Part shown: positions 1 through 64,000 of the stretch, in pieces
How positions within the stretch are numbered: position 1 is the stretch's first letter
How the letters are laid out: each line of letters starts with the position of its first letter
Source: an uncultured Fimbriimonadaceae bacterium
GTDB lineage: Bacteria; Armatimonadota; UBA10988
Assembly (NCBI GenBank): GCA_964405335.1
Contig: CAYONP010000017.1
Span: 8,570 to 72,569, forward strand
DNA length: 64,000 nucleotides
Direction of reading: 5' to 3'
Position numbers and translations under genes: made by a program
Notes under the pieces: generated by a model
What the model was told of the DNA's origin: nothing
The model's input: the letters and a program-made list of their open reading frames with translations, nothing else
Database searches by the model: none

Positions 1-1393
1 GGTGATCTTCGGCGAACGTATAGTCGGCCAGGTAGCCCAGGCGCAGGTTCTCGGCCAGCTTGTCGCGGCCAATCAACGCCGCCTTGATCTTGGCCAGCAG
101 CGCCTGATCGACCGCCGGCGCGGGGGGCTCGACCGGCCGCCGCGGCGGCGGGTTCTCGGGCGAGACCGCGTCGAGCCAGTCGGCGAACGCCTCGCCCGAC
201 CAGTCGGCGTCGGGCAGCACCTCGACGTCCAGGCCGAAGTAGGCGGCGACCGGTTCGAGCGGCACGACGGGATAGCCGTCGAGCAGCCGGGCGGGGGCGG
301 GGAGGGTGATCACCGTGCCGTCGGCGGCGATCGCCTCGGGTTCGTCGAGGATGAAGTTGAGGTGCTGGTTGCCGCGGGAGATGCTGAGGGGTTTGGGAGT
401 CTCGAGCCAGGTGGCGAAGTGGTCGTCGGGTAACCTCGGCTGCAGCCGCCAGGAAAGCTGGTCGAGCGGCCGGGCGCCCGGCTCAGGCGGCCGGCCCCAG
501 TAAGCCCAGTCGCCGAACGACACGGTCAGGCCAATGGCTTCGAGGTAGGGGGAGGCGACGAGGACCACGTCGCCCATGCTGACCGGCTTGGGCACGGGAT
601 GGGAGCGTGCCTCGCGCTGGCCAGGCGCGCGCTCGTAGGGCCAGCGTTCGGTCCAAGGCGGCACGGTCAGCGGCTGGCCGTCGACGGCGAGCCGCCGCGG
701 GACGGTCAGGTAGTCGGTTGGCGGGCCCATGTCGAAGGTGAACGGATAACCATGCCAGTTCGCGATCATCGCGCGGACGGCCTGTTCGGCGAGCCAAACT
801 TCGGCGGGTGACGTGGATCCCTCGCGGGGATGGTCGCGGTCGACCCGGCAGGCGACGCGGGCCGAGCAGGAGAAGCCGTCTAGGCCCTTGGCCGAGACTT
901 CGTACTCATGCTCGGGAAGGAAGCGCGACCGGACGAGGGCGAGGCCGATGGGGTCGCCGGTGGCGGCACCGACGGCGACGTCGACACGGCCGATGGGCAG
1001 TAGCTGGGCCACAGCCCAGCGCGGCAGGCCGCTGGCTGGAGCGACGGTATGCCCGACCCCGACGCGCAGCACCGCCGTGCGCCGGAAAGGCCGAGGGCCA
1101 GCGGTGGCGGGCGACACCGACAGGTAGCGCGAAGCTCGTCCGGCCCCCTCGGGCTGATTCGTCCGGCCGCGCAGCTCCTGGCACAGGGCCTGTAACTCGC
1201 GCCCGAACTGCTCAGCCGTTGCCGCCCGCACGAGGGGCGTCGGGTCAGCTGGCCAATGCACCGCTCGCCCCTCCTCGAGTGCCGTGGACTGCGGACCACG
1301 CACCGCTGCCAGGGCAAGGCCGACCGCGACGCCGGCCAGTGCGAACGAGGTGAGGAGCCATCGAGACCGCAAGCGCGGCCGATCTGATTGCAT
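1..1393 (-). CDS. hypothetical signal-anchored protein (partial; 3' end lies beyond window start)
   Basis: Absent from the ORF track because no stop lies inside the window. In the minus-strand frame corresponding to plus triplets 2-4, 5-7, ... I found no TTA/CTA/TCA up to the ATG at 1393-1391 (GGAG about 6 nt upstream). The N-terminus MQSDRPRLRSRWLLTSFALAGVAVGLALAAV looks like a signal anchor. The rest has ordinary composition (WLAEQAVRAMIANWHGYPFTFDMGPPTDYL; GYPVVPLEPVAAYFGLDVEV), unlike the Arg/Pro-rich ORFs listed for this region. Confidence 0.7.
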   Translation of the reverse strand, partial: MQSDRPRLRSRWLLTSFALAGVAVGLALAAVRGPQSTALEEGRAVHWPADPTPLVRAATAEQFGRELQALCQELRGRTNQPEGAGRASRYLSVSPATAGPRPFRRTAVLRVGVGHTVAPASGLPRWAVAQLLPIGRVDVAVGAATGDPIGLALVRSRFLPEHEYEVSAKGLDGFSCSARVACRVDRDHPREGSTSPAEVWLAEQAVRAMIANWHGYPFTFDMGPPTDYLTVPRRLAVDGQPLTVPPWTERWPYERAPGQREARSHPVPKPVSMGDVVLVASPYLEAIGLTVSFGDWAYWGRPPEPGARPLDQLSWRLQPRLPDDHFATWLETPKPLSISRGNQHLNFILDEPEAIAADGTVITLPAPARLLDGYPVVPLEPVAAYFGLDVEVLPDADWSGEAFADWLDAVSPENPPPRRPVEPPAPAVDQALLAKIKAALIGRDKLAENLRLGYLADYTFAEDH

Positions 1394-1467
1394 TGGAGTC
1401 TCCGCTCCTTCGCCAGACGCTCCGTGCCCGGCTATGCCTGCGCCCCTGGCGCACGCACCTACTCCTC

Positions 1468-2646
1468 CTAGGGCGCATGCCATCCGACATCGACCGTGGG
1501 AGTGCCAGAGCTCGGCTCCGGACTGGGCTCGACCCACACCGCCTCAAACCACGCTGAGGAACTCCACGCAATGGCTATGTCGACAAGACAGGTCGAGGGC
1601 ACAGCGTACGCCCCATCCTCAACCTGGAAACAGACGCAACCATCGTAGATCCCGCCATCGAAGCTCATCGCCTGATGGAATGCAAACGTGCTGCTTACGT
1701 ACCAGTCGTTCGTGTGTCCAGACCTGCGATGCCCGTTGTACGCGAAAGAACCAGGCGGCTGAGGCGCCATGAACACTCCTGCCTCGATGCCCACGGTGGC
1801 AGCCATGACCATCAAGTGGCAGGCGATGGTGGCGCACATCCCGGTTGTCTGGCCTTCGCCATAGTCATCGAGCCAGTCGCGGAGCCAAAACACCTCGGCG
1901 AGGAACTCTCCCTGCTCATTCTTGTAGACACCAAAGTACTCGGTCGAACTCGGATCATAGTTCCAGATCGCCTGTTCGTCAAGGATGGTCACTCCATCAT
2001 CCTCATCGACGCCCCACGAACACTCGACGAGCTTCTTCAGCGCAGCTTCCGCTTCGGACTCGAACTTCATCCACCAAGTAGAGTGAGCCAGCGCGGACAT
2101 CCACACGACCGCCTGTGGGGCTACCGGAGCATCCAGCACAGTATAGATGTGAAACCACACCTGCCTCGTTGTGCGGAACATCCACGGCGCTGACTCCGTA
2201 GACTTGGCGTAGATGTAGAAGTTGCCGTGCAGCTCACCGTAGGCGATGCATGCTGGGAGCTCAGGCAGGGAGAGCGTATCCGCTGCCGGGAGTGGAGATT
2301 GCGATGTGCCGTACACAACTCCAAACTCCTGGTACGTCAGTGCGGGATGGTGCGGGAACACATCCATCGTGAGGGCCAGCACCACGCCCACGTATGGATA
2401 CGACTCGACCTCCGAGAAGTCCCAGTCGATTGTCGGTGCGGTGTCCATCGTGAAACAGGCGAACTCATGCTGGTTGCCGTAGTAACAGACCGGCGGACAG
2501 GGAATCGGATCCTCCTCCTCGTCCTCCCCCGGCCGCATCTCGTGGCAGTCGCCGGTCAGCGTCACGTCCCAGTCGTTCTCACCGGCCCAGGCCGCGCCGG
2601 CCAGCCAGGCCAGCCCCACAACCCAACGCACCCACCGCGCGTCCAT
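1468..2646 (-). CDS. secreted protein, possible transglutaminase-like (papain-fold) Cys-His-Asp domain
   Basis: 392-aa ORF with signal peptide MDARWVRWVVGLAWLAGAAWAGE and an acidic, Trp/Tyr-rich mature part. GMCATIACHLMVMAATVGIEAG ... FAFHQAMSFDGGIYD resembles a transglutaminase-core Cys/His/Asp arrangement (tentative). The DNA is visibly less GC-rich than the flanks. Confidence 0.7.
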   Translation of the reverse strand: MDARWVRWVVGLAWLAGAAWAGENDWDVTLTGDCHEMRPGEDEEEDPIPCPPVCYYGNQHEFACFTMDTAPTIDWDFSEVESYPYVGVVLALTMDVFPHHPALTYQEFGVVYGTSQSPLPAADTLSLPELPACIAYGELHGNFYIYAKSTESAPWMFRTTRQVWFHIYTVLDAPVAPQAVVWMSALAHSTWWMKFESEAEAALKKLVECSWGVDEDDGVTILDEQAIWNYDPSSTEYFGVYKNEQGEFLAEVFWLRDWLDDYGEGQTTGMCATIACHLMVMAATVGIEAGVFMAPQPPGSFAYNGHRRSGHTNDWYVSSTFAFHQAMSFDGGIYDGCVCFQVEDGAYAVPSTCLVDIAIAWSSSAWFEAVWVEPSPEPSSGTPTVDVGWHAP

Positions 2647-2847
2647 CCCATCCTCCGGGTGGCGGAGGCCGCCAAACCGAGTCTATCATCTCGACAGATG
2701 GAGTGCCACTGCGCGGGCGTTGACTTTGTGACGCGGTTGTTGCGAGCGGCGTAGCCGCGGCGTGGCCCGCCGGGCTGTATTGACCTCGGCCCGCTCCGGC
2801 CGTACCCTTGGGGCCCATGCCGGGCCGCGTCCGGCGCGGAGTGTGCC

Positions 2848-4152
2848 GTGCAGCGTCCGTCGGTCAGGGTCAACGTCACCGTCAAGCCCGAGCTGACGGT
2901 GCGTCGTCCACCGCGGGCGTTGATCGAGCTGCTCGACCAGCCCGAGGATGAGTTCCGCGAGTATGTCGCCGCGGTCGAGCACAGCCGCGAGTTCCAGGAC
3001 CTGATCGACGCCGGAGCGGTGCGTCGCGTGCGGGCCCGCGGGCGGCTGCCGCGCGAAAAGTACGAAGAGTACATGGACGTGCAGTTGATGCAGTTCCTGC
3101 GTCAACACCAGATCACCCGCCACAGCGACTGGGAGCGCGTCTTCGCCGACCCCGCCTCGCTCGAGAAGTTGCCCGTCCTGGCCGCCAGGTTCGACGTCGA
3201 CGCCGAGCAGCTCGGCAAGATGATCGGCTATTACCAGCAGGTGACCTTCGAGGAGGAGGCCGCCGCGCGCTACGGTCACGCCGACCTCGACGCGCCCGAG
3301 CCTGATTACGTCGAGCTGATCCCGTCGCGCGCCGACCTCGACCTGACCGACCAGATCGTGCTCATGCGCGACTTTGTCGAGGTCTATGGGATCGACCAGG
3401 AGGAGTTCAGCCGCGAGTTCATGAGCGGCGACCGATCGGCCGAGGCACTGGCCGCCGCCTACAGCGCGCCGATCGATGAGGTGCGCGAGATCCTCGACGC
3501 GCTGGGCCGGGTGCAGATTGCCGAGACGTTTGTCGCCGGCGCCGAGCGGCGCGACCGGCCGGCGCGCGCGGCTGGCCAGCCGGTCGAGCACATCGAGCCG
3601 GTGGCGCGCGTGCTGCTGACGGACCAGGCGCGGGCGGTCTCGATTCAGTTCACCGATGACGGCATGTATGCGCAGCGGTACCGGACCAGCCCGGCGGCGC
3701 TGCAGAAGATCGAGACGCTGCGCGGCGACCAGGGCCACCTCGAGCGGCTGCTGCTCGAGCTGCAGTGGATCAACCAGCGGAAGAACCTGCTCTGCCGCCT
3801 GGTGCTGGCCGCCTGCAACCACCAGTACCCCTACTTCTTGACCGGCGATGTGCACGCGCTGAAGCCGCTGTCGCAGGCCGAGATTGCCCGGCAGCTCGGC
3901 GAGGACGAGGCGACCATCTGCCGGCTGTTGCGCGACAAGTACCTCGACACGCCGACCGGGCCGATGGAGCTGAAATACCTGTTCCAGAAAAAGACCGACG
4001 TGGTGCGGCGGATTGTCGAGCGTCACCCGGAGTTGACCGACAACGAGATCCGCGAGATCCTCGAACGCGACTTCGAGACCAACATCTCGCGCCGCACGGT
4101 CGCCTATCACCGGCTCAAAGCCCAACGCGCGCAGAATGCCAAGCCGCACTGA
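2848..4152 (+). CDS. divergent sigma-54 (RpoN)-like protein
   Basis: The C-terminus LKPLSQAEIARQLGEDEATICRLLRDKYLDTPTGPMELKYLF ... LTDNEIREILERDFETNISRRTVAYHRLK parallels the HTH and RpoN box of sigma-54. It aligns by eye with the canonical RpoN at 14639-16015 (LRPLTRLQIARQLGIHESTVGRAVAGKFVQLP ... ARRTVAKYRQML). The N-terminal and core-binding regions are far more diverged. A GTG start is assumed. Confidence 0.65.
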   Translation: MQRPSVRVNVTVKPELTVRRPPRALIELLDQPEDEFREYVAAVEHSREFQDLIDAGAVRRVRARGRLPREKYEEYMDVQLMQFLRQHQITRHSDWERVFADPASLEKLPVLAARFDVDAEQLGKMIGYYQQVTFEEEAAARYGHADLDAPEPDYVELIPSRADLDLTDQIVLMRDFVEVYGIDQEEFSREFMSGDRSAEALAAAYSAPIDEVREILDALGRVQIAETFVAGAERRDRPARAAGQPVEHIEPVARVLLTDQARAVSIQFTDDGMYAQRYRTSPAALQKIETLRGDQGHLERLLLELQWINQRKNLLCRLVLAACNHQYPYFLTGDVHALKPLSQAEIARQLGEDEATICRLLRDKYLDTPTGPMELKYLFQKKTDVVRRIVERHPELTDNEIREILERDFETNISRRTVAYHRLKAQRAQNAKPH

Positions 4153-5113
4153 GCCAACCGAGCCGACCATCGCGGGCGGCGCGCTCGAAGCCTGGCTGAC
4201 CCTCTGCCTGCCCTGGCTCGTGGCGCTGGTGCTGGCCGCCGTGCCGGCGCTGGTGCTGCAACCGCGGCCGGCGCTCAGCGGCCCGCGGCAGTTCATCGTC
4301 GGCGCCTTTGACGAGCCCGATGGGCCCAGCCGGCTGATGCTCTTCGACCTGGCCGCCTCGACCGACGAGCTGCTCGCCCGGCCGGGCGGAGCGAGCCTCG
4401 AGCGCGAGCGGGTGCGGTTCGAGCCCGAGACCATCCAAGGCCTGCTCGGCGGTGGGATCGACGGCGGCGCGACAACCCACCAGGTCGAGGTCTACCTGCC
4501 GCGGATGCAGGGCGAGCCGCTGCTGCTGGTCACCGTCCGCCCCTCGCGGCTCTGGCCGCCGGCGCCGTGGGACATCTATCTTTACCAGGTGACCGACGGC
4601 GCGCCCGTCCTGCTGATTGCGCGGCGCGACGAGCCGGCGCCGTGGATCCTCCGGCGTGACTGGGAAGACCGGCCGTTGTTCGAATCGACCGCCATGCGGC
4701 GCCGCGGCGAGCGCGTGGCCTGGCGCGACGGCGGCTACCGGCTCGAGCCGATCGGGGCCTGGCACGAGGTCTTCGCCGTGCGCGTTGGCGGGCTGCTGCA
4801 GAGCCTGCGCTGGTGGATGCTCGTGCTCGCCGCCGGGCCGGTCCTGGCGCTGCTGGTGCCGGTCCGCGGCGTGGCCGGCATGGCCGCCGACCTGTGGCCC
4901 TACGCGCTGTCGCCGGCGCGCGAGGTGGGCCTGTGCCTGGCCCTGCTGGCCGGCCTGGCGCTGGCCGCGGCCGGCCTGGCACTGCTCGCGGCGATGCGGG
5001 CCTTTCCGGCCTGGGACCACGCCTCGGCCTTGCTGCTCCCGGTGCTGGTGGCACTGCCGATCGGCGTGCCGCTGGCGATCCTCGGCCGGCAGGTGACTCA
5101 GCGCTGGTCGTAG
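4136..5113 (+). CDS. hypothetical membrane protein
   Basis: 325-aa ORF whose start overlaps the upstream stop by 17 nt. It has an N-terminal TM helix (WLTLCLPWLVALVLAAVPALVL), a soluble middle part (WDIYLYQVTDGAPVLLIARRDEPAPW) and several C-terminal TM helices. No family recognised. Confidence 0.6.
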   Translation: MPSRTEPTEPTIAGGALEAWLTLCLPWLVALVLAAVPALVLQPRPALSGPRQFIVGAFDEPDGPSRLMLFDLAASTDELLARPGGASLERERVRFEPETIQGLLGGGIDGGATTHQVEVYLPRMQGEPLLLVTVRPSRLWPPAPWDIYLYQVTDGAPVLLIARRDEPAPWILRRDWEDRPLFESTAMRRRGERVAWRDGGYRLEPIGAWHEVFAVRVGGLLQSLRWWMLVLAAGPVLALLVPVRGVAGMAADLWPYALSPAREVGLCLALLAGLALAAAGLALLAAMRAFPAWDHASALLLPVLVALPIGVPLAILGRQVTQRWS

Positions 5114-5991
5114 AAGCCGAGCCGCCGCAGGGCCTGTTCGTCCTTGCGCCAGTTCTTCATCACCTTGACATGCAGGTCGAGGTAGACGCGGCCTTGCAGC
5201 CAGCCCTCGAGCTGCTCGCGCGCCAGACTGCCGATCTTGCGCAGCATCTGGCCCGCGCGGCCGATCACGATGCCCTTCTGCGATTCGCGCTCGACATACA
5301 GGTTGGCCGCGATGTAGGTCAGCCCGTTGTCGCGCTGCTGCCACTCCTGCACCTTGACCGCCACGGCGTGGGGCACTTCCTGGCCGGTACAGCGGAGCAC
5401 CGCCTCGCGGATCAGCTCGCCGCCAATCTCGCGCTCGTAGGCGTCGGCAATCTGGTCGGGCGGGTAGAACGGCGGGCTGATCGGCAGGCGCGAGACGACA
5501 TCCTCGAGCAGGTCGGCCAGCCCGTCGCCGCGCGTGGCCGAGATGAGGTGGACCGCCGCCGGCTGCAGCTCGCCCGCGTAAGCCTCGGGCCGGGGCACAG
5601 CGCGCGGCGCGTCGATCTTGTTGACCACCAGCAGCTTCGGCGCCGGGCAACCGATGGCGCGCTGCACGACCAGCGCATCCTCATCGCCCGGCGGGCGGGT
5701 GCAGTCGACCACGCAGAGCACCACCTCGGCGTCGTCGAGGGCCAGGTCGGCGGCCTCGTTCATCTTCCGGCCGAGCGAGTGGACCGCCTGGTGGATCCCC
5801 GGCGTGTCGACGAAAACGACCTGGGCGTCGTCGCGGCTGAAGATGCCGAGCAGCCGCCGGCGGGTGGTCTGCGGCACCGGCGAGGTCGGCGCCAGCTTCT
5901 CGCCGACCAGCGCGTTGACCAGCGTCGACTTGCCGACGTTCGGCCGGCCGATGACCGCGGCATAGCCGGCGCGATGCGTCGCCTCAGACAT
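5098..5991 (-). CDS. era: GTPase Era
   Basis: 297 aa with G1 GRPNVGKST, G3 DTPG, G4 NKID and a C-terminal KH domain. Typical Era layout. Confidence 0.95.
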   Translation of the reverse strand: MSEATHRAGYAAVIGRPNVGKSTLVNALVGEKLAPTSPVPQTTRRRLLGIFSRDDAQVVFVDTPGIHQAVHSLGRKMNEAADLALDDAEVVLCVVDCTRPPGDEDALVVQRAIGCPAPKLLVVNKIDAPRAVPRPEAYAGELQPAAVHLISATRGDGLADLLEDVVSRLPISPPFYPPDQIADAYEREIGGELIREAVLRCTGQEVPHAVAVKVQEWQQRDNGLTYIAANLYVERESQKGIVIGRAGQMLRKIGSLAREQLEGWLQGRVYLDLHVKVMKNWRKDEQALRRLGFYDQR

Positions 5992-7162
5992 CGTCGGCCT
6001 CCACCTCGTCGAGCGCGACGACGAGCACTCCGACCAGCACGCCGATGTGGCTGGCCCGCGCCTCCTCGCCGGCGGCCTCGGCCTCGCGCGCCAGCCGTTG
6101 CAGCGACCGCAGCGCCGGCTCGCCGACCAGCTCGGGGTAGCGTTCGAGCACCTCGCCCGCTTCGTCGAGCGTCGCCGCGGCCAGCAGCGCCTCGACCGCC
6201 GCCAGGCTCAGTTCGGACGGGTCGGTTCGCGCCGATGGTGAGTAGACCGCCGCGGCCAGATCGTCCGGCGTGGCCGGCAGCATCATGCCCTCGACGATCT
6301 CGCCGAACAGGCGGGCATGCTCGTGCATGCCTTCACGCTGCTCGAGCCGCTCGAGCTCGAGCGCCGCGCGAAGCCCGTCGTCGCGCGCGGTGGGTGGTTC
6401 GAGATACTCGCTGGCTGCCTCGATGTCGGCCGCGGCGAGCAGCTCCTCGACCACCACGGGCAGGTCGTCGGGTAGCGACTCGTCGGGCTCGACCTCCTCG
6501 GGCACCTGCATGTGCAACAGGGCCAGCACGTCGCCGAGCAGCTCGGCGATCTGCCGTTCGACTTCGGCCTCGGCGGCGGCAGCCGCCGCTTCGAGCGCCG
6601 CGAAGGTCGCCGGCTCGAGCAGCATCGGCTGCTCGTTGAGCACCTCGACCAACTGCTCCGGCGTGGCCACCGGCGAGAGCGCCTCGAGCGTCGCGACGAC
6701 TTCGCGGCGCCGACCCGCTTCGGCCCAGCGCAGCGTCTCGCGCAGGTTAGGGTGATAGGCGATCTCGGCCACGCTCACCGGCGCCGCGCCGCCGCCGACC
6801 TCGACGGCAAACTGCTCGGCCGAGGCGACCACCACCGGCGCCAGCAGGTAGTCGCCCGGATCGTCGTTGCCGCCGGCCCGGAGCAGGCGTGTGAGCAGGC
6901 TGACGACCAGATCGTCGGCCTGCGCGAGGAAGGCCGGCGGCACGAAGGCGACGGCCAACTCGCGGGCCGGGTCGTGGTAGAGCAGCGGCACACTGGCCAG
7001 GTGCGGGCGACCGCAGGCCGGGCACGTGGTCCGGTTGAGGCGGCCCGGCAGCAGGTCGGGCTCGAGGCCCACATCGGCGACGATGCGCACCCGCTGCTCG
7101 AAGGCGTGGCCGCAGGCGGGGCAGACCAGCGCCGCGCCGTCGACCTCGAAGCCGTGATGCAT
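5984..7162 (-). CDS. CpXC-type zinc-ribbon domain protein with helical C-terminal region
   Basis: N-terminal CPACGHAF...(about 35 aa)...CPACGRPHLASVPLLYHDP matches the CpXC architecture. The remainder is Ala/Glu/Leu-rich and helical. The stop overlaps the era start by 8 nt. Confidence 0.7.
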   Translation of the reverse strand: MHHGFEVDGAALVCPACGHAFEQRVRIVADVGLEPDLLPGRLNRTTCPACGRPHLASVPLLYHDPARELAVAFVPPAFLAQADDLVVSLLTRLLRAGGNDDPGDYLLAPVVVASAEQFAVEVGGGAAPVSVAEIAYHPNLRETLRWAEAGRRREVVATLEALSPVATPEQLVEVLNEQPMLLEPATFAALEAAAAAAEAEVERQIAELLGDVLALLHMQVPEEVEPDESLPDDLPVVVEELLAAADIEAASEYLEPPTARDDGLRAALELERLEQREGMHEHARLFGEIVEGMMLPATPDDLAAAVYSPSARTDPSELSLAAVEALLAAATLDEAGEVLERYPELVGEPALRSLQRLAREAEAAGEEARASHIGVLVGVLVVALDEVEADDV

Positions 7163-7200
7163 GGTCCTCGCCCGCCACCATTGTACCAGCCGAGTCCGGA

Positions 7201-8079
7201 TCAGAAGATGGCCAGCAGCCGGAGCAGGAACAACTCATCGTCGAATGGCGCCGGCGCGTCGCGCCACTCCATCCGCGCCTCGGCCCGGTAGTACTCCCCC
7301 AGCCGCGCCGTGGCGCCGAGTCGGGTGGTGGTCACCGGGCCGGCCAGGTCCTCGTTGTACAGCGTCTGCGCCAGGTGCAACTCGACCGGCGCGCCGGGGA
7401 GCCGGTAGGCGCCGCGGTAGAGCCAGCCGCGGAAGTCGCCGCCGGCCGCCTGGCCGAGATAAAGCTGACCGGTCACCGTCGCCCGGCGGCCGCTCCAGCC
7501 GCCGTGCAGCGCGGCCTGGGTGTACGATTCGCCGGCCGCATCGCTGCCGAAGAAGAGCGACCCGCCGCCGCGCAGTCGGTCGCCGATCTCGATTCGCCCG
7601 GCATAGGCCAGTTGGTCGTTGTCCGACGTCGTGCCGCCGGCCGCATCGAGCGCCAGCGGGCCGAGCTCGCGGTGGAGCAGCACGCCGGTCAGCTCGCTGT
7701 CGAGATAAACGTTGCCCATGCGCCAGCCGTCATAGGTGGTGAACAGGTCGCGCGCCCCGACGGCGTAGCGGTCGGTCGGGTCGGTCTCGCGGTCGCCGAA
7801 CGGCGCGCGGAAGCGCCCGACCACGACATCGCAGATGCGCCGCGTCTGCGGCAGGCTGAGGTAGAGCTCGGCCAGGTGCGGATCGCCGCCGGCGACGCTG
7901 AGATTGACGAAGGCATCGAGCACGCCGGGCTGGCTGTAGGTCAAGTCGATGCCCGCCAGGCGACCGAAGTCGAACCGCGTCTCGCCACCGAGCTGGAGCT
8001 CGAGGTCGACCCGCCCGCCGAGAAAGACATCCTGCGCCGAGCACGGCGCGACCAGGCACCAGACCAGCCACCACCTCAC
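7201..8079 (-). CDS. outer-membrane beta-barrel protein (hypothetical)
   Basis: The first 248 codons of track ORF 7201..8823 are Arg/Ala/Gly junk overlapping the real upstream gene. GTG at 8079-8077 forms a GTGA overlap with that gene's stop. The product starts (M)RWWLVWCLVAPCSAQ (signal peptide), has an alternating strand-like sequence and ends ...FLLRLLAIF (terminal Phe). Confidence 0.65.
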   Translation of the reverse strand: MRWWLVWCLVAPCSAQDVFLGGRVDLELQLGGETRFDFGRLAGIDLTYSQPGVLDAFVNLSVAGGDPHLAELYLSLPQTRRICDVVVGRFRAPFGDRETDPTDRYAVGARDLFTTYDGWRMGNVYLDSELTGVLLHRELGPLALDAAGGTTSDNDQLAYAGRIEIGDRLRGGGSLFFGSDAAGESYTQAALHGGWSGRRATVTGQLYLGQAAGGDFRGWLYRGAYRLPGAPVELHLAQTLYNEDLAGPVTTTRLGATARLGEYYRAEARMEWRDAPAPFDDELFLLRLLAIF

Positions 8080-9350
8080 GCGACACCTCCAAACAGGGGC
8101 AGAATGAGCCCGTGCGCCGCGACACAGCCGCCTGCGACCAGCCTGCCGGCCAGCCTGCGCCGGGGCGGGTCGATCATCGTCTCGGCGCCGAGCAGCAGCG
8201 GCCCGACCAGCGCCCCGAGCACCGGCACCAGGTATCGCCCGCCGTGGATGCCGATTTCGAAATCCTGCCACACGAACTGCTGCAGGAGAAGGCCGACCAT
8301 CACCGCGTAGAGCACCAGCGGCACGGCCATGATGGCACGGTCGCCCCCCGCGCGCCAGCGCCGGACCAGGCCGACGCCGGCCAGCAGCACCACCACGAGC
8401 ACCGCCAGCGAGATGACCTGCGACGCGGTCCAGCCCCACAGCGGCAGCAGCCAACCGGGCAGGAGTGTCGCCGGCACCGCGCCGAAGAGGACCATCAGCA
8501 CCTGGGTGACGAGCAGTGCCGCGGCATCCGGCTCGGCCAGTTGGTGCCAGCCGTAGAGCAGCGGGTTGGCGTGCGCCCGCGGCAGCGCGACACCGTAGAG
8601 CTGTTGGTTGCGCAGCGCCCACAGCGCCACCGGCAGCAGCGACAGGGCGAAGCCGAGCAGCGGCCGCGCGGCGCGCCCGCGGCGGACCAGCCAGACCGCG
8701 ACGGAGAACGGCACGAACGCGGCGAGAGTGAGCTTGGTGACCAGCCCGGCGCCGAGCAGCAGCGCCAACCAGAGCGCTTCGCGGGGCGCCGGCGGCTGGG
8801 TGAACAGGCGCATCGTCCGCCACAGCAGCAGACAGCCCAGCGCGTAGGCCAACCCGTCGTTGGTCACGCCGACGCAGAGGAAGACCGGCGCCGGCAGCAG
8901 CGCACAGGCGGGCAGCGCGCCGCGGAGCAGCGACGGCTCACCGCGGGCGAAAACCTCGTCGGCCAGCCGGCAGAGGGCGTACAGCGCCAGCAGGCCCCAG
9001 AGCAGGCCGGGCAGGCGCACCAGCCGTCCGCCCGCGCCGACGGCGTCGAGCAGGCGGTACCAGGAGGCATAGGCCAGGTAGGCCAGCGGCGGGTGCTGGG
9101 CCTGGTAGGTCGCCGGTCCGGCCAGGCCGGTCGGACGGGCGGCAAAGCCGATCACGCGGCCGCCCTGCCGCACCGGCTCGGGCAGCTCGGCCAGCACCGG
9201 CAGCCGGCCGGCGAGGATGGCGCGGACATAGGCGTCGTGCTCGGCCTCGTCGGGCGCCGAGAGCGGTGGCACGACCGCCTGGTAGACGAGGCAGAGGCCG
9301 CACAGGGCGAGGGCGAGCAGCAGGCGGTCGCGCCGTTCAGGGTTTGGCAC
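8076..9350 (-). CDS. polytopic membrane protein, GT-C-like glycosyltransferase candidate
   Basis: 424 aa with about 10 hydrophobic helices. The first loop carries PDEAEHDAY, reminiscent of GT39/DUF2142-type GT-C enzymes (tentative). The start overlaps the rel stop region (9337-9350). Confidence 0.6.
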   Translation of the reverse strand: MPNPERRDRLLLALALCGLCLVYQAVVPPLSAPDEAEHDAYVRAILAGRLPVLAELPEPVRQGGRVIGFAARPTGLAGPATYQAQHPPLAYLAYASWYRLLDAVGAGGRLVRLPGLLWGLLALYALCRLADEVFARGEPSLLRGALPACALLPAPVFLCVGVTNDGLAYALGCLLLWRTMRLFTQPPAPREALWLALLLGAGLVTKLTLAAFVPFSVAVWLVRRGRAARPLLGFALSLLPVALWALRNQQLYGVALPRAHANPLLYGWHQLAEPDAAALLVTQVLMVLFGAVPATLLPGWLLPLWGWTASQVISLAVLVVVLLAGVGLVRRWRAGGDRAIMAVPLVLYAVMVGLLLQQFVWQDFEIGIHGGRYLVPVLGALVGPLLLGAETMIDPPRRRLAGRLVAGGCVAAHGLILPLFGGVA

Positions 9351-11877
9351 GGACTTGGTTGCCGCGGGGCGCGGGTTTGCTCAGGTGGCCTTTGTCGGCG
9401 TCGAGGTAGATCTGGCCGCGGATGGAGAGCTTGAGCACCCCTAGGTCGGGCACCCGTCGGATCAGCTCATCGAGCTGCCGGCGGTCGATCAGCTCGAGCT
9501 TGAGCTTGACCGTGGCCAGGTGGTTGCCGCCCGAGACCCTCAGCCGCGCCTCGGAGTTGGTGTGCGCGCCGAGGATATTGATGCCCAGCTCGGCGGTCAG
9601 TCCGGTCAGGTCGCGCAGCAGGCCGATGCGGTCGAAGGCGACCAGCTCGAGCGGCACGTCGTAGAGCATGCTCTCGGTCTGTTCCCAGTCGAGCTCGACG
9701 CAGCGCTGCGGCTCCTTGGTGCGGAGGTGGCGGAAGTTGGAGCAGTCGTCGCGGTGGATGGCGATCCCGTTGCCGCGCGTGATATACCCGCCGATGGCAT
9801 CGCCAGGAATGGGCAGGCAGCATTTGCTGCGGCGGTACATCAGGTTCTCGACGCCGCGGAACGAAACCGCCGCGCGGCTCGACGACTCGCCGTCGGGCTC
9901 GCCGAAGCCGACCTCCTCGGGCCGCCGCAGGCCGGCCGCCTCGGCCGCCTCGTCGAGGTCCTGAACCATCAGGTTAAGCACGCTCTGGACCGACAGTCGG
10001 CCGTCGCCGAGCGCGGTCAGCAGCTCCTCTTCGTTGGTGAAGCTGCGTCGCCGGGCGACCCGCATGAGCAGGTCCTCGACCGGCTGGTCGGTGCCCCTGC
10101 GGCGGTGCTGCGGCGGCAGCTCGCGGTCGCGGCGGTACAGCTCGTGGAGCCCGATGCGCTGCCGCGCGGCCTCCTCTTCGAGCAGCTTCTGCCCCTTCTC
10201 GATCAGGCTCTCGCGGTCCTTGCGCCGGTGGTACTGCCGGATCCGGTTCCGCGCCGTGGCGGTCTGCACAAACTGCAGCCAGTCGCGGCTCGGGCCGGTG
10301 TTGCGCTGGCGGATGATCTCGCACTGGTCGCCGCTGCGCAGCCGGTAGCTCAGCGGCACGATGCGCTTGTTCACCTTCCCGCCGATGCAGGTGTGGCCGA
10401 CCTCGGTGTGGATGCGGTAGGCAAAGTCGACCACCGTCGCGCCCTGGGGCAGGTTGATCACCTCGCCCTTGGGCGTGAACACGAACACTTCTTCGTCGAC
10501 CAGGTTGGCCTCGAGCTCGCGTAGGAAGTCGCTATTCCCCTCGTCGTCGTCCGCGTCGCCACCCCTTGCGGCCTCGAACAGCCGGCGCATCACCGTCAGC
10601 CGCTCGGCGAAGGTCTCGTCGACCGCGCCGTCTTCTTTGTAGCGCCAGTGGGCGGCCACGCCCGATTCGGCCTGCCGGTGCATCTCGGCGGTACGGATCT
10701 GGACCTCCATCGGTCCGTGGCCCGGGACAATCACCTTGGTGTGGATCGAGCGGTAGCCGTTCGACTTCGGGTGGCTGAGATAGTCGGTGAACTGCTCGGT
10801 CTGGTGCTTCCACAGCGCGTGGACGATGCCCAGAGTCTGGTAGCAGGCGCCGACCGACTGGGTGATCACCCGAATCGCCTCGAGATCGTAGACGTCGTCG
10901 AAGTCGATCCCCTGGCGCTTCATCTTGCACCAGATGCTGTACAAGTGCTTCGGCCGGCCGTAGACCTCGGCGGCGATGCCGGCCCGGTCGAGCTGCTCCT
11001 GGATCCGCGACACCACGCCGTCGATCTCGGCCAGGCGCTCCTCGCGGGTCCGCGCCACGCGCCGCTCGAGGGCAAAGAACGCCTCGGGGTTGAGATACCG
11101 GAAGGCGAGGTCTTCCATCTCCCACTTGATTCGCCAGATGCCCAGCCGGTCGGCCAGCTTGGCGTACAGCACTTCCGTCTCGCGGGCGATCTTGAGCTGC
11201 TTCTCGCGCCGCTTGGCAAACAGCGTCTGCATGTTGTGCAGGCGGTCGGCCAGCTTGATGATCAGCACCCGCACGTCTTTCGCCGCGGCGACCACCATGC
11301 GGCGCAGGTTCTCGGCCTGCAGGCGCAGGCGCGCGGCGTCGTCATCGTCGTCGGTGTCGACCGCCGCGCAGGGCACGCTCGACTCGGCCGAGAGGCGCAC
11401 CGCGCTGACCCGCGTGACGCCGTCGACCAGCCCGGCGATGGTCTCGCCGAACTCCTCGCGGAGCTGGTGCGAGACGTCCTCCTTGAGCTTCTCGATGAAC
11501 GCCTCGTGGCCACGGATCTGGCTCCGCAGCTTCTCCGCCTGGCCCTTCTTGCGCGAGACATCGAGCGCTTCCAGCTCGCGCCGCAGCGCCTTCGTCTGGC
11601 GCTCCTCGTCCTGGGCACAGTCCTCCACCGTGTCGTGGAGCAGGCAGGCGGCCAGCGCTTCCTCGTCGGCCTCGATATCGGCGAGGATGAAGCTGGCCTC
11701 GAGCGGGTGGATGATGTACGGCTCTCCGCTCTGACGTAGCTGTTGGCGATGCACATCGGCGGCGAAGGCGAAGGCGCGGCGGAGCAGGTCGAGGTCGGCC
11801 ACGGGGCGGTACGACACCACCCGCTCGGTCAGCTCCTCGAACCGCCGGTCGATCTCGGCCAGAGTCAGCTCGCTCAT
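9337..11877 (-). CDS. rel: bifunctional (p)ppGpp synthetase/hydrolase, RelA/SpoT family
   Basis: 846 aa. It has an HD domain (HPLEASFILA, LLHDTVEDC, IKLADRLHNM), a synthetase domain (YRSIHTKV, EVQIRT), a TGS domain (VFVFTPKGEVINLPQGATVVDFAYRIH) and a C-terminal ACT-like domain. Confidence 0.95.
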   Translation of the reverse strand: MSELTLAEIDRRFEELTERVVSYRPVADLDLLRRAFAFAADVHRQQLRQSGEPYIIHPLEASFILADIEADEEALAACLLHDTVEDCAQDEERQTKALRRELEALDVSRKKGQAEKLRSQIRGHEAFIEKLKEDVSHQLREEFGETIAGLVDGVTRVSAVRLSAESSVPCAAVDTDDDDDAARLRLQAENLRRMVVAAAKDVRVLIIKLADRLHNMQTLFAKRREKQLKIARETEVLYAKLADRLGIWRIKWEMEDLAFRYLNPEAFFALERRVARTREERLAEIDGVVSRIQEQLDRAGIAAEVYGRPKHLYSIWCKMKRQGIDFDDVYDLEAIRVITQSVGACYQTLGIVHALWKHQTEQFTDYLSHPKSNGYRSIHTKVIVPGHGPMEVQIRTAEMHRQAESGVAAHWRYKEDGAVDETFAERLTVMRRLFEAARGGDADDDEGNSDFLRELEANLVDEEVFVFTPKGEVINLPQGATVVDFAYRIHTEVGHTCIGGKVNKRIVPLSYRLRSGDQCEIIRQRNTGPSRDWLQFVQTATARNRIRQYHRRKDRESLIEKGQKLLEEEAARQRIGLHELYRRDRELPPQHRRRGTDQPVEDLLMRVARRRSFTNEEELLTALGDGRLSVQSVLNLMVQDLDEAAEAAGLRRPEEVGFGEPDGESSSRAAVSFRGVENLMYRRSKCCLPIPGDAIGGYITRGNGIAIHRDDCSNFRHLRTKEPQRCVELDWEQTESMLYDVPLELVAFDRIGLLRDLTGLTAELGINILGAHTNSEARLRVSGGNHLATVKLKLELIDRRQLDELIRRVPDLGVLKLSIRGQIYLDADKGHLSKPAPRGNQVRAKP

Positions 11878-11901
11878 CTCCGGCTACGTCGTCCGCGCGC
11901 C

Positions 11902-12741
11902 TCATCGCCACCGACAGCATAGCACCATGGCCGCCCGCAGCGCCAGCAGCGGCGCCGCCAGCGCCGCCGCCAGCGGGCCGTGGTGAATCCAAACATAACG
12001 CCACATGCTCAAGTGGTGAGCCCGGATCATGCGCCGCGGCACGTGATCGGTGCTCGCGCCGACCCGATGCGTGACCACCGCCGTGGGCAGATAGACAACC
12101 GGCCAACCGGCCAGATGCGCCCGCCGGCACCAGTCCATGTCCTCGCAGAACATGAAGAACCGGCCGTCGAGCGGCCCGATCTGCTCCAGCGCCTCGCGCC
12201 GAACCAGGATGCAGGCGCCGCTCAGCCAGTCGACCGGCGCCGGCCGGTCGTGTCGCCACGCTTCCATCAGGTACCCGGCGGCCCAGCGGTTGCGCGGAAA
12301 CAACCGTCCCAACGGCGTGTTGCGAAAGACCAGCGCGCCGAGGCTGGGGAACCTGCGGCACGACGGCTGCAAGCTGCCGTCGGGGTTGAGCAGCCGAGCG
12401 CCCAGGAAGCCGACCTCCGGATGCTCGTCGGCGTAGGCCACCATTCTACCTAACGCATCGGCATGGACGATCGTGTCGGGGTTGAGGGTCAGCAGGTAAC
12501 GCCCTCGCGCCGTGCCGAAGGCGAGGTTGTTCGCCCGGGCAAAGCCCAGGTTGCCCCGCGCATGGACCAGCCGGACCCAGGGAAAGCGCCGGGCGACCAG
12601 GCCGGGCGAGCCGTCGCGCGAGGCGTTGTCGACCAAGATCACCTCGGTGCTCGCATCGCCGGCCAGCGACGCGAGCGAGGCCAGGCAGCGGCCCAGGTCA
12701 TCGCCGGCGTTCCAGTTGACGATCACAACACTGAGCTTCAC
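11902..12741 (-). CDS. family 2 glycosyltransferase
   Basis: MKLSVVIVNWNAGDDL, VDNASRDGS, NLGFARANN and LNPDT are typical GT2 (rhamnosyltransferase-like) motifs. Confidence 0.9.
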   Translation of the reverse strand: MKLSVVIVNWNAGDDLGRCLASLASLAGDASTEVILVDNASRDGSPGLVARRFPWVRLVHARGNLGFARANNLAFGTARGRYLLTLNPDTIVHADALGRMVAYADEHPEVGFLGARLLNPDGSLQPSCRRFPSLGALVFRNTPLGRLFPRNRWAAGYLMEAWRHDRPAPVDWLSGACILVRREALEQIGPLDGRFFMFCEDMDWCRRAHLAGWPVVYLPTAVVTHRVGASTDHVPRRMIRAHHLSMWRYVWIHHGPLAAALAAPLLALRAAMVLCCRWR

Positions 12742-12774
12742 CGCGCCGGCTCCATCTGCCCGGACAGGTGCTCC

Positions 12775-12788
12775 GGCACACGCCCTGC
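12775..12788 (+). promoter_or_regulatory. candidate sigma-54 -24/-12 element
   Basis: GGCAC-ACGCC-CTGC has correct GG-N10-GC spacing and lies about 80 nt upstream of ATG 12867. It is a weak match (C instead of T at two consensus positions) and could arise by chance in GC-rich DNA. Confidence 0.25.
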
Positions 12789-12866
12789 CTTACCGTCGCG
12801 GTCCGCCGGTGGCGGCTGGAAGGGCTCGGCCAGCGGGGCGCCAATCCGCGCTCGGGAGTCTGTACC

Positions 12867-13853
12867 ATGGCGGGTCTGAAGGTTGGGCTGGTCGGTCTCG
12901 GCGGCGTTGCCGGTTGGACGCACTTGCCCGCGCTCGAACGGATCGACCCCGCGGTCGCCCGGCTGCACGCGGTCTGTGACATCGACCCGGCGAAGGTGGC
13001 CAAGACCACCGAGAAGTACGGCGTGGCCGGCTACACCAGCCCGGCCGAGCTGATTGACTCAGGCGGCTGCGATTGCGTCATCGTCGGCATCCCGCCGCAT
13101 GTCCACGGCGATCTCGAGGACCGGCTGATCGACGCCGGCCTGCCGTTCCTGATGGAGAAGCCGGCTCACCGGCACATTGAGCGCGCGGTCGCCATCGCCG
13201 ACCGCGTCGACCAGGCCGGTCTGGTCGCCGGGGTGGGCTACCTCGACCGCTACCAGGTCTCGAACGACGCGGTGCGCGCCTACCTCGCCGAGTCGCCGGC
13301 CGGGCTGTTCACCGGCTACTGGATCGGCGGTGTCTACAACGTGCCCTGGTGGATCCATCGCGACGAGGGCGGCGGCCAGCACTTCGAGCAGACGACGCAC
13401 ATCTTCGATCTCAGTCGCTACTTCTTCGGCGAAGTGGTCGAGGTCACCGCCCGCGGCATGACCGGCCTGAACACCGACTTCGCCGGCTACGACATCGAGG
13501 ACGCCAGCGCGGTCACGCTGGTCTTTGCTTCGGGCCTGGTCGGCGTGGTTTGGAGCGGCTGTTTCCAGCGCGGCGGGCCGGGGCGCAACGGCTTCGACAT
13601 CTTCTGCCGCCAGGGGCGGATCGAGTATCACAACCGCAGCCACGTGGTCATCCACCGAGGTGATCGGAGCGAGCGGACCGAGCGTGAGACCGACCAGGCG
13701 GTGGCCGAGGACCTGGCCTTCTTCGCCGCGGTGACCAGCGGCGACGCGACGCGGATGCGCTCGCCCTATCGCGACGGCGTTCGTTCGCTGGCCCTCAGCG
13801 CGGCGGCGTCCGAGAGCATGGCCACCGGCCGGGCGGTGCGGCCGGCGATCTAG
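12867..13853 (+). CDS. Gfo/Idh/MocA family oxidoreductase
   Basis: Start moved to ATG 12867, giving MAGLKVGLVGLGGVAGW (Rossmann GxGxxG). The upstream 33 codons of the track ORF look non-coding. Confidence 0.85.
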   Translation: MAGLKVGLVGLGGVAGWTHLPALERIDPAVARLHAVCDIDPAKVAKTTEKYGVAGYTSPAELIDSGGCDCVIVGIPPHVHGDLEDRLIDAGLPFLMEKPAHRHIERAVAIADRVDQAGLVAGVGYLDRYQVSNDAVRAYLAESPAGLFTGYWIGGVYNVPWWIHRDEGGGQHFEQTTHIFDLSRYFFGEVVEVTARGMTGLNTDFAGYDIEDASAVTLVFASGLVGVVWSGCFQRGGPGRNGFDIFCRQGRIEYHNRSHVVIHRGDRSERTERETDQAVAEDLAFFAAVTSGDATRMRSPYRDGVRSLALSAAASESMATGRAVRPAI

Positions 13854-13911
13854 CCGCGTGCCAACCTGCTAAACAGTGCGCCGTCCGCCGCCGATAGACT
13901 GGAGACGGCCG

Positions 13912-14709
13912 ATGGCCGACACCCTTCTGGCCATGCTGGCCAAGCCGCCGGTGCCGGGCCGGGTCAAGACCCGCTTGACCCGCGATGGTGCCTACAGCGC
14001 CGACGAGGCGGCGCGGCTCTATGCCGCCTGCCTGCGCGACGCGACGGCGCGGCTGGCCTGCCCGGAGCGGTGGAGGCTGGTCGTGGTGCATCCGCCCGGC
14101 GAGCCGGGCGACGCCCTGCGCGAGCTGGTCGACCAGCGGGCCGAGGTGCGCTCCGAGCCGGTCATCACGACCGAGTCTCGTGACCTCGGCGCGGTGATTG
14201 CCGACCTGGTCGCCGCCGGCCTCGAGGCTGGGGCCGGCAAGGTCGCCGTGATTGGCAGCGACGCGCCGCATCTGCCGCGCGAGCGGATCGATGAGGCGTT
14301 GGCGCGGCTCGACCACGATGACCTGGTGCTTGGGCCCGACGAGGGGGGTGGCTGTTATCTGATCGGCGGCCGCGTGCCGCTCGATTGGCTGACCGCCACC
14401 GCCGCCGAGGGACCGGTCGCCTGGAGCCGGGGCACCGACCACGACGAGTTACGGCGCCGCGCGGCGCGGCGAGGCCTGCGGTGCGGGCGGCTGCCCGCCT
14501 GCTTCGACCTCGACGAGCCAAGCGACGTGGACCGCCTGCGGGCCGAGCTGGCCGCGGGGACGATCGACGGCAGCGACCTGCCGCACGTCCGCGCGGTGCT
14601 CGCCGCCCTCGGTCCCCGCCGGCCGCAGGTGAGTCACGATGCGTCTGGACTACATGCAGGAAGCGCGGCAGGAGCAGACGCTCAGCCCGCGGATGATCCA
14701 GTTCTATGA
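13912..14709 (+). CDS. DUF2064-type (TIGR04282-like) nucleotidyl/glycosyl-transferase-like protein
   Basis: ATG 13912 with GGAGA upstream. The pattern LAKPPVPGRVKTRL ... VIGSDAPHLP ... LGPDEGGGCYLIGG is typical of DUF2064. The 3' tail overlaps rpoN by 71 nt. Confidence 0.7.
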   Translation: MADTLLAMLAKPPVPGRVKTRLTRDGAYSADEAARLYAACLRDATARLACPERWRLVVVHPPGEPGDALRELVDQRAEVRSEPVITTESRDLGAVIADLVAAGLEAGAGKVAVIGSDAPHLPRERIDEALARLDHDDLVLGPDEGGGCYLIGGRVPLDWLTATAAEGPVAWSRGTDHDELRRRAARRGLRCGRLPACFDLDEPSDVDRLRAELAAGTIDGSDLPHVRAVLAALGPRRPQVSHDASGLHAGSAAGADAQPADDPVL

Positions 14710-16015
14710 GATGCTCCAGTGCCCGCTGCAGGAGCTGGACACCATCATCTCGCGGGAGCTGAGCGAGAACCCGGCGCTCGAGGTCGTCGACCGAGCACCC
14801 GAGCCCGACGAGGAGCGTCCCGACGCGCGGCTGGCCAACGGCCCCGGCGCGCGGACCTGGACCGCCGACGGCGCGGCCGAGAGCGAGGGCGGCGCCGATG
14901 ACCCCATCGCCGCGTTGCCCTGCCCGGTGACGCTGCAGCAGCACCTCGGGTGGAGCTTCCGCGCCCTCGCCCAGACCCACGAAGAAGAGCGCATCGGGCT
15001 GCGGATCATCGACGACATCAACGATGACGGCTACTTCGAGTCGGGCATCGGCGAGATCGCCATGCACCTCGGTGCCGACATCATCGAGGTCGAGCGTGTG
15101 CTCGGCCTGGTGCACCAGCTCGAGCCGAACGGCGTCGGCGCGCGCGACCTGCGCGAGTGTCTGCAGATCCAGCTCCACGCCCTGCGCGAGGCAGGCCGCG
15201 ACCATGTCGTCGCGGTGCGCCTGGTCGACGAGTGCTGGGACCCCTTCTGCCGGCGGCAATACACCAACTGCGCGCGGCGGCTGCGCTGCAGTGAGCAGGC
15301 GGTGGTCGACGCGGCCGAGTTCATCCGCAAGCAGACACATCCCTACCCGGGCCGGCAGTACCGCGTGCCGTGGAACCTCAGCCCGGCGGCACCGCAGGCC
15401 CGGCCCGAGGTGCGGATCGATGCCAACCCGCACGACGCGCCGCCGCCCTATGTCGCCGACGTGGTCGAGTCGCGGCGGATGACGCTGCGCATCGATCGCA
15501 TCTACCGCCGGCTGTTCGACGAGATCCAGAACGGCGCCGCCGCCTCGCCCGACGATGCCGAGCATGTCATGACCTGCGTGCGCCGCGCGCGGCAGTTCAT
15601 CCGCAGCATCAACCAGCGGCGTGAGACGGTCCGCCGCATCGCCCAGAAGGTGGCCAACGAGCAGGTGCCATTCCTGCGTTACGGGCGCACGCAACTGCGG
15701 CCGCTGACCCGCCTGCAGATCGCGCGCCAGCTCGGTATCCACGAGAGCACCGTCGGCCGCGCGGTGGCGGGCAAGTTTGTCCAACTGCCGAGCGAAGAGG
15801 TGGTGCAGTTCGAGCTTTTCTTCGACTCGTCGCAGCCGGTGCGCCTGGCGCTGCAGGAGCTGATCGACTCCGAAGACAAGCGGCACCCGAAGAGCGACCA
15901 GGAGCTGGCCGACGCGTTGTTCGAGCAGGGCCACGAGGTGGCGCGGCGAACCGTCGCCAAGTACCGCCAGATGCTGCGCATCCTGCCCGCGCACCAGAGG
16001 AAGCAGACCACGTGA
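14639..16015 (+). CDS. rpoN: RNA polymerase sigma-54 factor
   Basis: Region I is MRLDYMQEARQEQTLSPRMIQFYEMLQCPLQELDTIISRELSENPALE, followed by an acidic region II. The core-binding domain contains IIDDINDDGYF ... LEPNGVGARDLRECLQIQL. The HTH and RpoN box ARRTVAKYRQML are present. Confidence 0.92.
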   Translation: MRLDYMQEARQEQTLSPRMIQFYEMLQCPLQELDTIISRELSENPALEVVDRAPEPDEERPDARLANGPGARTWTADGAAESEGGADDPIAALPCPVTLQQHLGWSFRALAQTHEEERIGLRIIDDINDDGYFESGIGEIAMHLGADIIEVERVLGLVHQLEPNGVGARDLRECLQIQLHALREAGRDHVVAVRLVDECWDPFCRRQYTNCARRLRCSEQAVVDAAEFIRKQTHPYPGRQYRVPWNLSPAAPQARPEVRIDANPHDAPPPYVADVVESRRMTLRIDRIYRRLFDEIQNGAAASPDDAEHVMTCVRRARQFIRSINQRRETVRRIAQKVANEQVPFLRYGRTQLRPLTRLQIARQLGIHESTVGRAVAGKFVQLPSEEVVQFELFFDSSQPVRLALQELIDSEDKRHPKSDQELADALFEQGHEVARRTVAKYRQMLRILPAHQRKQTT

Positions 16016-17379
16016 GCGAAGCGCCCGGTCTCCCCGCCGTCACCACGCCCGGAGGCCCGGCGCGACGCCGCAAGCGGCGCAAGTATCCGCCCTTCTCGCG
16101 CCTGGCCGGCGCGCTGTGGCACACGCTGCGCACGTCGTTCGTGCGCCGGCCGCGGCCGGTCCACCTGTTCGTCGCCGTGGCCGACCATTGGGAACCGAGC
16201 CGCGGCAAGCCACCGGCCGAGGTGGCCGAGGCGCGGGTGCGGCGCTGGCTCGACCGCTACCCGGGCATGGCCGATGAGCACCGCGACTGGGACGGCCGCC
16301 CGCCGCGCCACACCTGGTTCTACCCCTGGGACGAGTGGCGCGACGGCGAGGTCGCCGCCATCTCCGAGCTGGTCTACCACGGCTATGGCGAAGTCGAGCT
16401 GCACCTACACCACGACGGCGACACCTCCGACTCGCTGCGCGCCAGCCTGGCCGCCGCGCTCGAGGCCTTCGGCCGGCACGGCGCGCTGATCACCGCCGAG
16501 GCGGAGCCGCGCCGGCGGTACGGCTTCATTCACGGCGACTGGTGCCTCGACAACAGCGACCCCGACGGCCGCTACTGCGGGGTCAACGACGAGCTGACCG
16601 TGCTGCGCGAGACCGGCTGCTACGCCGACTTCACCTATCCCGCGCCGAAGCCGAGCCAGCCGCCGATGCTCAACCGCATCTACCGCGCGATCGATGACCC
16701 CGCCCGCCCGCGCTCGGCCGACCGCGGCGCGCCGTTGACCGCCGGCCGGCCGACCGAGGGCGACCTGGTCATCCTGCCCGGCCCGCTGGGCATCAACCTG
16801 CGCGACTGGCACCACCGCTGGTACCCGGCGATTGAGCAGGGCGAGCTCACCCGCCACCAGCGCGTCACCCCCGCCCGGGTGCGCTTCTGGGTCTCGACCG
16901 GTGTCGGCGTGCGCGGCCGGCCCGACTGGGTGTTCATCAAGCTCCACAGCCACGGCTGCGTCGAGGACGACGAGTCGATCATGCTCGGCGAGCTGCGCCA
17001 CGAGCTGCACGCCATGCTCGAGGACGAGTGGAACGACGGCGAGCGCTACCGTCTGTACTACTGCACCTGCCGCGAGCTCTACAACCTCGCCGTCGCCGCC
17101 GAGCAGGGCTACCGCGGCGAGCCGGCCGGCGCGCTCGACCACGAGGTCAAGCCGCCGGTCAACAGCCTGCTCCGCGCCGATGGGCCGGTCGACGTGCGTG
17201 CGCTGAGCACAGGCCTGGGCGATGTGGCCAACCCCGGCGATGCTCCGGTCGATTGGTCGCTCAAGATCGGCCCGGTGGCCCGCGTCGTCGGTCCGGCTCG
17301 GCGCTTGTCGTGGCGCGGCGCGAGCGTCACGCTCGACGGCGCGGCGGAACTGACCCGCCGCGAGGAGAGCGCGACGTGA
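16012..17379 (+). CDS. hypothetical protein, possible metal-dependent hydrolase
   Basis: GTGA overlap with the rpoN stop. It has a basic N-terminus and His/Asp-rich motifs (VAVADHWEP, ELHLHHDGD, FIHGDWCLDN, IKLHSHG). The family is not recognised. Confidence 0.65.
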   Translation: MSEAPGLPAVTTPGGPARRRKRRKYPPFSRLAGALWHTLRTSFVRRPRPVHLFVAVADHWEPSRGKPPAEVAEARVRRWLDRYPGMADEHRDWDGRPPRHTWFYPWDEWRDGEVAAISELVYHGYGEVELHLHHDGDTSDSLRASLAAALEAFGRHGALITAEAEPRRRYGFIHGDWCLDNSDPDGRYCGVNDELTVLRETGCYADFTYPAPKPSQPPMLNRIYRAIDDPARPRSADRGAPLTAGRPTEGDLVILPGPLGINLRDWHHRWYPAIEQGELTRHQRVTPARVRFWVSTGVGVRGRPDWVFIKLHSHGCVEDDESIMLGELRHELHAMLEDEWNDGERYRLYYCTCRELYNLAVAAEQGYRGEPAGALDHEVKPPVNSLLRADGPVDVRALSTGLGDVANPGDAPVDWSLKIGPVARVVGPARRLSWRGASVTLDGAAELTRREESAT

Positions 17380-17822
17380 TCGTGCGCGAGGCGACCGAGG
17401 CCGACCTCGAGGCGCTGGTTGAGGGCAACCTGGGCGTGGCGACCGAGACCGAGGACAAGCAGCTCGACCGCGCGACGCTGGCCGCCGGCGTGGCCGCCGG
17501 GCTGGCCGATCGCGACAAGGCGCGCTACTTCGTCGCCGAGATCGACGGCCGGGTGGCCGGCATGTGCATGATCACCTACGAGTGGTCGGACTGGCGCAAC
17601 GGCTGGATTTGGTGGTTCCAGAGCGTCTATGTCTGGGCCGCCTACCGCCGCCGCGGCGTCTTCCGCGCCATCTGCGAACACGTCAAGGCGACCGCCGAGC
17701 AGGAGGGCGTGGTCGGCATGAGGCTCTATGTCGACCAGGACAACCAGGTCGCCCGCCACGTCTACGAGCAGCTCGGCCTGGCGCCCGGCCGCTACCTGGT
17801 GCATGAGGGCGGGTTTCGCTAG
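17376..17822 (+). CDS. GNAT family N-acetyltransferase
   Basis: GTG 17376 overlaps the previous stop (GTGA). 148 aa with a GNAT-like acetyl-CoA region YRRRGVFRAICEHV. The upstream part of track ORF 17028..17822 is Arg/Pro junk. Confidence 0.8.
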   Translation: MIVREATEADLEALVEGNLGVATETEDKQLDRATLAAGVAAGLADRDKARYFVAEIDGRVAGMCMITYEWSDWRNGWIWWFQSVYVWAAYRRRGVFRAICEHVKATAEQEGVVGMRLYVDQDNQVARHVYEQLGLAPGRYLVHEGGFR

Positions 17823-17986
17823 CCGGGCACGCATTGCCCGGGCCGAACACCGCCACCGCAGCGGCTGACCAGCAGGCGGCTTGCAGGAGTCCGGCCCTTT
17901 CGGTAACGGCGCATTGCGATGCGCCGCTACAACCGTCACACGATTGCTCCAGGTCCTGGAGGGCGGGTTCCGGTATCCGGCCGGCG

Positions 17987-18526
17987 TTACGACGGTCGTC
18001 TGGGCTGCCGGCCGAGGACCTCGAGGATGGCGCTGCCGTAGGCCGGCAGGTCGCCCGGCCGGCGCGAGCTGACCATGTTGCGGTCGATCACCACCTCGTG
18101 ATCGACCCAAGCCGCGCCGGCGTTGGTCAGATCGTCCCGGATGCCCGGTGTCGAGGTCATCGTCCGGCCCTGGCAGATGCCGGCAGAGGCGACCACCCAG
18201 CCGGCGTGGCAGATGTGGGCGACCAGCTTGCCGGCGCGGTCCATCGCGGCGACGAAATGGGTCACTTCGCCGTAGCGCCGCAGCTTGTCGGGCGCCCAGC
18301 CGCCAGGGATGAGCACCCCGTCGAAGGCCTCGGGGTCGAGCGCCGAGAAGTCCAGCTCGGCCTCGGCCGGCACGCCATACTTGCCGTGGTAGATGTGCCC
18401 GGCAACCGGGCCAATCAGCGGTACCGTGGCGCCGGTCGAGCGGACCAGGTAGGTCGGGTACCAGAGCTCGAGATCCTCGAACTGCTCGTCGACCAGCGAG
18501 GCGATGCGGGCCGGCTCGAGTTCCAC
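17987..18526 (-). CDS. DJ-1/PfpI family protein
   Basis: 179 aa with GVLIPGGWAPD and the nucleophile elbow AHICHAGW. Confidence 0.9.
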   Translation of the reverse strand: MELEPARIASLVDEQFEDLELWYPTYLVRSTGATVPLIGPVAGHIYHGKYGVPAEAELDFSALDPEAFDGVLIPGGWAPDKLRRYGEVTHFVAAMDRAGKLVAHICHAGWVVASAGICQGRTMTSTPGIRDDLTNAGAAWVDHEVVIDRNMVSSRRPGDLPAYGSAILEVLGRQPRRPS

Positions 18527-18548
18527 GGCGGTCTCCCTTCCGGTGGCG

Positions 18549-19499
18549 TCAGCTCCACAACGAGGGATCGATGCGCATCAACAGCTCTCGGCCCTCGGCA
18601 TAGCGTTTGAGGTTGTCCAGGATCTGGTCGAACTGCACCTTCTCGGGTCGGCTGCCGTGCGGCGCGGTGTGACAGGTCAGAATCACCCGCGGGTGCTCCC
18701 ACAGCGGGTGATCGGCCGGCAGCGGCGTGGGCTCGGTGACGTCGAGCCCGGCGCCGGCCAGCCGCCCTTCGTCCAGGGCGCGCAGCAGCGCCGCTGTGTC
18801 GACGTTGATCCCCCGGCCGACGTTGACCAGATGCGCGGTCGGCTTCATCGCCGCCAGCACCTCCGCGCCGATGGCGCCCTCGGTCGACGGTGTGTGGGGC
18901 ATGGCGGCGACAACGAAGTCGGCGCTGGGCACCACGTCGAGCAGCGACTCGGGCCGCACGATCTCCTCGACCCCGGCCGGCAGCTCGCCGCGCACCGGGT
19001 CGACGCCGACGATCTTCATGCCCAGCGCGGCGGCCCGCTCGGCGATCGCCCGGCCGAGGCTGCCGAAGCCGACAATCACCATCCGCGCCCGGGCCAGCGG
19101 CGTGGTGCGCAGCGGCTCGCCGCTGAAGGTGTGCGCGCGCAGGCGGCCGGCCAGGCCGGGCAGGTCGCGGGCCAGGGCGAGGACGAGCATCAGCGCGTGG
19201 TCGGGCACGGTCTCGTTGTAGCTGCCCGAGGTGCGCGTCACGACCACGTCACGCGGCGCGAGCTGCCGCAGGGTGTCGCTCCACTTCTCCAGACTGTCGG
19301 TGCGGAACTGAACCCATTCGAGCTGGTGCAGGTGCTCGACCAACTCGGGCGGCGGCCCGCCGACGATGGCGGTGACCGGCTTGGCCTTGCCAATCGCCGC
19401 CTGGCGGTCCCAGCTCACCGTCACGTCGTCGGGCAAGACGGCCAGAATGCGCTCCCGCTGCACCTCATCCAGCGGCATCAAGAACAGGATGTGCATCAC
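18549..19499 (-). CDS. D-isomer-specific 2-hydroxyacid dehydrogenase family protein
   Basis: NAD-binding motif VGFGSLGRAIAERAAALGMKIVGVD and a C-terminal catalytic region ending TCHTAPH. Confidence 0.9.
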   Translation of the reverse strand: MMHILFLMPLDEVQRERILAVLPDDVTVSWDRQAAIGKAKPVTAIVGGPPPELVEHLHQLEWVQFRTDSLEKWSDTLRQLAPRDVVVTRTSGSYNETVPDHALMLVLALARDLPGLAGRLRAHTFSGEPLRTTPLARARMVIVGFGSLGRAIAERAAALGMKIVGVDPVRGELPAGVEEIVRPESLLDVVPSADFVVAAMPHTPSTEGAIGAEVLAAMKPTAHLVNVGRGINVDTAALLRALDEGRLAGAGLDVTEPTPLPADHPLWEHPRVILTCHTAPHGSRPEKVQFDQILDNLKRYAEGRELLMRIDPSLWS

Positions 19500-20806
19500 T
19501 CGTCCCGCGCCTCGAGCGCCGCGCGCCAGGCCGCCAGCCGCTCACCAATCCGCGCCTCGGCGCCGCGGCCGGTCGGCCGGTAATAGACCGTGCCGGCCAG
19601 CTCGTCGGGCAGGTGCGCCTGGCGCACCAGGGCGTCGGCCTGGTCGTGCGCATAGAGATAGCCCTCGCCGTAGCCGAACTCCTGCATCAGCCGCGTCGGT
19701 GCGTTGCGCAGGTGCAGCGGCACGGGCAGCGTGCCGTGCCGCCGGGCATCGTCCGTGGCCGCCATCCAGGCCGTCTCGATGGCGTTCGACTTCGGCGACA
19801 CGGCCAGGTAGACCGCCGCTTCGGCCAGGGCCAGCTCGCCCTCGGGGCTGCCCAGCATGTGATAGGCGTCGCGCGCGGCAACCGCCAGCGGCAGCGCGTT
19901 TGGCGCGGCCAGGCCGACATCCTCGCTGGCGATGCGGATCAGCCGCCGCGCGACATAGAGCGGGTCCTCGCCGGCGACCAGCATCCGCGCCAGCCAGTAG
20001 AGCGCCGCGTCGGGGTCGCTGTCGCGGATGCACTTGTGCAGCGCCGAGATGAGGTTGTAGTGCTCCTCGCCGGCCTTGTCATACTGCAGAGACCGCTGCT
20101 GCGTCGCCGCCGCCGCCAGCTCGGCGGTGATCGGTCCCTCGCCGGCCAGCCGGGCGGCCGCCTCGAGCGCGTTGAGCAGCGCCCTCGCGTCGCCGTCGGC
20201 CGTGCGCAGCAGGTGCTCGCGCGCCTCGGCGGTCAGCTCCAGGCCGAGCTCACCCAGCCCGCGCTCGCGGTCGCTCAGCGCGCGATCGAGGATCTGTCCG
20301 AGCGGCCCTCGGCCGAGCGCCTCGAGGCGATAGACCGTGGTTCGGCTGAGCAGCGCGGGGATCACCTCGAAGCTCGGGTTCTCGGTCGTCGCGCCGATGA
20401 GCAGCAGTGTGCCGTCCTCGACGTGGGGCAGCAGCACATCCTGCTGCGCTTTGTTGAAGCGGTGGATCTCATCGAGAAAGAGGATGGTCCGCCGGTGGTC
20501 GAGCATCGTCCGCTCGCGCGCCTGGTCGACCGCGGCGCGGACCTCTTTGACCCCCGCGCTGATGGCCGACATGCCAACGAATGCGGCGCCGGTGGCCCGG
20601 GCGACAATCCGCGCCAGGGTGGTCTTGCCGCTCCCCGGCGGGCCCCAGAGGATGCACGAGCGGAGCTGGTCGGCGGCGATTTCGCGGCGCAGCGGGCCCT
20701 CGGGACCGACGATCGAGTCCTGGCCGACGAACTCGTCGAGGTCAAGCGGCCGCAAGCGGTCGGCCAGCGGCGCATGGGCGGCGGAGTCGTCGGCGAAGAG
20801 GCTCAC
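19496..20806 (-). CDS. rarA: replication-associated recombination protein A (AAA+ ATPase)
   Basis: Walker A WGPPGSGKTTLARIVA, Walker B FLDEIHRFNK and an MgsA C-terminal region HYNLISALHKCIRDSDPDAALYWLARML. Confidence 0.95.
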   Translation of the reverse strand: MSLFADDSAAHAPLADRLRPLDLDEFVGQDSIVGPEGPLRREIAADQLRSCILWGPPGSGKTTLARIVARATGAAFVGMSAISAGVKEVRAAVDQARERTMLDHRRTILFLDEIHRFNKAQQDVLLPHVEDGTLLLIGATTENPSFEVIPALLSRTTVYRLEALGRGPLGQILDRALSDRERGLGELGLELTAEAREHLLRTADGDARALLNALEAAARLAGEGPITAELAAAATQQRSLQYDKAGEEHYNLISALHKCIRDSDPDAALYWLARMLVAGEDPLYVARRLIRIASEDVGLAAPNALPLAVAARDAYHMLGSPEGELALAEAAVYLAVSPKSNAIETAWMAATDDARRHGTLPVPLHLRNAPTRLMQEFGYGEGYLYAHDQADALVRQAHLPDELAGTVYYRPTGRGAEARIGERLAAWRAALEARDE

Positions 20807-20809
20807 CGG

Positions 20810-21289
20810 TCAGCGGCGGCGCCAGCGCGAGGTGGCCGGGCGCGCGGTGCGGCGGAGCTTCGGTGCCGCGGCCGCGGCGCCGTTGGCCTCGGCCTGCTTC
20901 TTCATCGTCAGCAGCGGGCGCAGCTCGGCTTCGAGCAGGGCACAGCGCTCCTCGGCTTCGGCCAGGCGGGCCTCCAGCAGGCGCGTCTCCGAGCGCGCAT
21001 TCTCGGTGTCGCGGCGCAGCGCGGTCTCGCTCTCCCGCAGCCGCCTGGCCTCGCGCTCCAGCTCGCGCCGCTCGCGGCCGCCGGTGTAGAGCGCGCGTAG
21101 GTAGGGCACGGCCATCGCCACGGCGCCGCCGGCGATGCTGTAGCCGATGAGCTCGACAATGGACGCCTCGACGGTCAGCCGCCGCCCGAGCAGGTTGACG
21201 GCGAACTGCGTCGGCTCGGGGTTCTGCGCCACCAACATGCCGCCGACGAGCATCATGAGGATGGCGACGATGACCCAGAGCAGCGGCAT
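20810..21289 (-). CDS. LapA/DUF1049-like membrane protein with coiled-coil tail
   Basis: Two N-terminal TM helices (MPLLWVIVAILMMLVGGMLVA; ELIGYSIAGGAVAMAV) followed by an Arg/Glu/Leu-rich coiled coil. Confidence 0.6.
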   Translation of the reverse strand: MPLLWVIVAILMMLVGGMLVAQNPEPTQFAVNLLGRRLTVEASIVELIGYSIAGGAVAMAVPYLRALYTGGRERRELEREARRLRESETALRRDTENARSETRLLEARLAEAEERCALLEAELRPLLTMKKQAEANGAAAAAPKLRRTARPATSRWRRR

Positions 21290-21427
21290 GAGCGGGATTC
21301 TCGACGGGCTTCCGCCGAGTCATAGCACGCGGCCGGCCGGGGCGTCAAGCTCCGCCTGGCGCCGGGTGCGCTCCAGGGCCGGTGACCGCGTCGTCGACCC
21401 GCATGGAAACGCGGGTCTGTCACAACA

Positions 21428-21450
21428 AAACCCGCCCGAGGGGCGGGTTT
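21428..21450 (-). terminator. orphan intrinsic-terminator-like hairpin in a divergent intergenic region
   Basis: On the minus strand, AAACCCGCCC-CTC-GGGCGGGTTT is followed by TGTTGTG. It lies 139 nt upstream of the minus-strand start at 21289, and no minus-strand CDS ends here. Confidence 0.45.
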
Positions 21451-21552
21451 CGCCCTACCAGCCACGGGTTTCAACCCGTGGCTCCACGTGATCTGACGGA
21501 GCCGCCGACCCGCGCGCTTGCCCGCGCTGACCGGCCGTGCCATGCTTCGCGG

Positions 21553-22440
21553 GTGATCATCTCGGCCAGCTATCGCACCGACATCGCCGCCTACTACGCC
21601 GACTGGTTCGCCCGCCGGCTCGAGGCCGGCTGGTGCCTGGTCGGCGGGCCGTTCGACGGCAAGCTCCGCCGGGTCGACCTCCACGCGGCCGGCGGTTTCG
21701 TCTTCTGGACTCGTCACGCCGCGCCGCTGCTGCCGACGCTCGCGCGGCTCGGGGCCGACGGCGTGCCGTTCGTGGTGCAGTACACCTTGACCGACTACCC
21801 GCGTCGGCTCGAATCGCACCGGCCCGACCGCGCCGTGGCCCTGGCCACCATGCGCACCGTCGCCGAGCGGTTCGGCCCGCGGGCGCTGGTCTGGCGCTAC
21901 GACCCGGTGCTGGTCAGCGACCACACGCCGCCCGAGTTCCACCGCGCACAGTTCGCCGCCCTGGCCGCCGAGTTGCGCGGCTGCTGCGACGAGGTGGTCT
22001 TGAGTTTCGCCAACCTCTACCGCAAGTCGATCCGCGGCCTGACCGCGCGGGGCGTGGGGTTCGAGGATCCCAGCGACGAGGCCAAGCGCGCGCTGCTCGC
22101 CGAGCTGGCCGAGCTCGCCCAAACCGCCGGCCTGCGCCCGAGCCTCTGTGCGCAGCGCCACCTGCTATGCGAGGGACTCTCCGACGCGGCCTGCATCGAC
22201 GCGTTGCGGCTCGGCGTGACCGCGCGTCCGAAGCCGCACCGCTCCTGCGGCTGCGCCGAGAGTGTGGACATCGGCGCATACGACACCTGCCCGACCGGTT
22301 GCGCTTACTGTTACGCGGTCAACAGCCGCGTGGTGGCGTCACGGCGACGGGCCGAGCACGACCCGGCGGACGTGATGCTCTATCGTCCCGCGCGCTGGCG
22401 GGGCGTGGCGGTCGACGAGCTGGTGGCGGCTAGTCGGTGA
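21553..22440 (+). CDS. DUF1848 domain protein
   Basis: Start moved to GTG 21553 (VIISASYRTDIAAYYADWF). The C-terminal Cys cluster CGCAESVDIGAYDTCPTGCAYCYA is typical of DUF1848. Confidence 0.75.
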   Translation: MIISASYRTDIAAYYADWFARRLEAGWCLVGGPFDGKLRRVDLHAAGGFVFWTRHAAPLLPTLARLGADGVPFVVQYTLTDYPRRLESHRPDRAVALATMRTVAERFGPRALVWRYDPVLVSDHTPPEFHRAQFAALAAELRGCCDEVVLSFANLYRKSIRGLTARGVGFEDPSDEAKRALLAELAELAQTAGLRPSLCAQRHLLCEGLSDAACIDALRLGVTARPKPHRSCGCAESVDIGAYDTCPTGCAYCYAVNSRVVASRRRAEHDPADVMLYRPARWRGVAVDELVAASR

Positions 22441-23866
22441 CGGCGGCGCCGGGGGCTTCGGCGGCCTCGATGCTGGCGACGTCCTGCCGGTACTTGTCCT
22501 CACTGAACTTGATATAGAAGACGACGGCGGCGGCGATGGTGACCACAATTGGCAGGGCGAACACGCCGGGCCAGAAGTGGAAGTAGACCGAAGCGACCAG
22601 CTCGCGCCCGGCGACCGACCAGTCGCCGAGGATCGGCACGGCGTTCAGGTCGTGTATCTTGCCCGAGAGGAAGTGCCCGACGAGCATCCCGCAGCCGTTG
22701 GTGGCGAAGACCATCAGCGCCTGGGCGCTGGCGCGGATGTCCTTCGGCGCGATCTTCTCGACGGCTACCATACCGGCCGCGAAGAAGAACGTGTAGCCGA
22801 TGCCGTGCAGTGCCTGCGAGGCGAGGACCAACCAGGTGGGCTCGCCGACAGAGAAGGCGATGTAGCGCAATGGCCAGGCGAGGATGCCGATGAAGATGGT
22901 CTTGCGCATGCCTATGCGGGTCAGCATCAGAAACAGCAGGAACATGAACGCGATCTCGGACAACTGGCCGATGGTGGTGGCGAACTGCGTGCCACCCTCA
23001 TCAAGCCCCAGCCCGCCGGTGCCAAAGCGGACCCCGTCGGCGAGAATGGGCGCTTCGGCAGGGGCGGCCAGGCCCTCGTTACCAGCAGCTTCACGCGCCT
23101 GATCGAGCCACCGGTCGGCCGCCTGGTCGACAGTCTGCGCTTGCTGAAAAAAGAGCGGCGTGAGGTTATAGTACCAGGGCAGCTCGATGGCTACGACGAA
23201 CGAGATCACCAACAGGATAAGGAAGTTGCGATTCTTGGCCAGGGCGAAGGCCTCGAGAAAGGCGTAGGGATTGCCCACGTTCTTGGTCGGGGGGGTGTTG
23301 GGCAAGGTGAACGAGTAGATTCCCATCAGGACCGCTACAGCGGCGCCGAACAGCAGGCAGTCGCCCGCCTTGCTCTGCGCCGTGGTGGCCGCGGCGTGCT
23401 TTAAGTATCCGCCGACGACAAACTGAATGACGATCCACCCGATCGTCCCCCAGACCCGGATGTAGCCGAACCAGTCGGTGTTCTTCCAGTGCTTGAAGGC
23501 GATGCCGTTGGTCAACGCGATGGTCGGCATGTAGGCCAGCGCATAGATGAACATCACCGTCCAGAGCGGCCAAAACTCGGTCTGCTGCCATGCGAGGTAG
23601 AGCAGCACCGCGCCGACCAGGTGCGACAGCCCAGTGTAAACCTGGCTCGGCAGGAAGCGATCGGCCACCCAACCGGCGATCATCGGCGACAGCACCGCGC
23701 CGAACGCTGTGGTGCCGAACACCAGGCCGATCTGGAATCCGGTGAAGTGGAGCTTGTTCCCCATGTGCAGGGCGATCATCACCGACCACGCACCCCAGAC
23801 CGCGTACTCCAGGAACATCATCAACGACAACCTGGTGAACAGCCGCCAGTCGACACGCTCGCCCAT
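22430..23866 (-). CDS. MFS transporter (nucleoside:H+ symporter-like)
   Basis: ATG 23866 preceded by GGAAGGA. FLEYAVWGAWSVM ... GAVLSPMIAGWVADRF, about 12 TM helices and a long central loop. The 3' end overlaps the convergent DUF1848 gene by 11 nt. Confidence 0.85.
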   Translation of the reverse strand: MGERVDWRLFTRLSLMMFLEYAVWGAWSVMIALHMGNKLHFTGFQIGLVFGTTAFGAVLSPMIAGWVADRFLPSQVYTGLSHLVGAVLLYLAWQQTEFWPLWTVMFIYALAYMPTIALTNGIAFKHWKNTDWFGYIRVWGTIGWIVIQFVVGGYLKHAAATTAQSKAGDCLLFGAAVAVLMGIYSFTLPNTPPTKNVGNPYAFLEAFALAKNRNFLILLVISFVVAIELPWYYNLTPLFFQQAQTVDQAADRWLDQAREAAGNEGLAAPAEAPILADGVRFGTGGLGLDEGGTQFATTIGQLSEIAFMFLLFLMLTRIGMRKTIFIGILAWPLRYIAFSVGEPTWLVLASQALHGIGYTFFFAAGMVAVEKIAPKDIRASAQALMVFATNGCGMLVGHFLSGKIHDLNAVPILGDWSVAGRELVASVYFHFWPGVFALPIVVTIAAAVVFYIKFSEDKYRQDVASIEAAEAPGAAVTD

Positions 23867-23911
23867 GCCTGTTCCTTCCCGCCGGACCACCGGCCGCCGG
23901 ACGCTGATCCG

Positions 23912-26215
23912 TCAGCCGCCGGCCATCACCTCCTCGAGCAAACGCAAGACCTCCAGCCGCACCCGCTCCGCGGTGCCGCGGTCCTTCGGCTCGTGCCACT
24001 CGATGCTCCGCGGATCGGGCTCGCCCAAGACCCGCCGCGGGCCGGTTTCGAGCAGGTCGGCCGCCGCGCGGCGCCAGGCTGCGTCGCCCCGGCCGGCGGC
24101 CAGCGCCTGGCGCAGCATGGCCAGGTACTGATAGTCCTGCTGGCTCTCGCGGATCGCCTCCATCTGCTTGGACGTGACGTTGCCATCGGGCCCCAAGAAC
24201 TGCGGTGAGAAGCAGGTCCGGCCGGTGCCCAGCTCTTGCCAGGCGTCGCCGGCGCCGCTGTCGCAAAAGGCCCAGAAGAAGCTCTGCTCGGCCCCGATGC
24301 GGAACGCCTCCCAGGCCTGGAGCAGCAGGTAGGCATAGGGGTCGAGCGCGCGGATCGGCCCGCTGCAGCTATACAGCGCCAGCCGCCGGCCGGCCTCGCG
24401 CTGGGCCGAGTAGACCGCGTCGAACTCGGCCGGATTGGCCAGCCACTGGACCCGGTTAGGGCAAAGTATGGTCGAGGTCTCGAGCAGCGCGACGGGCGCC
24501 TCGCGCGGCGCGGTGAAGATGGGGTCGTTCCAGATCACCACCGCGGGCGCCGCCTCGCCGATCACCTCGGCGTAGGTCACAATCAGCGCCGCCGACTCCT
24601 CGTCTCGCGGCTCGTCGGCAAGCAGCAGGCAGAGCTGGCCGGCATCGATGCCGCGCTGCTCGAGGTGGCCGACCCAGAACTCGATCCAGTCGCGCACCCG
24701 CCGTCGATCAGCCTCGTCTCCGAGCGGCGCGCCGAAGCTACAGAAGACGCAGTACCAGCGCGCGCCGGGCCAGCGGTCGAGCCAATCGTCCATCGCGGCG
24801 GTGTCGGGCGGCTCGAGCATCGCGCCGGTCGCGTCATGCCGGCCGAACGGCATCACCCGGCTGGTCGCCCAGGGCGAGTCGATGCCGTAGCGCCGCAGGA
24901 AGGCGACCGTGTCGTCGAGGTTGTCGTCGGTGATCCCGCGGCCGGGGCCGTCGGTGTAATCCCAGCCGCCCAGCGCCAGGGCGCGCTCGGCGGGCATGGC
25001 CACGGCCGAGACGCGCACGACCACCGGCACCGCCAGCTCGACGCCGTCGCCGGCCAGGCGCAGCGTGCCGTCGTAGCGGCCCGGCGCGACGCCGCGGCTG
25101 TCGATGCTGAGCCAGAGCTGGCCGGTCAAGCCGGCCACGAGCCGGAGCGGGCCGCCGAGCTCGGGCAGCGCGGCGGCCGCCGGAGGCCGGCCCTGGACCG
25201 CGGTCCAGACCACCTCGTGCAGCGTGGCGCCGGGCAGGCCGTCGAGCGAGGCCTCGCAGAGCAGGCTGGTGCCGCCGGCGTTGGCCAGGTTGAGGGCGGC
25301 GGCGCGGACCTCGCCCTGCATCAGCTCGACCTCGAGCAGCGGCGGCTCGGGCTCGGCCGGCGGCGGGTCGGTCAGCACGAGCGGATCCCAGCGATTGGCC
25401 GTCCAGACGGTCAGCTCGGGCCGGCCCATCGCCCGCCACAGCGCCGCCTGCGCGTGGAAGGCGGCCAACTGCTGCGGGGTGAGCGGCAGCGTCGCGCGCT
25501 CAAGCTTCGGCGCCTCGACCGGCAGACCAGCCACGGCCGGCAGCAGCGCGAGCACCTGCCGGCGCCGCTCCTCGTCGAGCGCGGCGGCCTCGACGGCGGC
25601 GCCGACGGCCTCGATGCTCGTGGCCACCTGCCACCGTACCTCGGCATCGTAACGCTTGCCCAGCAGCCAGGCGACCGGGTCGGTGATGGGTTCGCCGGCG
25701 AGCACGGCGTCGGGCGCGTCGCCTTGATAGACCTCGATCTCGTCGCAGAAGGTGTAGGGCCCGCTGGGCAGCACGCCGACGGCCAGATATCGCCCGCGCG
25801 CCGCGAGCCCGCCGGCCACGTAGCGGTGCGTCGCGTAGCCTTCGGCCGGCGGTGGATCGGCCAGCCCGGTGATCTCGCCGGCCTCGTACCAGGCCTCGCC
25901 GTCGTCGCTGACCAGCAGGTAGATGGCCGACGGCCAGGTGACCCCGGCGGTTCCGGCGGCGGTCGAGAAGCTGACTCCGCCGATGCTGCGCGGCTCGCCC
26001 AGGTCGATAGTGACGAGCACATGCCCGGTCGCCTGCCAGCCGACGCAGCCGGGCTGGACCCAGAAGTAGCCCTCGACGTACTCGCCGTCGGTGAGCTGGA
26101 CCGCGTCGCCCGGCTCGGTGCAGTGCTGGTAGTTCGGCCGCGGGTCGACGGTGTAGGCGCAGCCGCGGGCGAGGTTCGGCGGGGCGAGCAGCAGGGCGCA
26201 GACGATGGGCGTCAT
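23912..26215 (-). CDS. secreted discoidin-domain protein with DUF4091-like glycoside-hydrolase-like region
   Basis: ATG 26215 gives MTPIVCALLLAPPNLARGCA. The first 101 codons of the track ORF are junk overlapping the upstream gene. An F5/8 type C-like module is present (QLTDGEY, VTIDLGEPRSIGGVSF, YLLVSDDGEAW). The C-terminal assignment is tentative. Confidence 0.7.
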   Translation of the reverse strand: MTPIVCALLLAPPNLARGCAYTVDPRPNYQHCTEPGDAVQLTDGEYVEGYFWVQPGCVGWQATGHVLVTIDLGEPRSIGGVSFSTAAGTAGVTWPSAIYLLVSDDGEAWYEAGEITGLADPPPAEGYATHRYVAGGLAARGRYLAVGVLPSGPYTFCDEIEVYQGDAPDAVLAGEPITDPVAWLLGKRYDAEVRWQVATSIEAVGAAVEAAALDEERRRQVLALLPAVAGLPVEAPKLERATLPLTPQQLAAFHAQAALWRAMGRPELTVWTANRWDPLVLTDPPPAEPEPPLLEVELMQGEVRAAALNLANAGGTSLLCEASLDGLPGATLHEVVWTAVQGRPPAAAALPELGGPLRLVAGLTGQLWLSIDSRGVAPGRYDGTLRLAGDGVELAVPVVVRVSAVAMPAERALALGGWDYTDGPGRGITDDNLDDTVAFLRRYGIDSPWATSRVMPFGRHDATGAMLEPPDTAAMDDWLDRWPGARWYCVFCSFGAPLGDEADRRRVRDWIEFWVGHLEQRGIDAGQLCLLLADEPRDEESAALIVTYAEVIGEAAPAVVIWNDPIFTAPREAPVALLETSTILCPNRVQWLANPAEFDAVYSAQREAGRRLALYSCSGPIRALDPYAYLLLQAWEAFRIGAEQSFFWAFCDSGAGDAWQELGTGRTCFSPQFLGPDGNVTSKQMEAIRESQQDYQYLAMLRQALAAGRGDAAWRRAAADLLETGPRRVLGEPDPRSIEWHEPKDRGTAERVRLEVLRLLEEVMAGG

Positions 26216-26256
26216 GGTCGGCTCCGCGCCGAGGGTAGCACATCGGCGGCGCGGAG

Positions 26257-27678
26257 TTACTCGATCTGCGTGCCGACCGCCTCGGGCGCCGGGTCGAGAA
26301 TCACCTCGATCGGCCGTGCCGGGCGCTCGTCGCGGACCAGCAGGCGCACCGTCTCGCCGGCGCGCTTGGCGCGGACCAGCTCGCGCAGCGCCGTTGCCGT
26401 GGCAGTGCGCTCGCCGTCGCAACTGAGCACCACCATGCCGGGCACCAGGCGGCTCTCCGCCGGCGAGGCCGGCACCACGCCGACCACCAGCGCCCCCGAC
26501 TCGTACAACCGCAGCCACGGCCAGGCCCGCCGATCGGCCTCGGTCGCCAGGGCCACGTCTCTCAGCTCGGCGCCCAGGAAGCCCGGGCCCAGCGGGCGGT
26601 TGGGCGGCCGTACGGTGCTGATCAGCGGCCGCAGCCGAACCGCCACCGTCACCGTCTCGGTCCGCCGCGCCTCGACCGTCTCGACCGCGGCGAAGTAGCC
26701 GTCGCGTTGCACCACCACCTGCACCAGAGCGGTCGTCTCGTCGCCGAGGTCGACGTCGGCGGAGCAGGGCGTCTGGCCGACGGCGACACCGTCGACGGTC
26801 ACCTCGGCGCCCGAGGGCTCGGAACTGACGGTGACCGTCGCCATCGGCCGCGGTCGGGCCAGGATCAGGTCGGCGCCGCCGGGGTTGTCGTACATCGGGT
26901 GCTGGCGGTAGCCGCGGCCGGCCGACCAGTCGGCGACCTGGCGCTGCACGTAGGCGGCGAGGTAGTCGAGCGCGACCTGGCCGTCGGCATCGGCGGCGCC
27001 GCCGCGCAGGCCGTCGACCAGGAAGCGGGTGAACGCCCCGTGGCCCGCCTCGGGCCAGGCCCAGGCTCGCTCGCCGACCTGGCAGGCGAGCAGCGTGGCC
27101 ACCGCGCGCGGTCCGTGCGCCGTCTGCGTCAGCGCCGGCCGCAGGCCGCGCGCCAGGCCCTCGGTGAGCAGGTTGTCGCCCACCCCGCGGCTGGCATAGG
27201 GGTCGTTGCGGCAGGCGTCGATGAACAGCACCACCGTACCGGCGCGGACCTCGGCCAGCACCCGACCGAGCGAGTCGAGGCCGATGCCGGTCTCCTCGAG
27301 CAGCAGCGGGTCGCTGTCGGCGGTGAGCAGGAACTGGCCCTCGGGCGTCTCGATGCCGTGCCCGGCAAAGAAGACCAGCAGCGCATCGTCGGGCCCGGCG
27401 AGCAGTCCGAGCCGCTTGACCGCCAGCAGCAGATTGGCCCGCGTCGGCGGGCGCTCGGCCGCGGCCTCCGACTCGGCGAGGTATAGCTCGACCTGCGACT
27501 CGGGCAGGCCGGCAACGGCCGGGTTGGTCAGCGTCTCGGCCACCGCGCGCGCATCCGCGGCGGCAAAGGGCACCGCGCTGAGTTCGGGGTGGGAGTAGGC
27601 TTCAATCCCCGCGACCACCGCGAACGTGTCGGCCCTGGCCAATCCGACGAGCAGCAGCACCACCGCGCCCACCCGCAT
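26257..27678 (-). CDS. secreted caspase-family (peptidase C14) protein with PEGA and PDZ domains
   Basis: Signal peptide MRVGAVVLLLVGLARA. The His/Cys dyad lies in FFAGHGIE and LFIDACRNDP. A PEGA-like segment is VTVSSEPSGAEVTVDGVAVGQTPC. The PDZ-like C-terminus is GALVVGVVPASPAESRLVPGMVVLSCDGE. Confidence 0.8.
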   Translation of the reverse strand: MRVGAVVLLLVGLARADTFAVVAGIEAYSHPELSAVPFAAADARAVAETLTNPAVAGLPESQVELYLAESEAAAERPPTRANLLLAVKRLGLLAGPDDALLVFFAGHGIETPEGQFLLTADSDPLLLEETGIGLDSLGRVLAEVRAGTVVLFIDACRNDPYASRGVGDNLLTEGLARGLRPALTQTAHGPRAVATLLACQVGERAWAWPEAGHGAFTRFLVDGLRGGAADADGQVALDYLAAYVQRQVADWSAGRGYRQHPMYDNPGGADLILARPRPMATVTVSSEPSGAEVTVDGVAVGQTPCSADVDLGDETTALVQVVVQRDGYFAAVETVEARRTETVTVAVRLRPLISTVRPPNRPLGPGFLGAELRDVALATEADRRAWPWLRLYESGALVVGVVPASPAESRLVPGMVVLSCDGERTATATALRELVRAKRAGETVRLLVRDERPARPIEVILDPAPEAVGTQIE

Positions 27679-27717
27679 CGCTGGCCCCCGATCCGACCGG
27701 GCGGCCGTGGGCGCGGG

Positions 27718-28014
27718 CTACCCGGTCTCGTAGTCGGCGACCACCACGCCGTCGGTATGCGGCTTGATCCACGTCTCCACCAGCTCGACGTGGGCCGGAT
27801 CGACGCCGTACGCCTCGAGGTCGGCACGGCTCTCGAACAGCACCCGCAGAGCCAGCTCGTAGCCGGCGCCGCGCGGGCTGAAGTTGCGGCCGCAGCTCAG
27901 CTCGCGGATCGCCTCGATCCGCGCGGGCAGGGCGCGCAGTCCATCCAGAATCGCCGCCGTCGCCTCGTCGGTCGCCGTGCTGCTCAGCTTGAACAGCACC
28001 AAGTGCTCGATCAT
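27718..28014 (-). CDS. Dabb (stress-responsive alpha/beta barrel) domain protein
   Basis: Only the last 98 codons of track ORF 27718..29115 look coding: MIEHLVLFKLSSTATDEATAAILDGLRALPARIEAIRELSCGRNFSP. Confidence 0.75.
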   Translation of the reverse strand: MIEHLVLFKLSSTATDEATAAILDGLRALPARIEAIRELSCGRNFSPRGAGYELALRVLFESRADLEAYGVDPAHVELVETWIKPHTDGVVVADYETG

Positions 28015-28073
28015 GACGCATCTCTCCCAAGCCGTGTCAACCCGCACCCGACCGGCGTCGCCGCGCCCCCAGG

Positions 28074-29990
28074 CTAGTGGGGAAACGAGAGGTACGTCCG
28101 CTGCCCCGCCCAGGCCGCCCAGACCGCCCAGAGCAGCGGAACCACGTAGTCGCCCAGGATGAGGCCGAGGAAGAACGGCATCAGCCGCCGGTAGAGCCTC
28201 ATGCCGCCGAAACGCAGCACGGCGCGCTTGACCAGCCAGGCGACGAAGAAGGGCATCCACAAGTAGTCCATCGACTGCGTGGTCGAGAGCGCGTAGCCAA
28301 TCGGGTGCAGCGGCCAGCTCAGCACCCGCGTGCGGACGAACACCAGGCCGAGCAGGATGCCGGCGCCGCCGAGCAGGCCACCCAGGTTGTAGGACGCCGG
28401 CAGGTTGCCCTTCAGCCGGTTGGCCAGCAGGTCGAACGGCTGGCGCCCGACCTGCGCCGGCCAGGCGCGGGTGACCGCCGTGTCGACCCCGTGGATGAAG
28501 TAGATGTGCAAGTGCGCCCACATCCCGGCGACGACACCGAGCAGCGTGGCGACGACCAGCGCGACCTGCAGCGGCCGGCCGAGCCCGCCGTCGTCGGGGA
28601 TTAGCCTCATGCCCTTGAGGTATTGCGGCATCACCGCGTCGCGGAAGTCGAGGTCGAACGGCATCAGCCAGGTGAAGACGGTCAGCGCCTTCGGTCCAAT
28701 CGGCGGCGAGCCGGGCAGGCGCAGGATAGCGTCGTGCGGGTGGATGCGCGGCGCAAAGGTCCAGCCACTGCCCGTCTCGGAGACAATCCGGCTGCAGCCG
28801 ACGGCGTAGACCAGGTAGACCGCCAGCCAGCTCACACCGAGCCACGGCGGCAGCCCGACGGCGCCGACAAACCAGAGCATCAACGCGAGGCAGACGAGCA
28901 GGCCGACCAGGGCCACGCGGTCGGCCGCCGGCGCGAGTCGCCGCAGCGCGCCGAGGATATCGCGCCGCGAGCGGTAGAGCGCCAGCCCGGCCAGCGCGAG
29001 GAAGGCGCCGATCGACTGCTCGGGCAGGTAGGGCGGCTGGCCGGTCTGCAGCGGTCCATCGGCCATGCCGGAGCTGACGCAGACGACGCTGGCCAGCTTG
29101 AGGATCAGGTACCAAGCCCAGCAGGCGAACGAGACATCGGTGGTGAGCAGAAAGCCGATGCCGATCATGAACGGGTAGAAGCTGAGCACGAACGGCTTCA
29201 TCGCGCCGAGCGAGCGGCTGGTGAAGGCGGTGTCAATCCTCAGCCCGCCAACCGGCTTGACGGTGATCTCGGGCACGGCGGGAATGACGTAGTGGAGGGC
29301 GTTGGCCGAATCGATCAGCATCGGAATGGCGAAGCCGAGCCAGAGCAGGGGATTGGCCCAGAAAGACCGCTCGCCGCCGCCGCGGGTCATCTCGATGGGC
29401 AGGTAGGCGAGCGGGAAGGTGAGCCGTTCGCGGTGGACCCACTGCTCGCGCAGGAGCTGCCCCAGGCAGAGCGCCGACAGCGCGAGCAGGCTCATGAACA
29501 CCGACCAGGTGAGGAACGGCCGCACCACGGCGGCCCAGTTGCCCGGCTCGTAAAGCGAGCTGTGGCCGCGGTAGAGGCGCCGCACCACGTCGGCGTCGTG
29601 AACCCACCACCAGTTCGGGATGTGGTCCTGGAAGTTGGCGTAGCTGTTCTCGGGCGTGGCGAAGTAGACCGCCGAGCCGAGGCTGGGGACGAGGAACTGG
29701 CTCCAGCCGATGCCGCCGACGGCGGTGGCGACGCACTGCATGACGTAGATCAGCAGCAGGTCCATCTCGCTCAGGCCGAGCCGCGCGCGGAACCGGCGGA
29801 GGAGCAGATTGGCGGCGACGATGAAGAACAGCACGAAGACCGGCCCGCGCAGGAGCGAGGTCTGGGTCCACAGCGTGGCCTGGGCGACGACGTAGGCGTA
29901 GACGCCGAACAGCGTCGTCGGCGGGATCAGCGCCGCGCCGAGCAGGAGACCACGCCAGGGGAGGCGCTGGGTTCGATCGGCCGCCGCCAC
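28074..29990 (-). CDS. large polytopic membrane protein (DUF6784/6785-like, tentative)
   Basis: 638 aa with at least 12 hydrophobic helices and aromatic-rich loops (HIPNWWWVHDADVVRRLY). Confidence 0.7.
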   Translation of the reverse strand: MAAADRTQRLPWRGLLLGAALIPPTTLFGVYAYVVAQATLWTQTSLLRGPVFVLFFIVAANLLLRRFRARLGLSEMDLLLIYVMQCVATAVGGIGWSQFLVPSLGSAVYFATPENSYANFQDHIPNWWWVHDADVVRRLYRGHSSLYEPGNWAAVVRPFLTWSVFMSLLALSALCLGQLLREQWVHRERLTFPLAYLPIEMTRGGGERSFWANPLLWLGFAIPMLIDSANALHYVIPAVPEITVKPVGGLRIDTAFTSRSLGAMKPFVLSFYPFMIGIGFLLTTDVSFACWAWYLILKLASVVCVSSGMADGPLQTGQPPYLPEQSIGAFLALAGLALYRSRRDILGALRRLAPAADRVALVGLLVCLALMLWFVGAVGLPPWLGVSWLAVYLVYAVGCSRIVSETGSGWTFAPRIHPHDAILRLPGSPPIGPKALTVFTWLMPFDLDFRDAVMPQYLKGMRLIPDDGGLGRPLQVALVVATLLGVVAGMWAHLHIYFIHGVDTAVTRAWPAQVGRQPFDLLANRLKGNLPASYNLGGLLGGAGILLGLVFVRTRVLSWPLHPIGYALSTTQSMDYLWMPFFVAWLVKRAVLRFGGMRLYRRLMPFFLGLILGDYVVPLLWAVWAAWAGQRTYLSFPH

Positions 29991-30047
29991 GCACCGACTC
30001 CAAGACCAGCCGTCTACGTCGCGGCGCGCCGGAGACCTCCAACCGAC

Positions 30048-30075
30048 GACCGCCGCGGCTGGCGCCGCGGCGGTC
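30048..30075 (-). terminator. GC-rich hairpin downstream of the second pilin-like gene
   Basis: GACCGCCGCGG / CCGCGGCGGTC, an 11-bp stem with a 6-nt loop, about 25 nt after the stop at 30101. There is no clear U-run. Confidence 0.4.
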
Positions 30076-30100
30076 GAGATCGCACGCTAGCTCGGTCGGC

Positions 30101-30739
30101 TCAGCGGCCGTTCCACTGGTTGATGGTCGGGCTTTCCTTGAGCGCCTTGGCGTGGCCGTCGGCGAAGCTCATGTTGCAGACTTCGTTGTGGTCACGCTCG
30201 ATCCGCCGGTTGGCATCGGCGAAGTTGACGTGATACGGGTAGTACTCGGGCCAGACGGCGCCCTGGTTGCCCGCGTTGTCGGCATAGATGGGCATCTCGG
30301 CCGGCCGGTCGAACTCGGCGATACTCCAGTACCGCGACCACGGCGGCACCGGTGCGCCCTGCCAGGCGCCGCCGAAGAAGTCCGCGTTGGCGACGTAACC
30401 ACTGAGATGGTTCTCGACCGTGGTGGTGCCGTCGAAGTGGTCATAGCGAACGTTGTAGTTCGAGCGCGGGCTGGTCGGGCACATGTAGACCTGTTTGTTC
30501 TTGATGTACGGCTGAATGAGCACCAGGTCGACATGGTTGTGCGCGCTGGGCGTGCACTCGTCGTAGTCCTGGACGTAGCCCATCACGGCCAGGCCCATCT
30601 GCTTGAGGTTGTTGAGGCACGAGGTCTGGCGGGCCTTTTCACGGGCCTTGGCGAAGACCGGGAACAGGATCGCTGCGAGGATTGCGATGATGGCAATCAC
30701 CACTAGCAGCTCGATCAGGGTGAACCCTCGGCGCTTCAT
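30101..30739 (-). CDS. prepilin-type N-terminal cleavage/methylation protein with H-X9-DG motif
   Basis: ATG 30739 after GAGGAG. The N-terminus is [29 protein letters not shown]. The C-terminal [12 protein letters not shown] is the H-X9-DG signature (DUF1559-like). Confidence 0.9.
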
Positions 30740-30857
30740 GGCTTGCTCCTCATGACGCGCCCACGCCGGCGGCCGGCTGAACGAGCCCGGGTCCCATGCG
30801 ACGACCCGACACCAAACGGTGCGGGCCGACTCTCCTGCGGCGGGGCCATCTGATCGC

Positions 30858-30886
30858 AGTATACCGATTCGCCAGGCGTAACGCAA
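30858..30886 (-). promoter_or_regulatory. sigma-70-like promoter candidate for pilin-like gene 30101-30739
   Basis: On the minus strand: TTGCGT (30886-30881), a 17-nt spacer, TATACT (30863-30858). It sits immediately downstream of the terminator of the preceding paralog. Confidence 0.45.
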
Positions 30887-30894
30887 CCGCCACG

Positions 30895-30935
30895 AAAAAG
30901 GGACGGACCCAATTCCTGGAAATCGGGTCCGTCCC
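30895..30935 (-). terminator. intrinsic terminator after the upstream pilin-like gene
   Basis: On the minus strand, GGGACGGACCC-(14 nt)-GGGTCCGTCCC (11-bp stem; 30900-30910 / 30925-30935) is followed by TTTTT (30895-99). It lies 9 nt after the stop at 30944. Confidence 0.75.
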
Positions 30936-30943
30936 TATTCTGG

Positions 30944-31585
30944 TTACTGGCCGCGCCAGTCGAGCAGTGGCGGGCTCTCTTTGATGGCCTTGGCGTGGCC
31001 GTCGGCGAAGCCCACGTTGCAGATCTCGTTGTGGTCGCGCTCGATCCGCCGCGAGCCGCTGTTGAAGTTGACGTGATAGTTGTAGTAGCTGGGCCAGACG
31101 GCGCCCTGGTTGCCCGCGTTGTCGGCGTAGATGGGCATCGCCGCCGGCCGGGCGAACTCGGCCATGCTGCGGTAGCGGACCCACGGCGGCACCGGCGCGC
31201 CCTCCCAGGCGCCGCCGAAGAAGTCGTTGTTGGCCACGAAACCGTTGTTGAACGTCTGGCCCGAGCTCGACCCGCTGATGTGATACCAGCGCACTGTGTA
31301 ACGCGAGCGGATGCTCGTCGGGCAGCGGTAGACCTCGGTGTTCTTCAGGTACGGCTGAACCAGCACCAGGTCGGCATGGTGGTGACAGCTCGGGGTACAT
31401 TCGTCGTAGTCTTGAACGTACTGGTAGACCCCGAGGGTGAGCTGCTTGAGGTTCGACAGACAGGTCGTCTGTCGCGCCTTTTCGCGCGCCTTGGCGAAGA
31501 CCGGGAACAGGATCGCCGCCAGGATGGCAATGATGGCGATCACCACCAACAGCTCGATCAGCGTGAAGCCGCGTCGATGCGCCAT
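30944..31585 (-). CDS. prepilin-type N-terminal cleavage/methylation protein with H-X9-DG motif (paralog)
   Basis: ATG 31585 after AAGGAGGAG. The N-terminus is [30 protein letters not shown] and the C-terminal motif is [12 protein letters not shown]. It is roughly 70% identical by eye to the 30101-30739 product. Confidence 0.9.
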
Positions 31586-31704
31586 GGTCTCCTCCTTGTC
31601 TGCTCTCACCTGCGGTCAAGCCGCCGGCGGGCTATCCATGGTGCTGCCAGTTTCATGCATTGCCGCGGCACTGTCCATCCGGCGGCCCAAAAAGTCGTGC
31701 GGCC

Positions 31705-31742
31705 GGGGGGGGGGCGGGGGGGCGGCGCCCGGCGGGGGGGGG
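31705..31742 (+). repeat. clustered homopolymeric G tracts (G10, G7, G9)
   Basis: G10 at 31705-31714, G7 at 31716-31722 and G9 at 31734-31742. They lie in the 465-nt divergent intergenic region between the pilin-like gene (31585, minus) and the hemerythrin gene (32051, plus). Confidence 0.9.
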
Positions 31743-32050
31743 CCGGTCGCGGCTGGCGAACCGCCCGTTGGCGTCGGGCGGTGGGCCATCGCCAGCCGCG
31801 TGGTCAACCGCGTCGAGGCCCAGGCAGCTTCGCGCACGCCTGGCTCCGCTCCGGAAGGCGGCACGGTCGGGCGCTCCTCCTCCCCGGTGTCTCCTCCTCA
31901 GCGGCCACTCGACGCGATCCAACATCGGATTCGCCCCGCTCCGATGCCCTCCTTCAGATCGCGCTTACTTTTTCGTCAGGAATCCGAAACATGACGCCGA
32001 CGGCGCGGCGCGCGAGGTGGTGTGCGGGTACAATGGCCGGGGAGGCAGCC

Positions 32051-32527
32051 ATGCGTCGCCATCCGGTGCTGCAGAAGCTGAGTGGCGATCATCACGGTGG
32101 TCTGGTGCAGGCGCGGCACTTGCGTGAGGCGACGCCGGCGACGGTCGAATCGCGAGCGCGGCAGTTTCTATCGCGTTGGCGGCTCGAGCTGCAGCCGCAC
32201 TTCCGCGAGGAGGAGCTGGCGCTGCTGCCGGCGGTCTGCCCGCCGCTCGAGCCACGGCATCCGGCGGTGGCCGAGATGCTGGCCCAGCACATCGAGCTGC
32301 GTGCCGAGGCCGAGCGATTGCGCGCCGCCCTGGCCGACGGCGACCGCGAGCGCCTGCTGGGCATCACCGCGGCGCTGGCCGAGCGGCTGGCCGCGCATAT
32401 CGAGCACGAGGAGCAGCAGCTGTTCGAGGCGATCCAGGCGGCGCTGAGCGACGAGGAGCTGGCCGCGCTCGGCCGCCGACTGGCTGCCTGGGAGGCCGCC
32501 GCGGCCGACGCGGGGCCGGGCTACTAG
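32051..32527 (+). CDS. hemerythrin (HHE cation-binding) domain protein
   Basis: Last 158 codons of track ORF 30995..32527, with ATG 32051 after GGGGAGG. His/Glu pattern: LSGDHHGGL, LQPHFREEELALLP, AQHIELR, LAAHIEHEEQQLF. Confidence 0.75.
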   Translation: MRRHPVLQKLSGDHHGGLVQARHLREATPATVESRARQFLSRWRLELQPHFREEELALLPAVCPPLEPRHPAVAEMLAQHIELRAEAERLRAALADGDRERLLGITAALAERLAAHIEHEEQQLFEAIQAALSDEELAALGRRLAAWEAAAADAGPGY

Positions 32528-32624
32528 GGCCACGAAAGCGGTACCTCGCGCGGTCGGATTCGGTCCCGTTGGCCCAGCACGCGAACCAGTCCGCAAGCGA
32601 TACTCGGCGTGGGAGGGGGAGGCG

Positions 32625-35600
32625 ATGAGCACTGTGACGACTGCTGTGCCGCCGGTCTGTCCGCGCTGCCGCGCCGTGCTGCCGGCGGTGCGTTGCCCGG
32701 TCTGCCGCGAGGCCGGCCACCTCGACTACCTGCTGGCCGAGCTGGCCGACTGCGCCAACCGGGGGCGAATCCCGCGCGCCGAGGCCGACGCGCTGCTGGC
32801 CGACTATCAGCAGCGGCGCGAGGCGCTGCTCGCCCCGCCGCCGCTCGAGTTTGAGCTGCCCGCCGCGCCGCCGCCCACTCAGCTGCGGCCGACCGCGCCG
32901 CCCGAGCCGGCGGCCGGGCCGACCGAGTGGCAACGCCTGGTCAGCGCCACGGGTCAGCTCGGCTGGCTCTATGCCGTTGGCGTGATGTTCATCGTCGCCG
33001 CCCTCGGCTGGCTGGTGCTCACCTCGCTCGGCACGCCGCTGGGCCGTTGGATCCTGGCGCTGGTGGTGCTCGGCCTCGCCGCGGGCTTCTGGGCCGGCGG
33101 CTGGCACGTCAGCCAGCGGCTCGGCCTGCGCACCGGCGGCGAGGCGCTGCTTGCCGTCGGCACGCTGCTGGTGCCGGCGGGGCTGTTCGCGGCCAAGTTC
33201 GCCGTCGGCCTGGGCGGACCGGCCGCCGATGCGGCGATCTGGCTGGCGGCCGCGCTGCTGGCCGCGGTGGCCGTCCGGCGTGGCCGGCTGGCGTCGCAGC
33301 TTGCGCTGGCCAATCTGCTGGCCGTGCCGGCGCTCTACCGGCTGGCCGGCTTGCTCTGGCCAGCCGCGCCGGGGCCGGCCTGCGCCGCGGCCCTGCCGCT
33401 GCTTGCCGGGGTCGATGTCTGGGCCTCGGCCCGCTGCCGACGCGCCGGCGACGAGTGGCAGCCGCTGGTGACCGCCGCGCGCTGGAGCGCCTCACTGGTC
33501 GCCGCGCTGGCGGCGATGCTGCTGCTGAGTACCAGCGGCACGGTCGGGCCTGAGTTGTTCGGGGCGCTGCTGCTCGGCGCCTCGTTGATGGCCCTGGCCC
33601 ATGAGATGGAGCGGCCCGAACTGGTCGCGCTGGCCGCCGGCACCTGGTACCTAGCCAGCGTGGCGCGGCTCGAGCCCGGCTCCGAGGCAATCGTCGCGGT
33701 GATGCTCCTGGCCGCCGGCGCGGCGGTGCGGCGCAACGAACGGTTTGACCAGTGGACCAGCGGCTGCGCCATGGCGGTCAGCGCACTGATGATCCTGCGC
33801 TGGCTGCCCGAGTACCTGGTCCGCGACGTCTCGCCGCTGTCGGCGCTCGCCTGCTGGCTGCTGGCCGCGGCCTATGCCGCGATGGCCTGGGTCTGGCGGC
33901 GGCGCCAGTTGCTGGCCGCCGCCGTGGTGGTGGCCACCGTCGCCGCCTTGATGAGCACCGCCGCGTTTGGCCTTGGACGGGCCTTCAACCCGACGCTGCT
34001 GGCGCTCCTCGCCGGCGCCGTCATGCTCGCCGCCGCCGGCGTGAAGGCCGAGTGGGACGGGCTGCCGGTGGCCCAGGCGTTGGCGCCACGGGCGCTCACC
34101 CCGCTGGTCATCGGGCTGCTCAGCGGCGCCGTCGCCTGGCAGACCGAGCCGTCCGGCCTGGTGCTGCCGGCCGGGCTGATTCTGCTGACCGCCGCGTCGT
34201 TCGTGCTGTCGTACCAGATGCGCCGGCGCGAGGTGCTCTATCTGGCGGTTGTCCACGGTGCGCTGGCCGGGCTGATCATTGCCGATTCGCTGCCCATCGA
34301 CATCGACCCGGCGTTCGCCATGGCGCTCTGGGCGGCGGCGCTGGTGGCGGCGGCGATGCTGGCCGATGACCACCTCCAGCCGCTCGAAGTCTCGGGCGTA
34401 ATCCTCGCCTCGCTGGCCGGCGTGCTGGTCCTCGGCACGGTGCTGGTCAGCGGCGCCTCGCCATCCGAGCTGGCCGCCATGCTGGTCATCGCCGCGCTGA
34501 TGGCGGTGCCGACGCTGCCCCGCCTGGCGCCGCGCAGCCACCTGCCCGAGCTGCTGGAGCTGGGCTTCCGCCCCTGGGCGGCGCTGCTCGCGGTCGCCGG
34601 CGCGGCGGCCTGCGCGTCGCTGCTGCTCGGCGCCGGGCCGGGCCTTGGTGCCGCGGCCGCGGCACTGGCCATGGCTCTGGTCAGCCGGAGCCAACCGGTG
34701 GGCCCGTGGCCGACGGTGCTGCCGCGTGCCTCGCTCGCGGTGGCCTTGGCCGCCTGTCTCGACGTCGGTTCCGACGCGCCGTGGACCCTGCTGCTGAGCC
34801 AGGCGGCGCTGCTGCTGGCCGGCCGCTGGACCGAGGCGGGGCCGATCGCCGGCTTGGTCGCCTGGCTCTACTTCCGGGCCGGCCAGGCGTTCGGTCTCGA
34901 TCCGCAGTGGGGCCGGGCGCTGGCCGTCGATGCCTCGCTCGGCATCGCCTATCTGGCCTTGATTGGCCGCAGCCAGGCGGCGCCGGCCTGCGGCGCGGTG
35001 GTGCTCGCCTCGGCGCACGCGGCGCTGGGCGGCTGGCTCGGCGTCGAAGCGGTCGACCTCTGGTTCGGCCTCTACGTCGTGGCCATGATCGTCGTCGGCA
35101 TGGCGGTCGAACGACGGGACGCCACCGCCGCCGGTGGGGTCTGCGCCGTCGCCGGGCTCGCCGCGGTCGGCACGGTGGCCGGCGCCGTCGCGGCCGAACG
35201 GGTGGTCGAGGCGAACCTGTTGCTCTACGGCTACACCGCGCTGCTCGGCCTGCTCACCTGGCTGCGCGGCCTGCCGCCACGGGCGGTGCTGTCACTCGGC
35301 ACCGTCGCGCTGGCCTACTCGTGCTGGACGGTCGCCGTGCCGTCCGAAGGGCTCAGCCTGACCGAGTTCGGCGCGCGGCTGGCGGTGGTGGTGCTCAACC
35401 AGGCATTCCTCGCCGCGGCGCTGCGCGGCAGCCCGACCTGGTGCCGGCAGCTGCTCGAAATCGCCTCGGTGGTCGCCGTGCTCAGCCTGGTGGCGATGTT
35501 CGCGCCGGCCGACCGGCCAACCGTCTACGGCCTCGCGGCGCTCTGCGCGGCCAGCCTGACCAGCACCTGGACCACCGGCGACCGGCGGCTGAACGACCTC

Positions 35601-36071
35601 GGCTTCGGCTTCGCCTGGCTGGCCGGCTCGCTCATCCTGATCGACCTGGCCAACCACGGACGCGACGAGTTGGCGTTCTACCGTTCGCTCGATCTCTATG
35701 TCGCGCCGATCGGGCTCTATCTGCTGCTGGCCGTCGAGCAGCGGGCGAGCGACCCGCTGCTGGTCCGCCGCTCGGCGGTGCTGATGATCCTCGGCTCGCT
35801 GCTCATCGCGGCCTTCGCGGCAACCTCGCCGTGGCACGATGTGGCCTTCTTCTGCTGCATCGCGGCGGCGGCCTGGTTCGGCGTCCAGCGCACCGATCCG
35901 GTCGTCCGCGCCGCCGGGCTGGCGGCCTTCGCGCTCTACCTGGTCGGCTTTGTCTGGCAATACAAGGCGGCCAGCCGCTGGCTGCTCATCCCCGTGCTGC
36001 TGCTCCTCGGCGGCGTGGCCATCGGCTACGCGCTGTGGCGCGAGCGCGAGGAGCGGGCAGGGGAGGGATAA
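32625..36071 (+). CDS. giant polytopic membrane protein with N-terminal zinc ribbon
   Basis: 1148 aa. It starts with CPRCRAVLPAVRCPVCRE and a Pro-rich linker. About 25-30 hydrophobic helices then run to the C-terminus. The architecture recalls DUF2339/SCO7613-type proteins (tentative). Confidence 0.75.
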   Translation: MSTVTTAVPPVCPRCRAVLPAVRCPVCREAGHLDYLLAELADCANRGRIPRAEADALLADYQQRREALLAPPPLEFELPAAPPPTQLRPTAPPEPAAGPTEWQRLVSATGQLGWLYAVGVMFIVAALGWLVLTSLGTPLGRWILALVVLGLAAGFWAGGWHVSQRLGLRTGGEALLAVGTLLVPAGLFAAKFAVGLGGPAADAAIWLAAALLAAVAVRRGRLASQLALANLLAVPALYRLAGLLWPAAPGPACAAALPLLAGVDVWASARCRRAGDEWQPLVTAARWSASLVAALAAMLLLSTSGTVGPELFGALLLGASLMALAHEMERPELVALAAGTWYLASVARLEPGSEAIVAVMLLAAGAAVRRNERFDQWTSGCAMAVSALMILRWLPEYLVRDVSPLSALACWLLAAAYAAMAWVWRRRQLLAAAVVVATVAALMSTAAFGLGRAFNPTLLALLAGAVMLAAAGVKAEWDGLPVAQALAPRALTPLVIGLLSGAVAWQTEPSGLVLPAGLILLTAASFVLSYQMRRREVLYLAVVHGALAGLIIADSLPIDIDPAFAMALWAAALVAAAMLADDHLQPLEVSGVILASLAGVLVLGTVLVSGASPSELAAMLVIAALMAVPTLPRLAPRSHLPELLELGFRPWAALLAVAGAAACASLLLGAGPGLGAAAAALAMALVSRSQPVGPWPTVLPRASLAVALAACLDVGSDAPWTLLLSQAALLLAGRWTEAGPIAGLVAWLYFRAGQAFGLDPQWGRALAVDASLGIAYLALIGRSQAAPACGAVVLASAHAALGGWLGVEAVDLWFGLYVVAMIVVGMAVERRDATAAGGVCAVAGLAAVGTVAGAVAAERVVEANLLLYGYTALLGLLTWLRGLPPRAVLSLGTVALAYSCWTVAVPSEGLSLTEFGARLAVVVLNQAFLAAALRGSPTWCRQLLEIASVVAVLSLVAMFAPADRPTVYGLAALCAASLTSTWTTGDRRLNDLGFGFAWLAGSLILIDLANHGRDELAFYRSLDLYVAPIGLYLLLAVEQRASDPLLVRRSAVLMILGSLLIAAFAATSPWHDVAFFCCIAAAAWFGVQRTDPVVRAAGLAAFALYLVGFVWQYKAASRWLLIPVLLLLGGVAIGYALWREREERAGEG

Positions 36072-36152
36072 GCGATTGAATTCGTTGCCCGCGTGGGAAC
36101 CTCCGGCCGACCGGCGTCTCATTGCGGACAACTCTCCCCGGAGGTATGAACG

Positions 36153-36512
36153 ATGAAGCGAACGCTGGTGTTGCTGTCCCTGTTTGCGGTACCGCTGGCG
36201 GCCGACGCCGCGACGGTCATGCTCCCGGCGCTGCCCGGCTACCACGAGGCCGGCGCCTGGAACAAGCGCCCGCCGCGGACGTTTCCCAAGGCGGCCGTGA
36301 CGCTGACCATGACCCAGGCCGAGGCCCCGATTGAGGCCGGCGCCTGGAACAAGCGCCCGCCGCGGCGGCCGTTCGACGGCGCCGCCGGCGCCGTCGGGCT
36401 GTCGTTGGCCGCCGGTCTGGTCGAGGCCGGCGCCTGGAACAAGCGCCCGCCGCGCAACTTCTGCGACTGCACCGGCTGCGAACACTGCCGGCCGGGCTGC
36501 CGTTGCCAATAG
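36153..36512 (+). CDS. small secreted protein with three EAGAWNKRPPR repeats and a 6-Cys C-terminal tail
   Basis: GGAGG lies 7 nt upstream of ATG 36153. The Sec signal is MKRTLVLLSLFAVPLAADA. Three in-frame repeats sit 29 and 30 codons apart. The C-terminus is NFCDCTGCEHCRPGCRCQ. Confidence 0.7.
   Translation: MKRTLVLLSLFAVPLAADAATVMLPALPGYHEAGAWNKRPPRTFPKAAVTLTMTQAEAPIEAGAWNKRPPRRPFDGAAGAVGLSLAAGLVEAGAWNKRPPRNFCDCTGCEHCRPGCRCQ
36246..36455 (+). repeat. three 33-nt direct repeats inside the small ORF
   Basis: GAGGCCGGCGCCTGGAACAAGCGCCCGCCGCG(G/C) occurs at 36246-36278, 36333-36365 and 36423-36455. 32 of 33 nt are identical in all three copies. The 54- and 57-nt intervening sequences are unrelated. 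Confidence 0.95.
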
Positions 36513-36526
36513 CCCCGTCCCCCACC

Positions 36527-36561
36527 GACACCGCCCGGCGCCTCCCCCGCCGGGCGGTGTC
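36527..36561. terminator. bidirectional hairpin between convergent small ORF and serpin operon
   Basis: GACACCGCCCGGCG-CCTCCCC-CGCCGGGCGGTGTC, a 14-bp perfect stem. It lies between the stops at 36512 (+) and 36576 (-). No U-run on either side. Confidence 0.55.
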
Positions 36562-36575
36562 ACGTCTGCCCGCCG

Positions 36576-37802
36576 CTACGGCGCGGTGACCCGCCCGCAG
36601 AACAGGATCAGCCCACTCGCGCGCTCGCGGATGAGGTAGAGGAACGGGCGATTGAGCGTCACCTCAACCAGGCCGGGCGTCGGGAGCGAGAGGGAATCCG
36701 TGGCGGACATCGTCGCCGCGGCCGCCTCGGTGCCCTGCTCATTGACGGCGATCCAGGTCTGCTGGTAGATTCGGTCAGCAACCATGCCGGCGCGCTCGGC
36801 GATGCCGCTGTAGTCCGCGCCGTCGCCCAGCGGCAGACCCATGCCTTCGACGAGGTTGTGCACCGAGGTGCGCGTTTCCCACTTCGGCATAGCCAGCCGC
36901 GCTGGCATCGTCTCGAGCGAGCCGATGAGCTGGTCGAGCCTCGCCAGGTCGAGCCCCTCCTCCCACTGCGCGAACTTGCCCGGGCCGGGCGCGACGATGG
37001 TCATCGCCAGCTTGCCGCCCAGATACGGGAGCTCCAGCACCTCGGTGTCGACCGCGCGCGCGTACGCCAGGCTGCCTTCGTGGTGCATCATCGGCACCTG
37101 CCGGACGACGCCCGCGAGGGTGGTGAACGGCCCGGACTGGGTCATCTCCACCGCGAACTCGTCCTGCCACGGCGCCAGCAGGCAGGCGGCGTTGGCCAGC
37201 ACAACCCACGGGATGCCATCACCAAAGCCCTCGGCCAGGTCGGTAATCCGACCATCGGTCGCCTCGCTGGCCCAGTCGTTGATCGCCGTGGTGAGAGCGT
37301 CGAGGTCGCTCATCTCGACGCGGTACAAGGGTGAGCCGAAGTGCGTGGCAATCAGACGCTCGAACTCCGGTTTGACCGGCACCCGCCGGTCGATCCAGCC
37401 GGCGCAGACCAAGCGCAGATCGAGGTCGGCAGCGGCGCGCTTGATGGTCTGGCTCAGCCCCGACACCGCCGCCGGCAGCGCCTCGGGCGCCTGCATGAGG
37501 TGCATGGCCTGTGCGAGCTGCGCGGCCGTCTCGCCGCGCGCGCCGGTGTAGATCATCGCCAGCGTCATCCACAAGCTGATCGGTGAGATGACGCAGTTGT
37601 CCTGACCCTCGTCCAGGCGCCGATAGGCGTCGAGCGCGAAGCGGTTGGCCGAGGTGACCAGCAGTTCGGGCTCGACGACTGCCGCGGCAGGCGGCGGTGG
37701 CGGCGGGCTCGGCGCAATAGCCGGCGGCGGCTCGGGCCGGTGCCCACAGGCCGACAGGGCCAGGCAGAGCAGAGCGCTGGTGGAGCGGATCAACATGCTC
37801 AT
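36576..37802 (-). CDS. serpin family lipoprotein (S1; canonical inhibitory hinge)
   Basis: Lipobox LALSAC and a Pro-rich linker. Serpin body: NCVISPISLWMTLAMIYTGARGETAAQL. The hinge plus RCL is EQGTEAAAATMSATDSLSLPTPG, followed by NRPFLYLIRERASGLILFCGRV. The start may instead be the ATG at 37796. Confidence 0.9.
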   Translation of the reverse strand: MSMLIRSTSALLCLALSACGHRPEPPPAIAPSPPPPPPAAAVVEPELLVTSANRFALDAYRRLDEGQDNCVISPISLWMTLAMIYTGARGETAAQLAQAMHLMQAPEALPAAVSGLSQTIKRAAADLDLRLVCAGWIDRRVPVKPEFERLIATHFGSPLYRVEMSDLDALTTAINDWASEATDGRITDLAEGFGDGIPWVVLANAACLLAPWQDEFAVEMTQSGPFTTLAGVVRQVPMMHHEGSLAYARAVDTEVLELPYLGGKLAMTIVAPGPGKFAQWEEGLDLARLDQLIGSLETMPARLAMPKWETRTSVHNLVEGMGLPLGDGADYSGIAERAGMVADRIYQQTWIAVNEQGTEAAAATMSATDSLSLPTPGLVEVTLNRPFLYLIRERASGLILFCGRVTAP

Positions 37803-39010
37803 CTCCCGAGGTCCGACGTGTCGGTCGGGCGAGTGACCCGCCCGCAGAACAGGATCAGCCCACTCGCGCGCTCGCGGATGAAGTAGAGGAATGGGCGATT
37901 GAGGGTGACGGTCACCTCGTTGGCGTTCATCTCCGCCTTCCTCGCCGCGAAAAGCGAGAACGACAAGGCCTTCGTGCCCTGCTCATCGACCTGGATCCAG
38001 GACTGCTGGTAGAGCAATGGCGGGGCCAGAGCCTGGTCGGTGATGCCGGTCAAGTCGTACCGATCGCGCAGGGGCAGCTTGAGCTCGCCGATCAGGTCTT
38101 GCCGCGTGGTCCGCGTCTCCCACCTCGGCATGGCCAGCCGCACATGCACCGACTCAAGTTTGCCGATGAGCCGGGTGAGCGTCGCTTCATCCAGCTTCTT
38201 TTCCCACGCGGCGAACTTGCCCTTGTCGGGCGCGACGATGGTCATCGCCAGTTTGCCGCCGCGATAGGGCAGCTCCACCACATCCGCGTCAACCGCCCGC
38301 ACATAGGCCAGGTCGCCCGCCTGGTGCATCATCGGCACCTGTTCGACCGGCCCGGCGAGAGTGTAGAACGGCTCCTCGCGCGTCTGCTTCGCGTCGAAGT
38401 CGTCGGCCCACTTGGCAACCAGATAGGCGGCGTTGGCGAGGACAACAGTAGTCGCCCGATCCGGGCGGACGTCTGCTGCCACGTGGGTGATCCGGCCCTT
38501 GGTGGCGCGGCGCGCCCAGCGGTCGATCGAGGGGCTGAGCGCGGCCAGGTCTCCGCCCCGGTAGCGCTGCACGCGCGCGCCGAAGTGGGCGCGAATCTGC
38601 CGCTCGTAGTCGGGCTTGACCGGCAGCCCGCGCTCGAACCACACCGCGCAGGCGAGCCGCAGATCGACCTTGGTGGCCGCCTCGCGGAGCAGCGGGTCGA
38701 GCCCCGCCACCGCCGCCGGCAGCTCGTCGGGCGCCTGCGTGAGGTGCATGGCCTTTGCGAGCTGAGCGGCCGTCTCGCCCCGCGCACCGGTGTAGACCAT
38801 CGCCAGCGTCATCCACAAGCTGATCGGTGAGATGACGCAGTTGTCCTGACCCTTCTCCAGGCGCCGATAGGCGTCGAGCGCGAACCGGTTGGCCGAGGTG
38901 ACCAGCGGCTCGGGCTCCGCCGGCAGCGGAACGACCACCGGCGGTGGCTCGGGCTTGCCGCAGGCAACCAGCGCAAGGCAGAGCAGACCACATGCAGTGC
39001 GGGTTACCAT
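37799..39010 (-). CDS. serpin family lipoprotein (S2)
   Basis: Lipobox LALVAC. The body is nearly identical to S1 in places (VTSANRFALDAYRRLEKGQDNCVISPISLWMTLAMVYTGARGETAAQL). The RCL is EQGTKALSFSLFAARKAEMNANE, followed by NRPFLYFIRERASGLILFCGRV. ATGA overlap with the S1 start. Confidence 0.85.
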   Translation of the reverse strand: MVTRTACGLLCLALVACGKPEPPPVVVPLPAEPEPLVTSANRFALDAYRRLEKGQDNCVISPISLWMTLAMVYTGARGETAAQLAKAMHLTQAPDELPAAVAGLDPLLREAATKVDLRLACAVWFERGLPVKPDYERQIRAHFGARVQRYRGGDLAALSPSIDRWARRATKGRITHVAADVRPDRATTVVLANAAYLVAKWADDFDAKQTREEPFYTLAGPVEQVPMMHQAGDLAYVRAVDADVVELPYRGGKLAMTIVAPDKGKFAAWEKKLDEATLTRLIGKLESVHVRLAMPRWETRTTRQDLIGELKLPLRDRYDLTGITDQALAPPLLYQQSWIQVDEQGTKALSFSLFAARKAEMNANEVTVTLNRPFLYFIRERASGLILFCGRVTRPTDTSDLGR

Positions 39011-40257
39011 GCTCGTCTCGGTAGTTCCTTCGGATCGATCGGGCGTGTGACCTGGCCGCAGAACAGCACGGCGCCGGTCGTGCGGTCACGGATGAGGAAC
39101 AAAAACGGCCGGTCGATATGGACCTGGACGGGCATCGCCTGAGTCAGGCCCATGGTGAGCAGTGCCGCCGCGGCGACGGCGACGGTGGTGCGCTGTTCAT
39201 CGACGCTGATCACCGCTATGCTCAGCACGTCGGCAACCCAATCACCCCGGCTGCCGCGGATGCCCGAAAAGTCGGCCGGCGCGAAGATCGGGCCGAGGCC
39301 GAGCGCGGTCAGTGGCTCCTTCAGCGCCGACTCGCTCGCGAAGCTGAACCGGGGCAGCTTGAGCTCGACCTTGACCTCCTCGAGCAGGCCCATCCACTCC
39401 GCCACTTCGTCCGGCGCCAGCCGCTCGCGGACCGCGACGAAGCAGCCCGGGTCGGGCACGATCAGCAGCATCGCCACCTCGCCGCCCACGTAGGGCAGCT
39501 CGACCAGATGCGCCTCGCGGACGCGGAGGTAGGCGCAGTCGATCGCTTCGCTCATCATCGGCACGTTGTAGTCCGCGCCGCTGAGCGGGTGAAACGGCTC
39601 GTCGTAGGTATTGCCGTGGAACGGGTGCTCCCACGGCGCGTCGAGGTAGGCCGCTTGGAGCAGGACAAGAAAGGTATCGTCATCCAGCGCCCCGCGCGGG
39701 ACCAGGTCGCGGACCAGGCCCTCGGTCCGCGCCTCGGCCCAGGCGTTCATCGCCCGGCGGCCCGATTCGCGGCTGAGGTCGGCGGCATACCAGCCCGCGC
39801 CGTAGTGCCGCTTGAGCAGGTCGAGGAACCCCGGCAGGAACGGCTGGTCGTCGCGCGCCCAGCCCGAACAGGCCAGCCGGAGCACGAGGCTGCCGCGGCC
39901 GCGCTCGGCCAACGCCGCGTCGAGCGCCCCGCAGGCAGCGTGGTGGCGGTCGTCGGGCAGTGCAATGCCCAGCGCGGAGCGCATCACCTCGGCGGTCTCG
40001 CCCCGCGCGCCGGCGTAGACCATCGACAGCACCTGCGCCGTGCTGTAGGGCGAGAGCAGCAGGTTGTCGTCGTCCGCGGCCGCCTGGAGCAGCTTTAGCC
40101 CGAAGGCATTGTGGCTCTGCGCGACCGATTCGACGTCGGCCGCCGGCGCTGTGCGCCGGGTTCGCACGGGCGAGGTGACCGGCTGCGGTCCGGTGCGCTC
40201 GCCCGGCCGACCGCAGGCAACCAGCATCAGGCAGCACAGCAACCCCACTGAGCGCAT
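39004..40257 (-). CDS. serpin family lipoprotein (S3)
   Basis: Lipobox LMLVAC. Serpin body: LLLSPYSTAQVLSMVYAGARGETAEVM. The RCL is EQRTTVAVAAAALLTMGLTQAMP, followed by DRPFLFLIRDRTTGAVLFCGQV. 7-nt overlap with the S2 start; GGGAGG RBS. Confidence 0.85.
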   Translation of the reverse strand: MRSVGLLCCLMLVACGRPGERTGPQPVTSPVRTRRTAPAADVESVAQSHNAFGLKLLQAAADDDNLLLSPYSTAQVLSMVYAGARGETAEVMRSALGIALPDDRHHAACGALDAALAERGRGSLVLRLACSGWARDDQPFLPGFLDLLKRHYGAGWYAADLSRESGRRAMNAWAEARTEGLVRDLVPRGALDDDTFLVLLQAAYLDAPWEHPFHGNTYDEPFHPLSGADYNVPMMSEAIDCAYLRVREAHLVELPYVGGEVAMLLIVPDPGCFVAVRERLAPDEVAEWMGLLEEVKVELKLPRFSFASESALKEPLTALGLGPIFAPADFSGIRGSRGDWVADVLSIAVISVDEQRTTVAVAAAALLTMGLTQAMPVQVHIDRPFLFLIRDRTTGAVLFCGQVTRPIDPKELPRRAW

Positions 40258-40269
40258 GGCGCACCTCCC

Positions 40270-41586
40270 TCAGCCGCTCGGGTCGACCACTCGGCCGAGC
40301 AGCAGCACCGCGCCCGTCGGCCGGTGCCAGACGACATAGACGAACGGCCGGTCGACGACCAGGTCGAAGGGCTCGCCGGGATCCGATACACCGCACTCGG
40401 CCGCCACCCCATAGCCGGCGGTGACCACCCGCGCCACGGTGCCGTGCTCGTCGACCTTCAGCCGCCCGCGCTGCAGCACGCTCTGGAGCCAGACCTGCGT
40501 CGGCTCGTCGGGATCGTGGCGCCGGCGGAGAATATTCGGCAGAGCTGCCTGCCGCCAGAGGAAGAGCGTGTGCAGGCCGGCCGCCTCCAGTGGCTCATCC
40601 AGCCGCAGGTCGAGCTGCTGCTCCCAGCGCGGCATGGTCAGGTTGCCGTGGCGCGGCTGCAGGTTGGTCAGCACCGTCCGCAGGCCGCCGCCGGCGAGCG
40701 CCTCCTCGGCGGCGGGCAGGCCGCCGGCGTCGGGCACAATCAACACCATGGCCAGCTCGCCGTCGCGATAGGGCAGCTCGACCACGTGCGACGCGAAGGC
40801 CCGCAGGTAACGGAACGACCGCCCACCGCCCGACAGGTCGGTGGCGCGCATCATCGGTACCGTGACCGGCCGACCGGCGAGGCGGTGGAAGGCCCGCAAG
40901 TCATCCTTCTCGCCGAACTGGTTCGACCAGCGCGCCGTCAGGTCGAGCAGGCTGACGATGACGAAGCCGACGTCGTGCTGGGGCAGCGTCGGTTGTTCGA
41001 TCACCGGCAGCAGCTTCTGCTCGCTCGCGAAGTCGGTGATTTCGCCGCCGGTCAGCTCGGCCACGTGCTGGCTCAGCTCGACCGCCAGACCGGCCTCGCC
41101 GGTCGACTGCAGCGGCACGAACCGGTCGCCGAAGGCACGCTTGAACGCCCGCGCGTACGACGGCGCGACCTCGACATAAGGGCCGATGCAGAACTCGCTC
41201 GACCAGGAGAGCCTGGTCGCCAGCTCGTCGTCGCGACTCTTGTCGATCCCGCCCAGCGCACGCTCGATGTCGCCGACGGCGTGGTACCAGTCGGCCGGCT
41301 CCAGCGTGCGGCCGAGCACGCGGTCGAGCTCGGCGGCGGTCTCGCCGACCGCGCCGAGGCGCACCCGGGCCAGCGCGGTGGCCACGCTGAACGGCGCGAC
41401 GAGCGCGTTGCCGTCGCACGCGGGAAAGGTCTGCCGAAACAGCGCCGCGGAGAAGTCGCACAGCCCGGCGCCGACGGCGGGCATGGCGGTCAGCGGCGGA
41501 GCCGGCTCGGCACGCCGCCGCAGCGCAGCCGGCCGGCCGCACCCGCAGACCAGGCAAACCAGCACGCTCGCGAGACATCGTCGCAT
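40270..41586 (-). CDS. serpin family lipoprotein (S4, most divergent)
   Basis: Lipobox LVCGC. Serpin body: ALVAPFSVATALARVRLGAVGETAAEL. The RCL is EHGTVARVVTAGYGVAAECGVSDPGEP, followed by DRPFVYVVWHRPTGAVLLLGRV. GGGAG RBS. Confidence 0.8.
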   Translation of the reverse strand: MRRCLASVLVCLVCGCGRPAALRRRAEPAPPLTAMPAVGAGLCDFSAALFRQTFPACDGNALVAPFSVATALARVRLGAVGETAAELDRVLGRTLEPADWYHAVGDIERALGGIDKSRDDELATRLSWSSEFCIGPYVEVAPSYARAFKRAFGDRFVPLQSTGEAGLAVELSQHVAELTGGEITDFASEQKLLPVIEQPTLPQHDVGFVIVSLLDLTARWSNQFGEKDDLRAFHRLAGRPVTVPMMRATDLSGGGRSFRYLRAFASHVVELPYRDGELAMVLIVPDAGGLPAAEEALAGGGLRTVLTNLQPRHGNLTMPRWEQQLDLRLDEPLEAAGLHTLFLWRQAALPNILRRRHDPDEPTQVWLQSVLQRGRLKVDEHGTVARVVTAGYGVAAECGVSDPGEPFDLVVDRPFVYVVWHRPTGAVLLLGRVVDPSG

Positions 41587-41707
41587 AACCCAACTCCCTC
41601 GCTCGGTGACCTGCCCGCTTGTTACCCCTTACGCCGATGCGACAATCATCGCGCAGCCATTCGCGCTGCCGGCGCGCCTCCTTCCTCGCGGCCGCCGCCG
41701 ACCGATA

Positions 41708-42310
41708 ATGGTCTCCGGCCGTGGAGCACCGCTCATGCTCGTCCGACGCTCGCTCCGACTGCTGCCTGTTCTGATTGCCGCCGTCGCGGCGCTGGCCGCG
41801 CCGACGCAGTGGCGGGTCGACCCGAACCACTCCGGACTCGTCTTCCGCGTCGGCCACCTCGGCTTCAGCCACGTCCACGGGCGGTTCAACACGTTCGAGG
41901 CCGAAGTGATGATCGATGACGAGCGGCCCGAGGAGAGCAGCGTCAAGCTGACGGTCGACGCGGCGAGCATCGACACGGGCATCGAGCGGCGCGACGAGCG
42001 GCTGCGCGGCGAGATGTTCTTCCAGGTCGACCAGCACCCCGAAGTGACCTTCGTGAGCACGAAAATCGAGGCGACCGCCGAGCGCGAGTACGAAGTGACC
42101 GGCGACCTGACCATCCTCGGCGTGACCCGTCCGGTGACCGCCAAGGTGACCCGCGGCAAGACCGGCCCGGCCGGCCGCGACGAGATTCACACCGGTTTCG
42201 AAGCGACGCTGAGCATCGACCGCACGGAGTTCGGGATGAACGCCATGCCCGAGGTGGTCGCCAACCAGGTCGACCTGACCTGGTCGGTGGAACTCATCCA
42301 GCAGCCGTAG
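41708..42310 (+). CDS. YceI family periplasmic protein
   Basis: WRVDPNHSGLVFRVGHLGFSHVHGRFNTFEAEV and LTILGVTRPV are YceI-like. The start is ATG 41708 or 41735. The upstream part of track ORF 41186..42310 is junk. Confidence 0.85.
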   Translation: MVSGRGAPLMLVRRSLRLLPVLIAAVAALAAPTQWRVDPNHSGLVFRVGHLGFSHVHGRFNTFEAEVMIDDERPEESSVKLTVDAASIDTGIERRDERLRGEMFFQVDQHPEVTFVSTKIEATAEREYEVTGDLTILGVTRPVTAKVTRGKTGPAGRDEIHTGFEATLSIDRTEFGMNAMPEVVANQVDLTWSVELIQQP

Positions 42311-42337
42311 CCCTTGACGGCCCCTGATCGCCTCCCG

Positions 42338-43762
42338 TTACTGCTCGTAGGCGCCGATGTCGCAACCGCCACCGGCCGGGCGGGCGGCGTTGGCCAGGTC
42401 ATGGTTGGGCGCGCCGGCCGCCATGCCGTGGCCCACCGCGGGGCTGGCCGCCGCGACGTGGTAGTCGCCGTCGGAGCCCCAGGCCGCCTCGACGAAGCCG
42501 GGATCGCCGACGCCGTTGCCAGTCCCCAGCCCGCCGATGTTGGCCGCGGTCCACTCGGTGGCGCCGTGCTCGATCAGCCGGTCGAGCACGGGCATCCAGA
42601 ACAGGTTGTGCTCGGCGGTTAGCACCGTCGCGCCGTTGAGCCAGATCGGCGCGCTCGCGCCGCGGCTGCTGAAGATGGTGTTGCGCAGCGTCAGCGCGAT
42701 GCCGACTGTCGGCGCGTCGTAGTTGACGTGCATCAGGTAGTTGCCGCCCATCGCGTCGTCGATGGTGCAGTTGACCAGCGCGAACGGAGCGCCGGCGGTC
42801 TCGGAGTGGATCACCACCGCCGACCAGGCGGTCGGCTCGGCGTCGCCGTCGCCGCGGCCGTAGATCAGCGTGTTCTCGACGGTCGACCCGGCGCCCCAGA
42901 GCTTGACCCCGTCACACGAGTTGTTGGCCACCACACAGCGGCGGATGGTGGTGTTGTGGCACTTCGAATCGAGCCCGTCGCCGAAGTTGTGCTCGCAGAC
43001 CACGTCTTCGATCAGCAGCGGTCCGGCCGACTCCTCGGTGCCCAGTCCGTCGGGCCGGTCATAGGGCAGATTGGTGCCGTCGCCGCCCTGCCAGTAATGG
43101 CCGCTGTAGCTGAGGCCGGTGTTGCGAATGACCACATTCTGCCAGCCGCCGTGTTCGCCGTCGGGCCCGCCCACGGCGCCGTAGCCGCAGTGCTCGATGT
43201 GGCAGCCGGTGACTTCGAGGCCGTCGACATCCATGGCGTTGAGCCCGAACTCATCGAGGTGGTGGATGTAGAGGTTGTCGAGCACGATCCCGCGGCTCAG
43301 GCCGTCCATGATCTGCACGCCGTCGCGGCACCAGGCGGCCTGGCCGGTGGCCGCCGGGTCGTGGGTCAGCTCGAGGTTCTCCACCTGCACGTACGACACG
43401 CCGGCGAGGATGATCAGGGCGAGCAGGTTGTCGCGGCCGGCGATGACCGGACGCTGGCCCTGCCTGCCCGCCGCGCCGCGGATGATCACCGGTTCGGCCT
43501 CGGTGCCCGACGGCGGCCGGAGGATGTCCTCGAAGTCGTTGATCACATAGGTGCCGAGCGGCACTTCGAGCGTGTCGCCGGGCGCCATCCGCGAGACGGC
43601 CAGAGCCAGCGCGTGGGCGTCCTGGATCGGCCCGCCGCCGTTCCCGCCGTTCCCGCCGTTCCCGCCGGTCGGCGTGCCGCTGGAGCTGCAGGCGGAGGCT
43701 CCGAGCAGGGCGAAGGTCAAAGCGATCAGCACGATACGTGGCAAACCCCGCGCGCATGACAT
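42338..43762 (-). CDS. right-handed parallel beta-helix lipoprotein
   Basis: ATG 43762 gives MSCARGLPRIVLIALTFALLGASAC (lipobox), followed by a (GGN)3 linker. Repeated helix turns are visible (NLELTH, NLYIHH, VIRNTG, CVVANNSCDG, ENTLIY). The C-terminus is GGGCDIGAYEQ. Confidence 0.8.
   Translation of the reverse strand: MSCARGLPRIVLIALTFALLGASACSSSGTPTGGNGGNGGNGGGPIQDAHALALAVSRMAPGDTLEVPLGTYVINDFEDILRPPSGTEAEPVIIRGAAGRQGQRPVIAGRDNLLALIILAGVSYVQVENLELTHDPAATGQAAWCRDGVQIMDGLSRGIVLDNLYIHHLDEFGLNAMDVDGLEVTGCHIEHCGYGAVGGPDGEHGGWQNVVIRNTGLSYSGHYWQGGDGTNLPYDRPDGLGTEESAGPLLIEDVVCEHNFGDGLDSKCHNTTIRRCVVANNSCDGVKLWGAGSTVENTLIYGRGDGDAEPTAWSAVVIHSETAGAPFALVNCTIDDAMGGNYLMHVNYDAPTVGIALTLRNTIFSSRGASAPIWLNGATVLTAEHNLFWMPVLDRLIEHGATEWTAANIGGLGTGNGVGDPGFVEAAWGSDGDYHVAAASPAVGHGMAAGAPNHDLANAARPAGGGCDIGAYEQ
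43641..43667 (-). repeat. 9-nt x3 tandem repeat encoding (GGN)3
   Basis: TTCCCGCCG repeated three times on the plus strand. It encodes the GGNGGNGGN linker just after the lipobox of the beta-helix lipoprotein. Confidence 0.85.
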
Positions 43763-43841
43763 GGCAGATCCCCGTGCGCCACCGCAGGCATACGCCATAC
43801 CGGCGAGTAGCGCAAGGGGCGTTTGTTGCGGCGATGAGTCG

Positions 43842-45242
43842 TTAGGCGATGCGATCGTCCGCCGGTCGCTCCGCGTCGGGCCAGGGATCGGCCACCGGTG
43901 CGGTCGAATCCCAGGCGTAGCTGCGGCAGACCGGGCTGGACGAATCGAACTCGGGCAACATGCCGTCGCGGGTGTGGGCCTCGAACAGATCGTCGACCAG
44001 GGCCCAGATCTCGTCGAGAGTCAGCTCGGCCGCGGTGTGCGGGTCGAGCATGGCGGCCTGATAGGCATACTGCTTGTCGCCGGTCACCGCCGCCTCGACG
44101 GTCAGCGCCTGGGTGTTGATGTTGGTCTGGCAGACCGCCGCGCACTGCGGCGGCAGTTTGCCGATGCGCGTCGGCTGGATGCCGTTCTGGTCGACCAGGC
44201 AGGGCACCTCGACGCAACAGCCCTGCGGCAGGTTGTCGATCAGGCCGTGGTTGAGCACGTTGCCATAGACCACGCGCGGCTGGCCGGTGTGGATGCTGTG
44301 GATGATGCCCGAGCCGAACTCGTGGCTGCGCCGGACCTCGACCGCCTCGTCGGCGAGCATCTTGTCGCGCGTGGCGGCCCAGTGGCGCTCAATATTCTCG
44401 CAGCGGCGGATGTACTCGTCGAGCGGCACGCGGAAGCGGTCGATCAGGTCGGGCCGGTCGCGGCGGATGAAGTGCGGCGTGTACTCGCTGAAGTGCTCGC
44501 TCGACTCGGTGACGAAGTAACCGAGCCGGCGGAAAGCCTCGAACCGCACCGCGTCCTTCTTCCGCACCGCCGGGTCCGCGTAGGCCGCCCACAGCTTCGG
44601 GTAGGCGTCCTCGCCGTCGTGGCGCAGGCTCAGGAACCAGGCGTTGTGGTTGATCCCGGCGACCCTGAACTCCAGCTCGCTGTGCGGGATGCCCAGGTAG
44701 CCGGCGAGCTGCTGGCTGGTGCCCTGCACACTGTGGCACAGGCCGACGGTGCGGATGCTCGTCTCCTGCAGCACCGCCCAGGTGTTGGCGCACATCGGAT
44801 TGACGTAGTTGAGGAACCAGACGTCGGGGCAGACCGCCTCCATGTCGCGGGCCATGGCCAGCATGACCGGAATGGTGCGCAACGCGCGGAAGACACCGCC
44901 GATGCCGAGGGTGTCGGCGATGGTCTGCCGCAGGCCGTAGCGCTTGGGGAGGTCGAAGTCGACCCGCGTCGAGGGAAAGCCGCCGACCTGGATCATGTTG
45001 ATGGCGTAGTCGGCGCCCTCGAGCGCGGCGCGGCGATCCTGCGTGGCGACGATGGTCGGCTTGGCGTGCGGGATGGCGTCGGCCACCTTGCGGGCCAGAA
45101 TCTCGCTGATCCGGAGCCGTTCGGGGTCGATGTCCATCAGCGCAATCTCGGCGTCGCCGAGCTCCTCGAACGAGAGAATGTCGCCGAGCAAGTTCTTGCA
45201 GAAAACGACGCTGCCGGCGCCGATGAACGCGATCTTGGGCAC
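43842..45242 (-). CDS. glycoside hydrolase family 4 (alpha-glucosidase/alpha-galactosidase type)
   Basis: GTG 45242 gives VPKIAFIGAGSVVF (Rossmann). GH4-like motifs: MIQVGGF, RQTIADTLGIGG, NYVNPM, GLCHSV. Confidence 0.9.
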   Translation of the reverse strand: MPKIAFIGAGSVVFCKNLLGDILSFEELGDAEIALMDIDPERLRISEILARKVADAIPHAKPTIVATQDRRAALEGADYAINMIQVGGFPSTRVDFDLPKRYGLRQTIADTLGIGGVFRALRTIPVMLAMARDMEAVCPDVWFLNYVNPMCANTWAVLQETSIRTVGLCHSVQGTSQQLAGYLGIPHSELEFRVAGINHNAWFLSLRHDGEDAYPKLWAAYADPAVRKKDAVRFEAFRRLGYFVTESSEHFSEYTPHFIRRDRPDLIDRFRVPLDEYIRRCENIERHWAATRDKMLADEAVEVRRSHEFGSGIIHSIHTGQPRVVYGNVLNHGLIDNLPQGCCVEVPCLVDQNGIQPTRIGKLPPQCAAVCQTNINTQALTVEAAVTGDKQYAYQAAMLDPHTAAELTLDEIWALVDDLFEAHTRDGMLPEFDSSSPVCRSYAWDSTAPVADPWPDAERPADDRIA

Positions 45243-45331
45243 GGCCGGGCTCCTGGCGACAGTCTGACTACAAGGTCGTTGCCCGGCAGGCGACCGCGCC
45301 GCGCCGGCCAACCGGCCGCCCAGGATCTGCC

Positions 45332-46264
45332 ATGCGCGCGCTGCTTCTCACCCCCGACGGACCCCGCTTCGTCGCCGACTATCCAGCGCCCGTCGCCGGT
45401 GACGGCGAAGCGCTGATCCGCGTCAGCCTGGCCGGCATCTGCGGCACCGACCTCGCCCTCATCGCCGGCTACGCCGACTTCACCGGCGTGCTCGGGCACG
45501 AGTTCGTCGGCCTCGTCGAGCAGGCCGACGACGCAGCCTGGCTCGGCCGGCGGGTGGTCGGCGAGATCAACCTCAGCCGGCTGGAGCCGGCGAACCACGC
45601 GCCCGAACGCCGCGTGCTCGGGATTCGAGGCAAGGACGGCTGCTTCGCCGACTACCTGACCTTGCCGCTGCGCAACCTGCACCCGGTCGGCGAGACGATC
45701 AGCGACGAGGAGGCGGTCTTCGCCGAGCCGCTGGCCGCCGCGCTGCATGTCGCCGACGCGGTCGACCTGAGCGCCGTGCGCGAGGCGGCCGTGCTCGGCG
45801 CGGGGCGGCTGGGGATGCTGGTCGCCATGGCGCTGGCCACGCGGGTCTACCGGCCGACAGTCCTGGCGCGTCGCGCGGCGTCCCTCGAGCTGCCCGCGCG
45901 GCTCGGCCTGCGCACCATGCCGGCCGATGCGGCGGCCGCCGACTCGTTCGACCTGGTGGTCGACTGCACCGGCCGGCCCGACGGCCTCGACCGCGCCATT
46001 ACGCTCTGCCGGCCGCTGGGCACGGTGGTCTTGAAGAGCACGCACGCCGGTCCGGCGGCGGTCGACTCGTCGGCGGTGGTGGTCAAGGAGCTGCGCCTGG
46101 TCGGCTCGCGCTGCGGCGACATGGCGGCGGCGCTGGAGGCGCTCGAGTACGGCCGCGTCGACCCAACGCCGCTGATCGATGCGGTCTATCCCCTCGACCA
46201 GGCCGAGCGCGCCCTGCACCACGCGGCGCGCCCCGGCGTGCGCAAGGTCCTGCTGCAACCGTAG
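45332..46264 (+). CDS. zinc-type (MDR) alcohol dehydrogenase family protein
   Basis: GICGTDL ... GHEFVG is the zinc-ligand region. AVLGAGRLGMLVA is the NAD-binding glycine motif. Confidence 0.85.
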   Translation: MRALLLTPDGPRFVADYPAPVAGDGEALIRVSLAGICGTDLALIAGYADFTGVLGHEFVGLVEQADDAAWLGRRVVGEINLSRLEPANHAPERRVLGIRGKDGCFADYLTLPLRNLHPVGETISDEEAVFAEPLAAALHVADAVDLSAVREAAVLGAGRLGMLVAMALATRVYRPTVLARRAASLELPARLGLRTMPADAAAADSFDLVVDCTGRPDGLDRAITLCRPLGTVVLKSTHAGPAAVDSSAVVVKELRLVGSRCGDMAAALEALEYGRVDPTPLIDAVYPLDQAERALHHAARPGVRKVLLQP

Positions 46265-46346
46265 GGGTCAGGTCTCGTTTTCAAGCCGGATGTTGCGATG
46301 GACGGGCGAACGTGTAACATGTCGCGGGATAATGAGACCTGACCCC
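46264..46346. repeat. 83-nt intergenic element with 13-bp terminal inverted repeats (copy A), MITE/REP-like
   Basis: GGGGTCAGGTCTC (46264-46276), a 57-nt interior, then GAGACCTGACCCC (46334-46346). The same termini, the same 57-nt spacing and a partly conserved interior recur at 54311-54393. Both copies are followed by GTG. Confidence 0.75.
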
Positions 46347-46399
46347 GTGGCGGGTTGCCGGGCTCATCCGCTGCTGCTAGAGTCACGCCGGAGAGCGAC

Positions 46400-46792
46400 A
46401 TGGCAGAGGGACACGGGCATCGCGTCTGGATTGTGCCGGACGGCTATCTGGCGAGCACGCCGGAGGGCTGCACCGGACCGACCGGTTACTTCTCGCACGA
46501 AAGCCTTTGCATCCTCAACGACGGTGACGAGCCGGCCGACTGCACGCTGGACGTCTACTACGAAGATCGTGAGCCGATCCTCGGCATCCGCTTCGTGGTC
46601 GGCGGGCTGCGCACCTGGCATTACCGGCTCGACCAGTGTCGCGATCACGCCGGTGAGCTGCTCGCCCGCGACGTGCCCTATGCCCTGCGGCTGACCGCCA
46701 GCCGCAACGTCGTCTGCCAGCACAGCCGGCTCGACGTCACGCAGCCGAACCTGGCGCTGTTCAGCATCGTCCCCTGGGCGGCCGACCGGTGA
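46400..46792 (+). CDS. sensory-rhodopsin-transducer (ASRT)-like small beta protein
   Basis: ATG 46400, 130 aa. Segments FSHESLCILNDGDEPADCTLDVYYEDREP and NVVCQHSRLDVTQPNLALFS match my recollection of the ASRT family (PF07100). Recognition is by memory only. Confidence 0.65.
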   Translation: MAEGHGHRVWIVPDGYLASTPEGCTGPTGYFSHESLCILNDGDEPADCTLDVYYEDREPILGIRFVVGGLRTWHYRLDQCRDHAGELLARDVPYALRLTASRNVVCQHSRLDVTQPNLALFSIVPWAADR

Positions 46793-47169
46793 GCCGCGAT
46801 CCACGGCTCCAGGGCTTCGTCGAGCTGTTCAATGCCGGGCAGTACTGGGATGCCCACGAGGCGCTGGAACCGCTCTGGCTGGAGACTCCCGAGCCGCGGC
46901 GCGAGCTCTATCGCGGACTGATCCAAGCCGCCGCGGCGATGGTCCACCACGAGCGGGGCAATCGACACGGGGTGTTCACCCTCCACGCCAAGGCACGGGC
47001 CAAGCTGCTCGACTTCGGGCCGGTCGAGGACGGCCTCGATATCCGGGCGTTCCTGTACGAGGTTGAGCGGTGCCTGTTCTGGCACGGGCCTGCGCCGCGC
47101 CTCGGTCTGGCGCGCTGGTGGGCCGCGCCGGACGACGCGGCGGTAAGGCAAGCCCGGGCCGACGTGTGA
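46789..47169 (+). CDS. DUF309 domain protein
   Basis: GTGA overlap with the previous stop. [18 protein letters not shown] ... [18 protein letters not shown] is the DUF309 signature. Confidence 0.75.
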
Positions 47170-47230
47170 TCGGCCGCCGGCATCGCGGTGGGCCCGCGCC
47201 GCGCCTCTTTGGGCCGGCCGCCGGCGGAGG

Positions 47231-47236
47231 TATAAT
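47231..47236 (+). promoter_or_regulatory. perfect TATAAT -10 hexamer 9 nt upstream of the kdsA ATG
   Basis: TATAAT at 47231-47236, with TTGGGC 16 nt upstream. The ATG is at 47246 and no SD sequence lies between them. Confidence 0.4.
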
Positions 47237-47245
47237 CCCCGCGCC

Positions 47246-48064
47246 ATGCACACCGTCCAGATCCGCGACATCGCTATCGGCGAGGGTCATCCGCTGGTGC
47301 TCATCGCCGGGCCGTGCGTGATCGAGAGCGCCGAGCGCACGCGGCGCATTGCCGGCGAGCTGGTGCCGCTCTGCGCGCGGCTCGGCCTGCCGCTGATCTT
47401 CAAGGCCAGCTACGACAAGGCCAACCGCACCTCGCTCGACTCGTTCCGCGGACCCGGCCTCGAGGCAGGCCTCGAGGTGCTTGCCGGCATCGCCGCCGAG
47501 TTCGGCTGTCCGGTCACCACCGACGTCCACGAGCCGGGCCACTGCGCGCCGGTGGCCGAGGTGGTCGACCTGCTCCAGATCCCGGCCTTTCTCTGCCGTC
47601 AGACCGACCTGCTGGTCACCGCGGCGGCCACCGGCCGGCCGGTGTCGGTGAAGAAGGGTCAGTTTACCGCGCCCGAGGACATGCGTTCGGTGGTCGCCAA
47701 GCTGGCCCGCGCCGCCGGCGTGCTGCTGGTCGAGCGCGGCACCACCTTCGGTTACCATAATCTGGTGGTCGATTTCCGCTCGCTGCCCATCCTGCGGGGG
47801 CTCGGCTGGCCGGTGGTCTTCGACGGCACGCACAGCGTTCAGCGGCCGTCGGCCGGCGGAACGCACAGCGGCGGCGACCGGCAGCATGTCGCCCCGCTCT
47901 GCCGGGCGGCGGTGGCGGTCGGTGTCGACGCGCTCTTTCTCGAGGTCCATGACCAGCCCGACCAGGCCCTCTGCGACGGGCCGAACATGATTGCCCTGGC
48001 CGACCTGCCGGCACTGTTGGCCAGCCTGTTGCGCATCCGGGAGGCACTGCATGCCCGAGCGTGA
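47246..48064 (+). CDS. kdsA: 3-deoxy-8-phosphooctulonate (KDO-8-P) synthase
   Basis: [41 protein letters not shown] and VFDGTHSVQ are diagnostic KdsA motifs. Confidence 0.95.
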
Positions 48065-49037
48065 GGCCTGGCTGGCGACCGCGCGTGAGACCCTGCGGAT
48101 CGAGGCCGAGGCGCTGCGCGGCTTGCTCGAGCGACTCCCCGAGGCGGCCGTCGCCGCGGCGGTCGAGCTGATTCTCTCACGGCCCGAGGGGCGGGTGATC
48201 TGCACGGGTGTGGGCAAGTCGGGCCATATCGCGCACAAGGTGGCGGCGACTTTGTCGAGCACCGGCACGCCGGCGGTCTATCTCTCGGCGGCCGAGGGGG
48301 TGCACGGCGACCTCGGCGCCGCGCGGCCGGGCGAGGTGGTGCTGGCCTTCAGCTACCGCGGCGAGAGCGACGAGCTGCGCGCCCTGCTCCCCGCCCTGGT
48401 GCGCATGGACTGCCCGCTGATCGCCGTTACCGGCCGGCCCGACTCGACTCTGGCGCGGCACAGCCGCGTCGTGCTCGACATCGCCGTCGAGCGCGAGGCC
48501 TGCCCGCACAACCTGGCGCCGACGGCGAGCACGACGGTGATGCTGGCCCTCGGCGACGCACTGGCGATGGCCGTGATGCAGGCCCGTGAATTCACCGCCG
48601 AGGAGTTCGCCCGTTTCCACCCCGGCGGCAGCCTCGGCCGGCGACTGCTGCTGACCGTCGGCGACGTGATGCGCGGCGGCAGCGACAACGCCGTGGTGGC
48701 GGCCGACGCGACGGTGCAGCGGGCGCTGCTGGTCATGACCGCCGCGCCGATCCGCGGCGTGGTCAACGTGGTCGACGGCGACGGCCGGCTGGTCGGCATC
48801 TTCACCGACGGCGACCTGCGCCGCCGGCTCGAAGCCGACGGCGCAGGCGTGCTGGCCCGCCCGATCGGCGAGGTGATGAGCCGCGACCCGACGACCATCA
48901 CGCCCGATCGCCTGGCCACCGAGGGGCTGGCGCTGATGCAGGCCCGCGAGTTCGACAACATCGCCGTGGTCGACTCGGCCGGCCGCGCGGTGGGCATCCT
49001 TGACGTGCAGGACCTGCTGCGGGCGGGGGTGGTGTAG
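48051..49037 (+). CDS. kdsD: arabinose-5-phosphate isomerase (KpsF/GutQ family; SIS + 2 CBS)
   Basis: ATG 48051 overlaps the kdsA 3' end by 14 nt. The SIS domain contains [27 protein letters not shown]. Tandem CBS domains close the protein. Confidence 0.92.
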
Positions 49038-49075
49038 GGTGTGAGTCGGCGCGCAACCTAACCTAACCGCCGAGC

Positions 49076-49104
49076 TTGACGCCCGAGCACCGCACTCCTA
49101 GACT
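49076..49104 (+). promoter_or_regulatory. sigma-70-like promoter candidate for the beta-CASP RNase gene
   Basis: TTGACG (49076-81), a 17-nt spacer, TAGACT (49099-49104). The ATG is at 49125 with GGAG in between. Confidence 0.4.
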
Positions 49105-49124
49105 CCGGCCGTCCCGGAGCAGCC

Positions 49125-50516
49125 ATGCAACTGACCTTCTGCGGCGCCGCGCGCAATGTCACCGGCTCCTGCTACTTGCTCGAGGCCGCCGGGCGGCGGG
49201 TGCTGATCGATTGCGGGCTGTTTCAGGAACGGGGCCTCAAAGACCGCAACTGGGAGGCGTTTCCGTTCGACCCGGCCGGCATCGACGCGGTGATCTTGAC
49301 CCACGCCCACATCGATCACTCCGGCCGTCTGCCGCTGCTCGCCAAGCAGGGCTTTGTCGGTCCGATCTACACCACGCCCGCCGGAGTCGACCTGACCGAA
49401 CTGCTGCTGCTCGACTCAGCGCACATCCAGGAAGAGGACGCCCGCTACAAAACCAAACGTCACCGCCGCGAAGGGCGCGAGCTGCCGCCGACCGAGCCGC
49501 TCTATGAGACCGCGCACGCCAAGCAGGCCGTGGCGCTGCTGCGGCGGGTGAAGTACCACCGGTCGATCGAGGTGGTGCCGGGCATCACCGCGGTGTGGAA
49601 CGACGCCGGGCACATCCTCGGCTCCGGGCACGTGCTGGTCACGGTCAAGCAGGGCACCGCGGCGACGCGGGTTCTCTTCTCGGGCGACATCGGCATGGCG
49701 CCGCGGCCGATCCTGAAGGACCCCGAGCCGTTCGCCGAGGCCGACGTGCTGATCTGCGAGTCGACCTACGGAAACCGCCTGCACGAGACGCGCGAGTTCG
49801 CGGTGCAGAAGCTGCGTGACGTGGTCAACCAGACGATGGCGAAGGAGGGCAACGTGGTCATTCCGGCCTTCGCCGTCGGCCGCACGCAGACGATTCTCTA
49901 CTATCTCGCGGCGCTGATGAAAGCCGGTGAGATCGACGAGGTGACCACCTTCGTCGACAGCCCGATGGCCATCCGTGCGACCGAGATCCTGCGCCGCCAC
50001 CCCGACTGCTACGACGAAGAGGCCCGCGCGGTGCTCGCCGCCGGCGGCGACCCGATTGGCTTCGAGCCGCTCCACTTCACCTCGACCACCTCGGCCTCGA
50101 AGGCGATCAACCGGATCAAGGGCGGGTGCATCATCGTCTCGGCCAGCGGCATGTGTACCGCCGGGCGGATCAAGCACCACCTGCAGCACAACATCACCCG
50201 GCCGAACTCGACCATCCTGTTCTGCGGTTTCCAGGCCGTCGGCACGCTCGGGCGGCAGATTCTCGAGCGGCCCGACGAGGTCCGCATCCATGGTGAGATG
50301 CACCGGGTGCGGGCGCGCATCGAGGCCATCGGCGGACTGTCCGGCCACGCCGACCGGAACGGCCTGCTCAACTGGTGCGCCGCCGTCTCCGGCGTGCAGC
50401 AGTGCTACGTCACGCACGGCGACGAAGAGCCGGCGCTCGAGTTCGCCGCCGCGCTGAGCGAGCGGTTCGGCTGGCCGGTCGAGGCGCCGGAGTATGGCCA
50501 AACCGTCGATCTGTAG
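49125..50516 (+). CDS. MBL-fold beta-CASP ribonuclease
   Basis: MQLTFCGAARNVTGSCYLLE and THAHIDHSG (HxHxDH), followed by beta-CASP and C-terminal GLSGHAD motifs. Confidence 0.9.
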   Translation: MQLTFCGAARNVTGSCYLLEAAGRRVLIDCGLFQERGLKDRNWEAFPFDPAGIDAVILTHAHIDHSGRLPLLAKQGFVGPIYTTPAGVDLTELLLLDSAHIQEEDARYKTKRHRREGRELPPTEPLYETAHAKQAVALLRRVKYHRSIEVVPGITAVWNDAGHILGSGHVLVTVKQGTAATRVLFSGDIGMAPRPILKDPEPFAEADVLICESTYGNRLHETREFAVQKLRDVVNQTMAKEGNVVIPAFAVGRTQTILYYLAALMKAGEIDEVTTFVDSPMAIRATEILRRHPDCYDEEARAVLAAGGDPIGFEPLHFTSTTSASKAINRIKGGCIIVSASGMCTAGRIKHHLQHNITRPNSTILFCGFQAVGTLGRQILERPDEVRIHGEMHRVRARIEAIGGLSGHADRNGLLNWCAAVSGVQQCYVTHGDEEPALEFAAALSERFGWPVEAPEYGQTVDL

Positions 50517-50525
50517 GAGCCGGCC

Positions 50526-53144
50526 ATGGCGGCCTTGCTGCTCTACCTGACCATCACCGCGCCGCCGACACCACGTGACGGCCTGGCTCGGCTCGACCTG
50601 ACCCGGCCCGGCCTCGAGGCGGTCCGCGCCGCGTTCGAGGCCGATGATCTGACCACCGCCGCGGCGGCGCTGCGCGACTACTACCGCGCCCGGCCGATGC
50701 CGGCGGTGGTTGGCGACGGCGTGCGGCCGGCGCCCAATCCGGCCTACGACACTAGCGCCGCCGACGCGCTGCTGCGGCGCGAGGTCAGCTTCGTCGGCAA
50801 GCCGGCGACCTTGACCCACGACATCGACTGGACGTCTGACCCGCATCGCGACATCGAGTGGCCGATCGAGCTCAACCGCCACTTCTTCTGGCGGCCGATC
50901 ATCGAGGCTTGGTGGCACACCGGCGACGACCGCTACCTCGACGACGTGCTGTTCATGCTCGAAGACTGGATCGACGACAACCCGATGCCCGACCGCGACG
51001 GCCGCGGCGCCTGGCGAACGCTCGAGTGCGGGCTTCGCCTGCAGAGCGCCTGGCCCATCGTCTTCTGGCACGCCGTGCGGAGCGACCGGTTCGCGCCGGC
51101 CCTGATCGGCCGCATGTTGGCCAGCATGGCCGAGCAGTGCGACTGGCTGATGCGCTATCCGAAGGGCGGCAACTGGCTGCTGATGGAGCGCACCGGCATC
51201 TTGACCGTCGCCGCCTGCTTCCCCGAGTTCGCCGATGCGGCCGAGTGGCGCTCGGCCGCCTGGGCCACCATGGCCCGCGAGATGACCGCCCAGGTCTATC
51301 CGGACGGCGCGCAGATGGAGCTGACCCCGCACTACAACCGCGTCTGTGTCGACAACTTCACCCGCGCCGCCGACATCGCCCGCGGCGCAGGGCTCGAAGT
51401 CCCGGGCGACTACCTGGGCGCGCTCGAGCGGATGTACGAGTACGTGCTCCTGCTGGTCAAGCCTGACGGCTACATCCCGATGCTCAACGACTCGGACCAC
51501 GACAACGAGCGCAGCCTGCTCGCCCGCGGGGCGGCGATGTTCGAGCGCGAGGACATGCGCTATGTCGCCACCGGCGGGGCCGTGGGCACGCCGCCCGCGC
51601 AGACCAGCTACGCCTTCCCTTGGGCCGGGCAGTACCTCCTGCGCAGCGGCTGGAGCCTGGACGACGTCTACCTCTGCCTCGATGCCGGGCCATACGGCAC
51701 CGGGCATCAGCACGAGGACAAGCTCAGCCTCGATGTGTGGGGCTATGGCGACGAGCTGATTGTCGACCCCGGCCGCTACACCTACGTCGGCGGCGCGTGG
51801 CGCAGCTACTTCGTCTCGACCGCCAGCCACAGCACCGTGCTGGTCGACGGCGCGGGGCAGCGGCGGCGGCAGGTCCGCTCGAGCTACGTCAATCGCGAGC
51901 CGCAGCCGAACCGGCTGGTGGTCACGCCCGCGGCCGAGCTGGTCTGCGGTAGCTACGAAGAGGGATACGGCAACGGCGCCGATGTGATCCACGTGCGCAA
52001 GGCCGTGTTCATGCGCGACGGCGGCTACTTCGTCGTCATCGACGACTTGCTGCCGCGCGGCACGGCGGCGGACGAGGTGACCATGACGGTCCAGTTCCAA
52101 CTCGCCCACGCCGGTGCGACGCTCGATCCCGACACGCTGGCCGTCCGCGGCGGCGGCGAGCGCGGCTCGGTGCTGATCCAGCCCGTCACGCGGGCCGGCG
52201 TCGAGGCGACGCTGCACGAGGGCGAAGAGGACCCGCCGGCCGGCTGGGTTGGTTGGAGCCTGCACCAGGCCCTGAAGCTGCCGGCCACCATGGTCCGTTA
52301 CTCGCTGCGCGGCACGCCGCCGCTGCGGTTCGTCACCGTCCTCCGTCCCCACCGCACCGGTGAGGAGCCGGACCTGCCCGACGGCCTGCCGGCCAACAAC
52401 CTGTGGGATCTGCCCGATCCGGCGCCGGGCGCGCCGCTGGTCGACGTTAAGGGCGGGCCGATCGTCTGCCGTTCGGCCGGGCCGGAGAGCCGGCTCCGCT
52501 GGGGCTACGCCGCGGGCGGCGGGCTGATCTTCGAGCGCGGGCCCGAGCCCGACGGCAGCTTTCGCCTGGCCGGCACGCTGTTCGATGTGCCCTACCAGTA
52601 CGCGGTCGTCCACGGCGAGCGGACGCTGCAATCGGGCACCTACATGCTGCCGGCGCCGAAGACCTACGACTTTGAGGACGGCGAGACGGCCGGCTGGTCG
52701 GGCGAGATCGCCCGTCCCGGCGCGGGCGGCTCGGCCGCCTGCCTGCACGCCGCGTCGCCGGCGACGACCGAGCCGGCCTACGTGACGCTAAGCCAACCGC
52801 GGCGCCTGGTCAGCGATGCCGACCTGTACGTCGCCCTCGACTGGCGCTCGCCGGTGGCCGACGGCGGCGACTGGTACTACGTCAAGGTGACGTTGGTCGA
52901 CGAGGAGGGGCGGTACTGGTCGAGCTACGTCGCCCGCGCGCCGTCGGATGAGTGGCGGCAGGTCGAGCTGCGGCTCGGCGACTTCCGCGGCGACACGGCC
53001 GGCTCGGCGATCCAGGGCCAGTCGTTGCCTGCCGGGGTGCGCTTCCGCGAGGTTCAGGTTGTCGGCCGCAAGGGCGTCACGGGCGACGCCGTGGCGATGG
53101 TCTTGCAGGTCGACCAGGTCGCCATCAGCGGCACGCCCGGGTAG
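50526..53144 (+). CDS. heparinase II/III-like polysaccharide lyase family protein with C-terminal beta-sandwich module
   Basis: The alginate-lyase-like N-domain has DIDWTSDPHRDIEWPIELNRHFFW, WRTLECGLRLQSW and LTPHYN. The heparinase II/III C-domain has GHQHEDKLSLDVWGYG and SHSTVLVDG. An extra ~200-aa C-terminal module follows. Confidence 0.8.
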   Translation: MAALLLYLTITAPPTPRDGLARLDLTRPGLEAVRAAFEADDLTTAAAALRDYYRARPMPAVVGDGVRPAPNPAYDTSAADALLRREVSFVGKPATLTHDIDWTSDPHRDIEWPIELNRHFFWRPIIEAWWHTGDDRYLDDVLFMLEDWIDDNPMPDRDGRGAWRTLECGLRLQSAWPIVFWHAVRSDRFAPALIGRMLASMAEQCDWLMRYPKGGNWLLMERTGILTVAACFPEFADAAEWRSAAWATMAREMTAQVYPDGAQMELTPHYNRVCVDNFTRAADIARGAGLEVPGDYLGALERMYEYVLLLVKPDGYIPMLNDSDHDNERSLLARGAAMFEREDMRYVATGGAVGTPPAQTSYAFPWAGQYLLRSGWSLDDVYLCLDAGPYGTGHQHEDKLSLDVWGYGDELIVDPGRYTYVGGAWRSYFVSTASHSTVLVDGAGQRRRQVRSSYVNREPQPNRLVVTPAAELVCGSYEEGYGNGADVIHVRKAVFMRDGGYFVVIDDLLPRGTAADEVTMTVQFQLAHAGATLDPDTLAVRGGGERGSVLIQPVTRAGVEATLHEGEEDPPAGWVGWSLHQALKLPATMVRYSLRGTPPLRFVTVLRPHRTGEEPDLPDGLPANNLWDLPDPAPGAPLVDVKGGPIVCRSAGPESRLRWGYAAGGGLIFERGPEPDGSFRLAGTLFDVPYQYAVVHGERTLQSGTYMLPAPKTYDFEDGETAGWSGEIARPGAGGSAACLHAASPATTEPAYVTLSQPRRLVSDADLYVALDWRSPVADGGDWYYVKVTLVDEEGRYWSSYVARAPSDEWRQVELRLGDFRGDTAGSAIQGQSLPAGVRFREVQVVGRKGVTGDAVAMVLQVDQVAISGTPG

Positions 53145-53184
53145 CCACCCGGGCGCGCCGCATCATCCCCCACCGTTCCCTAGG

Positions 53185-54156
53185 TCAGCGAACTCGACGG
53201 CGCCTCAGCAGTAGGATGCCGAGGGCGACGAGCGCCAGGGTCGAGGGCTCGGGAATGGCCAACGGCCCGGGCGGGTTGATGATGGTCTCCTCGATCTTCG
53301 CCGCGAAGAAGTTGTTGACGAAGTTCGGGGTGTTGACCAGTCCGATGTCGAACGTCCGGCCGATCAGACCGGCGCTCAGCAGTTGCGCCTGCAGGCTGTT
53401 GCCATAGCCCGCGGCAATCAGGTTGGCCAGCGTCTGGGCCGGGTCGAAGTTGAGCAGGTCGGGGTCCGACGCATCCTGCGCGGGATCGCCGTACTGGCTG
53501 CGCACCGGGCTGTCGCCCGGATTGACCAGCATGTTGACGAACGCCTTGTCGCCGATGGCGGCGGTGGCCGTCTTGTTGACTTCGACCTGCCAGTCGGTGC
53601 CGGCGATGGCCGCCGGCGGCTCGAGGCTCGTCTGGCCCGGCTCGCGGTTGGCCGTGTAGAACGGCCGGTCCGAGTCCTCGTCGGTGACCAGGATCAGGTT
53701 CTTGCGCGCATCGGCGCGGAAGACGAGCGAGCCGCTGCCGCCGACATGGTCGCGCACCAGCGTGTTGTCGACCGCCTCGCCGAGCACGATGCGCACGGCC
53801 TCGAGCCCGGCCTCCGGGTTGAGGTTGTGGTTGTGCTGGAAGCCCGCGCGCGCGCCGATGGTGATCAGCCCCATGGCGGTTTCGCAGGCCGCGCCGTCGC
53901 TGGTCCAGTCGAGCACCAGCTCGGGCGACCCGCCGAACAGCACGATGCTGAACCGCGGGTCGATATCGGCCGCGCCGAGGCCGGCCACGAAGGCACTCAG
54001 TCCGGTGCGCACCGCAGCGATGTTGTCACCCATCGAGCCGGTGGCGTCGACGATGAACACGAAGTCTGATTTGATGGGAGCCGACGTGGCCGGAGCAGAT
54101 GCCGCCACCATCACGGTTGCCACCCAGATCACGATCCCCCGCGTCGTGGAACCCAC
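53185..54156 (-). CDS. VWA domain protein with PEP-CTERM sorting signal
   Basis: GTG 54156 after GGAGGGG, with a signal peptide. The MIDAS-like motif is FIVDATGSMGD. The C-terminal IPEPSTLALVALGILLLRRRRVR is a PEP-CTERM anchor. Confidence 0.8.
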   Translation of the reverse strand: MGSTTRGIVIWVATVMVAASAPATSAPIKSDFVFIVDATGSMGDNIAAVRTGLSAFVAGLGAADIDPRFSIVLFGGSPELVLDWTSDGAACETAMGLITIGARAGFQHNHNLNPEAGLEAVRIVLGEAVDNTLVRDHVGGSGSLVFRADARKNLILVTDEDSDRPFYTANREPGQTSLEPPAAIAGTDWQVEVNKTATAAIGDKAFVNMLVNPGDSPVRSQYGDPAQDASDPDLLNFDPAQTLANLIAAGYGNSLQAQLLSAGLIGRTFDIGLVNTPNFVNNFFAAKIEETIINPPGPLAIPEPSTLALVALGILLLRRRRVR

Positions 54157-54221
54157 CTTCCCCTCCGTCCAAGCGTCCTGCCGGCCCCCCAAGTCCCCGG
54201 TTTCAACGACGCCTGAGCCTG

Positions 54222-54251
54222 AGTCTACCTTCGCCTCAACCGGCTTAGCAA
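54222..54251 (-). promoter_or_regulatory. sigma-70-like promoter candidate for the VWA/PEP-CTERM gene
   Basis: On the minus strand: TTGCTA (54251-46), an 18-nt spacer, TAGACT (54227-22). It lies in a locally AT-richer stretch. Confidence 0.3.
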
Positions 54252-54310
54252 GTCCACATCAATCACAATAGCTATCATTTTGCGACGCGATCACGCCGCG
54301 CCGACTCCTC

Positions 54311-54393
54311 GGGGTCAGGTCTCAAGATCAAGCGGTCTGTTACGATCAACCGGCTACTTCGTCACCGACCGCGTGATTCTGAGACCTGACCCC
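54311..54393. repeat. 83-nt intergenic element with 13-bp terminal inverted repeats (copy B), MITE/REP-like
   Basis: GGGGTCAGGTCTC (54311-54323), a 57-nt interior, then GAGACCTGACCCC (54381-54393). About 20 of the first 30 interior positions are identical to copy A (…TCAAGC.G..TGTT.CGAT..AC.GG). Confidence 0.75.
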
Positions 54394-54440
54394 GTGAGGT
54401 TGTCTGCCGGCGTGCTACTCTTTCGCCGCGGAGCGTGGTC

Positions 54441-54974
54441 ATGATGGTCGGCGAACGGGTGCGGCTGCGGCCTATCGAGCGCAGCGATCTGCCCAACTTC
54501 GTACGCTGGTTCAGTGACGAGGAGGTGCGGCACGGACTGGCGATGATCGTCCCGCCGTCGACGGCCGAGGAGGAGCGCTGGTTCGAGCGGCTGCCCGAGC
54601 ACCCCGGCCACCTGTTCGCCATCGACGCCCAGGTCGGCGCCGACTGGCGGCACATCGGCAGCCTTGGGTTGCATGAGATCGACTGGCGCAACCGGGTCGG
54701 CGAGGTCGGCATCGCCATCGGCGAGAAGGCCGCCTGGGACCACGGTTTCGGCACCGAGGCGATGCGGCTACTGCTCCGCTTCGCCTTCGAGCAGCTCAAC
54801 CTGCACCGCGTCGAGTTGGTCGTCTATGCCTTCAACCAGCGCGCGGTCCGCTGCTATGAGCGGATCGGCATGACGCACGAGGGGACCAAGCGGCAGGCGG
54901 TGTTCATGCACGGGCAGTACCACGACGTGCTGGTCATGGGCATTCTGCGCGACGAGTTCGGCGCCGGTGCGTAG
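54441..54974 (+). CDS. GNAT family N-acetyltransferase (RimJ/RimL-like)
   Basis: ATG 54441 lies 7 nt after GGAG (track start is GTG 54435). Motifs: VRLRPIERSDLPNFVRWF, GYGTEA-like HGFGTEAMRLLLRFAF and HRVELVVYAFNQRAVRCYERIG. Confidence 0.85.
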   Translation: MMVGERVRLRPIERSDLPNFVRWFSDEEVRHGLAMIVPPSTAEEERWFERLPEHPGHLFAIDAQVGADWRHIGSLGLHEIDWRNRVGEVGIAIGEKAAWDHGFGTEAMRLLLRFAFEQLNLHRVELVVYAFNQRAVRCYERIGMTHEGTKRQAVFMHGQYHDVLVMGILRDEFGAGA

Positions 54975-57558
54975 CCCCCGCCTTGCCCGCGCCTGCCGCG
55001 AGCTGACGCCGCTGCTGCACGGCGCGATGGACGGCGCGGCCATGCTCGGCTGGGTCGAACGCCTGGTCGCCAGCGACCGATGGACCTCGTTCGACCGCTA
55101 TCACGAAACGACCGACACGCTGCTCGACCTGTACCAACGCGCCGGTGCGGCGACGGAGGTCTATCCCATCCAGACCGGCACGCACGCCGGCACCGGGCGG
55201 TGGGTGGTGACCGAGGCGGCCGACGTGATCGGCGCCACCGTCGACCTGCTCTCTCCAAACCGCGAGCGGGTGATCGACTACGCCGCCGATCCGTTCCAGG
55301 TGGCCCGCTGGAGCGGTGCCACGCCGCGCGGCGGGGTCGAGCTGGAACTGGTCGTCTGCGACGCACCGGGCGATCGCGCGGTGGCCGGCAAGTGCGTTCT
55401 GACCCGCGCGGGACTCGGCGGTCAGGGTCGCCGCTGGGCCGATGCCGGCGCGGTGGCGGTGATCTTCCACAGCGACGTGCCGAACCTCCCCGAGGCGAGC
55501 ACCTGGACCAGCTTCGGCTGGGGCGGCGTGCCGCACGCCGACGGCGCGGCGCGGCCGGTCGGCCTGTGCGTCTCGAAGCGGCTCGGCGACCGACTGCGGA
55601 CGCTCTGTGACGCCGGCGAAGTGCGGGTCCACGTCGTCGCCGACGTGCGGCGCTATGTCGGCTCGCACGACCTGGTCAGCGGGCTGGTGCGCGGATCGGC
55701 CGATCCGCAGGACGAGGTCTGGGTGTTGGCCCACAGCCAGGAGCCGGGCGCGCTGGACAACGCGGCCGGCGTGGCCGTCGCCGTGGCCATTGCCGATGCG
55801 CTGGAGCGGCTCATCGCCGCCGGCGCGCTGCCACGGCCGAAGCGGACCATTCGCCTGCTCAGCGGCTACGAGTGCTACAGCTTCTTCCACTACGCCGAGC
55901 ACGTCCAGCGTCTGCAGCCGCCACTGGCCGGCGTGGTGCTCGACAGCCTCGGCCTGCGGCCGGCGCTGTGCGGCGGAGCGGTCGGTTGGCGGTCGACCAT
56001 CCCCATGTCGGCGCAGTTCGTCAATCGAGTCGGCGAGCGCTTTCTGCGCGCGGCGCTCCGGCACGACAACCCCGGCTACCGGCTCCGCTGCCTGCCCTTC
56101 GTGCCGACCAGCGACAACCTGCTGGGCGACCCGCGGCAGGGCATCCCCTGCCCCTGGCTGGAGACCTGGGACAACGGTGGCAAGCCGTATGACGCCTATC
56201 ACAGCTCGGCCGACACGGTCGACCTGCTCGACCCGCGCGGCCTGGCCTGCTTGGCCACCGCCATGGCCGGCTACTTGTACTACCTGGCCGACGCCGAGAC
56301 CGCCGACGCGGTCGAGCTGGCGCGGCTCGAGACGGCGCGCCTGCGGCGTCTGGTCGAGCGCTCGGCGACGATCGACGATCTGGCCGCCGACTATCGGCTC
56401 GATGAACAGCGGGCCAGCCTGGAGCGCTTGACGCGCTGGATCTGGGGCGGCCGGCGGGCCGAGGTGCTGGCACTGTTCGACGGCTTGAGCGCCGAGCTGC
56501 GTGACGCGGTTGGGGCGAAGCGCGAACCGCGACGGCGGCGGATCGCCCGCGCCATGCGCCTCGTGCCGCGCCGCACCGCCTTCCTCTCGCCGACGCTCGA
56601 GAACACACCCGAGCCGATCCGTTCGCGGATCGCCGCGGCGGGGTTCAGCCCCTGGGCGCTGTTCTGGGCCGACGGCCGGCGCGACCTGGCGGCCATCGCC
56701 GACCGGATTGCCGTCGAGCGCGGCCAGCCGGTCGACGCCGCCAAGCTGGCCGACTACTTCGCGGCCCACGCCGAACTGGGCTACGTCGAGCTAATGCAGC
56801 CCGAGACGATGCTGACCCGCCCGCGGCTGGTCCGCGAGCTGCGCGCGCTGGGCATGCGGGCCGGCATGGACGTCATGGTCCACAGCAGCCTGTCCAGCCT
56901 GGGCCCGGTCGAGGGTGGGGCCGAGACGGTGATCGACGCGCTGCTGCAGGTGATCGGCCGGCGCGGCACGCTGCTGGCGCCGAGCTTCCATCACTTCTCC
57001 GCCGAGGTCTACCACCCGGCCACCACGCCGACGACCAATGGCGCGCTGGCCGAGGCCCTGTGGCGCCGGCGTGAAGCGCTGCGCAGCGACCATCCCAGCC
57101 ACGCGGTGGCGGCGATCGGCCCGCGCGCGGCCGACTACCTGGCCGATCATGCGGCCAACGGCGTCTGGTCGGCCGAGAGCCCGATCGGCCGGCTGGCCGC
57201 GTGGGGCGGCTGGATCCTGAGCCTGGGCGTCGACCACGGCTCGACCACCGCCTACCACGTGGCCGAGTCGCTGCTGGAGGTGCCGTGTCTCGATCCGTTC
57301 GGCAGCGTCGATCATGTCGTCGGCGCCGACGGCCTGGTGCGCGAGGTCGCCGGCCTGGCCTGGCGCGACGGCACCTGCCCGGTCGACCCCCGTGGCCTGG
57401 ACGAGTGGCTTGAGGTTACCGGCCGGCAACAGCGAGGTTGCGTAGGTAAGGCGGAATGTCGGCTGGTCCGGGCGCGTGATCTGATCGAGGCACGCCGCCG
57501 GCAACTGGCCGGGGTGTGCGCGAGTTGCGGCATCCGGCCTGTGGCGCGGGGCCGCTGA
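54967..57558 (+). CDS. fusion protein: M28/DUF4910-like aminopeptidase-fold domain + AAC(3)-type N-acetyltransferase domain
   Basis: 863 aa. The N-terminal two-thirds carry an M28/DUF4910-like motif, VLAHSQEPGALDNAAGVAVAVAIA. The C-terminal ~270 aa (GMDVMVHSSLSSLG ... LLAPSFHH ... SDHPSHAVAAIG ... STTAYHVAE) resemble the aminoglycoside 3-N-acetyltransferase family (PF02522). The start overlaps the GNAT stop by 8 nt. Confidence 0.75.
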   Translation: MRSPRLARACRELTPLLHGAMDGAAMLGWVERLVASDRWTSFDRYHETTDTLLDLYQRAGAATEVYPIQTGTHAGTGRWVVTEAADVIGATVDLLSPNRERVIDYAADPFQVARWSGATPRGGVELELVVCDAPGDRAVAGKCVLTRAGLGGQGRRWADAGAVAVIFHSDVPNLPEASTWTSFGWGGVPHADGAARPVGLCVSKRLGDRLRTLCDAGEVRVHVVADVRRYVGSHDLVSGLVRGSADPQDEVWVLAHSQEPGALDNAAGVAVAVAIADALERLIAAGALPRPKRTIRLLSGYECYSFFHYAEHVQRLQPPLAGVVLDSLGLRPALCGGAVGWRSTIPMSAQFVNRVGERFLRAALRHDNPGYRLRCLPFVPTSDNLLGDPRQGIPCPWLETWDNGGKPYDAYHSSADTVDLLDPRGLACLATAMAGYLYYLADAETADAVELARLETARLRRLVERSATIDDLAADYRLDEQRASLERLTRWIWGGRRAEVLALFDGLSAELRDAVGAKREPRRRRIARAMRLVPRRTAFLSPTLENTPEPIRSRIAAAGFSPWALFWADGRRDLAAIADRIAVERGQPVDAAKLADYFAAHAELGYVELMQPETMLTRPRLVRELRALGMRAGMDVMVHSSLSSLGPVEGGAETVIDALLQVIGRRGTLLAPSFHHFSAEVYHPATTPTTNGALAEALWRRREALRSDHPSHAVAAIGPRAADYLADHAANGVWSAESPIGRLAAWGGWILSLGVDHGSTTAYHVAESLLEVPCLDPFGSVDHVVGADGLVREVAGLAWRDGTCPVDPRGLDEWLEVTGRQQRGCVGKAECRLVRARDLIEARRRQLAGVCASCGIRPVARGR

Positions 57559-57655
57559 CTCAAGCCGACGTCCGATTGGTCGAAGCGTGATGCGAGAGAG
57601 CAGCGCGGCGACGGTCGACCGGCGCGCCTCCAATCTGAGCCAAAGGAGTGACACC

Positions 57656-58414
57656 ATGCGTATGGGGTGGATCGCCGCGCTGGCGCTGGGCGCGCTGTTG
57701 TGGCGCCCGGCGAGCGCGGGTAACGTGGACGTCGAGCTGAGGTTCTGGTTCCCTGACCTCAGCGGCGACGCGCAGGCCAGTGATGGCGCGGCCGGCACCG
57801 TGATCGACCTCGAGAGCGATCTCGGCATGTCGAGCGACATGACCATCGAGCCGCGGGTCAACTGGCAGGTCTCGCCGCGCAACCGGTTGTCGTTCATGTA
57901 CGCCAACATCGGCGCCGGCGGCGACCAGATGGTCGCCCGCGACCTGACCTTCCTGGGCACCACCTACACCGCGGCCACGCGGGTGGTCAGCGACATCGAT
58001 GTCGACCTGTTCCGCCTCGAGTGGGGCTACAACTGGGTCAACCAGGAGAACTGGTCGCTCGAGAGCGTGCTCAACGTCGGCGCCGGCACGGGTGACGCGG
58101 TGCTCATGGCGCCCGGCACGGCGCTGCCGACGCAGAGCGAGTCGGTTGCCTTCCCGTATGTCACCATCGGCCTCGGGGTCGAGGTCCGGCCGATCGAGCA
58201 GGTCAGCCTGTTCGGCCAGTTCGACGGACTGCCGTTCGGCGACTGGGGCCACATCTGGAACGGCGAGATCGGCGCTCGTTGGATGCCGAGCGAGCACTTC
58301 GGCATCGTCACCGGTTACCGCCTGCTGGACATCCTGGCCAAGGACGACAGCGCCGGCGACCGGGTCGATATCGACGCCGACGGCTGGTTCTTCGGCGCCA
58401 ACGGCACGTTCTGA
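57656..58414 (+). CDS. outer-membrane beta-barrel protein (hypothetical)
   Basis: AAGGAG upstream of ATG 57656. Signal peptide MRMGWIAALALGALLWRPASA, an alternating strand pattern and C-terminal GWFFGANGTF (terminal Phe). Confidence 0.7.
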   Translation: MRMGWIAALALGALLWRPASAGNVDVELRFWFPDLSGDAQASDGAAGTVIDLESDLGMSSDMTIEPRVNWQVSPRNRLSFMYANIGAGGDQMVARDLTFLGTTYTAATRVVSDIDVDLFRLEWGYNWVNQENWSLESVLNVGAGTGDAVLMAPGTALPTQSESVAFPYVTIGLGVEVRPIEQVSLFGQFDGLPFGDWGHIWNGEIGARWMPSEHFGIVTGYRLLDILAKDDSAGDRVDIDADGWFFGANGTF

Positions 58415-58430
58415 CGGCGCGCACGAACCT

Positions 58431-58469
58431 CGACCGGCCGGCGGTCCTGACCGGACCGCCGGCCGGTCG
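58431..58469 (+). terminator. 17-bp hairpin after the OMP gene
   Basis: CGACCGGCCGGCGGTCC-TGACC-GGACCGCCGGCCGGTCG, 17 nt after the stop at 58414. No U-run. Confidence 0.5.
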
Positions 58470-58495
58470 CATGATTCAGGTGACGGAGCCGGTTG

Positions 58496-59308
58496 ATGGT
58501 CTTCACCAGCGAGGAGCGCGAGCAGTTCGCCGGCGACGGGTACGTCATCGCCCGCGGGCTGTTCGATGCCGACGAGACGGCCGCCTACCTCGAGCACTAC
58601 ATGGCATTGCGCCGGCAGGGCGAGCACTGGGGCGACTTCGCCGGCGTCGGCGCGACCGATGGCGACCCGCTGACGCAGTGGCCACGCATGATCCACATGC
58701 ACCGCTGGGACGAGCGCAGCCTCGACTGGCTGCTCGAGCCGCGGCTCGACGCGGCGATGACCGAGTTGCTCGGCGCCTCGCCGCTGGCCTGCCAGACGAT
58801 GCTCTACTTCAAGCCCCCCGGCTCGCGCGGGCAGGCGCTGCATCAGGATCAGTTTTACCTCAAAGCCCGGCCCGGAACTTGCATCGCAGCCTGGATGGCG
58901 CTCGATCCGTGCGACACCGAGAACGGTTGCTTGCAGGTCGTGCCGGGCAGCAGCGAACTGCCGGTGCTCTGTGCGGTGCCGGCCGATACCGAGGTCAGCT
59001 TCACCGATGTGACGGTGCCGCTGCCACCCGGCTATGAGCCGCTGCCGATGGTCCTGGCCGCCGGCGACGTGCTGTTCTTCAACGGCTCGGTGATTCACGG
59101 CAGTTTGCCGAACCGGACGAGCGATCGGTTCCGCCGCGCGCTGATCGGCCACTATGTCTCGGCCGACGCGACGGCGGTGGCGCGGTTCTACCAGCCGACC
59201 CTACGGATGGACGGCTCGCCGGTCGAAATGGAGACCAGCGAGGGCGGTGGACCGTGTGGTGTCTGGGTAGATCGGGATGGTGTGCCCGCGGTCGAGTTGC
59301 GCGGCTGA
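58496..59308 (+). CDS. phytanoyl-CoA dioxygenase (PhyH) family Fe(II)/2-oxoglutarate oxygenase
   Basis: ATG 58496 lies 7 nt after GGAG. FAGDGYVIARGLF, the facial-triad region ALHQDQ and FFNGSVIHGSLPNRT. Confidence 0.85.
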   Translation: MVFTSEEREQFAGDGYVIARGLFDADETAAYLEHYMALRRQGEHWGDFAGVGATDGDPLTQWPRMIHMHRWDERSLDWLLEPRLDAAMTELLGASPLACQTMLYFKPPGSRGQALHQDQFYLKARPGTCIAAWMALDPCDTENGCLQVVPGSSELPVLCAVPADTEVSFTDVTVPLPPGYEPLPMVLAAGDVLFFNGSVIHGSLPNRTSDRFRRALIGHYVSADATAVARFYQPTLRMDGSPVEMETSEGGGPCGVWVDRDGVPAVELRG

Positions 59309-59344
59309 CGCGCAGTCCCGGCGCTCGGGCTGGAGGGAACACAA

Positions 59345-59737
59345 GTGACCGCGAAGCGCATCCGCTTGCTCCGGTTCGAGATTGCCGACGAGGCCGGCGC
59401 CGTTCAGTCGGTCATGGAACAGACCGCCGCCGCCGGCATCAACCTGCTCTGCGTGATCGCCTTCCCGCACGGCGACGGCAGCGGCGAGGTCTATGCCGTG
59501 CCGAGCGACGAGGCCGACCTGTTCGGCTTTGAGCAGGTCGACGGCATCCACCTCATCGCGCCCGACTACTGCGGCGCCGGCGCCGACGCGCTGCAGCCGC
59601 TGCGCGTGGCGGGGATCAACGTCCGCTGCTGCTTCGCCGTCGCCGAATGGCGCACCGCGCACGTGGTCCTGCTGGTCGACCAGGTCGACCGCGCCCTGGC
59701 CGTGCTGCAGGATGCGCGCGAGGCGATCGCCGCGTAG
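59345..59737 (+). CDS. hypothetical protein, tandem ACT-like fold candidate
   Basis: GGAGGGA upstream of GTG 59345, 130 aa. It looks like two beta-alpha-beta-like halves (LLRFEIADEAGAVQSVMEQTAAAGINLL; GAGADALQPLRVAGINV). Weak assignment. Confidence 0.5.
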   Translation: MTAKRIRLLRFEIADEAGAVQSVMEQTAAAGINLLCVIAFPHGDGSGEVYAVPSDEADLFGFEQVDGIHLIAPDYCGAGADALQPLRVAGINVRCCFAVAEWRTAHVVLLVDQVDRALAVLQDAREAIAA

Positions 59738-59751
59738 CGCGGGCAGTCGCC

Positions 59752-61416
59752 TCAGCGCGTCCTGATCACCGTCGTGCGGACGGTGCCGGTGGCCTCCAGA
59801 CGCACCGTCTGGGCTGGGTCGGGCAGCTTCGGCATCGCCGGCGCGGCACCCTCTTCGCCGAGTGAGCCGTAGAGGCCCTGGATGCCCGACAGCGCCTGGC
59901 TCAGGTCGCCCATGCCGGGCACCAGTCCCTCGGGCGACATGGTGAAGCGCATCGATAGCTCGCTGTCGCTGCGCACCAGGGCGCCCTCGTCGGGGTCGAA
60001 CAGGCTGGTCAACGTGCCGCTCAACTCGCCCACGTTCTCTACCGGCTGATTGTCGCTGCCCGACAGCTTCATCGTCACCGGCGTGGTCAGGCGGGTCACG
60101 ATCCGGGCGACATCGCGCCCGGCGATGCGGGTGAAGCCGGCCAGCCGGCTCGACGCCTGAAACGTCGCCTGCCCGCCGTTCGGCAGTGGCACCGTGGCGG
60201 TGCGCTCCCACTCGTCACCAATGGCCAGCTCGCGGTCGGGGAAGCTCATCCCAGACATCTGTTGCACGATCGCCTGGTAATCGAACATCAACCCGTTCGG
60301 CAGCCCCGGCACGGGCACGCTCTCGCCGGCGCCGGACTGCTGCACGCCGAGCACCTCGCCGGTCGGGCTCATGGTCACCGTCAGCGGCGGCGGCGCGCCG
60401 GGCAGGGCGCCGCCGAACGGCTTGCCGTCCTGATCGACACCCCACGGCTGAAGCCCGAGGCGCATGGTCAGCCGGCCGCCGTCGTTGGCGATGATGTCCT
60501 GCGTGTAGCCCGAGCTGGCGGTGACATCGAGCGGGGTCGTCTCACCGAGGACCGACATGCTGCCGTCCATCCGCGTGCTCGCCTCGTACTGCAACCGCTG
60601 ACCCGGCACGCCGCCGTAGCGCAGCCGCACCCGGCCGGTGTTGCGCCAATCCGACCGCGGCGACGACTGCCCGGCGGCCGGCGCCAGCTCGGGCGATGCC
60701 GGCGCCTGGGGCGCGGCGTCGGCCACGGGCGCCGGCGCCGGATCGGCCGGCGCGGGCAGGTCGGCGTTGGTGGTGCCGGGCCCCGGCCGCTGCCGGCTGA
60801 GCCGCCCGAAGGCATACCCGCCGCCGGCGAGCAGCAGCAGCAGCAGGATCATCAGCGCCGCCAGCAGGGCGACCATCCAGCTCGGCGCGTGCGAGCGCTG
60901 GGCGGGCGGCGGGGCGAGCTGCTCCGCATCGTGGCCGCAGGTGGGGCAGAAGCGCGCGGCGGCGGGGAGCTGTTTGCCGCAGGCGACGCAGTAGTTGCGC
61001 CCGGGCTCGGCGGCGACCTCGCCGCGGACCAACGGGCCCAGGTCGCGGCCGCAGCGCGGGCAGACCGCCGGCGGCGTCGCCGGCAGGCCCAGCGCGCAGC
61101 CGGGGCAGCGCAGCGCCGCGGCCGACGACTCGCCGACGACGCGCAGCCGGGTGGTGCCGAACTGGATGATGTCGCCGTCGTGCAGCGGCGCCTCGGTCAC
61201 CCGGTGGCCGTTGACGAAACTGCCGTGCATGCTGCCCAGGTCGCGGACGTGCAGCCCCGTCTCGTCGAGGTCGACCACCGCGTGCTGGTCGTCGAGGTAG
61301 CGGTCGTGCAGGATGGCAATCGCCGCGCCGTGCCGGCCGACCGGGTGCGAGCCCGGTTCGACCGCGAAGCTGTGGCCGGCCATCGGACCGTCGTCAATGC
61401 TCAGCCGGTAGCTCAT
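59752..61416 (-). CDS. FHA domain / double zinc-ribbon / single-pass membrane protein
   Basis: ATG 61416 after GGGAGG. The upstream 76 codons of the track ORF are junk. The FHA domain contains VGRHGAA ... LGSMHGSFVNGHRV ... GDIIQFG. Zinc ribbons are CPGC..CPRCG and CVACG..CPTCG. The TM helix is WMVALLAALMILLLLLLAGGGYAF, followed by a Pro/Ala linker and a ~300-aa extracytoplasmic domain. Confidence 0.8.
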   Translation of the reverse strand: MSYRLSIDDGPMAGHSFAVEPGSHPVGRHGAAIAILHDRYLDDQHAVVDLDETGLHVRDLGSMHGSFVNGHRVTEAPLHDGDIIQFGTTRLRVVGESSAAALRCPGCALGLPATPPAVCPRCGRDLGPLVRGEVAAEPGRNYCVACGKQLPAAARFCPTCGHDAEQLAPPPAQRSHAPSWMVALLAALMILLLLLLAGGGYAFGRLSRQRPGPGTTNADLPAPADPAPAPVADAAPQAPASPELAPAAGQSSPRSDWRNTGRVRLRYGGVPGQRLQYEASTRMDGSMSVLGETTPLDVTASSGYTQDIIANDGGRLTMRLGLQPWGVDQDGKPFGGALPGAPPPLTVTMSPTGEVLGVQQSGAGESVPVPGLPNGLMFDYQAIVQQMSGMSFPDRELAIGDEWERTATVPLPNGGQATFQASSRLAGFTRIAGRDVARIVTRLTTPVTMKLSGSDNQPVENVGELSGTLTSLFDPDEGALVRSDSELSMRFTMSPEGLVPGMGDLSQALSGIQGLYGSLGEEGAAPAMPKLPDPAQTVRLEATGTVRTTVIRTR

Positions 61417-62095
61417 GCGCGACCTCCCGCAGGTGGATGACGCCCTGCTCGACCAGCCGCCGCCGCCCGCGCCCGGCGTCGTAGCAGGCGCGGCAGGCCA
61501 TCGCGCGGCCGAACCGCCGGCGTCGCACGAACTCTTGCCCACATCCTGGACAACGATAAACCACGCGCCGTTCGCTCCCGCGGAAACGATGGTGCGGGCC
61601 CTTTGGATCGTCGTCTCGGCCGTAGCCGATGCTGACGTGCCCACGTTCGGTCATCTTCGCCCGAAACGCCGCCGTGTGCCCGCACGGCAGGCCCTGCGCG
61701 TAGAGCCAGAGATGCACCATCTCGTGGTAGATCGTCTCGATCCGGGTCTCGGGCAACTGCGCCAGGCGGAGGCCGTTGAGCTCGAGCACCCGCCGCGCCG
61801 TGTCAATCCGCCCGGCGGTGGTGCGCAGGCGTTGGTTGATCACCAGCTTGACCGGCGGGCAGAGGTCGCCGAAGTGCGCCGCATTCAGCTCGTCATACTC
61901 GCGGTAGCCGGCGGACAGGTGCGGCAGATCAAATGCCGCCGGCAGCGGCTTGAGTGCGAACGGCAACTGCGGGAAGCCCGGCCAGCCGCCGGGGTAGTAG
62001 CGCAGTCCGACCGCCGCGGCGTCGTCGAAACGACTGCCCGGCCGCCAGTCGAGCGCCGCGCGCCAGCGGGCGACGATCGCGTCGAGTTCGGTCAC
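61394..62095 (-). CDS. SprT-like zinc metallopeptidase domain protein
   Basis: GTG 62095 forms a GTGA overlap with the upstream stop. HEMVH zinc motif (IYHEMVHLWLY) and a C-terminal zinc ribbon YRCPGCGQ ... CRAC. The rest of track ORF 61394..62947 is an out-of-frame shadow of the next gene. Confidence 0.8.
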   Translation of the reverse strand: MTELDAIVARWRAALDWRPGSRFDDAAAVGLRYYPGGWPGFPQLPFALKPLPAAFDLPHLSAGYREYDELNAAHFGDLCPPVKLVINQRLRTTAGRIDTARRVLELNGLRLAQLPETRIETIYHEMVHLWLYAQGLPCGHTAAFRAKMTERGHVSIGYGRDDDPKGPHHRFRGSERRVVYRCPGCGQEFVRRRRFGRAMACRACYDAGRGRRRLVEQGVIHLREVAHELPAEH

Positions 62096-62943
62096 AGGCC
62101 GGCCGCCGCCAGCGTGGCGCGGAGCGACTCCATGCCCCGGCGCGCGTTCTCGGCCGGCGGCATGGCCCAGTGGCTCGGGTTGAACAGCTCCAGCGACAGC
62201 GCGCCGGCGTAACCGATGTAGTGCAGGTCGCGCAGGAACGGCACCAGCGGCAGGTCGCCGTCGCCGGGGTAGACCCGGTCTTTGTCCTGCTGCTCGAAGC
62301 GCGGCGGCTCGCTTCCCGGCGCGTCGTTGAAGTGGCAGATGCCGATCTGTTCGGCGGTCAGCCGGCGGATGCGCCCGAAGCCCGAGCCGCCGCGCCAGAG
62401 GTGGAACGGGTCGAGCACCAGCGTCGCCGCCGGATGGTCGGCCAGCTCGACCACGGCCGCGGCCGTCTCGAGCTGGCAGACGCTGTTGAAGAAGCCGAGG
62501 AACTCCATCATCGGCGCCACGCCGGCCGCCTCGCCGAGCTCGAGCAGCGCGCGGTACCGCGCCGCGACGGCGTCGAGGTCGAGCGGGTAGAACCGCTCCT
62601 GCCGCCCGCCCGACGGCGTGGCGACCATCCGCGGCGCGCCGACGGCCGCCGCCTGGTCGAGCCGCCGGCGACAGGCCTCCAGCACGCCGGGCAGTTCGTC
62701 GGCGGGGCAGTCCATCCAGCCGGTCAACGTGATCACGCTCGGCACAACCAGGCCCAGGTCGTCCACCCGCGCCTTCAGTTCGCTCAGGCTGCCGCCCTGC
62801 TGCTCGAACTCGCTCAGTTCGTTCGACCACAGCTCGACCCGCGTGAACCCCGCCCCGGCGGCGATGCGCAGCTTCTCGGGCAGCGGCACGGCGCTGGCGA
62901 CAAACGGGTTGCACAGGCAACTGGTGTTGAGGCAGGGAATCAT
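62092..62943 (-). CDS. sugar phosphate isomerase/epimerase (xylose isomerase-like TIM barrel)
   Basis: 283 aa. GFTRVELW, LDPFHLW and SLELFN are typical AP-endonuclease-2/xylose-isomerase-like TIM-barrel strands. Confidence 0.85.
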   Translation of the reverse strand: MIPCLNTSCLCNPFVASAVPLPEKLRIAAGAGFTRVELWSNELSEFEQQGGSLSELKARVDDLGLVVPSVITLTGWMDCPADELPGVLEACRRRLDQAAAVGAPRMVATPSGGRQERFYPLDLDAVAARYRALLELGEAAGVAPMMEFLGFFNSVCQLETAAAVVELADHPAATLVLDPFHLWRGGSGFGRIRRLTAEQIGICHFNDAPGSEPPRFEQQDKDRVYPGDGDLPLVPFLRDLHYIGYAGALSLELFNPSHWAMPPAENARRGMESLRATLAAAGL

Positions 62944-62997
62944 CCACCGGGCTCCGCGGAGGGCTTGGCCGGCGCGGGCGGTGGTCCTTCCGGCGCG

Positions 62998-63231
62998 CTA
63001 CTCGTCGCCGTCGAACGGCGCGGTGTTGGGCACCTTGGCCATGGCCTGCTTGAACCGCCCGCGGTCGGCGCGGCGAGCGCGCTGCTCGAGGTACTCGACG
63101 GTCGCCAGAGCGGCCAGCTTCTCGGCCACGGCGGTGGTGATGAGCTGATTCATGGACACGCCCTCGTCGCGGGCCAGTTCACGGAGCCGGCGGTGGAGGG
63201 AGTTGGGGAGGCGGAAGGTGATGGTGGTCAT
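62998..63231 (-). CDS. ribbon-helix-helix (Arc/HicB-antitoxin-like) DNA-binding protein
   Basis: 77 aa. TITFRLPNSLHRRLRELARDEGVSMNQLITTAVAEKL has an RHH strand-helix-helix pattern. ATGA-type 4-nt overlap with the upstream gene. Confidence 0.7.
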   Translation of the reverse strand: MTTITFRLPNSLHRRLRELARDEGVSMNQLITTAVAEKLAALATVEYLEQRARRADRGRFKQAMAKVPNTAPFDGDE

Positions 63232-64000
63232 GGCGAGTCCACCAGGTGGCGGGCAAGCACGGCTCGAACGTAACCCGGTAGCGGTTCACCCATCCTCTCT
63301 GCCAACGACCGAAGCATGTCGAAGTCCGCCGTCTCATCCCCTCGCCAGACGAGGTCCAGCCGTCGCGCCGGCTCGGTCGCGATATGCTCGTAGCCCTCCG
63401 GTGCCGCCCAGTAGCACGTCGCGCAGACAGCGGCATCCTGGACCGGCCAGTTCGGGCAGTGCTCGCAGGTCCACGACTTGGCGCGGTTGCAGGAGCGGCC
63501 TACGGCCATGAACCGCGCTGGGTCCAGAGGCGCGTCGAGCGCATCACCGGCAATGGCATAAGGCACGCGATGATCGGCCTGCAGGAACCTGTCCTCGAAG
63601 CGTCCACTGCAGAGGGCGCACTGGTGGTCGGCGTCCTCGGCAACCCGCCGCACGAAGTCCCTGGGTAGCGCCGTGCGACCGGCCTGCTCGGCGGTCAGCA
63701 CCTCCTCGGGCGGGGCGAAGGAGTAGATCGCCATGACACGGCCGGTCTCCTCGTCGCGACCTCGCGACGACAGCACGCGGATGCCGTGGTCGGTGAGGTC
63801 CTTCCGCGCGCGAGGCGGGTGGTCGTAGCCGTTGCCCTGCAACACCCGCGTGCTGACAGAACCGTCCTCGAAGATGCGCCAGGCAACGAACCGGGCCCGA
63901 CGGCTGAGTCCGGCGAGGCGCTCGTAGAACGCCACCGGGTACTCCTGCCAGCTCTCTCGCCGCAGCACCTCGTCCAGGTAGCCGTGCCACCGGTCGTTTT
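63228..64000 (-). CDS. HNH endonuclease domain protein (partial; 5' end beyond window)
   Basis: The reading frame stays open upstream of the track start (…NDRWHGYLDEVLRRESWQEY…), so the gene runs off the window. The HNH/zinc region is CALCSG ... LQADHRVPYAIAG ... CNRAKSWTCEHCPNW ... CATCYW. The C-terminal tail LDLVWRGDETADFDMLRSLAERMGEPLPGYVRAVLARHL looks RHH-like. Confidence 0.7.
   Translation of the reverse strand, partial: NDRWHGYLDEVLRRESWQEYPVAFYERLAGLSRRARFVAWRIFEDGSVSTRVLQGNGYDHPPRARKDLTDHGIRVLSSRGRDEETGRVMAIYSFAPPEEVLTAEQAGRTALPRDFVRRVAEDADHQCALCSGRFEDRFLQADHRVPYAIAGDALDAPLDPARFMAVGRSCNRAKSWTCEHCPNWPVQDAAVCATCYWAAPEGYEHIATEPARRLDLVWRGDETADFDMLRSLAERMGEPLPGYVRAVLARHLVDSP

Follow-up and report, generated by a model that had tools for sequence, protein, structure and literature searches.

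A small gene of an uncultured Armatimonadota bacterium encodes an exported protein in which one 11-residue cassette, EAGAWNKRPPR, is reiterated three times among dissimilar segments and is followed by a tail with six cysteines. The analysis covers a 64,000-nt stretch of the host genome, called the window below, and the open reading frame at 36153-36512 on its forward strand is shown to be a genuine protein-coding gene. Its RNA is among the most abundant transcripts of the host in several wastewater and bioreactor metatranscriptomes. The cassette and the six-cysteine tail are under strong constraint at the protein level, while the segment S2 and the end of the segment S1 drift. As for the function, we tentatively favour a Sec-exported, disordered pre-pro-protein, whose constrained parts would be a reiterated cassette for recognition or processing and a C-terminal six-cysteine peptide that would form disulfides or bind metal.

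Organization of the gene

The ORF has 119 aa plus a stop codon, with the sequence exactly as quoted in the earlier note on this DNA, and its features are collected in Table 1. The cassettes come from a 32-nt unit, GAGGCCGGCGCCTGGAACAAGCGCCCGCCGCG, which is found in three copies with 0 mismatches, at 36246, 36333 and 36423. The copies start 87 and 90 nt apart, all of them are in frame, and each is translated as EAGAWNKRPPR; base 33 is G in the first two and C in the third, which leaves the codon as Arg in all three, and hence the previous description of three in-frame copies with 32 of 33 nt identical is borne out. No further copy occurs elsewhere in the 64-kb window with up to 3 mismatches allowed, and 100 dinucleotide-preserving shuffles gave 0 matches to the unit, with 0 expected by chance.

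The signal peptide consists of an n-region with KR (MKR), a hydrophobic core of 14 residues and an A-D-A cleavage motif, and the earlier view of an exported protein is supported by sequence and hydropathy. The segments S0, S1 and S2 and the tail show no mutual similarity, and this layout of dissimilar segments between constant cassettes is kept in the divergent lineage described below. The cysteines of the tail follow the pattern C-x-C-x2-C-x2-C-x3-C-x-C. AlphaFold2, used without alignment, gave a mean pLDDT of 53.6 and no confident fold, and disorder is predicted for the mature part of the protein (about 100 aa).

Table 1. Features of the small gene and its flanks, in window coordinates
Feature	Coordinates	Strand	Basis
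Putative promoter region	36094..36139	+	Conserved blocks shared with L082 and L083; 5' ends of RNA contigs
Ribosome-binding site GGAGG, 8 nt before ATG	36140..36144	+	Sequence; invariant in L082 and L083
Coding sequence	36153..36512	+	ORF list, codon-position GC, RNA contig 36146-36522, frame-preserving indels, synonymous excess in relatives
Sec-type signal peptide MKRTLVLLSLFAVPLAADA	36153..36209	+	Sequence and hydropathy; predicted cleavage site
Segment S0 ATVMLPALPGYH	36210..36245	+	One conservative A to V change in the divergent lineage
Cassette 1 EAGAWNKRPPR	36246..36278	+	Exact repeat; nucleotide-identical in L082, L083 and X35
Segment S1 TFPKAAVTLTMTQAEAPI	36279..36332	+	First 14 residues conserved, last 4 replaced in the divergent lineage
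Cassette 2 EAGAWNKRPPR	36333..36365	+	Exact repeat; synonymous variants only (36341 C>T, 36362 G>T)
Segment S2 RPFDGAAGAVGLSLAAGLV	36366..36422	+	Moderately hydrophobic (hydropathy), fast-evolving
Cassette 3 EAGAWNKRPPR	36423..36455	+	Exact repeat; synonymous variant only (36428 C>T)
Six-cysteine C-terminal tail NFCDCTGCEHCRPGCRCQ	36456..36509	+	Sequence; no amino-acid change in the divergent lineage
Perfect 14-bp GC-rich hairpin between convergent stop codons, no T-run	36527..36561	.	Inverted repeat, fold

Coding status and transcription

The GC content by codon position is 0.675/0.60/0.925 in the small ORF and 0.76/0.55/0.93 in the upstream gene of 1148 aa. The pattern also resembles that of the serpin genes downstream, and it holds inside each of the two spacers between the repeat units (55 and 58 nt), with a GC3 of 0.89-0.95.

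In metatranscriptome contigs, the depth over 36138-36504 reaches 259 (X11), 103 (X28), 11 (X26) and 12 (X25), compared with 0-3 in the preceding bin and 0-27 in the following bins of the same metatranscriptomes; taken over several independent metatranscriptome studies, the RNA depth of the small gene is 20-100 times that of the flanking genes. At the DNA level, both flanks are evenly covered, at about 16-20x, in the runs X1 and X2, and the locus is present in sludge, bioreactor, biofilm and aquatic metagenomes. Five runs (X25, X26, X11, X27 and X36), which belong to four studies, place the 5' ends of the RNA contigs at 36138-36148, and the 3' ends mostly lie at 36520-36525, which is the foot of the hairpin. 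A single RNA contig of 377 nt in X26, from 36146 to 36522, spans the ORF and nothing else. These contig ends, together with the jump in depth at the small gene, point to a promoter of its own within the 81-nt gap after the upstream gene. The contigs themselves are directionless, and it is the position of the ORF boundaries, with a single adapter junction at 36147, that leads us to infer transcription of the + strand.

Upstream of the gene, the alignment of the window with the contigs L082 and L083 reveals two conserved blocks, at 36094-36105 (TGGGAACCTCCG) and 36114-36152, with a variable spacer between them. A sigma-54 promoter was considered and rejected, because its TTGC element is not conserved in L082 and L083 and its spacing is off by one. 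Downstream, the hairpin that had been reported between the small gene and the convergent serpins is confirmed as perfect over 14 bp, with the serpin stop at 36576, and it is likely a bidirectional terminator.

Divergence, selection and age of the triplication

A divergent lineage is represented by the contig L082, whose upstream gene has 86.8% nucleotide identity and 87% protein identity to that of the window. Its ortholog of the small gene is a composite of overlapping RNA contigs (X33, X34 and X35) of the same lineage as L082, and it reads MKRTLVLLSLFAIPLAADAATVMLPVLPGYH-EAGAWNKRPPR-TFPKAAVTLTMTQADAAAT-EAGAWNKRPPR-RWPIDRAAAVAGLPLTAGLI-EAGAWNKRPPR-NFCDCTGCEHCRPGCRCQ. The Nei-Gojobori counts of the window against this ortholog are given in Table 2.

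Table 2. Synonymous and non-synonymous change between the window and the divergent ortholog
Region	Synonymous	Non-synonymous
Cassettes (33 codons)	1 change (pS 0.04)	0 changes
Tail	2 changes (pS 0.19)	0 changes
Signal peptide and S0	pS 0.15	pN 0.03
S1	pS 0.41	pN 0.08
S2	pS 0.27	pN 0.21
Neighbouring genes	pS 0.27 and 0.33	

The non-synonymous changes of S1 all fall in its last four residues (EAPI to DAAAT, net +3 nt), and S2 has received 14 substitutions and a 3-nt insertion, with pN/pS of about 0.8, and stays hydrophobic. All the indels seen are multiples of three, namely T plus CC near 36328-36332, GCG (after 36361) and, as a minor variant, CCG (after 36422). When all strains are taken together, the cassettes carry four different synonymous changes (36248, 36341, 36362 and 36428) and zero amino-acid changes; under neutrality about 3/4 of cassette changes would be expected to alter the protein, and the observed 0 of 4 has P ~0.004. 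Taken together, these counts and indels show a translated frame, with the cassette and the tail as its constrained parts and S2 as a linker-like segment that drifts almost neutrally. The earlier note had reserved the case of an untranslated ORF whose frame is not conserved; the frame is in fact conserved in the relatives.

Since the three-cassette layout is common to lineages whose neighbouring genes differ by pS 0.27-0.33, the triplication predates the split of the window and divergent lineages and is hence old, and the very recent duplication that had been suggested must be given up. The synonymous change in the cassettes is lower than that in the neighbouring genes (binomial P ~0.003), and the difference from the other constrained parts of the same gene is only marginal (P ~0.08). 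Gene conversion among the copies accounts for their identity within a genome but not for the identity between lineages, and the low synonymous change may require no more than selection on codons in a gene of very high expression. The former idea of selection on the nucleotide sequence itself is not supported in its pure form, given the four synonymous cassette changes among strains, although the synonymous change in the cassettes is unusually low.

Relatives and cassette number

A word-indexed search of 5.8 billion proteins returned only the protein itself and near-identical strain forms, and when 1.84 billion representatives were scanned in full with HMMER, one match, P0004, came in addition to the strain variants. 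In P0004 a 168-nt tandem DNA repeat from an unrelated contig of 59% GC is translated, and we rejected it as a chance motif match, inflated by the repeats that both sequences contain. The GTDB genomes lack the exact 32-mer, the JGI metagenomes hold no relative of the gene, and the degenerate pattern AGAWNKRPP retrieved from GTDB and JGI one chance Pseudomonas sequence, in a frame with stop codons. With three in-frame copies only in the window and none in the GTDB genomes, the unit is not a dispersed intergenic repeat, the other case that the earlier note had reserved. No match with E up to 10 was obtained from Pfam or NCBIfam, including the models of Enterotoxin_ST, DUF2282, and bufferin and RiPP precursors, nor did a PDB sequence search give a significant one; the CX2CX2CX3C spacing of the tail equals the 4Fe-4S ferredoxin motif, with a non-significant E = 8. 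At the RNA level, an Rfam search of the locus gave no match and the mRNA fold is unremarkable (z = -1.6). Judged from these searches, the gene appears to be an orphan confined to one lineage, with no relative in the databases searched.

Two shorter forms are present in Logan contigs, one with two cassettes (P0002/L001, without S2) and the other with one cassette (P0003/L084, without S1 and S2). Both are suspect, because the 32-nt repeat exceeds the assembler word length of 31 in Logan contigs and because L084 joins flanks of unequal divergence (99.1% vs 94.5%), and they may be collapsed or chimeric assemblies. The contigs whose repeat copies are told apart by SNPs are all of the full three-cassette form, with lengths of 1450 nt (X5), 377 nt (X26), 267 nt (X30) and 213 nt (X34).

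Host and gene neighbourhood

The host is an uncultured, Fimbriimonadaceae-related member of Armatimonadota from sludge and bioreactors, and its RelA/SpoT protein is 59-65% identical to those of Fimbriimonadaceae/Armatimonadetes MAGs and less than 40% identical to the others found. Pfam scans, which covered about 40 ORFs of the 64 kb, identified the housekeeping genes Era, RelA, RpoN, RarA, KdsA and KdsD; the host further has DUF1559/prepilin-type genes. Among the ORFs scanned there is no radical-SAM, MNIO/DUF692, DUF2063, YcaO or LanM/LanC gene, in line with the earlier statement that no maturase is nearby, and no subtilisin (Peptidase_S8), prolyl-oligopeptidase or ABC-peptidase gene. The same scans detected no cas genes in the window.

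The gene order is a hemerythrin gene (32051-32527, +), the gene of the 1148-aa membrane protein (+), the small gene (+) and four lipoprotein serpins (-), beyond which there are a YceI-like gene, a beta-helix protein and a GH4 alpha-galactosidase. The 1148-aa protein is a polytopic membrane orphan with an N-terminal zinc ribbon, for which no relatives were found outside the species complex, and a search with serpin 1 returned only itself and one paralog. The predicted reactive loops of the serpins are unlike each other: serpin 1 has Leu at P1, serpin 2 carries R-K near its P1-P3, and the loops of serpins 3 and 4 are non-basic. The RNA depth of the serpins is 20-100 times below that of the small gene.

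Possible functions of the small protein

According to the pre-pro-protein reading, which we prefer with some reserve, the protein would be exported by Sec and its signal removed after A-D-A, and the six-cysteine tail would then close into a compact disulfide knot or, in reduced settings, form a Cys/His metal site. The basic, proline-rich cassette would act as a recognition module reiterated on the pro-region. It might direct processing after KR or PPR, which would free the tail and possibly S0 and S1 peptides, or it might be a docking motif. Against the processing stand the 11 invariant residues, which are long for a simple protease site, and the lack of an adjacent protease gene. The tail need not be the sole functional product, since S0 and most of S1 are conserved too. 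A further version, in which the protein is a pro-hormone-like polyprotein cut at the cassette by general envelope proteases, so that several peptides including the six-cysteine knot are released with no dedicated maturase in the neighbourhood, seems to us unlikely.

The protein might as well stay unprocessed, as a disordered periplasmic or surface protein whose cassettes are multivalent, basic, Trp/Pro-rich docking motifs for a partner or an anionic envelope polymer; we regard this as a serious possibility but not a probable one. The invariance of the whole 11-residue unit suits a binding motif better than a cleavage site, and the predicted disorder and the linker-like S2 are consistent with it. 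The Cys/His tail of such a protein may be metal-binding or redox-active, with a role in envelope or metal stress under an ECF-like promoter. Indeed, a hemerythrin gene lies two genes upstream, and the conserved upstream GGAAC ... CGTCT blocks resemble ECF -35/-10 elements, although their spacing of 14 nt falls below the 16-17 that is usual. The bufferins provide an example of exported, Cys-rich peptides that bind copper and are controlled by ECF factors (PMC11626156). On the other hand, exported cysteines are normally oxidised, and neither Pfam nor NCBIfam provides a family match. Constant units between dissimilar segments with a Cys-rich tail would also befit a multi-core RiPP precursor, either cyanobactin-like or Sec-exported and bufferin-like, in which the cassettes would be recognised by maturases whose genes lie in other parts of the genome and either S0-S3 serve as cores or the W-N-K triad of the cassette itself is modified. 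The high transcript level is typical of precursor genes. RiPP precursors that bear a Sec signal peptide have meanwhile been described (PMC11626156). Nevertheless, the ~40 ORFs scanned in the 64 kb include no RiPP-class enzyme gene, no precursor model of NCBIfam or Pfam matches, and the segments are not uniformly hypervariable. Moreover, RiPP precursors almost always adjoin their own enzymes, which counts against this origin, and we consider it decidedly unlikely; the cyanobactin-like form, which the earlier note had put forward, finds no protease, maturase or transporter in the 64 kb.

More doubtful still is a link with the four-serpin operon, in which the small protein would be a substrate, bait or regulator and the PPR of the cassettes would be the target of a trypsin- or thrombin-like protease under serpin control. 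The small gene adjoins the four lipoprotein serpins and is convergent with them, the R-K near the predicted P1-P3 of serpin 2 would be compatible, and PPR followed by any residue suits a preference for P2-Pro and P1-Arg. However, the genes form separate convergent units whose RNA depths differ 20-100-fold, the reactive loops are non-basic in three of the four serpins, and the window contains no serine protease gene. The only tie is the adjacency, for which the comparison covered very close relatives, so the serpin connection of the earlier note is not upheld. It is equally improbable that the protein is a tandem signal-peptide-like polyprotein, in whose units KRPPR would serve as the basic n-region, a hydrophobic segment would follow and A-G-A would be the c-region, and in which signal peptidase I would cut after each EAGA and free peptides headed by WNKRPPR. 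The A-G-A before Trp does meet the -3/-1 rule, and S2 is moderately hydrophobic (13-residue KD mean 1.7), also in the divergent lineage, but S1 is not hydrophobic (KD ~0.3) and the core of S2 is weaker than that of the real signal (2.55); to our knowledge there is no bacterial precedent. Finally, three identical 32-nt repeats with sharp borders, unrelated spacers and abundant RNA could recall a non-coding element, be it a mini-array of the CRISPR kind or a small RNA with repeats in which one frame is open by chance. We give this almost no credence in view of spacers that keep the frame with coding GC3, the ribosome-binding site and signal peptide, indels in multiples of three, only synonymous changes in the cassette and tail, and the results for cas genes, Rfam and the mRNA fold given above.

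If the cassette is a processing or docking module, the protein would be one of the rare pro-proteins of several segments that bacteria export by Sec and make with no gene cluster devoted to them, and such precursors would escape genome mining that is centred on maturases. If the pro-hormone-like polyprotein were true, it would constitute a new class of bacterial secreted peptide precursor, abundantly expressed in a poorly known phylum, whereas a mere disordered envelope protein would be an ordinary lineage-specific orphan. Besides, the near-frozen cassettes, even at synonymous sites, beside a spacer with almost neutral drift offer a compact case for concerted evolution or codon-level selection. 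As its transcript is among the most abundant ones of the host in several metatranscriptomes, the small gene probably matters for the ecology of uncultured Armatimonadota.

Comparison with known systems

We infer that the small gene belongs with secreted pre-pro-peptides or with repeat-containing small Cys-rich proteins. Among repeats in DNA, it differs from REP-like dispersed repeats, which have many intergenic copies, in that its three copies are in frame and are the only ones in the window. CRISPR arrays are non-coding, with spacers of about 30-40 nt and usually with cas genes, whereas the spacers here are in frame, of 55 and 58 nt, with coding GC3 and no cas. Among precursors of secreted peptides, those of yeast alpha-factor and insect apidaecin have a signal and reiterated units with dibasic KR, and X-Ala (EA, GA) beside the released peptide. 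They repeat, however, the product peptide itself and use Golgi Kex2/Ste13, whereas the constant unit of the small protein separates unlike segments.

In cyanobactin precursors of the PatE type, which are multi-core, constant recognition units are likewise separated by differing segments (PMC2854353, PMC4663559). The short constant units and the difference of the segments between them are shared with the small protein. Unlike the small protein, these precursors have a leader peptide without a Sec signal and adjoin the PatA/PatG proteases; moreover, only S2 is truly variable here, with the first 14 aa of S1 and the tail conserved. The bufferins are Sec-exported, Cys-containing RiPP metallophores, with six Cys in BufA2 (PMC11626156). 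They resemble the small protein in the small size, the Sec signal, the conserved cysteines (six invariant Cys here) and possibly the ECF-type regulation, and also in a periplasmic destination, which the Sec signal suggests for the small protein. Unlike for bufferins, there are no MNIO (DUF692)/DUF2063 genes in the 64-kb window, and neither DUF2282 nor NCBIfam gives a match. A fold is predicted for bufferins, which lack cassette repeats, whereas the small protein is predicted to be disordered and has three cassettes.

The heat-stable enterotoxin-type precursor STa of E. coli consists of a 19-aa signal, a 34-aa pro-sequence and a mature peptide of 18-19 aa whose six cysteines, after export by Sec, are oxidised in the periplasm to three disulfides by DsbA (PMC6356903). 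The small protein similarly has a Sec signal of 19 residues, a pro-region and a C-terminal six-Cys segment of 18 residues, with its export and processing being putative. It differs from STa in having no sequence similarity, no Enterotoxin_ST match and an environmental Armatimonadota host, in the Cys spacing (C-x-C-x2-C-x2-C-x3-C-x-C here vs CC-x2-CC-x3-C-x2-C in STa), and in a longer pro-region with three identical cassettes. Under the pre-pro-protein reading, the two would follow the same pre-pro-peptide logic, with the pro-region here made by reiterating one cassette, and the STa precursor may thus serve, as an analogue without homology, as the closest working model for the small protein.

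Evolution of the cassettes

In the small gene, the three EAGAWNKRPPR cassettes (window 36246-36278, 36333-36365 and 36423-36455) show a synonymous divergence (pS) of 0.04, which is far lower than that of the spacers (0.27-0.41) and of the neighbouring genes (0.27-0.33). The triplication of the cassettes is older than the split of the lineages, yet their pS stays at this level, and gene conversion alone is insufficient to explain the identity of the cassettes between lineages. In the second spacer, S2, codon 84 (window 36402) is Ser (TCG) in the window, which is the minority state; nearly all other strains and the divergent lineage carry Pro (CCG) at this position.

As for copy number, two contigs aligned to window 36246-36455, L001 (1054 nt) and L084 (2316 nt), which were assembled from two runs within one study, carry the gene with two cassettes and with one cassette, respectively. 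These reduced forms may be real deletions by recombination between cassettes, or may have arisen from assembly collapse at k = 31, the repeat being 32 nt long. L084 looks chimeric because the divergence is unequal between its flanks.

The sole distant hit to the cassette was found in L085, an unrelated JGI contig, in which a 168-nt tandem repeat of 3.6 copies (2190-2788) has an annotated translation containing VEAGCWSKARP four times; we rejected it as a cassette relative and took it as a chance match.

Putative upstream signals and a candidate structured RNA

Upstream of the small gene, the blocks TGGGAACC and CGTCTCATT are kept in three lineages, among which the 12-14 nt separating them are variable. 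By sequence, these blocks resemble an ECF-sigma promoter with -35 GGAAC and -10 CGTC, with a short spacer (14 nt).

The most abundant RNA of the region maps to the interval that separates a long poly-G tract from the start codon of hemerythrin (32051), the depth of its assembled contigs being 1463, 172 and 164 in the metatranscriptome runs X11, X26 and X28. It is conserved at ~95% in L082, a contig of the divergent lineage, versus 87% for the flanks, and has a stable fold (-96.7 kcal/mol, z = -2.1). This RNA region, for which neither an Rfam match nor a convincing ORF was found, may represent a structured small RNA or a 5' leader.

Features of the window
Feature	Position	Strand	Remark
Sigma-54-related gene	2848-4152	+	
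Sigma-54-related gene	14639-16015	+	
Caspase-domain protein	26257-27678	-	
Poly-G tract	31703-31742		adjoins abundant RNA
Abundant RNA	31743-31915		
Polytopic membrane protein, 1148 aa	32625-36071	+	N-terminal zinc ribbon, CxxC...CxxC
Conserved upstream blocks	36094-36123		
Four tandem serpin genes	36576-41586	-	lipoprotein signal (L-x-x-C) in each

Neighbouring genes

The membrane protein encoded immediately upstream of the small gene is a second orphan, because neither Pfam nor NCBIfam gave a match to it and its relatives are found only inside this species complex. Elsewhere in the window, Peptidase_C14 (caspase), PEGA and PDZ domains are combined in one protein, and one of the two sigma-54-related genes encodes a complete RpoN (AID, CBD, DBD), the other the DNA-binding domain only.

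The predicted reactive-centre loops differ among the four serpins: that of serpin 1 has Leu at P1, that of serpin 2 has R-K close to P1, and those of serpins 3 and 4 are non-basic. Such a battery of four serpin paralogues is unusual in a bacterium.

Follow-up and report, generated by a model that had tools for sequence, protein, structure and literature searches.

Four consecutive open reading frames on the minus strand (positions 36576-41586 of the window, by which we mean the whole 64-kb stretch of DNA analysed) encode full-length members of the serpin superfamily (PF00079, MEROPS I4). On balance, we somewhat favour the view that these genes, here called S1 to S4, constitute a conserved four-gene operon of paralogous envelope serpins with different baits, in which S1 is a canonical inhibitor and which together would protect against several classes of protease. 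In such an arrangement, a signal peptide would export each serpin, the cysteine behind it would be lipidated, and a proline-rich linker of about 20-30 residues would tether the protein to the envelope membrane. S1 would act as a canonical suicide-substrate inhibitor, such that cleavage of its bait (at a predicted P1 Leu) would allow the loop to enter beta-sheet A and trap the acyl-enzyme. S2, S3 and S4 would be older or faster-diverging paralogues that differ from one another in bait and in hinge, each hinge being conserved and off consensus. Displayed at the envelope, the four baits would most likely guard envelope or surface proteins from several protease classes, their targets being encoded elsewhere and either exogenous or among the cell's own secreted enzymes. 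Gene conversion would homogenise the scaffold of S1 and S2, the youngest pair, while the reactive-centre loop (RCL) would be exempt and evolve fastest. The inhibitory activities and targets proposed here for S1 to S4 are predictions from sequence.

Four serpin genes with predicted lipoprotein signals on one strand

The coordinates and lengths of the four genes given in a preliminary description of this DNA were confirmed by an open reading frame check (Table 1). All four proteins match the Pfam Serpin profile end to end and far beyond chance, bearing out the identity first proposed for them (E = 5e-75, 2.5e-76, 6e-79 and 4e-51 for S1 to S4; 253, 258, 266 and 175 bits against a curated cut-off of 27; profile positions 2-370, or 4-370 for S4), and all four strongly match solved serpins in a sequence search of the PDB. 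The alignment columns that are invariant across the array include P17 Glu, P14 Thr, the breach Trp and the RPF motif (E355, T358, W212 and R385-P386-F387 in S1 numbering). S1 more likely starts at its second ATG (37796) than at its first, which lies 6 nt upstream: the second is preceded by GGGAG at 6-nt spacing and is the start used in the database gene call (P0001). The product would then comprise 406 aa, and the overlap between S2 and S1 would become a 2-nt gap.

Table 1. Coordinates of the serpin array and associated features (positions in the window).
Feature	Position	Strand	Remarks
Hairpin, GC-rich, 15 bp	36526..36562		14 nt 3' of S1 stop; between the convergent S1 and small-protein genes
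S1 lipoprotein serpin	36576..37802	-	408 aa; Pfam, PDB match, PROSITE lipobox
3' gene-conversion tract, S1 copy	36586..36662	-	77 nt, 95% identical to S2 37833-37909; dS 0.27, residues 380-408
S1 hinge and RCL, P17 to P12'	36654..36740	-	hinge EQGTEAAAAT
5' gene-conversion tract, S1 copy	37456..37673	-	218 nt, 94% identical to S2 38700-38917; dS 0.13, residues 43-110
S2 lipoprotein serpin	37799..39010	-	403 aa; 61% identical to S1; AlphaFold pLDDT 87
S2 hinge and RCL, P17 to P12'	37898..37984	-	hinge EQGTKALSFS; core DNA unalignable to S1 core
S3 lipoprotein serpin	39004..40257	-	417 aa; Arg at P15
S3 hinge and RCL	39112..39198	-	hinge EQRTTVAVAA
S4 lipoprotein serpin	40270..41586	-	438 aa including three insertions; AlphaFold pLDDT 82
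S4 hinge and RCL	40363..40449	-	hinge EHGTVARVVT
S4-YceI divergent intergenic region	41587..41734		148 nt; presumed promoter and 5' leader

A lipobox had been reported in each protein, and all four N-termini indeed conform to a PROSITE PS51257-type rule, which requires Lys/Arg at the N-terminal end together with a run of hydrophobic residues and a lipobox whose Cys falls within residues 15-35. The lipoboxes of S1 to S4 read LSAC, LVAC, LVAC and CGC, with the Cys at residues 19, 17, 15 and 16, followed in every case by Gly-[His/Lys/Arg] and then by the Pro-rich linker. The signal sequences thus predict lipidation and envelope localisation. Lipoprotein status is nothing special among serpin homologues, since 54% of them carry a lipobox.

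The genes are closely packed, with junctions exactly as first described. The S4 stop codon is followed by a 12-nt spacer containing GGGAGG and then the S3 ATG, S3 and S2 overlap by 7 nt (ATGGTAA), and S2 and S1 overlap by 4 nt (ATGA, with the first S1 ATG). Shine-Dalgarno sequences are present for S1, S3 and S4. Because of this tight packing on one strand, S1 to S4 probably form one operon and would be co-transcribed. Within the region separating S4 from the divergent YceI gene, a GAGGGAG Shine-Dalgarno sequence lies 7 nt before the S4 ATG, and a search of that region for a sigma-70 consensus found none; its identity is 96.6% with a sister strain and 84.5% with a related species, compared with 69-74% at synonymous sites. 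The hairpin beyond S1 (MFE -47.6 kcal/mol for an 81-nt stretch, z = -3.5) is a probable terminator lacking a U-tract.

The statement that bacterial serpins are usually single genes holds for 145 of the 160 other bacterial loci that we surveyed. Sets of two or three neighbouring serpin genes account for about 9-10% of these loci, and sets of four for none. The order YceI-S4-S3-S2 recurs with identical junctions in the sister strain and the related species (loci L161 and L163; 79-83% amino-acid identity with the species), with YceI and a beta-helix protein as the flanks shared by these relatives. The set S1 to S4 is complete on the present contig only, both relatives' contigs breaking inside S2.

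The genes around the array bear on its possible targets. The earlier suggestion that the array controls a cascade of endogenous secreted proteases gained no support, no serine protease gene being found within the 64-kb window. A broader form of the idea is that the array regulates the cell's own proteolysis, either through a caspase-like Peptidase_C14-PEGA-PDZ protein or through unlinked secreted proteases, and so serves self-protection or control of maturation instead of shielding the cell from foreign enzymes. Planctomycetota secrete many hydrolases, which we counted in favour of this idea (the source lineage here is Armatimonadota), and the C14 gene lies at 26257-27717, about 9 kb from the serpins. 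Clan CD cysteine proteases can moreover be serpin targets, miropin being an inhibitor of the gingipain Kgp (bioRxiv 10.1101/2025.09.05.674453). Nevertheless, the C14 gene belongs to another transcription unit, with five unrelated genes between it and the array, the flanks shared with the relatives encode no protease, and dedicated inhibitors typically adjoin their partner protease, as do the potempins (PMC9890683). We therefore regard regulation of the cell's own proteolysis as improbable.

Hinges, reactive-centre loops and predicted structures

The RCL strings initially quoted for the four proteins are correct and all differ. The borders given for them, EQGT and NRPF, apply to S1 and S2 but not to S3 (EQRT and DRPF) or S4 (EHGT and DRPF). 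Inhibitory serpins are expected to combine P17 Glu, P15 Gly and P14 Thr/Ser with small residues (Ala/Gly/Ser) at P12-P9, a rule that is a predictor rather than proof, and which in its strict form describes 246 of 289 homologues (85%) and in its relaxed form 96%. Within the array it describes S1 alone, as had been noted, and the S1 hinge is the consensus of most homologues. S2 deviates by Leu at P11 and Phe at P9, S3 by Arg at P15 and Val at P12 and P10, and S4 by Arg at P11 and Val at P10 and P9; in S2 the even positions P14, P12, P10 and P8, which face inwards, are all occupied by small residues. Counting in the canonical register, with the scissile bond 17 residues after P17, the predicted P1 residues are Leu371 in S1 (P1' Ser372), Ala in S2 (P1' Glu), Gly in S3 and Ala in S4. 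S2 additionally displays Arg-Lys at the predicted P3-P2, and S4 a conserved Cys at P2'.

AlphaFold models of S2 (pLDDT 87, pTM 0.85) and S4 (pLDDT 82, pTM 0.83) confidently adopt the serpin fold, which is defined by three beta-sheets, 8-9 helices and an RCL lying between s5A and s1C, with serpins accounting for all of the top Foldseek matches listed (50 shown, probability 1.00); the fold of S1 and S3 is assigned from sequence. In both models the RCL is loop-inserted and P15-P6 forms a confident strand, so that they look like relaxed serpins and not like the metastable native state with an exposed RCL that is expected of an inhibitor before cleavage. The best matches listed are latent antithrombin, cleaved PAI-1, cleaved CBG and latent conserpin, and the S2 model has an rmsd of about 3 A to latent or cleaved serpins versus about 6 A to native chains. 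Together with the hinge deviations of S2 to S4, the inserted loops of S2 and S4 leave the multi-specificity shield of the preliminary description without support as a four-way inhibitory one.

It is possible, if on the whole unlikely, that S1 is the only inhibitor and that S2 to S4 are non-inhibitory or latency-prone lipoproteins of serpin fold. Their hydrophobic, beta-prone hinges would insert spontaneously, or too slowly to trap a protease, and the proteins might serve as binding proteins, decoy substrates, structural proteins or short-lived inhibitors resembling PAI-1. Three hinges that break so widely obeyed a rule point in this direction, as does the retention of GTEAAAAT by most readable copies in other tandem sets (the deviating ones being L024 and both alignable copies of L014). 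The inserted loops of S2 and S4 also run contrary to the bias towards the native state that has been reported for AlphaFold (PMC11226102). S4 has a hinge similar to that of PAI-1, which is prone to latency, and the atypical hinges are conserved between species and are therefore selected features. On the other hand, the inserted state may be an artefact, given that neither S1 nor a canonical homologue was modelled in the same pipeline, and a constitutively buried loop should be conserved, yet P6-P5' is the fastest-evolving segment. S2 to S4 also retain P17 Glu, P14 Thr and the breach Trp, and the GTVA of S4 (P15-P12) is common to PAI-1, a real inhibitor. Inhibitory serpins such as PAI-1 and heparin cofactor II tolerate hinge residues other than Ala.

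A more speculative reading, which we consider doubtful, is that S2 to S4 represent a previously unrecognised kind of bacterial serpin, whose conserved hydrophobic and beta-prone hinges would drive a spontaneous six-stranded loop-inserted state. Such proteins might be timed, PAI-1-like inhibitors or constitutively relaxed molecules with a non-inhibitory role, encoded alongside a canonical inhibitor in a single operon and with a scaffold kept by gene conversion from which the bait cassette is excluded.

Gene conversion and selection

The stretch of identical nucleotides previously noted in S1 and S2 is real (49 nt) and lies inside larger near-identical tracts. The synonymous divergence of the pair is 0.13-0.27 at the gene ends versus 0.60 mid-gene (p = 8e-5), and their longest stretch of unbroken identity reaches 56 nt, where permutation gave at most 42. 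Recent duplication and gene conversion had been offered as alternatives; conversion is upheld at both gene ends, but the duplication is not recent. The mid-gene dS exceeds the between-species value of 0.32-0.39, and the duplication thus predates the species split. S1 and S2 are therefore the products of an old duplication, and both ends of the genes were later homogenised by gene conversion with the RCL left out; nowhere do the two differ more than in the RCL.

Between species, an omega of about 0.33 shows purifying selection on S3 and S4, and neither has any amino-acid change in the hinge at P15-P7. Substitutions in the RCL fall at P6, P2 and P1'-P5' in S3, and at P16, P6, P4-P2, P1' and P3' in S4. 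The RCL is consequently a nonsynonymous hot spot in these orthologues, with a dN of 0.37-0.43 at P6-P5' compared with 0.10-0.125 elsewhere (combined Fisher p = 6e-5), which is how a bait that contacts a protease in the canonical register would be expected to evolve.

These comparisons largely refute the notion that the additional copies are superfluous and on their way to becoming pseudogenes, with decay accounting for their odd hinges and loops. The fairly high omega of the S1/S2 body (about 0.6) and the three of four hinges that are off consensus could be read in that way. However, the reading frames are intact in three genomes (to the point inside S2 where the relatives' contigs end), and the low between-species omega and the unchanged P15-P7 segments of S3 and S4 speak against decay, as do the conserved junction geometry and Shine-Dalgarno sequences and the invariant core serpin residues. 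We judge it very improbable.

Comparison with known systems

A precedent for the putative array of envelope serpins is miropin of Tannerella forsythia (PDB 5NCS), an envelope-anchored bacterial lipoprotein serpin for which a role in shielding surface proteins against foreign proteases has been proposed (bioRxiv 10.1101/2025.09.05.674453). S1 and S2 are clearly homologous to it (E = 2e-34 and 5e-37). Miropin is the product of a single gene and combines several reactive sites in one RCL with a canonical hinge, whereas the array comprises four genes, each with a different RCL, and three non-consensus hinges; it belongs to another phylum, shares only about 24% identity with miropin and has a surface exposure that is putative. 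The potempins of the same bacterium (PMC9890683) make up a comparable set of protease inhibitors that are lipoproteins of the outer membrane and differ in specificity, but they are non-serpins each encoded directly upstream of its target protease, unlike a serpin array that has no linked protease.

PAI-1 (SERPINE1) is among the best PDB sequence matches to S4. Both have GTVA at P15-P12 and a C-terminal DRPF..VV.H.PTG.VL..G.V..P block, and PAI-1 is the classic spontaneous converter to a latent, loop-inserted state, the same state that AlphaFold predicts for S4. The two differ in sharing only about 24% identity and in having Ser-Ser-Ser (PAI-1) or Arg-Val-Val (S4) at P11-P9.

Metazoan serpin clusters (Drosophila, PMC2770083; SERPINA3 duplicates, bioRxiv 10.1101/2025.01.07.631777) resemble the array in their tandem duplication, in having the RCL as the fastest-evolving part, and in mixing hinge-competent with hinge-defective members, and they display a homogenised scaffold with divergent RCLs similar to that of S1 and S2. 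Their genes are, however, separately transcribed and have roles in immunity, venom resistance and development, in contrast to the overlapping genes and lipoprotein anchoring of a single prokaryotic operon. The nearest counterparts in organisation are tandem bacterial serpins (in Chloroflexota, Actinomycetota, Armatimonadota, Kiritimatiellia and other MAGs), on which our literature search found no papers. These are also adjacent same-strand paralogues, often with a lipobox, that differ in the distal RCL, but they comprise two or at most three genes with mostly canonical hinges. The array differs from these pairs and triplets in its set of four genes with three divergent yet conserved hinges.

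The serpin genes and their neighbours

Profile searches confirmed that the four consecutive minus-strand open reading frames S1–S4, transcribed in the order S4–S3–S2–S1, encode serpins of the lengths and at the coordinates first described (PF00079, E = 4e-51 to 6e-79), with the profile covered almost end to end in each case. All four also matched solved serpins, those nearest to S1 and S2 being leukocyte elastase inhibitor, conserpin and miropin, that nearest to S3 conserpin (3e-51), and those nearest to S4 Serpin 42Da and PAI-1; none matched any NCBIfam model. Identity to S1 is 61% for S2, 35% for S3 and 29% for S4, and the columns invariant across the four proteins include the P17 Glu, the P14 Thr, the breach Trp and the C-terminal RPF (P and P' number residues before and after the scissile bond). 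S1–S4 are ordinary members of the serpin superfamily.

The junctions are likewise as originally reported. Between the S4 stop codon and the S3 ATG lie 12 nt containing GGGAGG, S3 and S2 overlap by 7 nt (ATGGTAA), and S2 and S1 overlap at ATGA when the upstream S1 ATG is used. A second ATG 6 nt downstream, preceded by a properly spaced GGGAG, is the start of the database gene call for S1 (P0001, 406 aa), and its use turns the S2/S1 junction into a 2-nt gap. The lipoboxes also stand, since each N-terminus satisfies the PROSITE rule PS51257, with the Cys at residues 19, 17, 15 and 16 of S1, S2, S3 and S4, respectively; in each protein it is followed by Gly, then His, Lys or Arg, and then a Pro-rich linker of ~20–30 residues. 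A lipobox on a serpin is not unusual and is present in 177 of 329 full-length homologues. The S1 stop codon is followed, 14 nt further on, by a 15-bp GC hairpin (z = -3.5). A scan for sigma-70 promoters and intrinsic terminators found no consensus sigma-70 promoter and gave nothing useful on the minus strand, and an Rfam search of the window returned no matches.

Features of the window and of related contigs. P1/P1' residues are predictions from register counting; dS values compare S1 with S2.
Feature	Position	Strand	Details
S1	36576-37802	-	408 aa; PF00079 E = 5e-75; predicted P1/P1' Leu/Ser (P1 Leu371)
S2	37799-39010	-	403 aa; PF00079 E = 2.5e-76; predicted P1/P1' Ala/Glu (P1 Ala359, or Lys358/Arg357), Arg-Lys at P3-P2
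S3	39004-40257	-	417 aa; PF00079 E = 6e-79; predicted P1/P1' Gly/Leu (P1 Gly370, or Met369), Met at P2
S4	40270-41586	-	438 aa; PF00079 E = 4e-51; predicted P1/P1' Ala/Glu (P1 Ala396), conserved Cys at P2'
S1 signal peptide and linker	residues 1-42		dS 0.93
S1 5' tract	residues 43-110		dS 0.13
S1 gene body	residues 111-355		dS 0.60
S1 hinge and RCL	residues 356-379		dS 0.76
S1 3' tract	residues 380-408		dS 0.27
S2 inserted strand (model)	residues 345-354, ~37949-37978	-	mean pLDDT 94 (341-350), 55 (351-360)
S4 inserted strand (model)	residues 382-390, ~40417-40443	-	pLDDT block means 91, 87
Peptidase_C14 + PEGA + PDZ caspase-like protein	26257-27717	-	signal peptide; ~9 kb and five genes from the serpins
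Large ORF	23912-26518	-	up to 868 aa; adjoins the C14-PEGA-PDZ gene
Small secreted protein	36153-36512	+	119 aa; signal peptide; convergent with S1
Polytopic membrane protein	32625-36071	+	1148 aa
Sigma-54-related gene	2755-4152	+
Sigma-54-related gene	14633-16015	+
Anabaena sensory rhodopsin transducer (ASRT) family protein	46343-46792	+
S2 part on contig L161	5417-5572		contig stops at residue 52
S2 part on contig L163	3383-4540		contig stops at residue 386
Three-serpin array, locus L014	9710-13764		Armatimonadota MAG; third gene frameshifted

The window has a GC content of ~70%, and its neighbouring genes were annotated by Pfam. A divergent YceI gene lies upstream of S4, with genes for a beta-helix lipoprotein, a GH4 glycosidase and sugar metabolism further out. 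Downstream of S1, two convergent genes encode the small secreted repeat protein and then the polytopic membrane protein, which carries an N-terminal zinc-ribbon-like motif (CPRC...CPVC) and has no Pfam match. The small protein, also unmatched in Pfam, has three ~30-aa repeats built around EAGAWNKRPPR, and its tail, NFCDCTGCEHCRPGCRCQ, packs six Cys into 16 residues. A search of 1.84 billion representative proteins brought up only three matches: a 273-aa relative carrying VEAGCWSKARP in four repeats, and two near-identical versions of 89 aa (two repeats) and 60 aa (one repeat), which suggest either a strain-variable repeat number or repeats collapsed in assemblies. Elsewhere in the window are two genes with DUF1559 and an N-terminal methylation motif and one protein with a PEP-CTERM motif, families whose usual occurrence would suggest Planctomycetota. 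The window also has two sigma-54-related genes, one a complete RpoN (AID, CBD and DBD) and the other recognisable only by its DNA-binding domain. No rhodopsin gene accompanies the ASRT-family protein in the annotated part of the window.

Divergence, probable gene conversion and selection

The preliminary description gave the four reactive-centre loop (RCL) strings correctly, but the flanking EQGT...NRPF it assigned to all of them is EQRT...DRPF in S3 and EHGT...DRPF in S4. The 49-nt stretch identical between S1 and S2 is present as quoted, and identical runs reach 56 nt, whereas none of 2000 permutations gave one longer than 42 nt. Codon comparison of the two genes reveals a mosaic of dS segments, in which synonymous differences are significantly scarcer at the gene ends than mid-gene (p = 8e-5). 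In the middle of the gene dS is higher than that of S3 and S4 between species, so that the recent duplication proposed from the identical stretches was rejected; in the end tracts it falls below that level. The simplest reading would be a duplication that predates the species split, with later gene conversion at both ends that stopped short of the RCL. Across the hinge and the RCL, dN reaches 1.02 and amino-acid identity drops to 16%, the minimum for the gene. Aligned with each other, the RCL core sequences of S1 and S2 score no higher than shuffled DNA, and none of the alternate frames gives a match, so that derivation of the S2 loop by frameshift from that of S1 was rejected; the core behaves rather as a replaced or saturated cassette. 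In a neighbour-joining tree S1 and S2 group with 100% bootstrap support, and monophyly of the four paralogues is supported at 6.5% only, S1/2, S3 and S4 nonetheless lying close together.

Besides S2, no relative of S1 above 38% identity was found in a 5.8-billion-protein collection, a set of one genome per species or metagenome contigs. Orthologues of S3 and S4 occur on two other contigs, the Logan contig L163 (4.5 kb; 98–99% identical) and L161 (5.6 kb; 79–83% identical, with a shorter copy, L162, from another sample). Both share the layout divergent YceI, S4, 12-nt gap, S3, 7-nt overlap, S2, and L161 also carries the beta-helix gene. Each stops inside S2, at a point within the tracts that are near-identical between S1 and S2; because short-read assemblers break at second copies in this way, we infer that S1 is also present in both source genomes. 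The S2 N-terminus on L161 has a long Pro-rich linker like that of S1 in the window, pointing to a 9-aa linker deletion in the window S2. The 148-nt region between S4 and YceI is 84.5% identical between species, against 69–74% at synonymous sites.

Comparison with L161 gave omega values of 0.33 for both S3 and S4 (dS 0.32 and 0.39, respectively), which marks both as working genes. Between species the hinge shows no amino-acid change from P15 to P7 (RTTVAVAAA in S3, GTVARVVTA in S4). With P1 set in the canonical register, 14 residues after P15, the substitutions cluster around the predicted scissile bond, at P6, P2 and P1'-P5' in S3 and at P6, P4-P2, P1' and P3' in S4. For P7-P6', dN is 0.43 in S3 and 0.37 in S4, compared with 0.125 and 0.10 in the remainder of each gene (Fisher p = 0.004 and 0.005; combined 6e-5). 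An invariant hinge beside a quickly changing P4-P4' is the pattern that typifies a bait facing a protease. Neutral decay of extra copies is very improbable given these invariant hinges and the low omega, and the same pattern argues against a permanently buried loop.

Predicted loop insertion and hinges in context

AlphaFold models supported the serpin fold for the two proteins modelled, S2 (pLDDT 87, pTM 0.85) and S4 (pLDDT 82, pTM 0.83), the distal RCL being of low confidence in both. In each model s5A is followed directly by a strand made up of the hinge and proximal RCL, i.e. the loop is inserted, and the best Foldseek matches listed are relaxed serpins: latent antithrombin L chains, cleaved PAI-1, cleaved CBG, cleaved Serpin 42Da, latent conserpin and latent tengpin. 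The S2 model lies ~3.1 Å rmsd from latent chains and ~6 Å from native antithrombin chains. These inserted models are notable because AlphaFold is reported to push serpins towards the native state, latency-prone variants included (PMC11226102). The inserted state may nevertheless be an artefact of modelling; we treat it as unexplained and draw no conclusion on latency from it.

The S4 hinge GTVARVVT aligns to GTVASSST of PAI-1, a real inhibitor that is also the classic latency-prone serpin. The main alternative, that S2–S4 are non-inhibitory or latency-prone, is a realistic if less probable one, against which stands the fast evolution of P4-P4' beside a fixed hinge in S3 and S4.

Across 160 serpin loci of other genomes and metagenomes, 145 hold one serpin gene, in keeping with the expectation that bacterial serpins are usually single; two or more occur at the other 15 (9%), and at 7 of the 71 loci flanked on each side by 3 kb of sequence or more. 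Nor is a four-gene array common: none was present among the 160 loci, the biggest other array being the three tandem genes of L014. Most tandem sets have a canonical GTEAAAAT-type hinge in every readable copy and differ only distally, the exceptions being one copy at a second tandem locus, L024 (GTVASAAT), and both alignable L014 copies, which have Trp at P15 (EKWTEAAGAT and EKWTEAAAAT). The inhibitory hinge rule holds for 85% (strict) or 96% (relaxed) of 289 homologues, with S2 among 12 outliers, so that the truly unusual feature is the presence of three deviant hinges within one array. Our literature search found no paper on tandem serpin arrays or operons in bacteria, nor on serpins in Planctomycetota; the characterised prokaryotic serpins it returned were studied one protein at a time. 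The function of prokaryotic serpins, most of which have export signals, has been termed enigmatic (Spence et al., PMC8233489).

A putative multi-bait array and its parallels

The observations of the preliminary description hold, and its interpretation is supported in part only. We lean towards an operon of four serpins that would be tethered at the envelope, each presenting its own bait, with S1 as a standard inhibitor (predicted P1 Leu) and S2–S4 carrying lineage-specific hinges and putative inhibitory competence. A target protease linked to the operon was looked for in the 64-kb window and not found; the window has no serine protease gene, and its peptidase-like genes are limited to the C14-PEGA-PDZ protein, a DJ-1/PfpI protein and a weak M28 match. 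The C14-PEGA-PDZ protein is the sole plausible protease close to the serpins, yet its gene lies five genes away from them and regulation of this protease by the array is unlikely. That no protease gene is linked to the operon speaks more for protection against proteases that are foreign or encoded elsewhere than for a dedicated inhibitor–protease pair.

What is new here is the combination of four genes in a conserved, probable operon, hinges that in three of them depart from consensus yet are conserved, fast-evolving bait regions and apparent gene conversion that spares the RCL. With four small genes under one presumed promoter, the array would offer a compact experimental system in which to ask how far a hinge may depart from consensus with inhibition kept, and whether bacterial serpins become latent. 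The four RCLs would be ready specificity variants for inhibitor engineering, if the predicted activities hold.

A protective role against proteases not encoded nearby would resemble that of miropin, which has been proposed to protect against foreign proteases (bioRxiv 10.1101/2025.09.05.674453). If the multi-bait reading is correct, bacteria too use the metazoan strategy in which the serpin scaffold is duplicated and the bait diversified, with hinges fixed and P4-P4' evolving fast.
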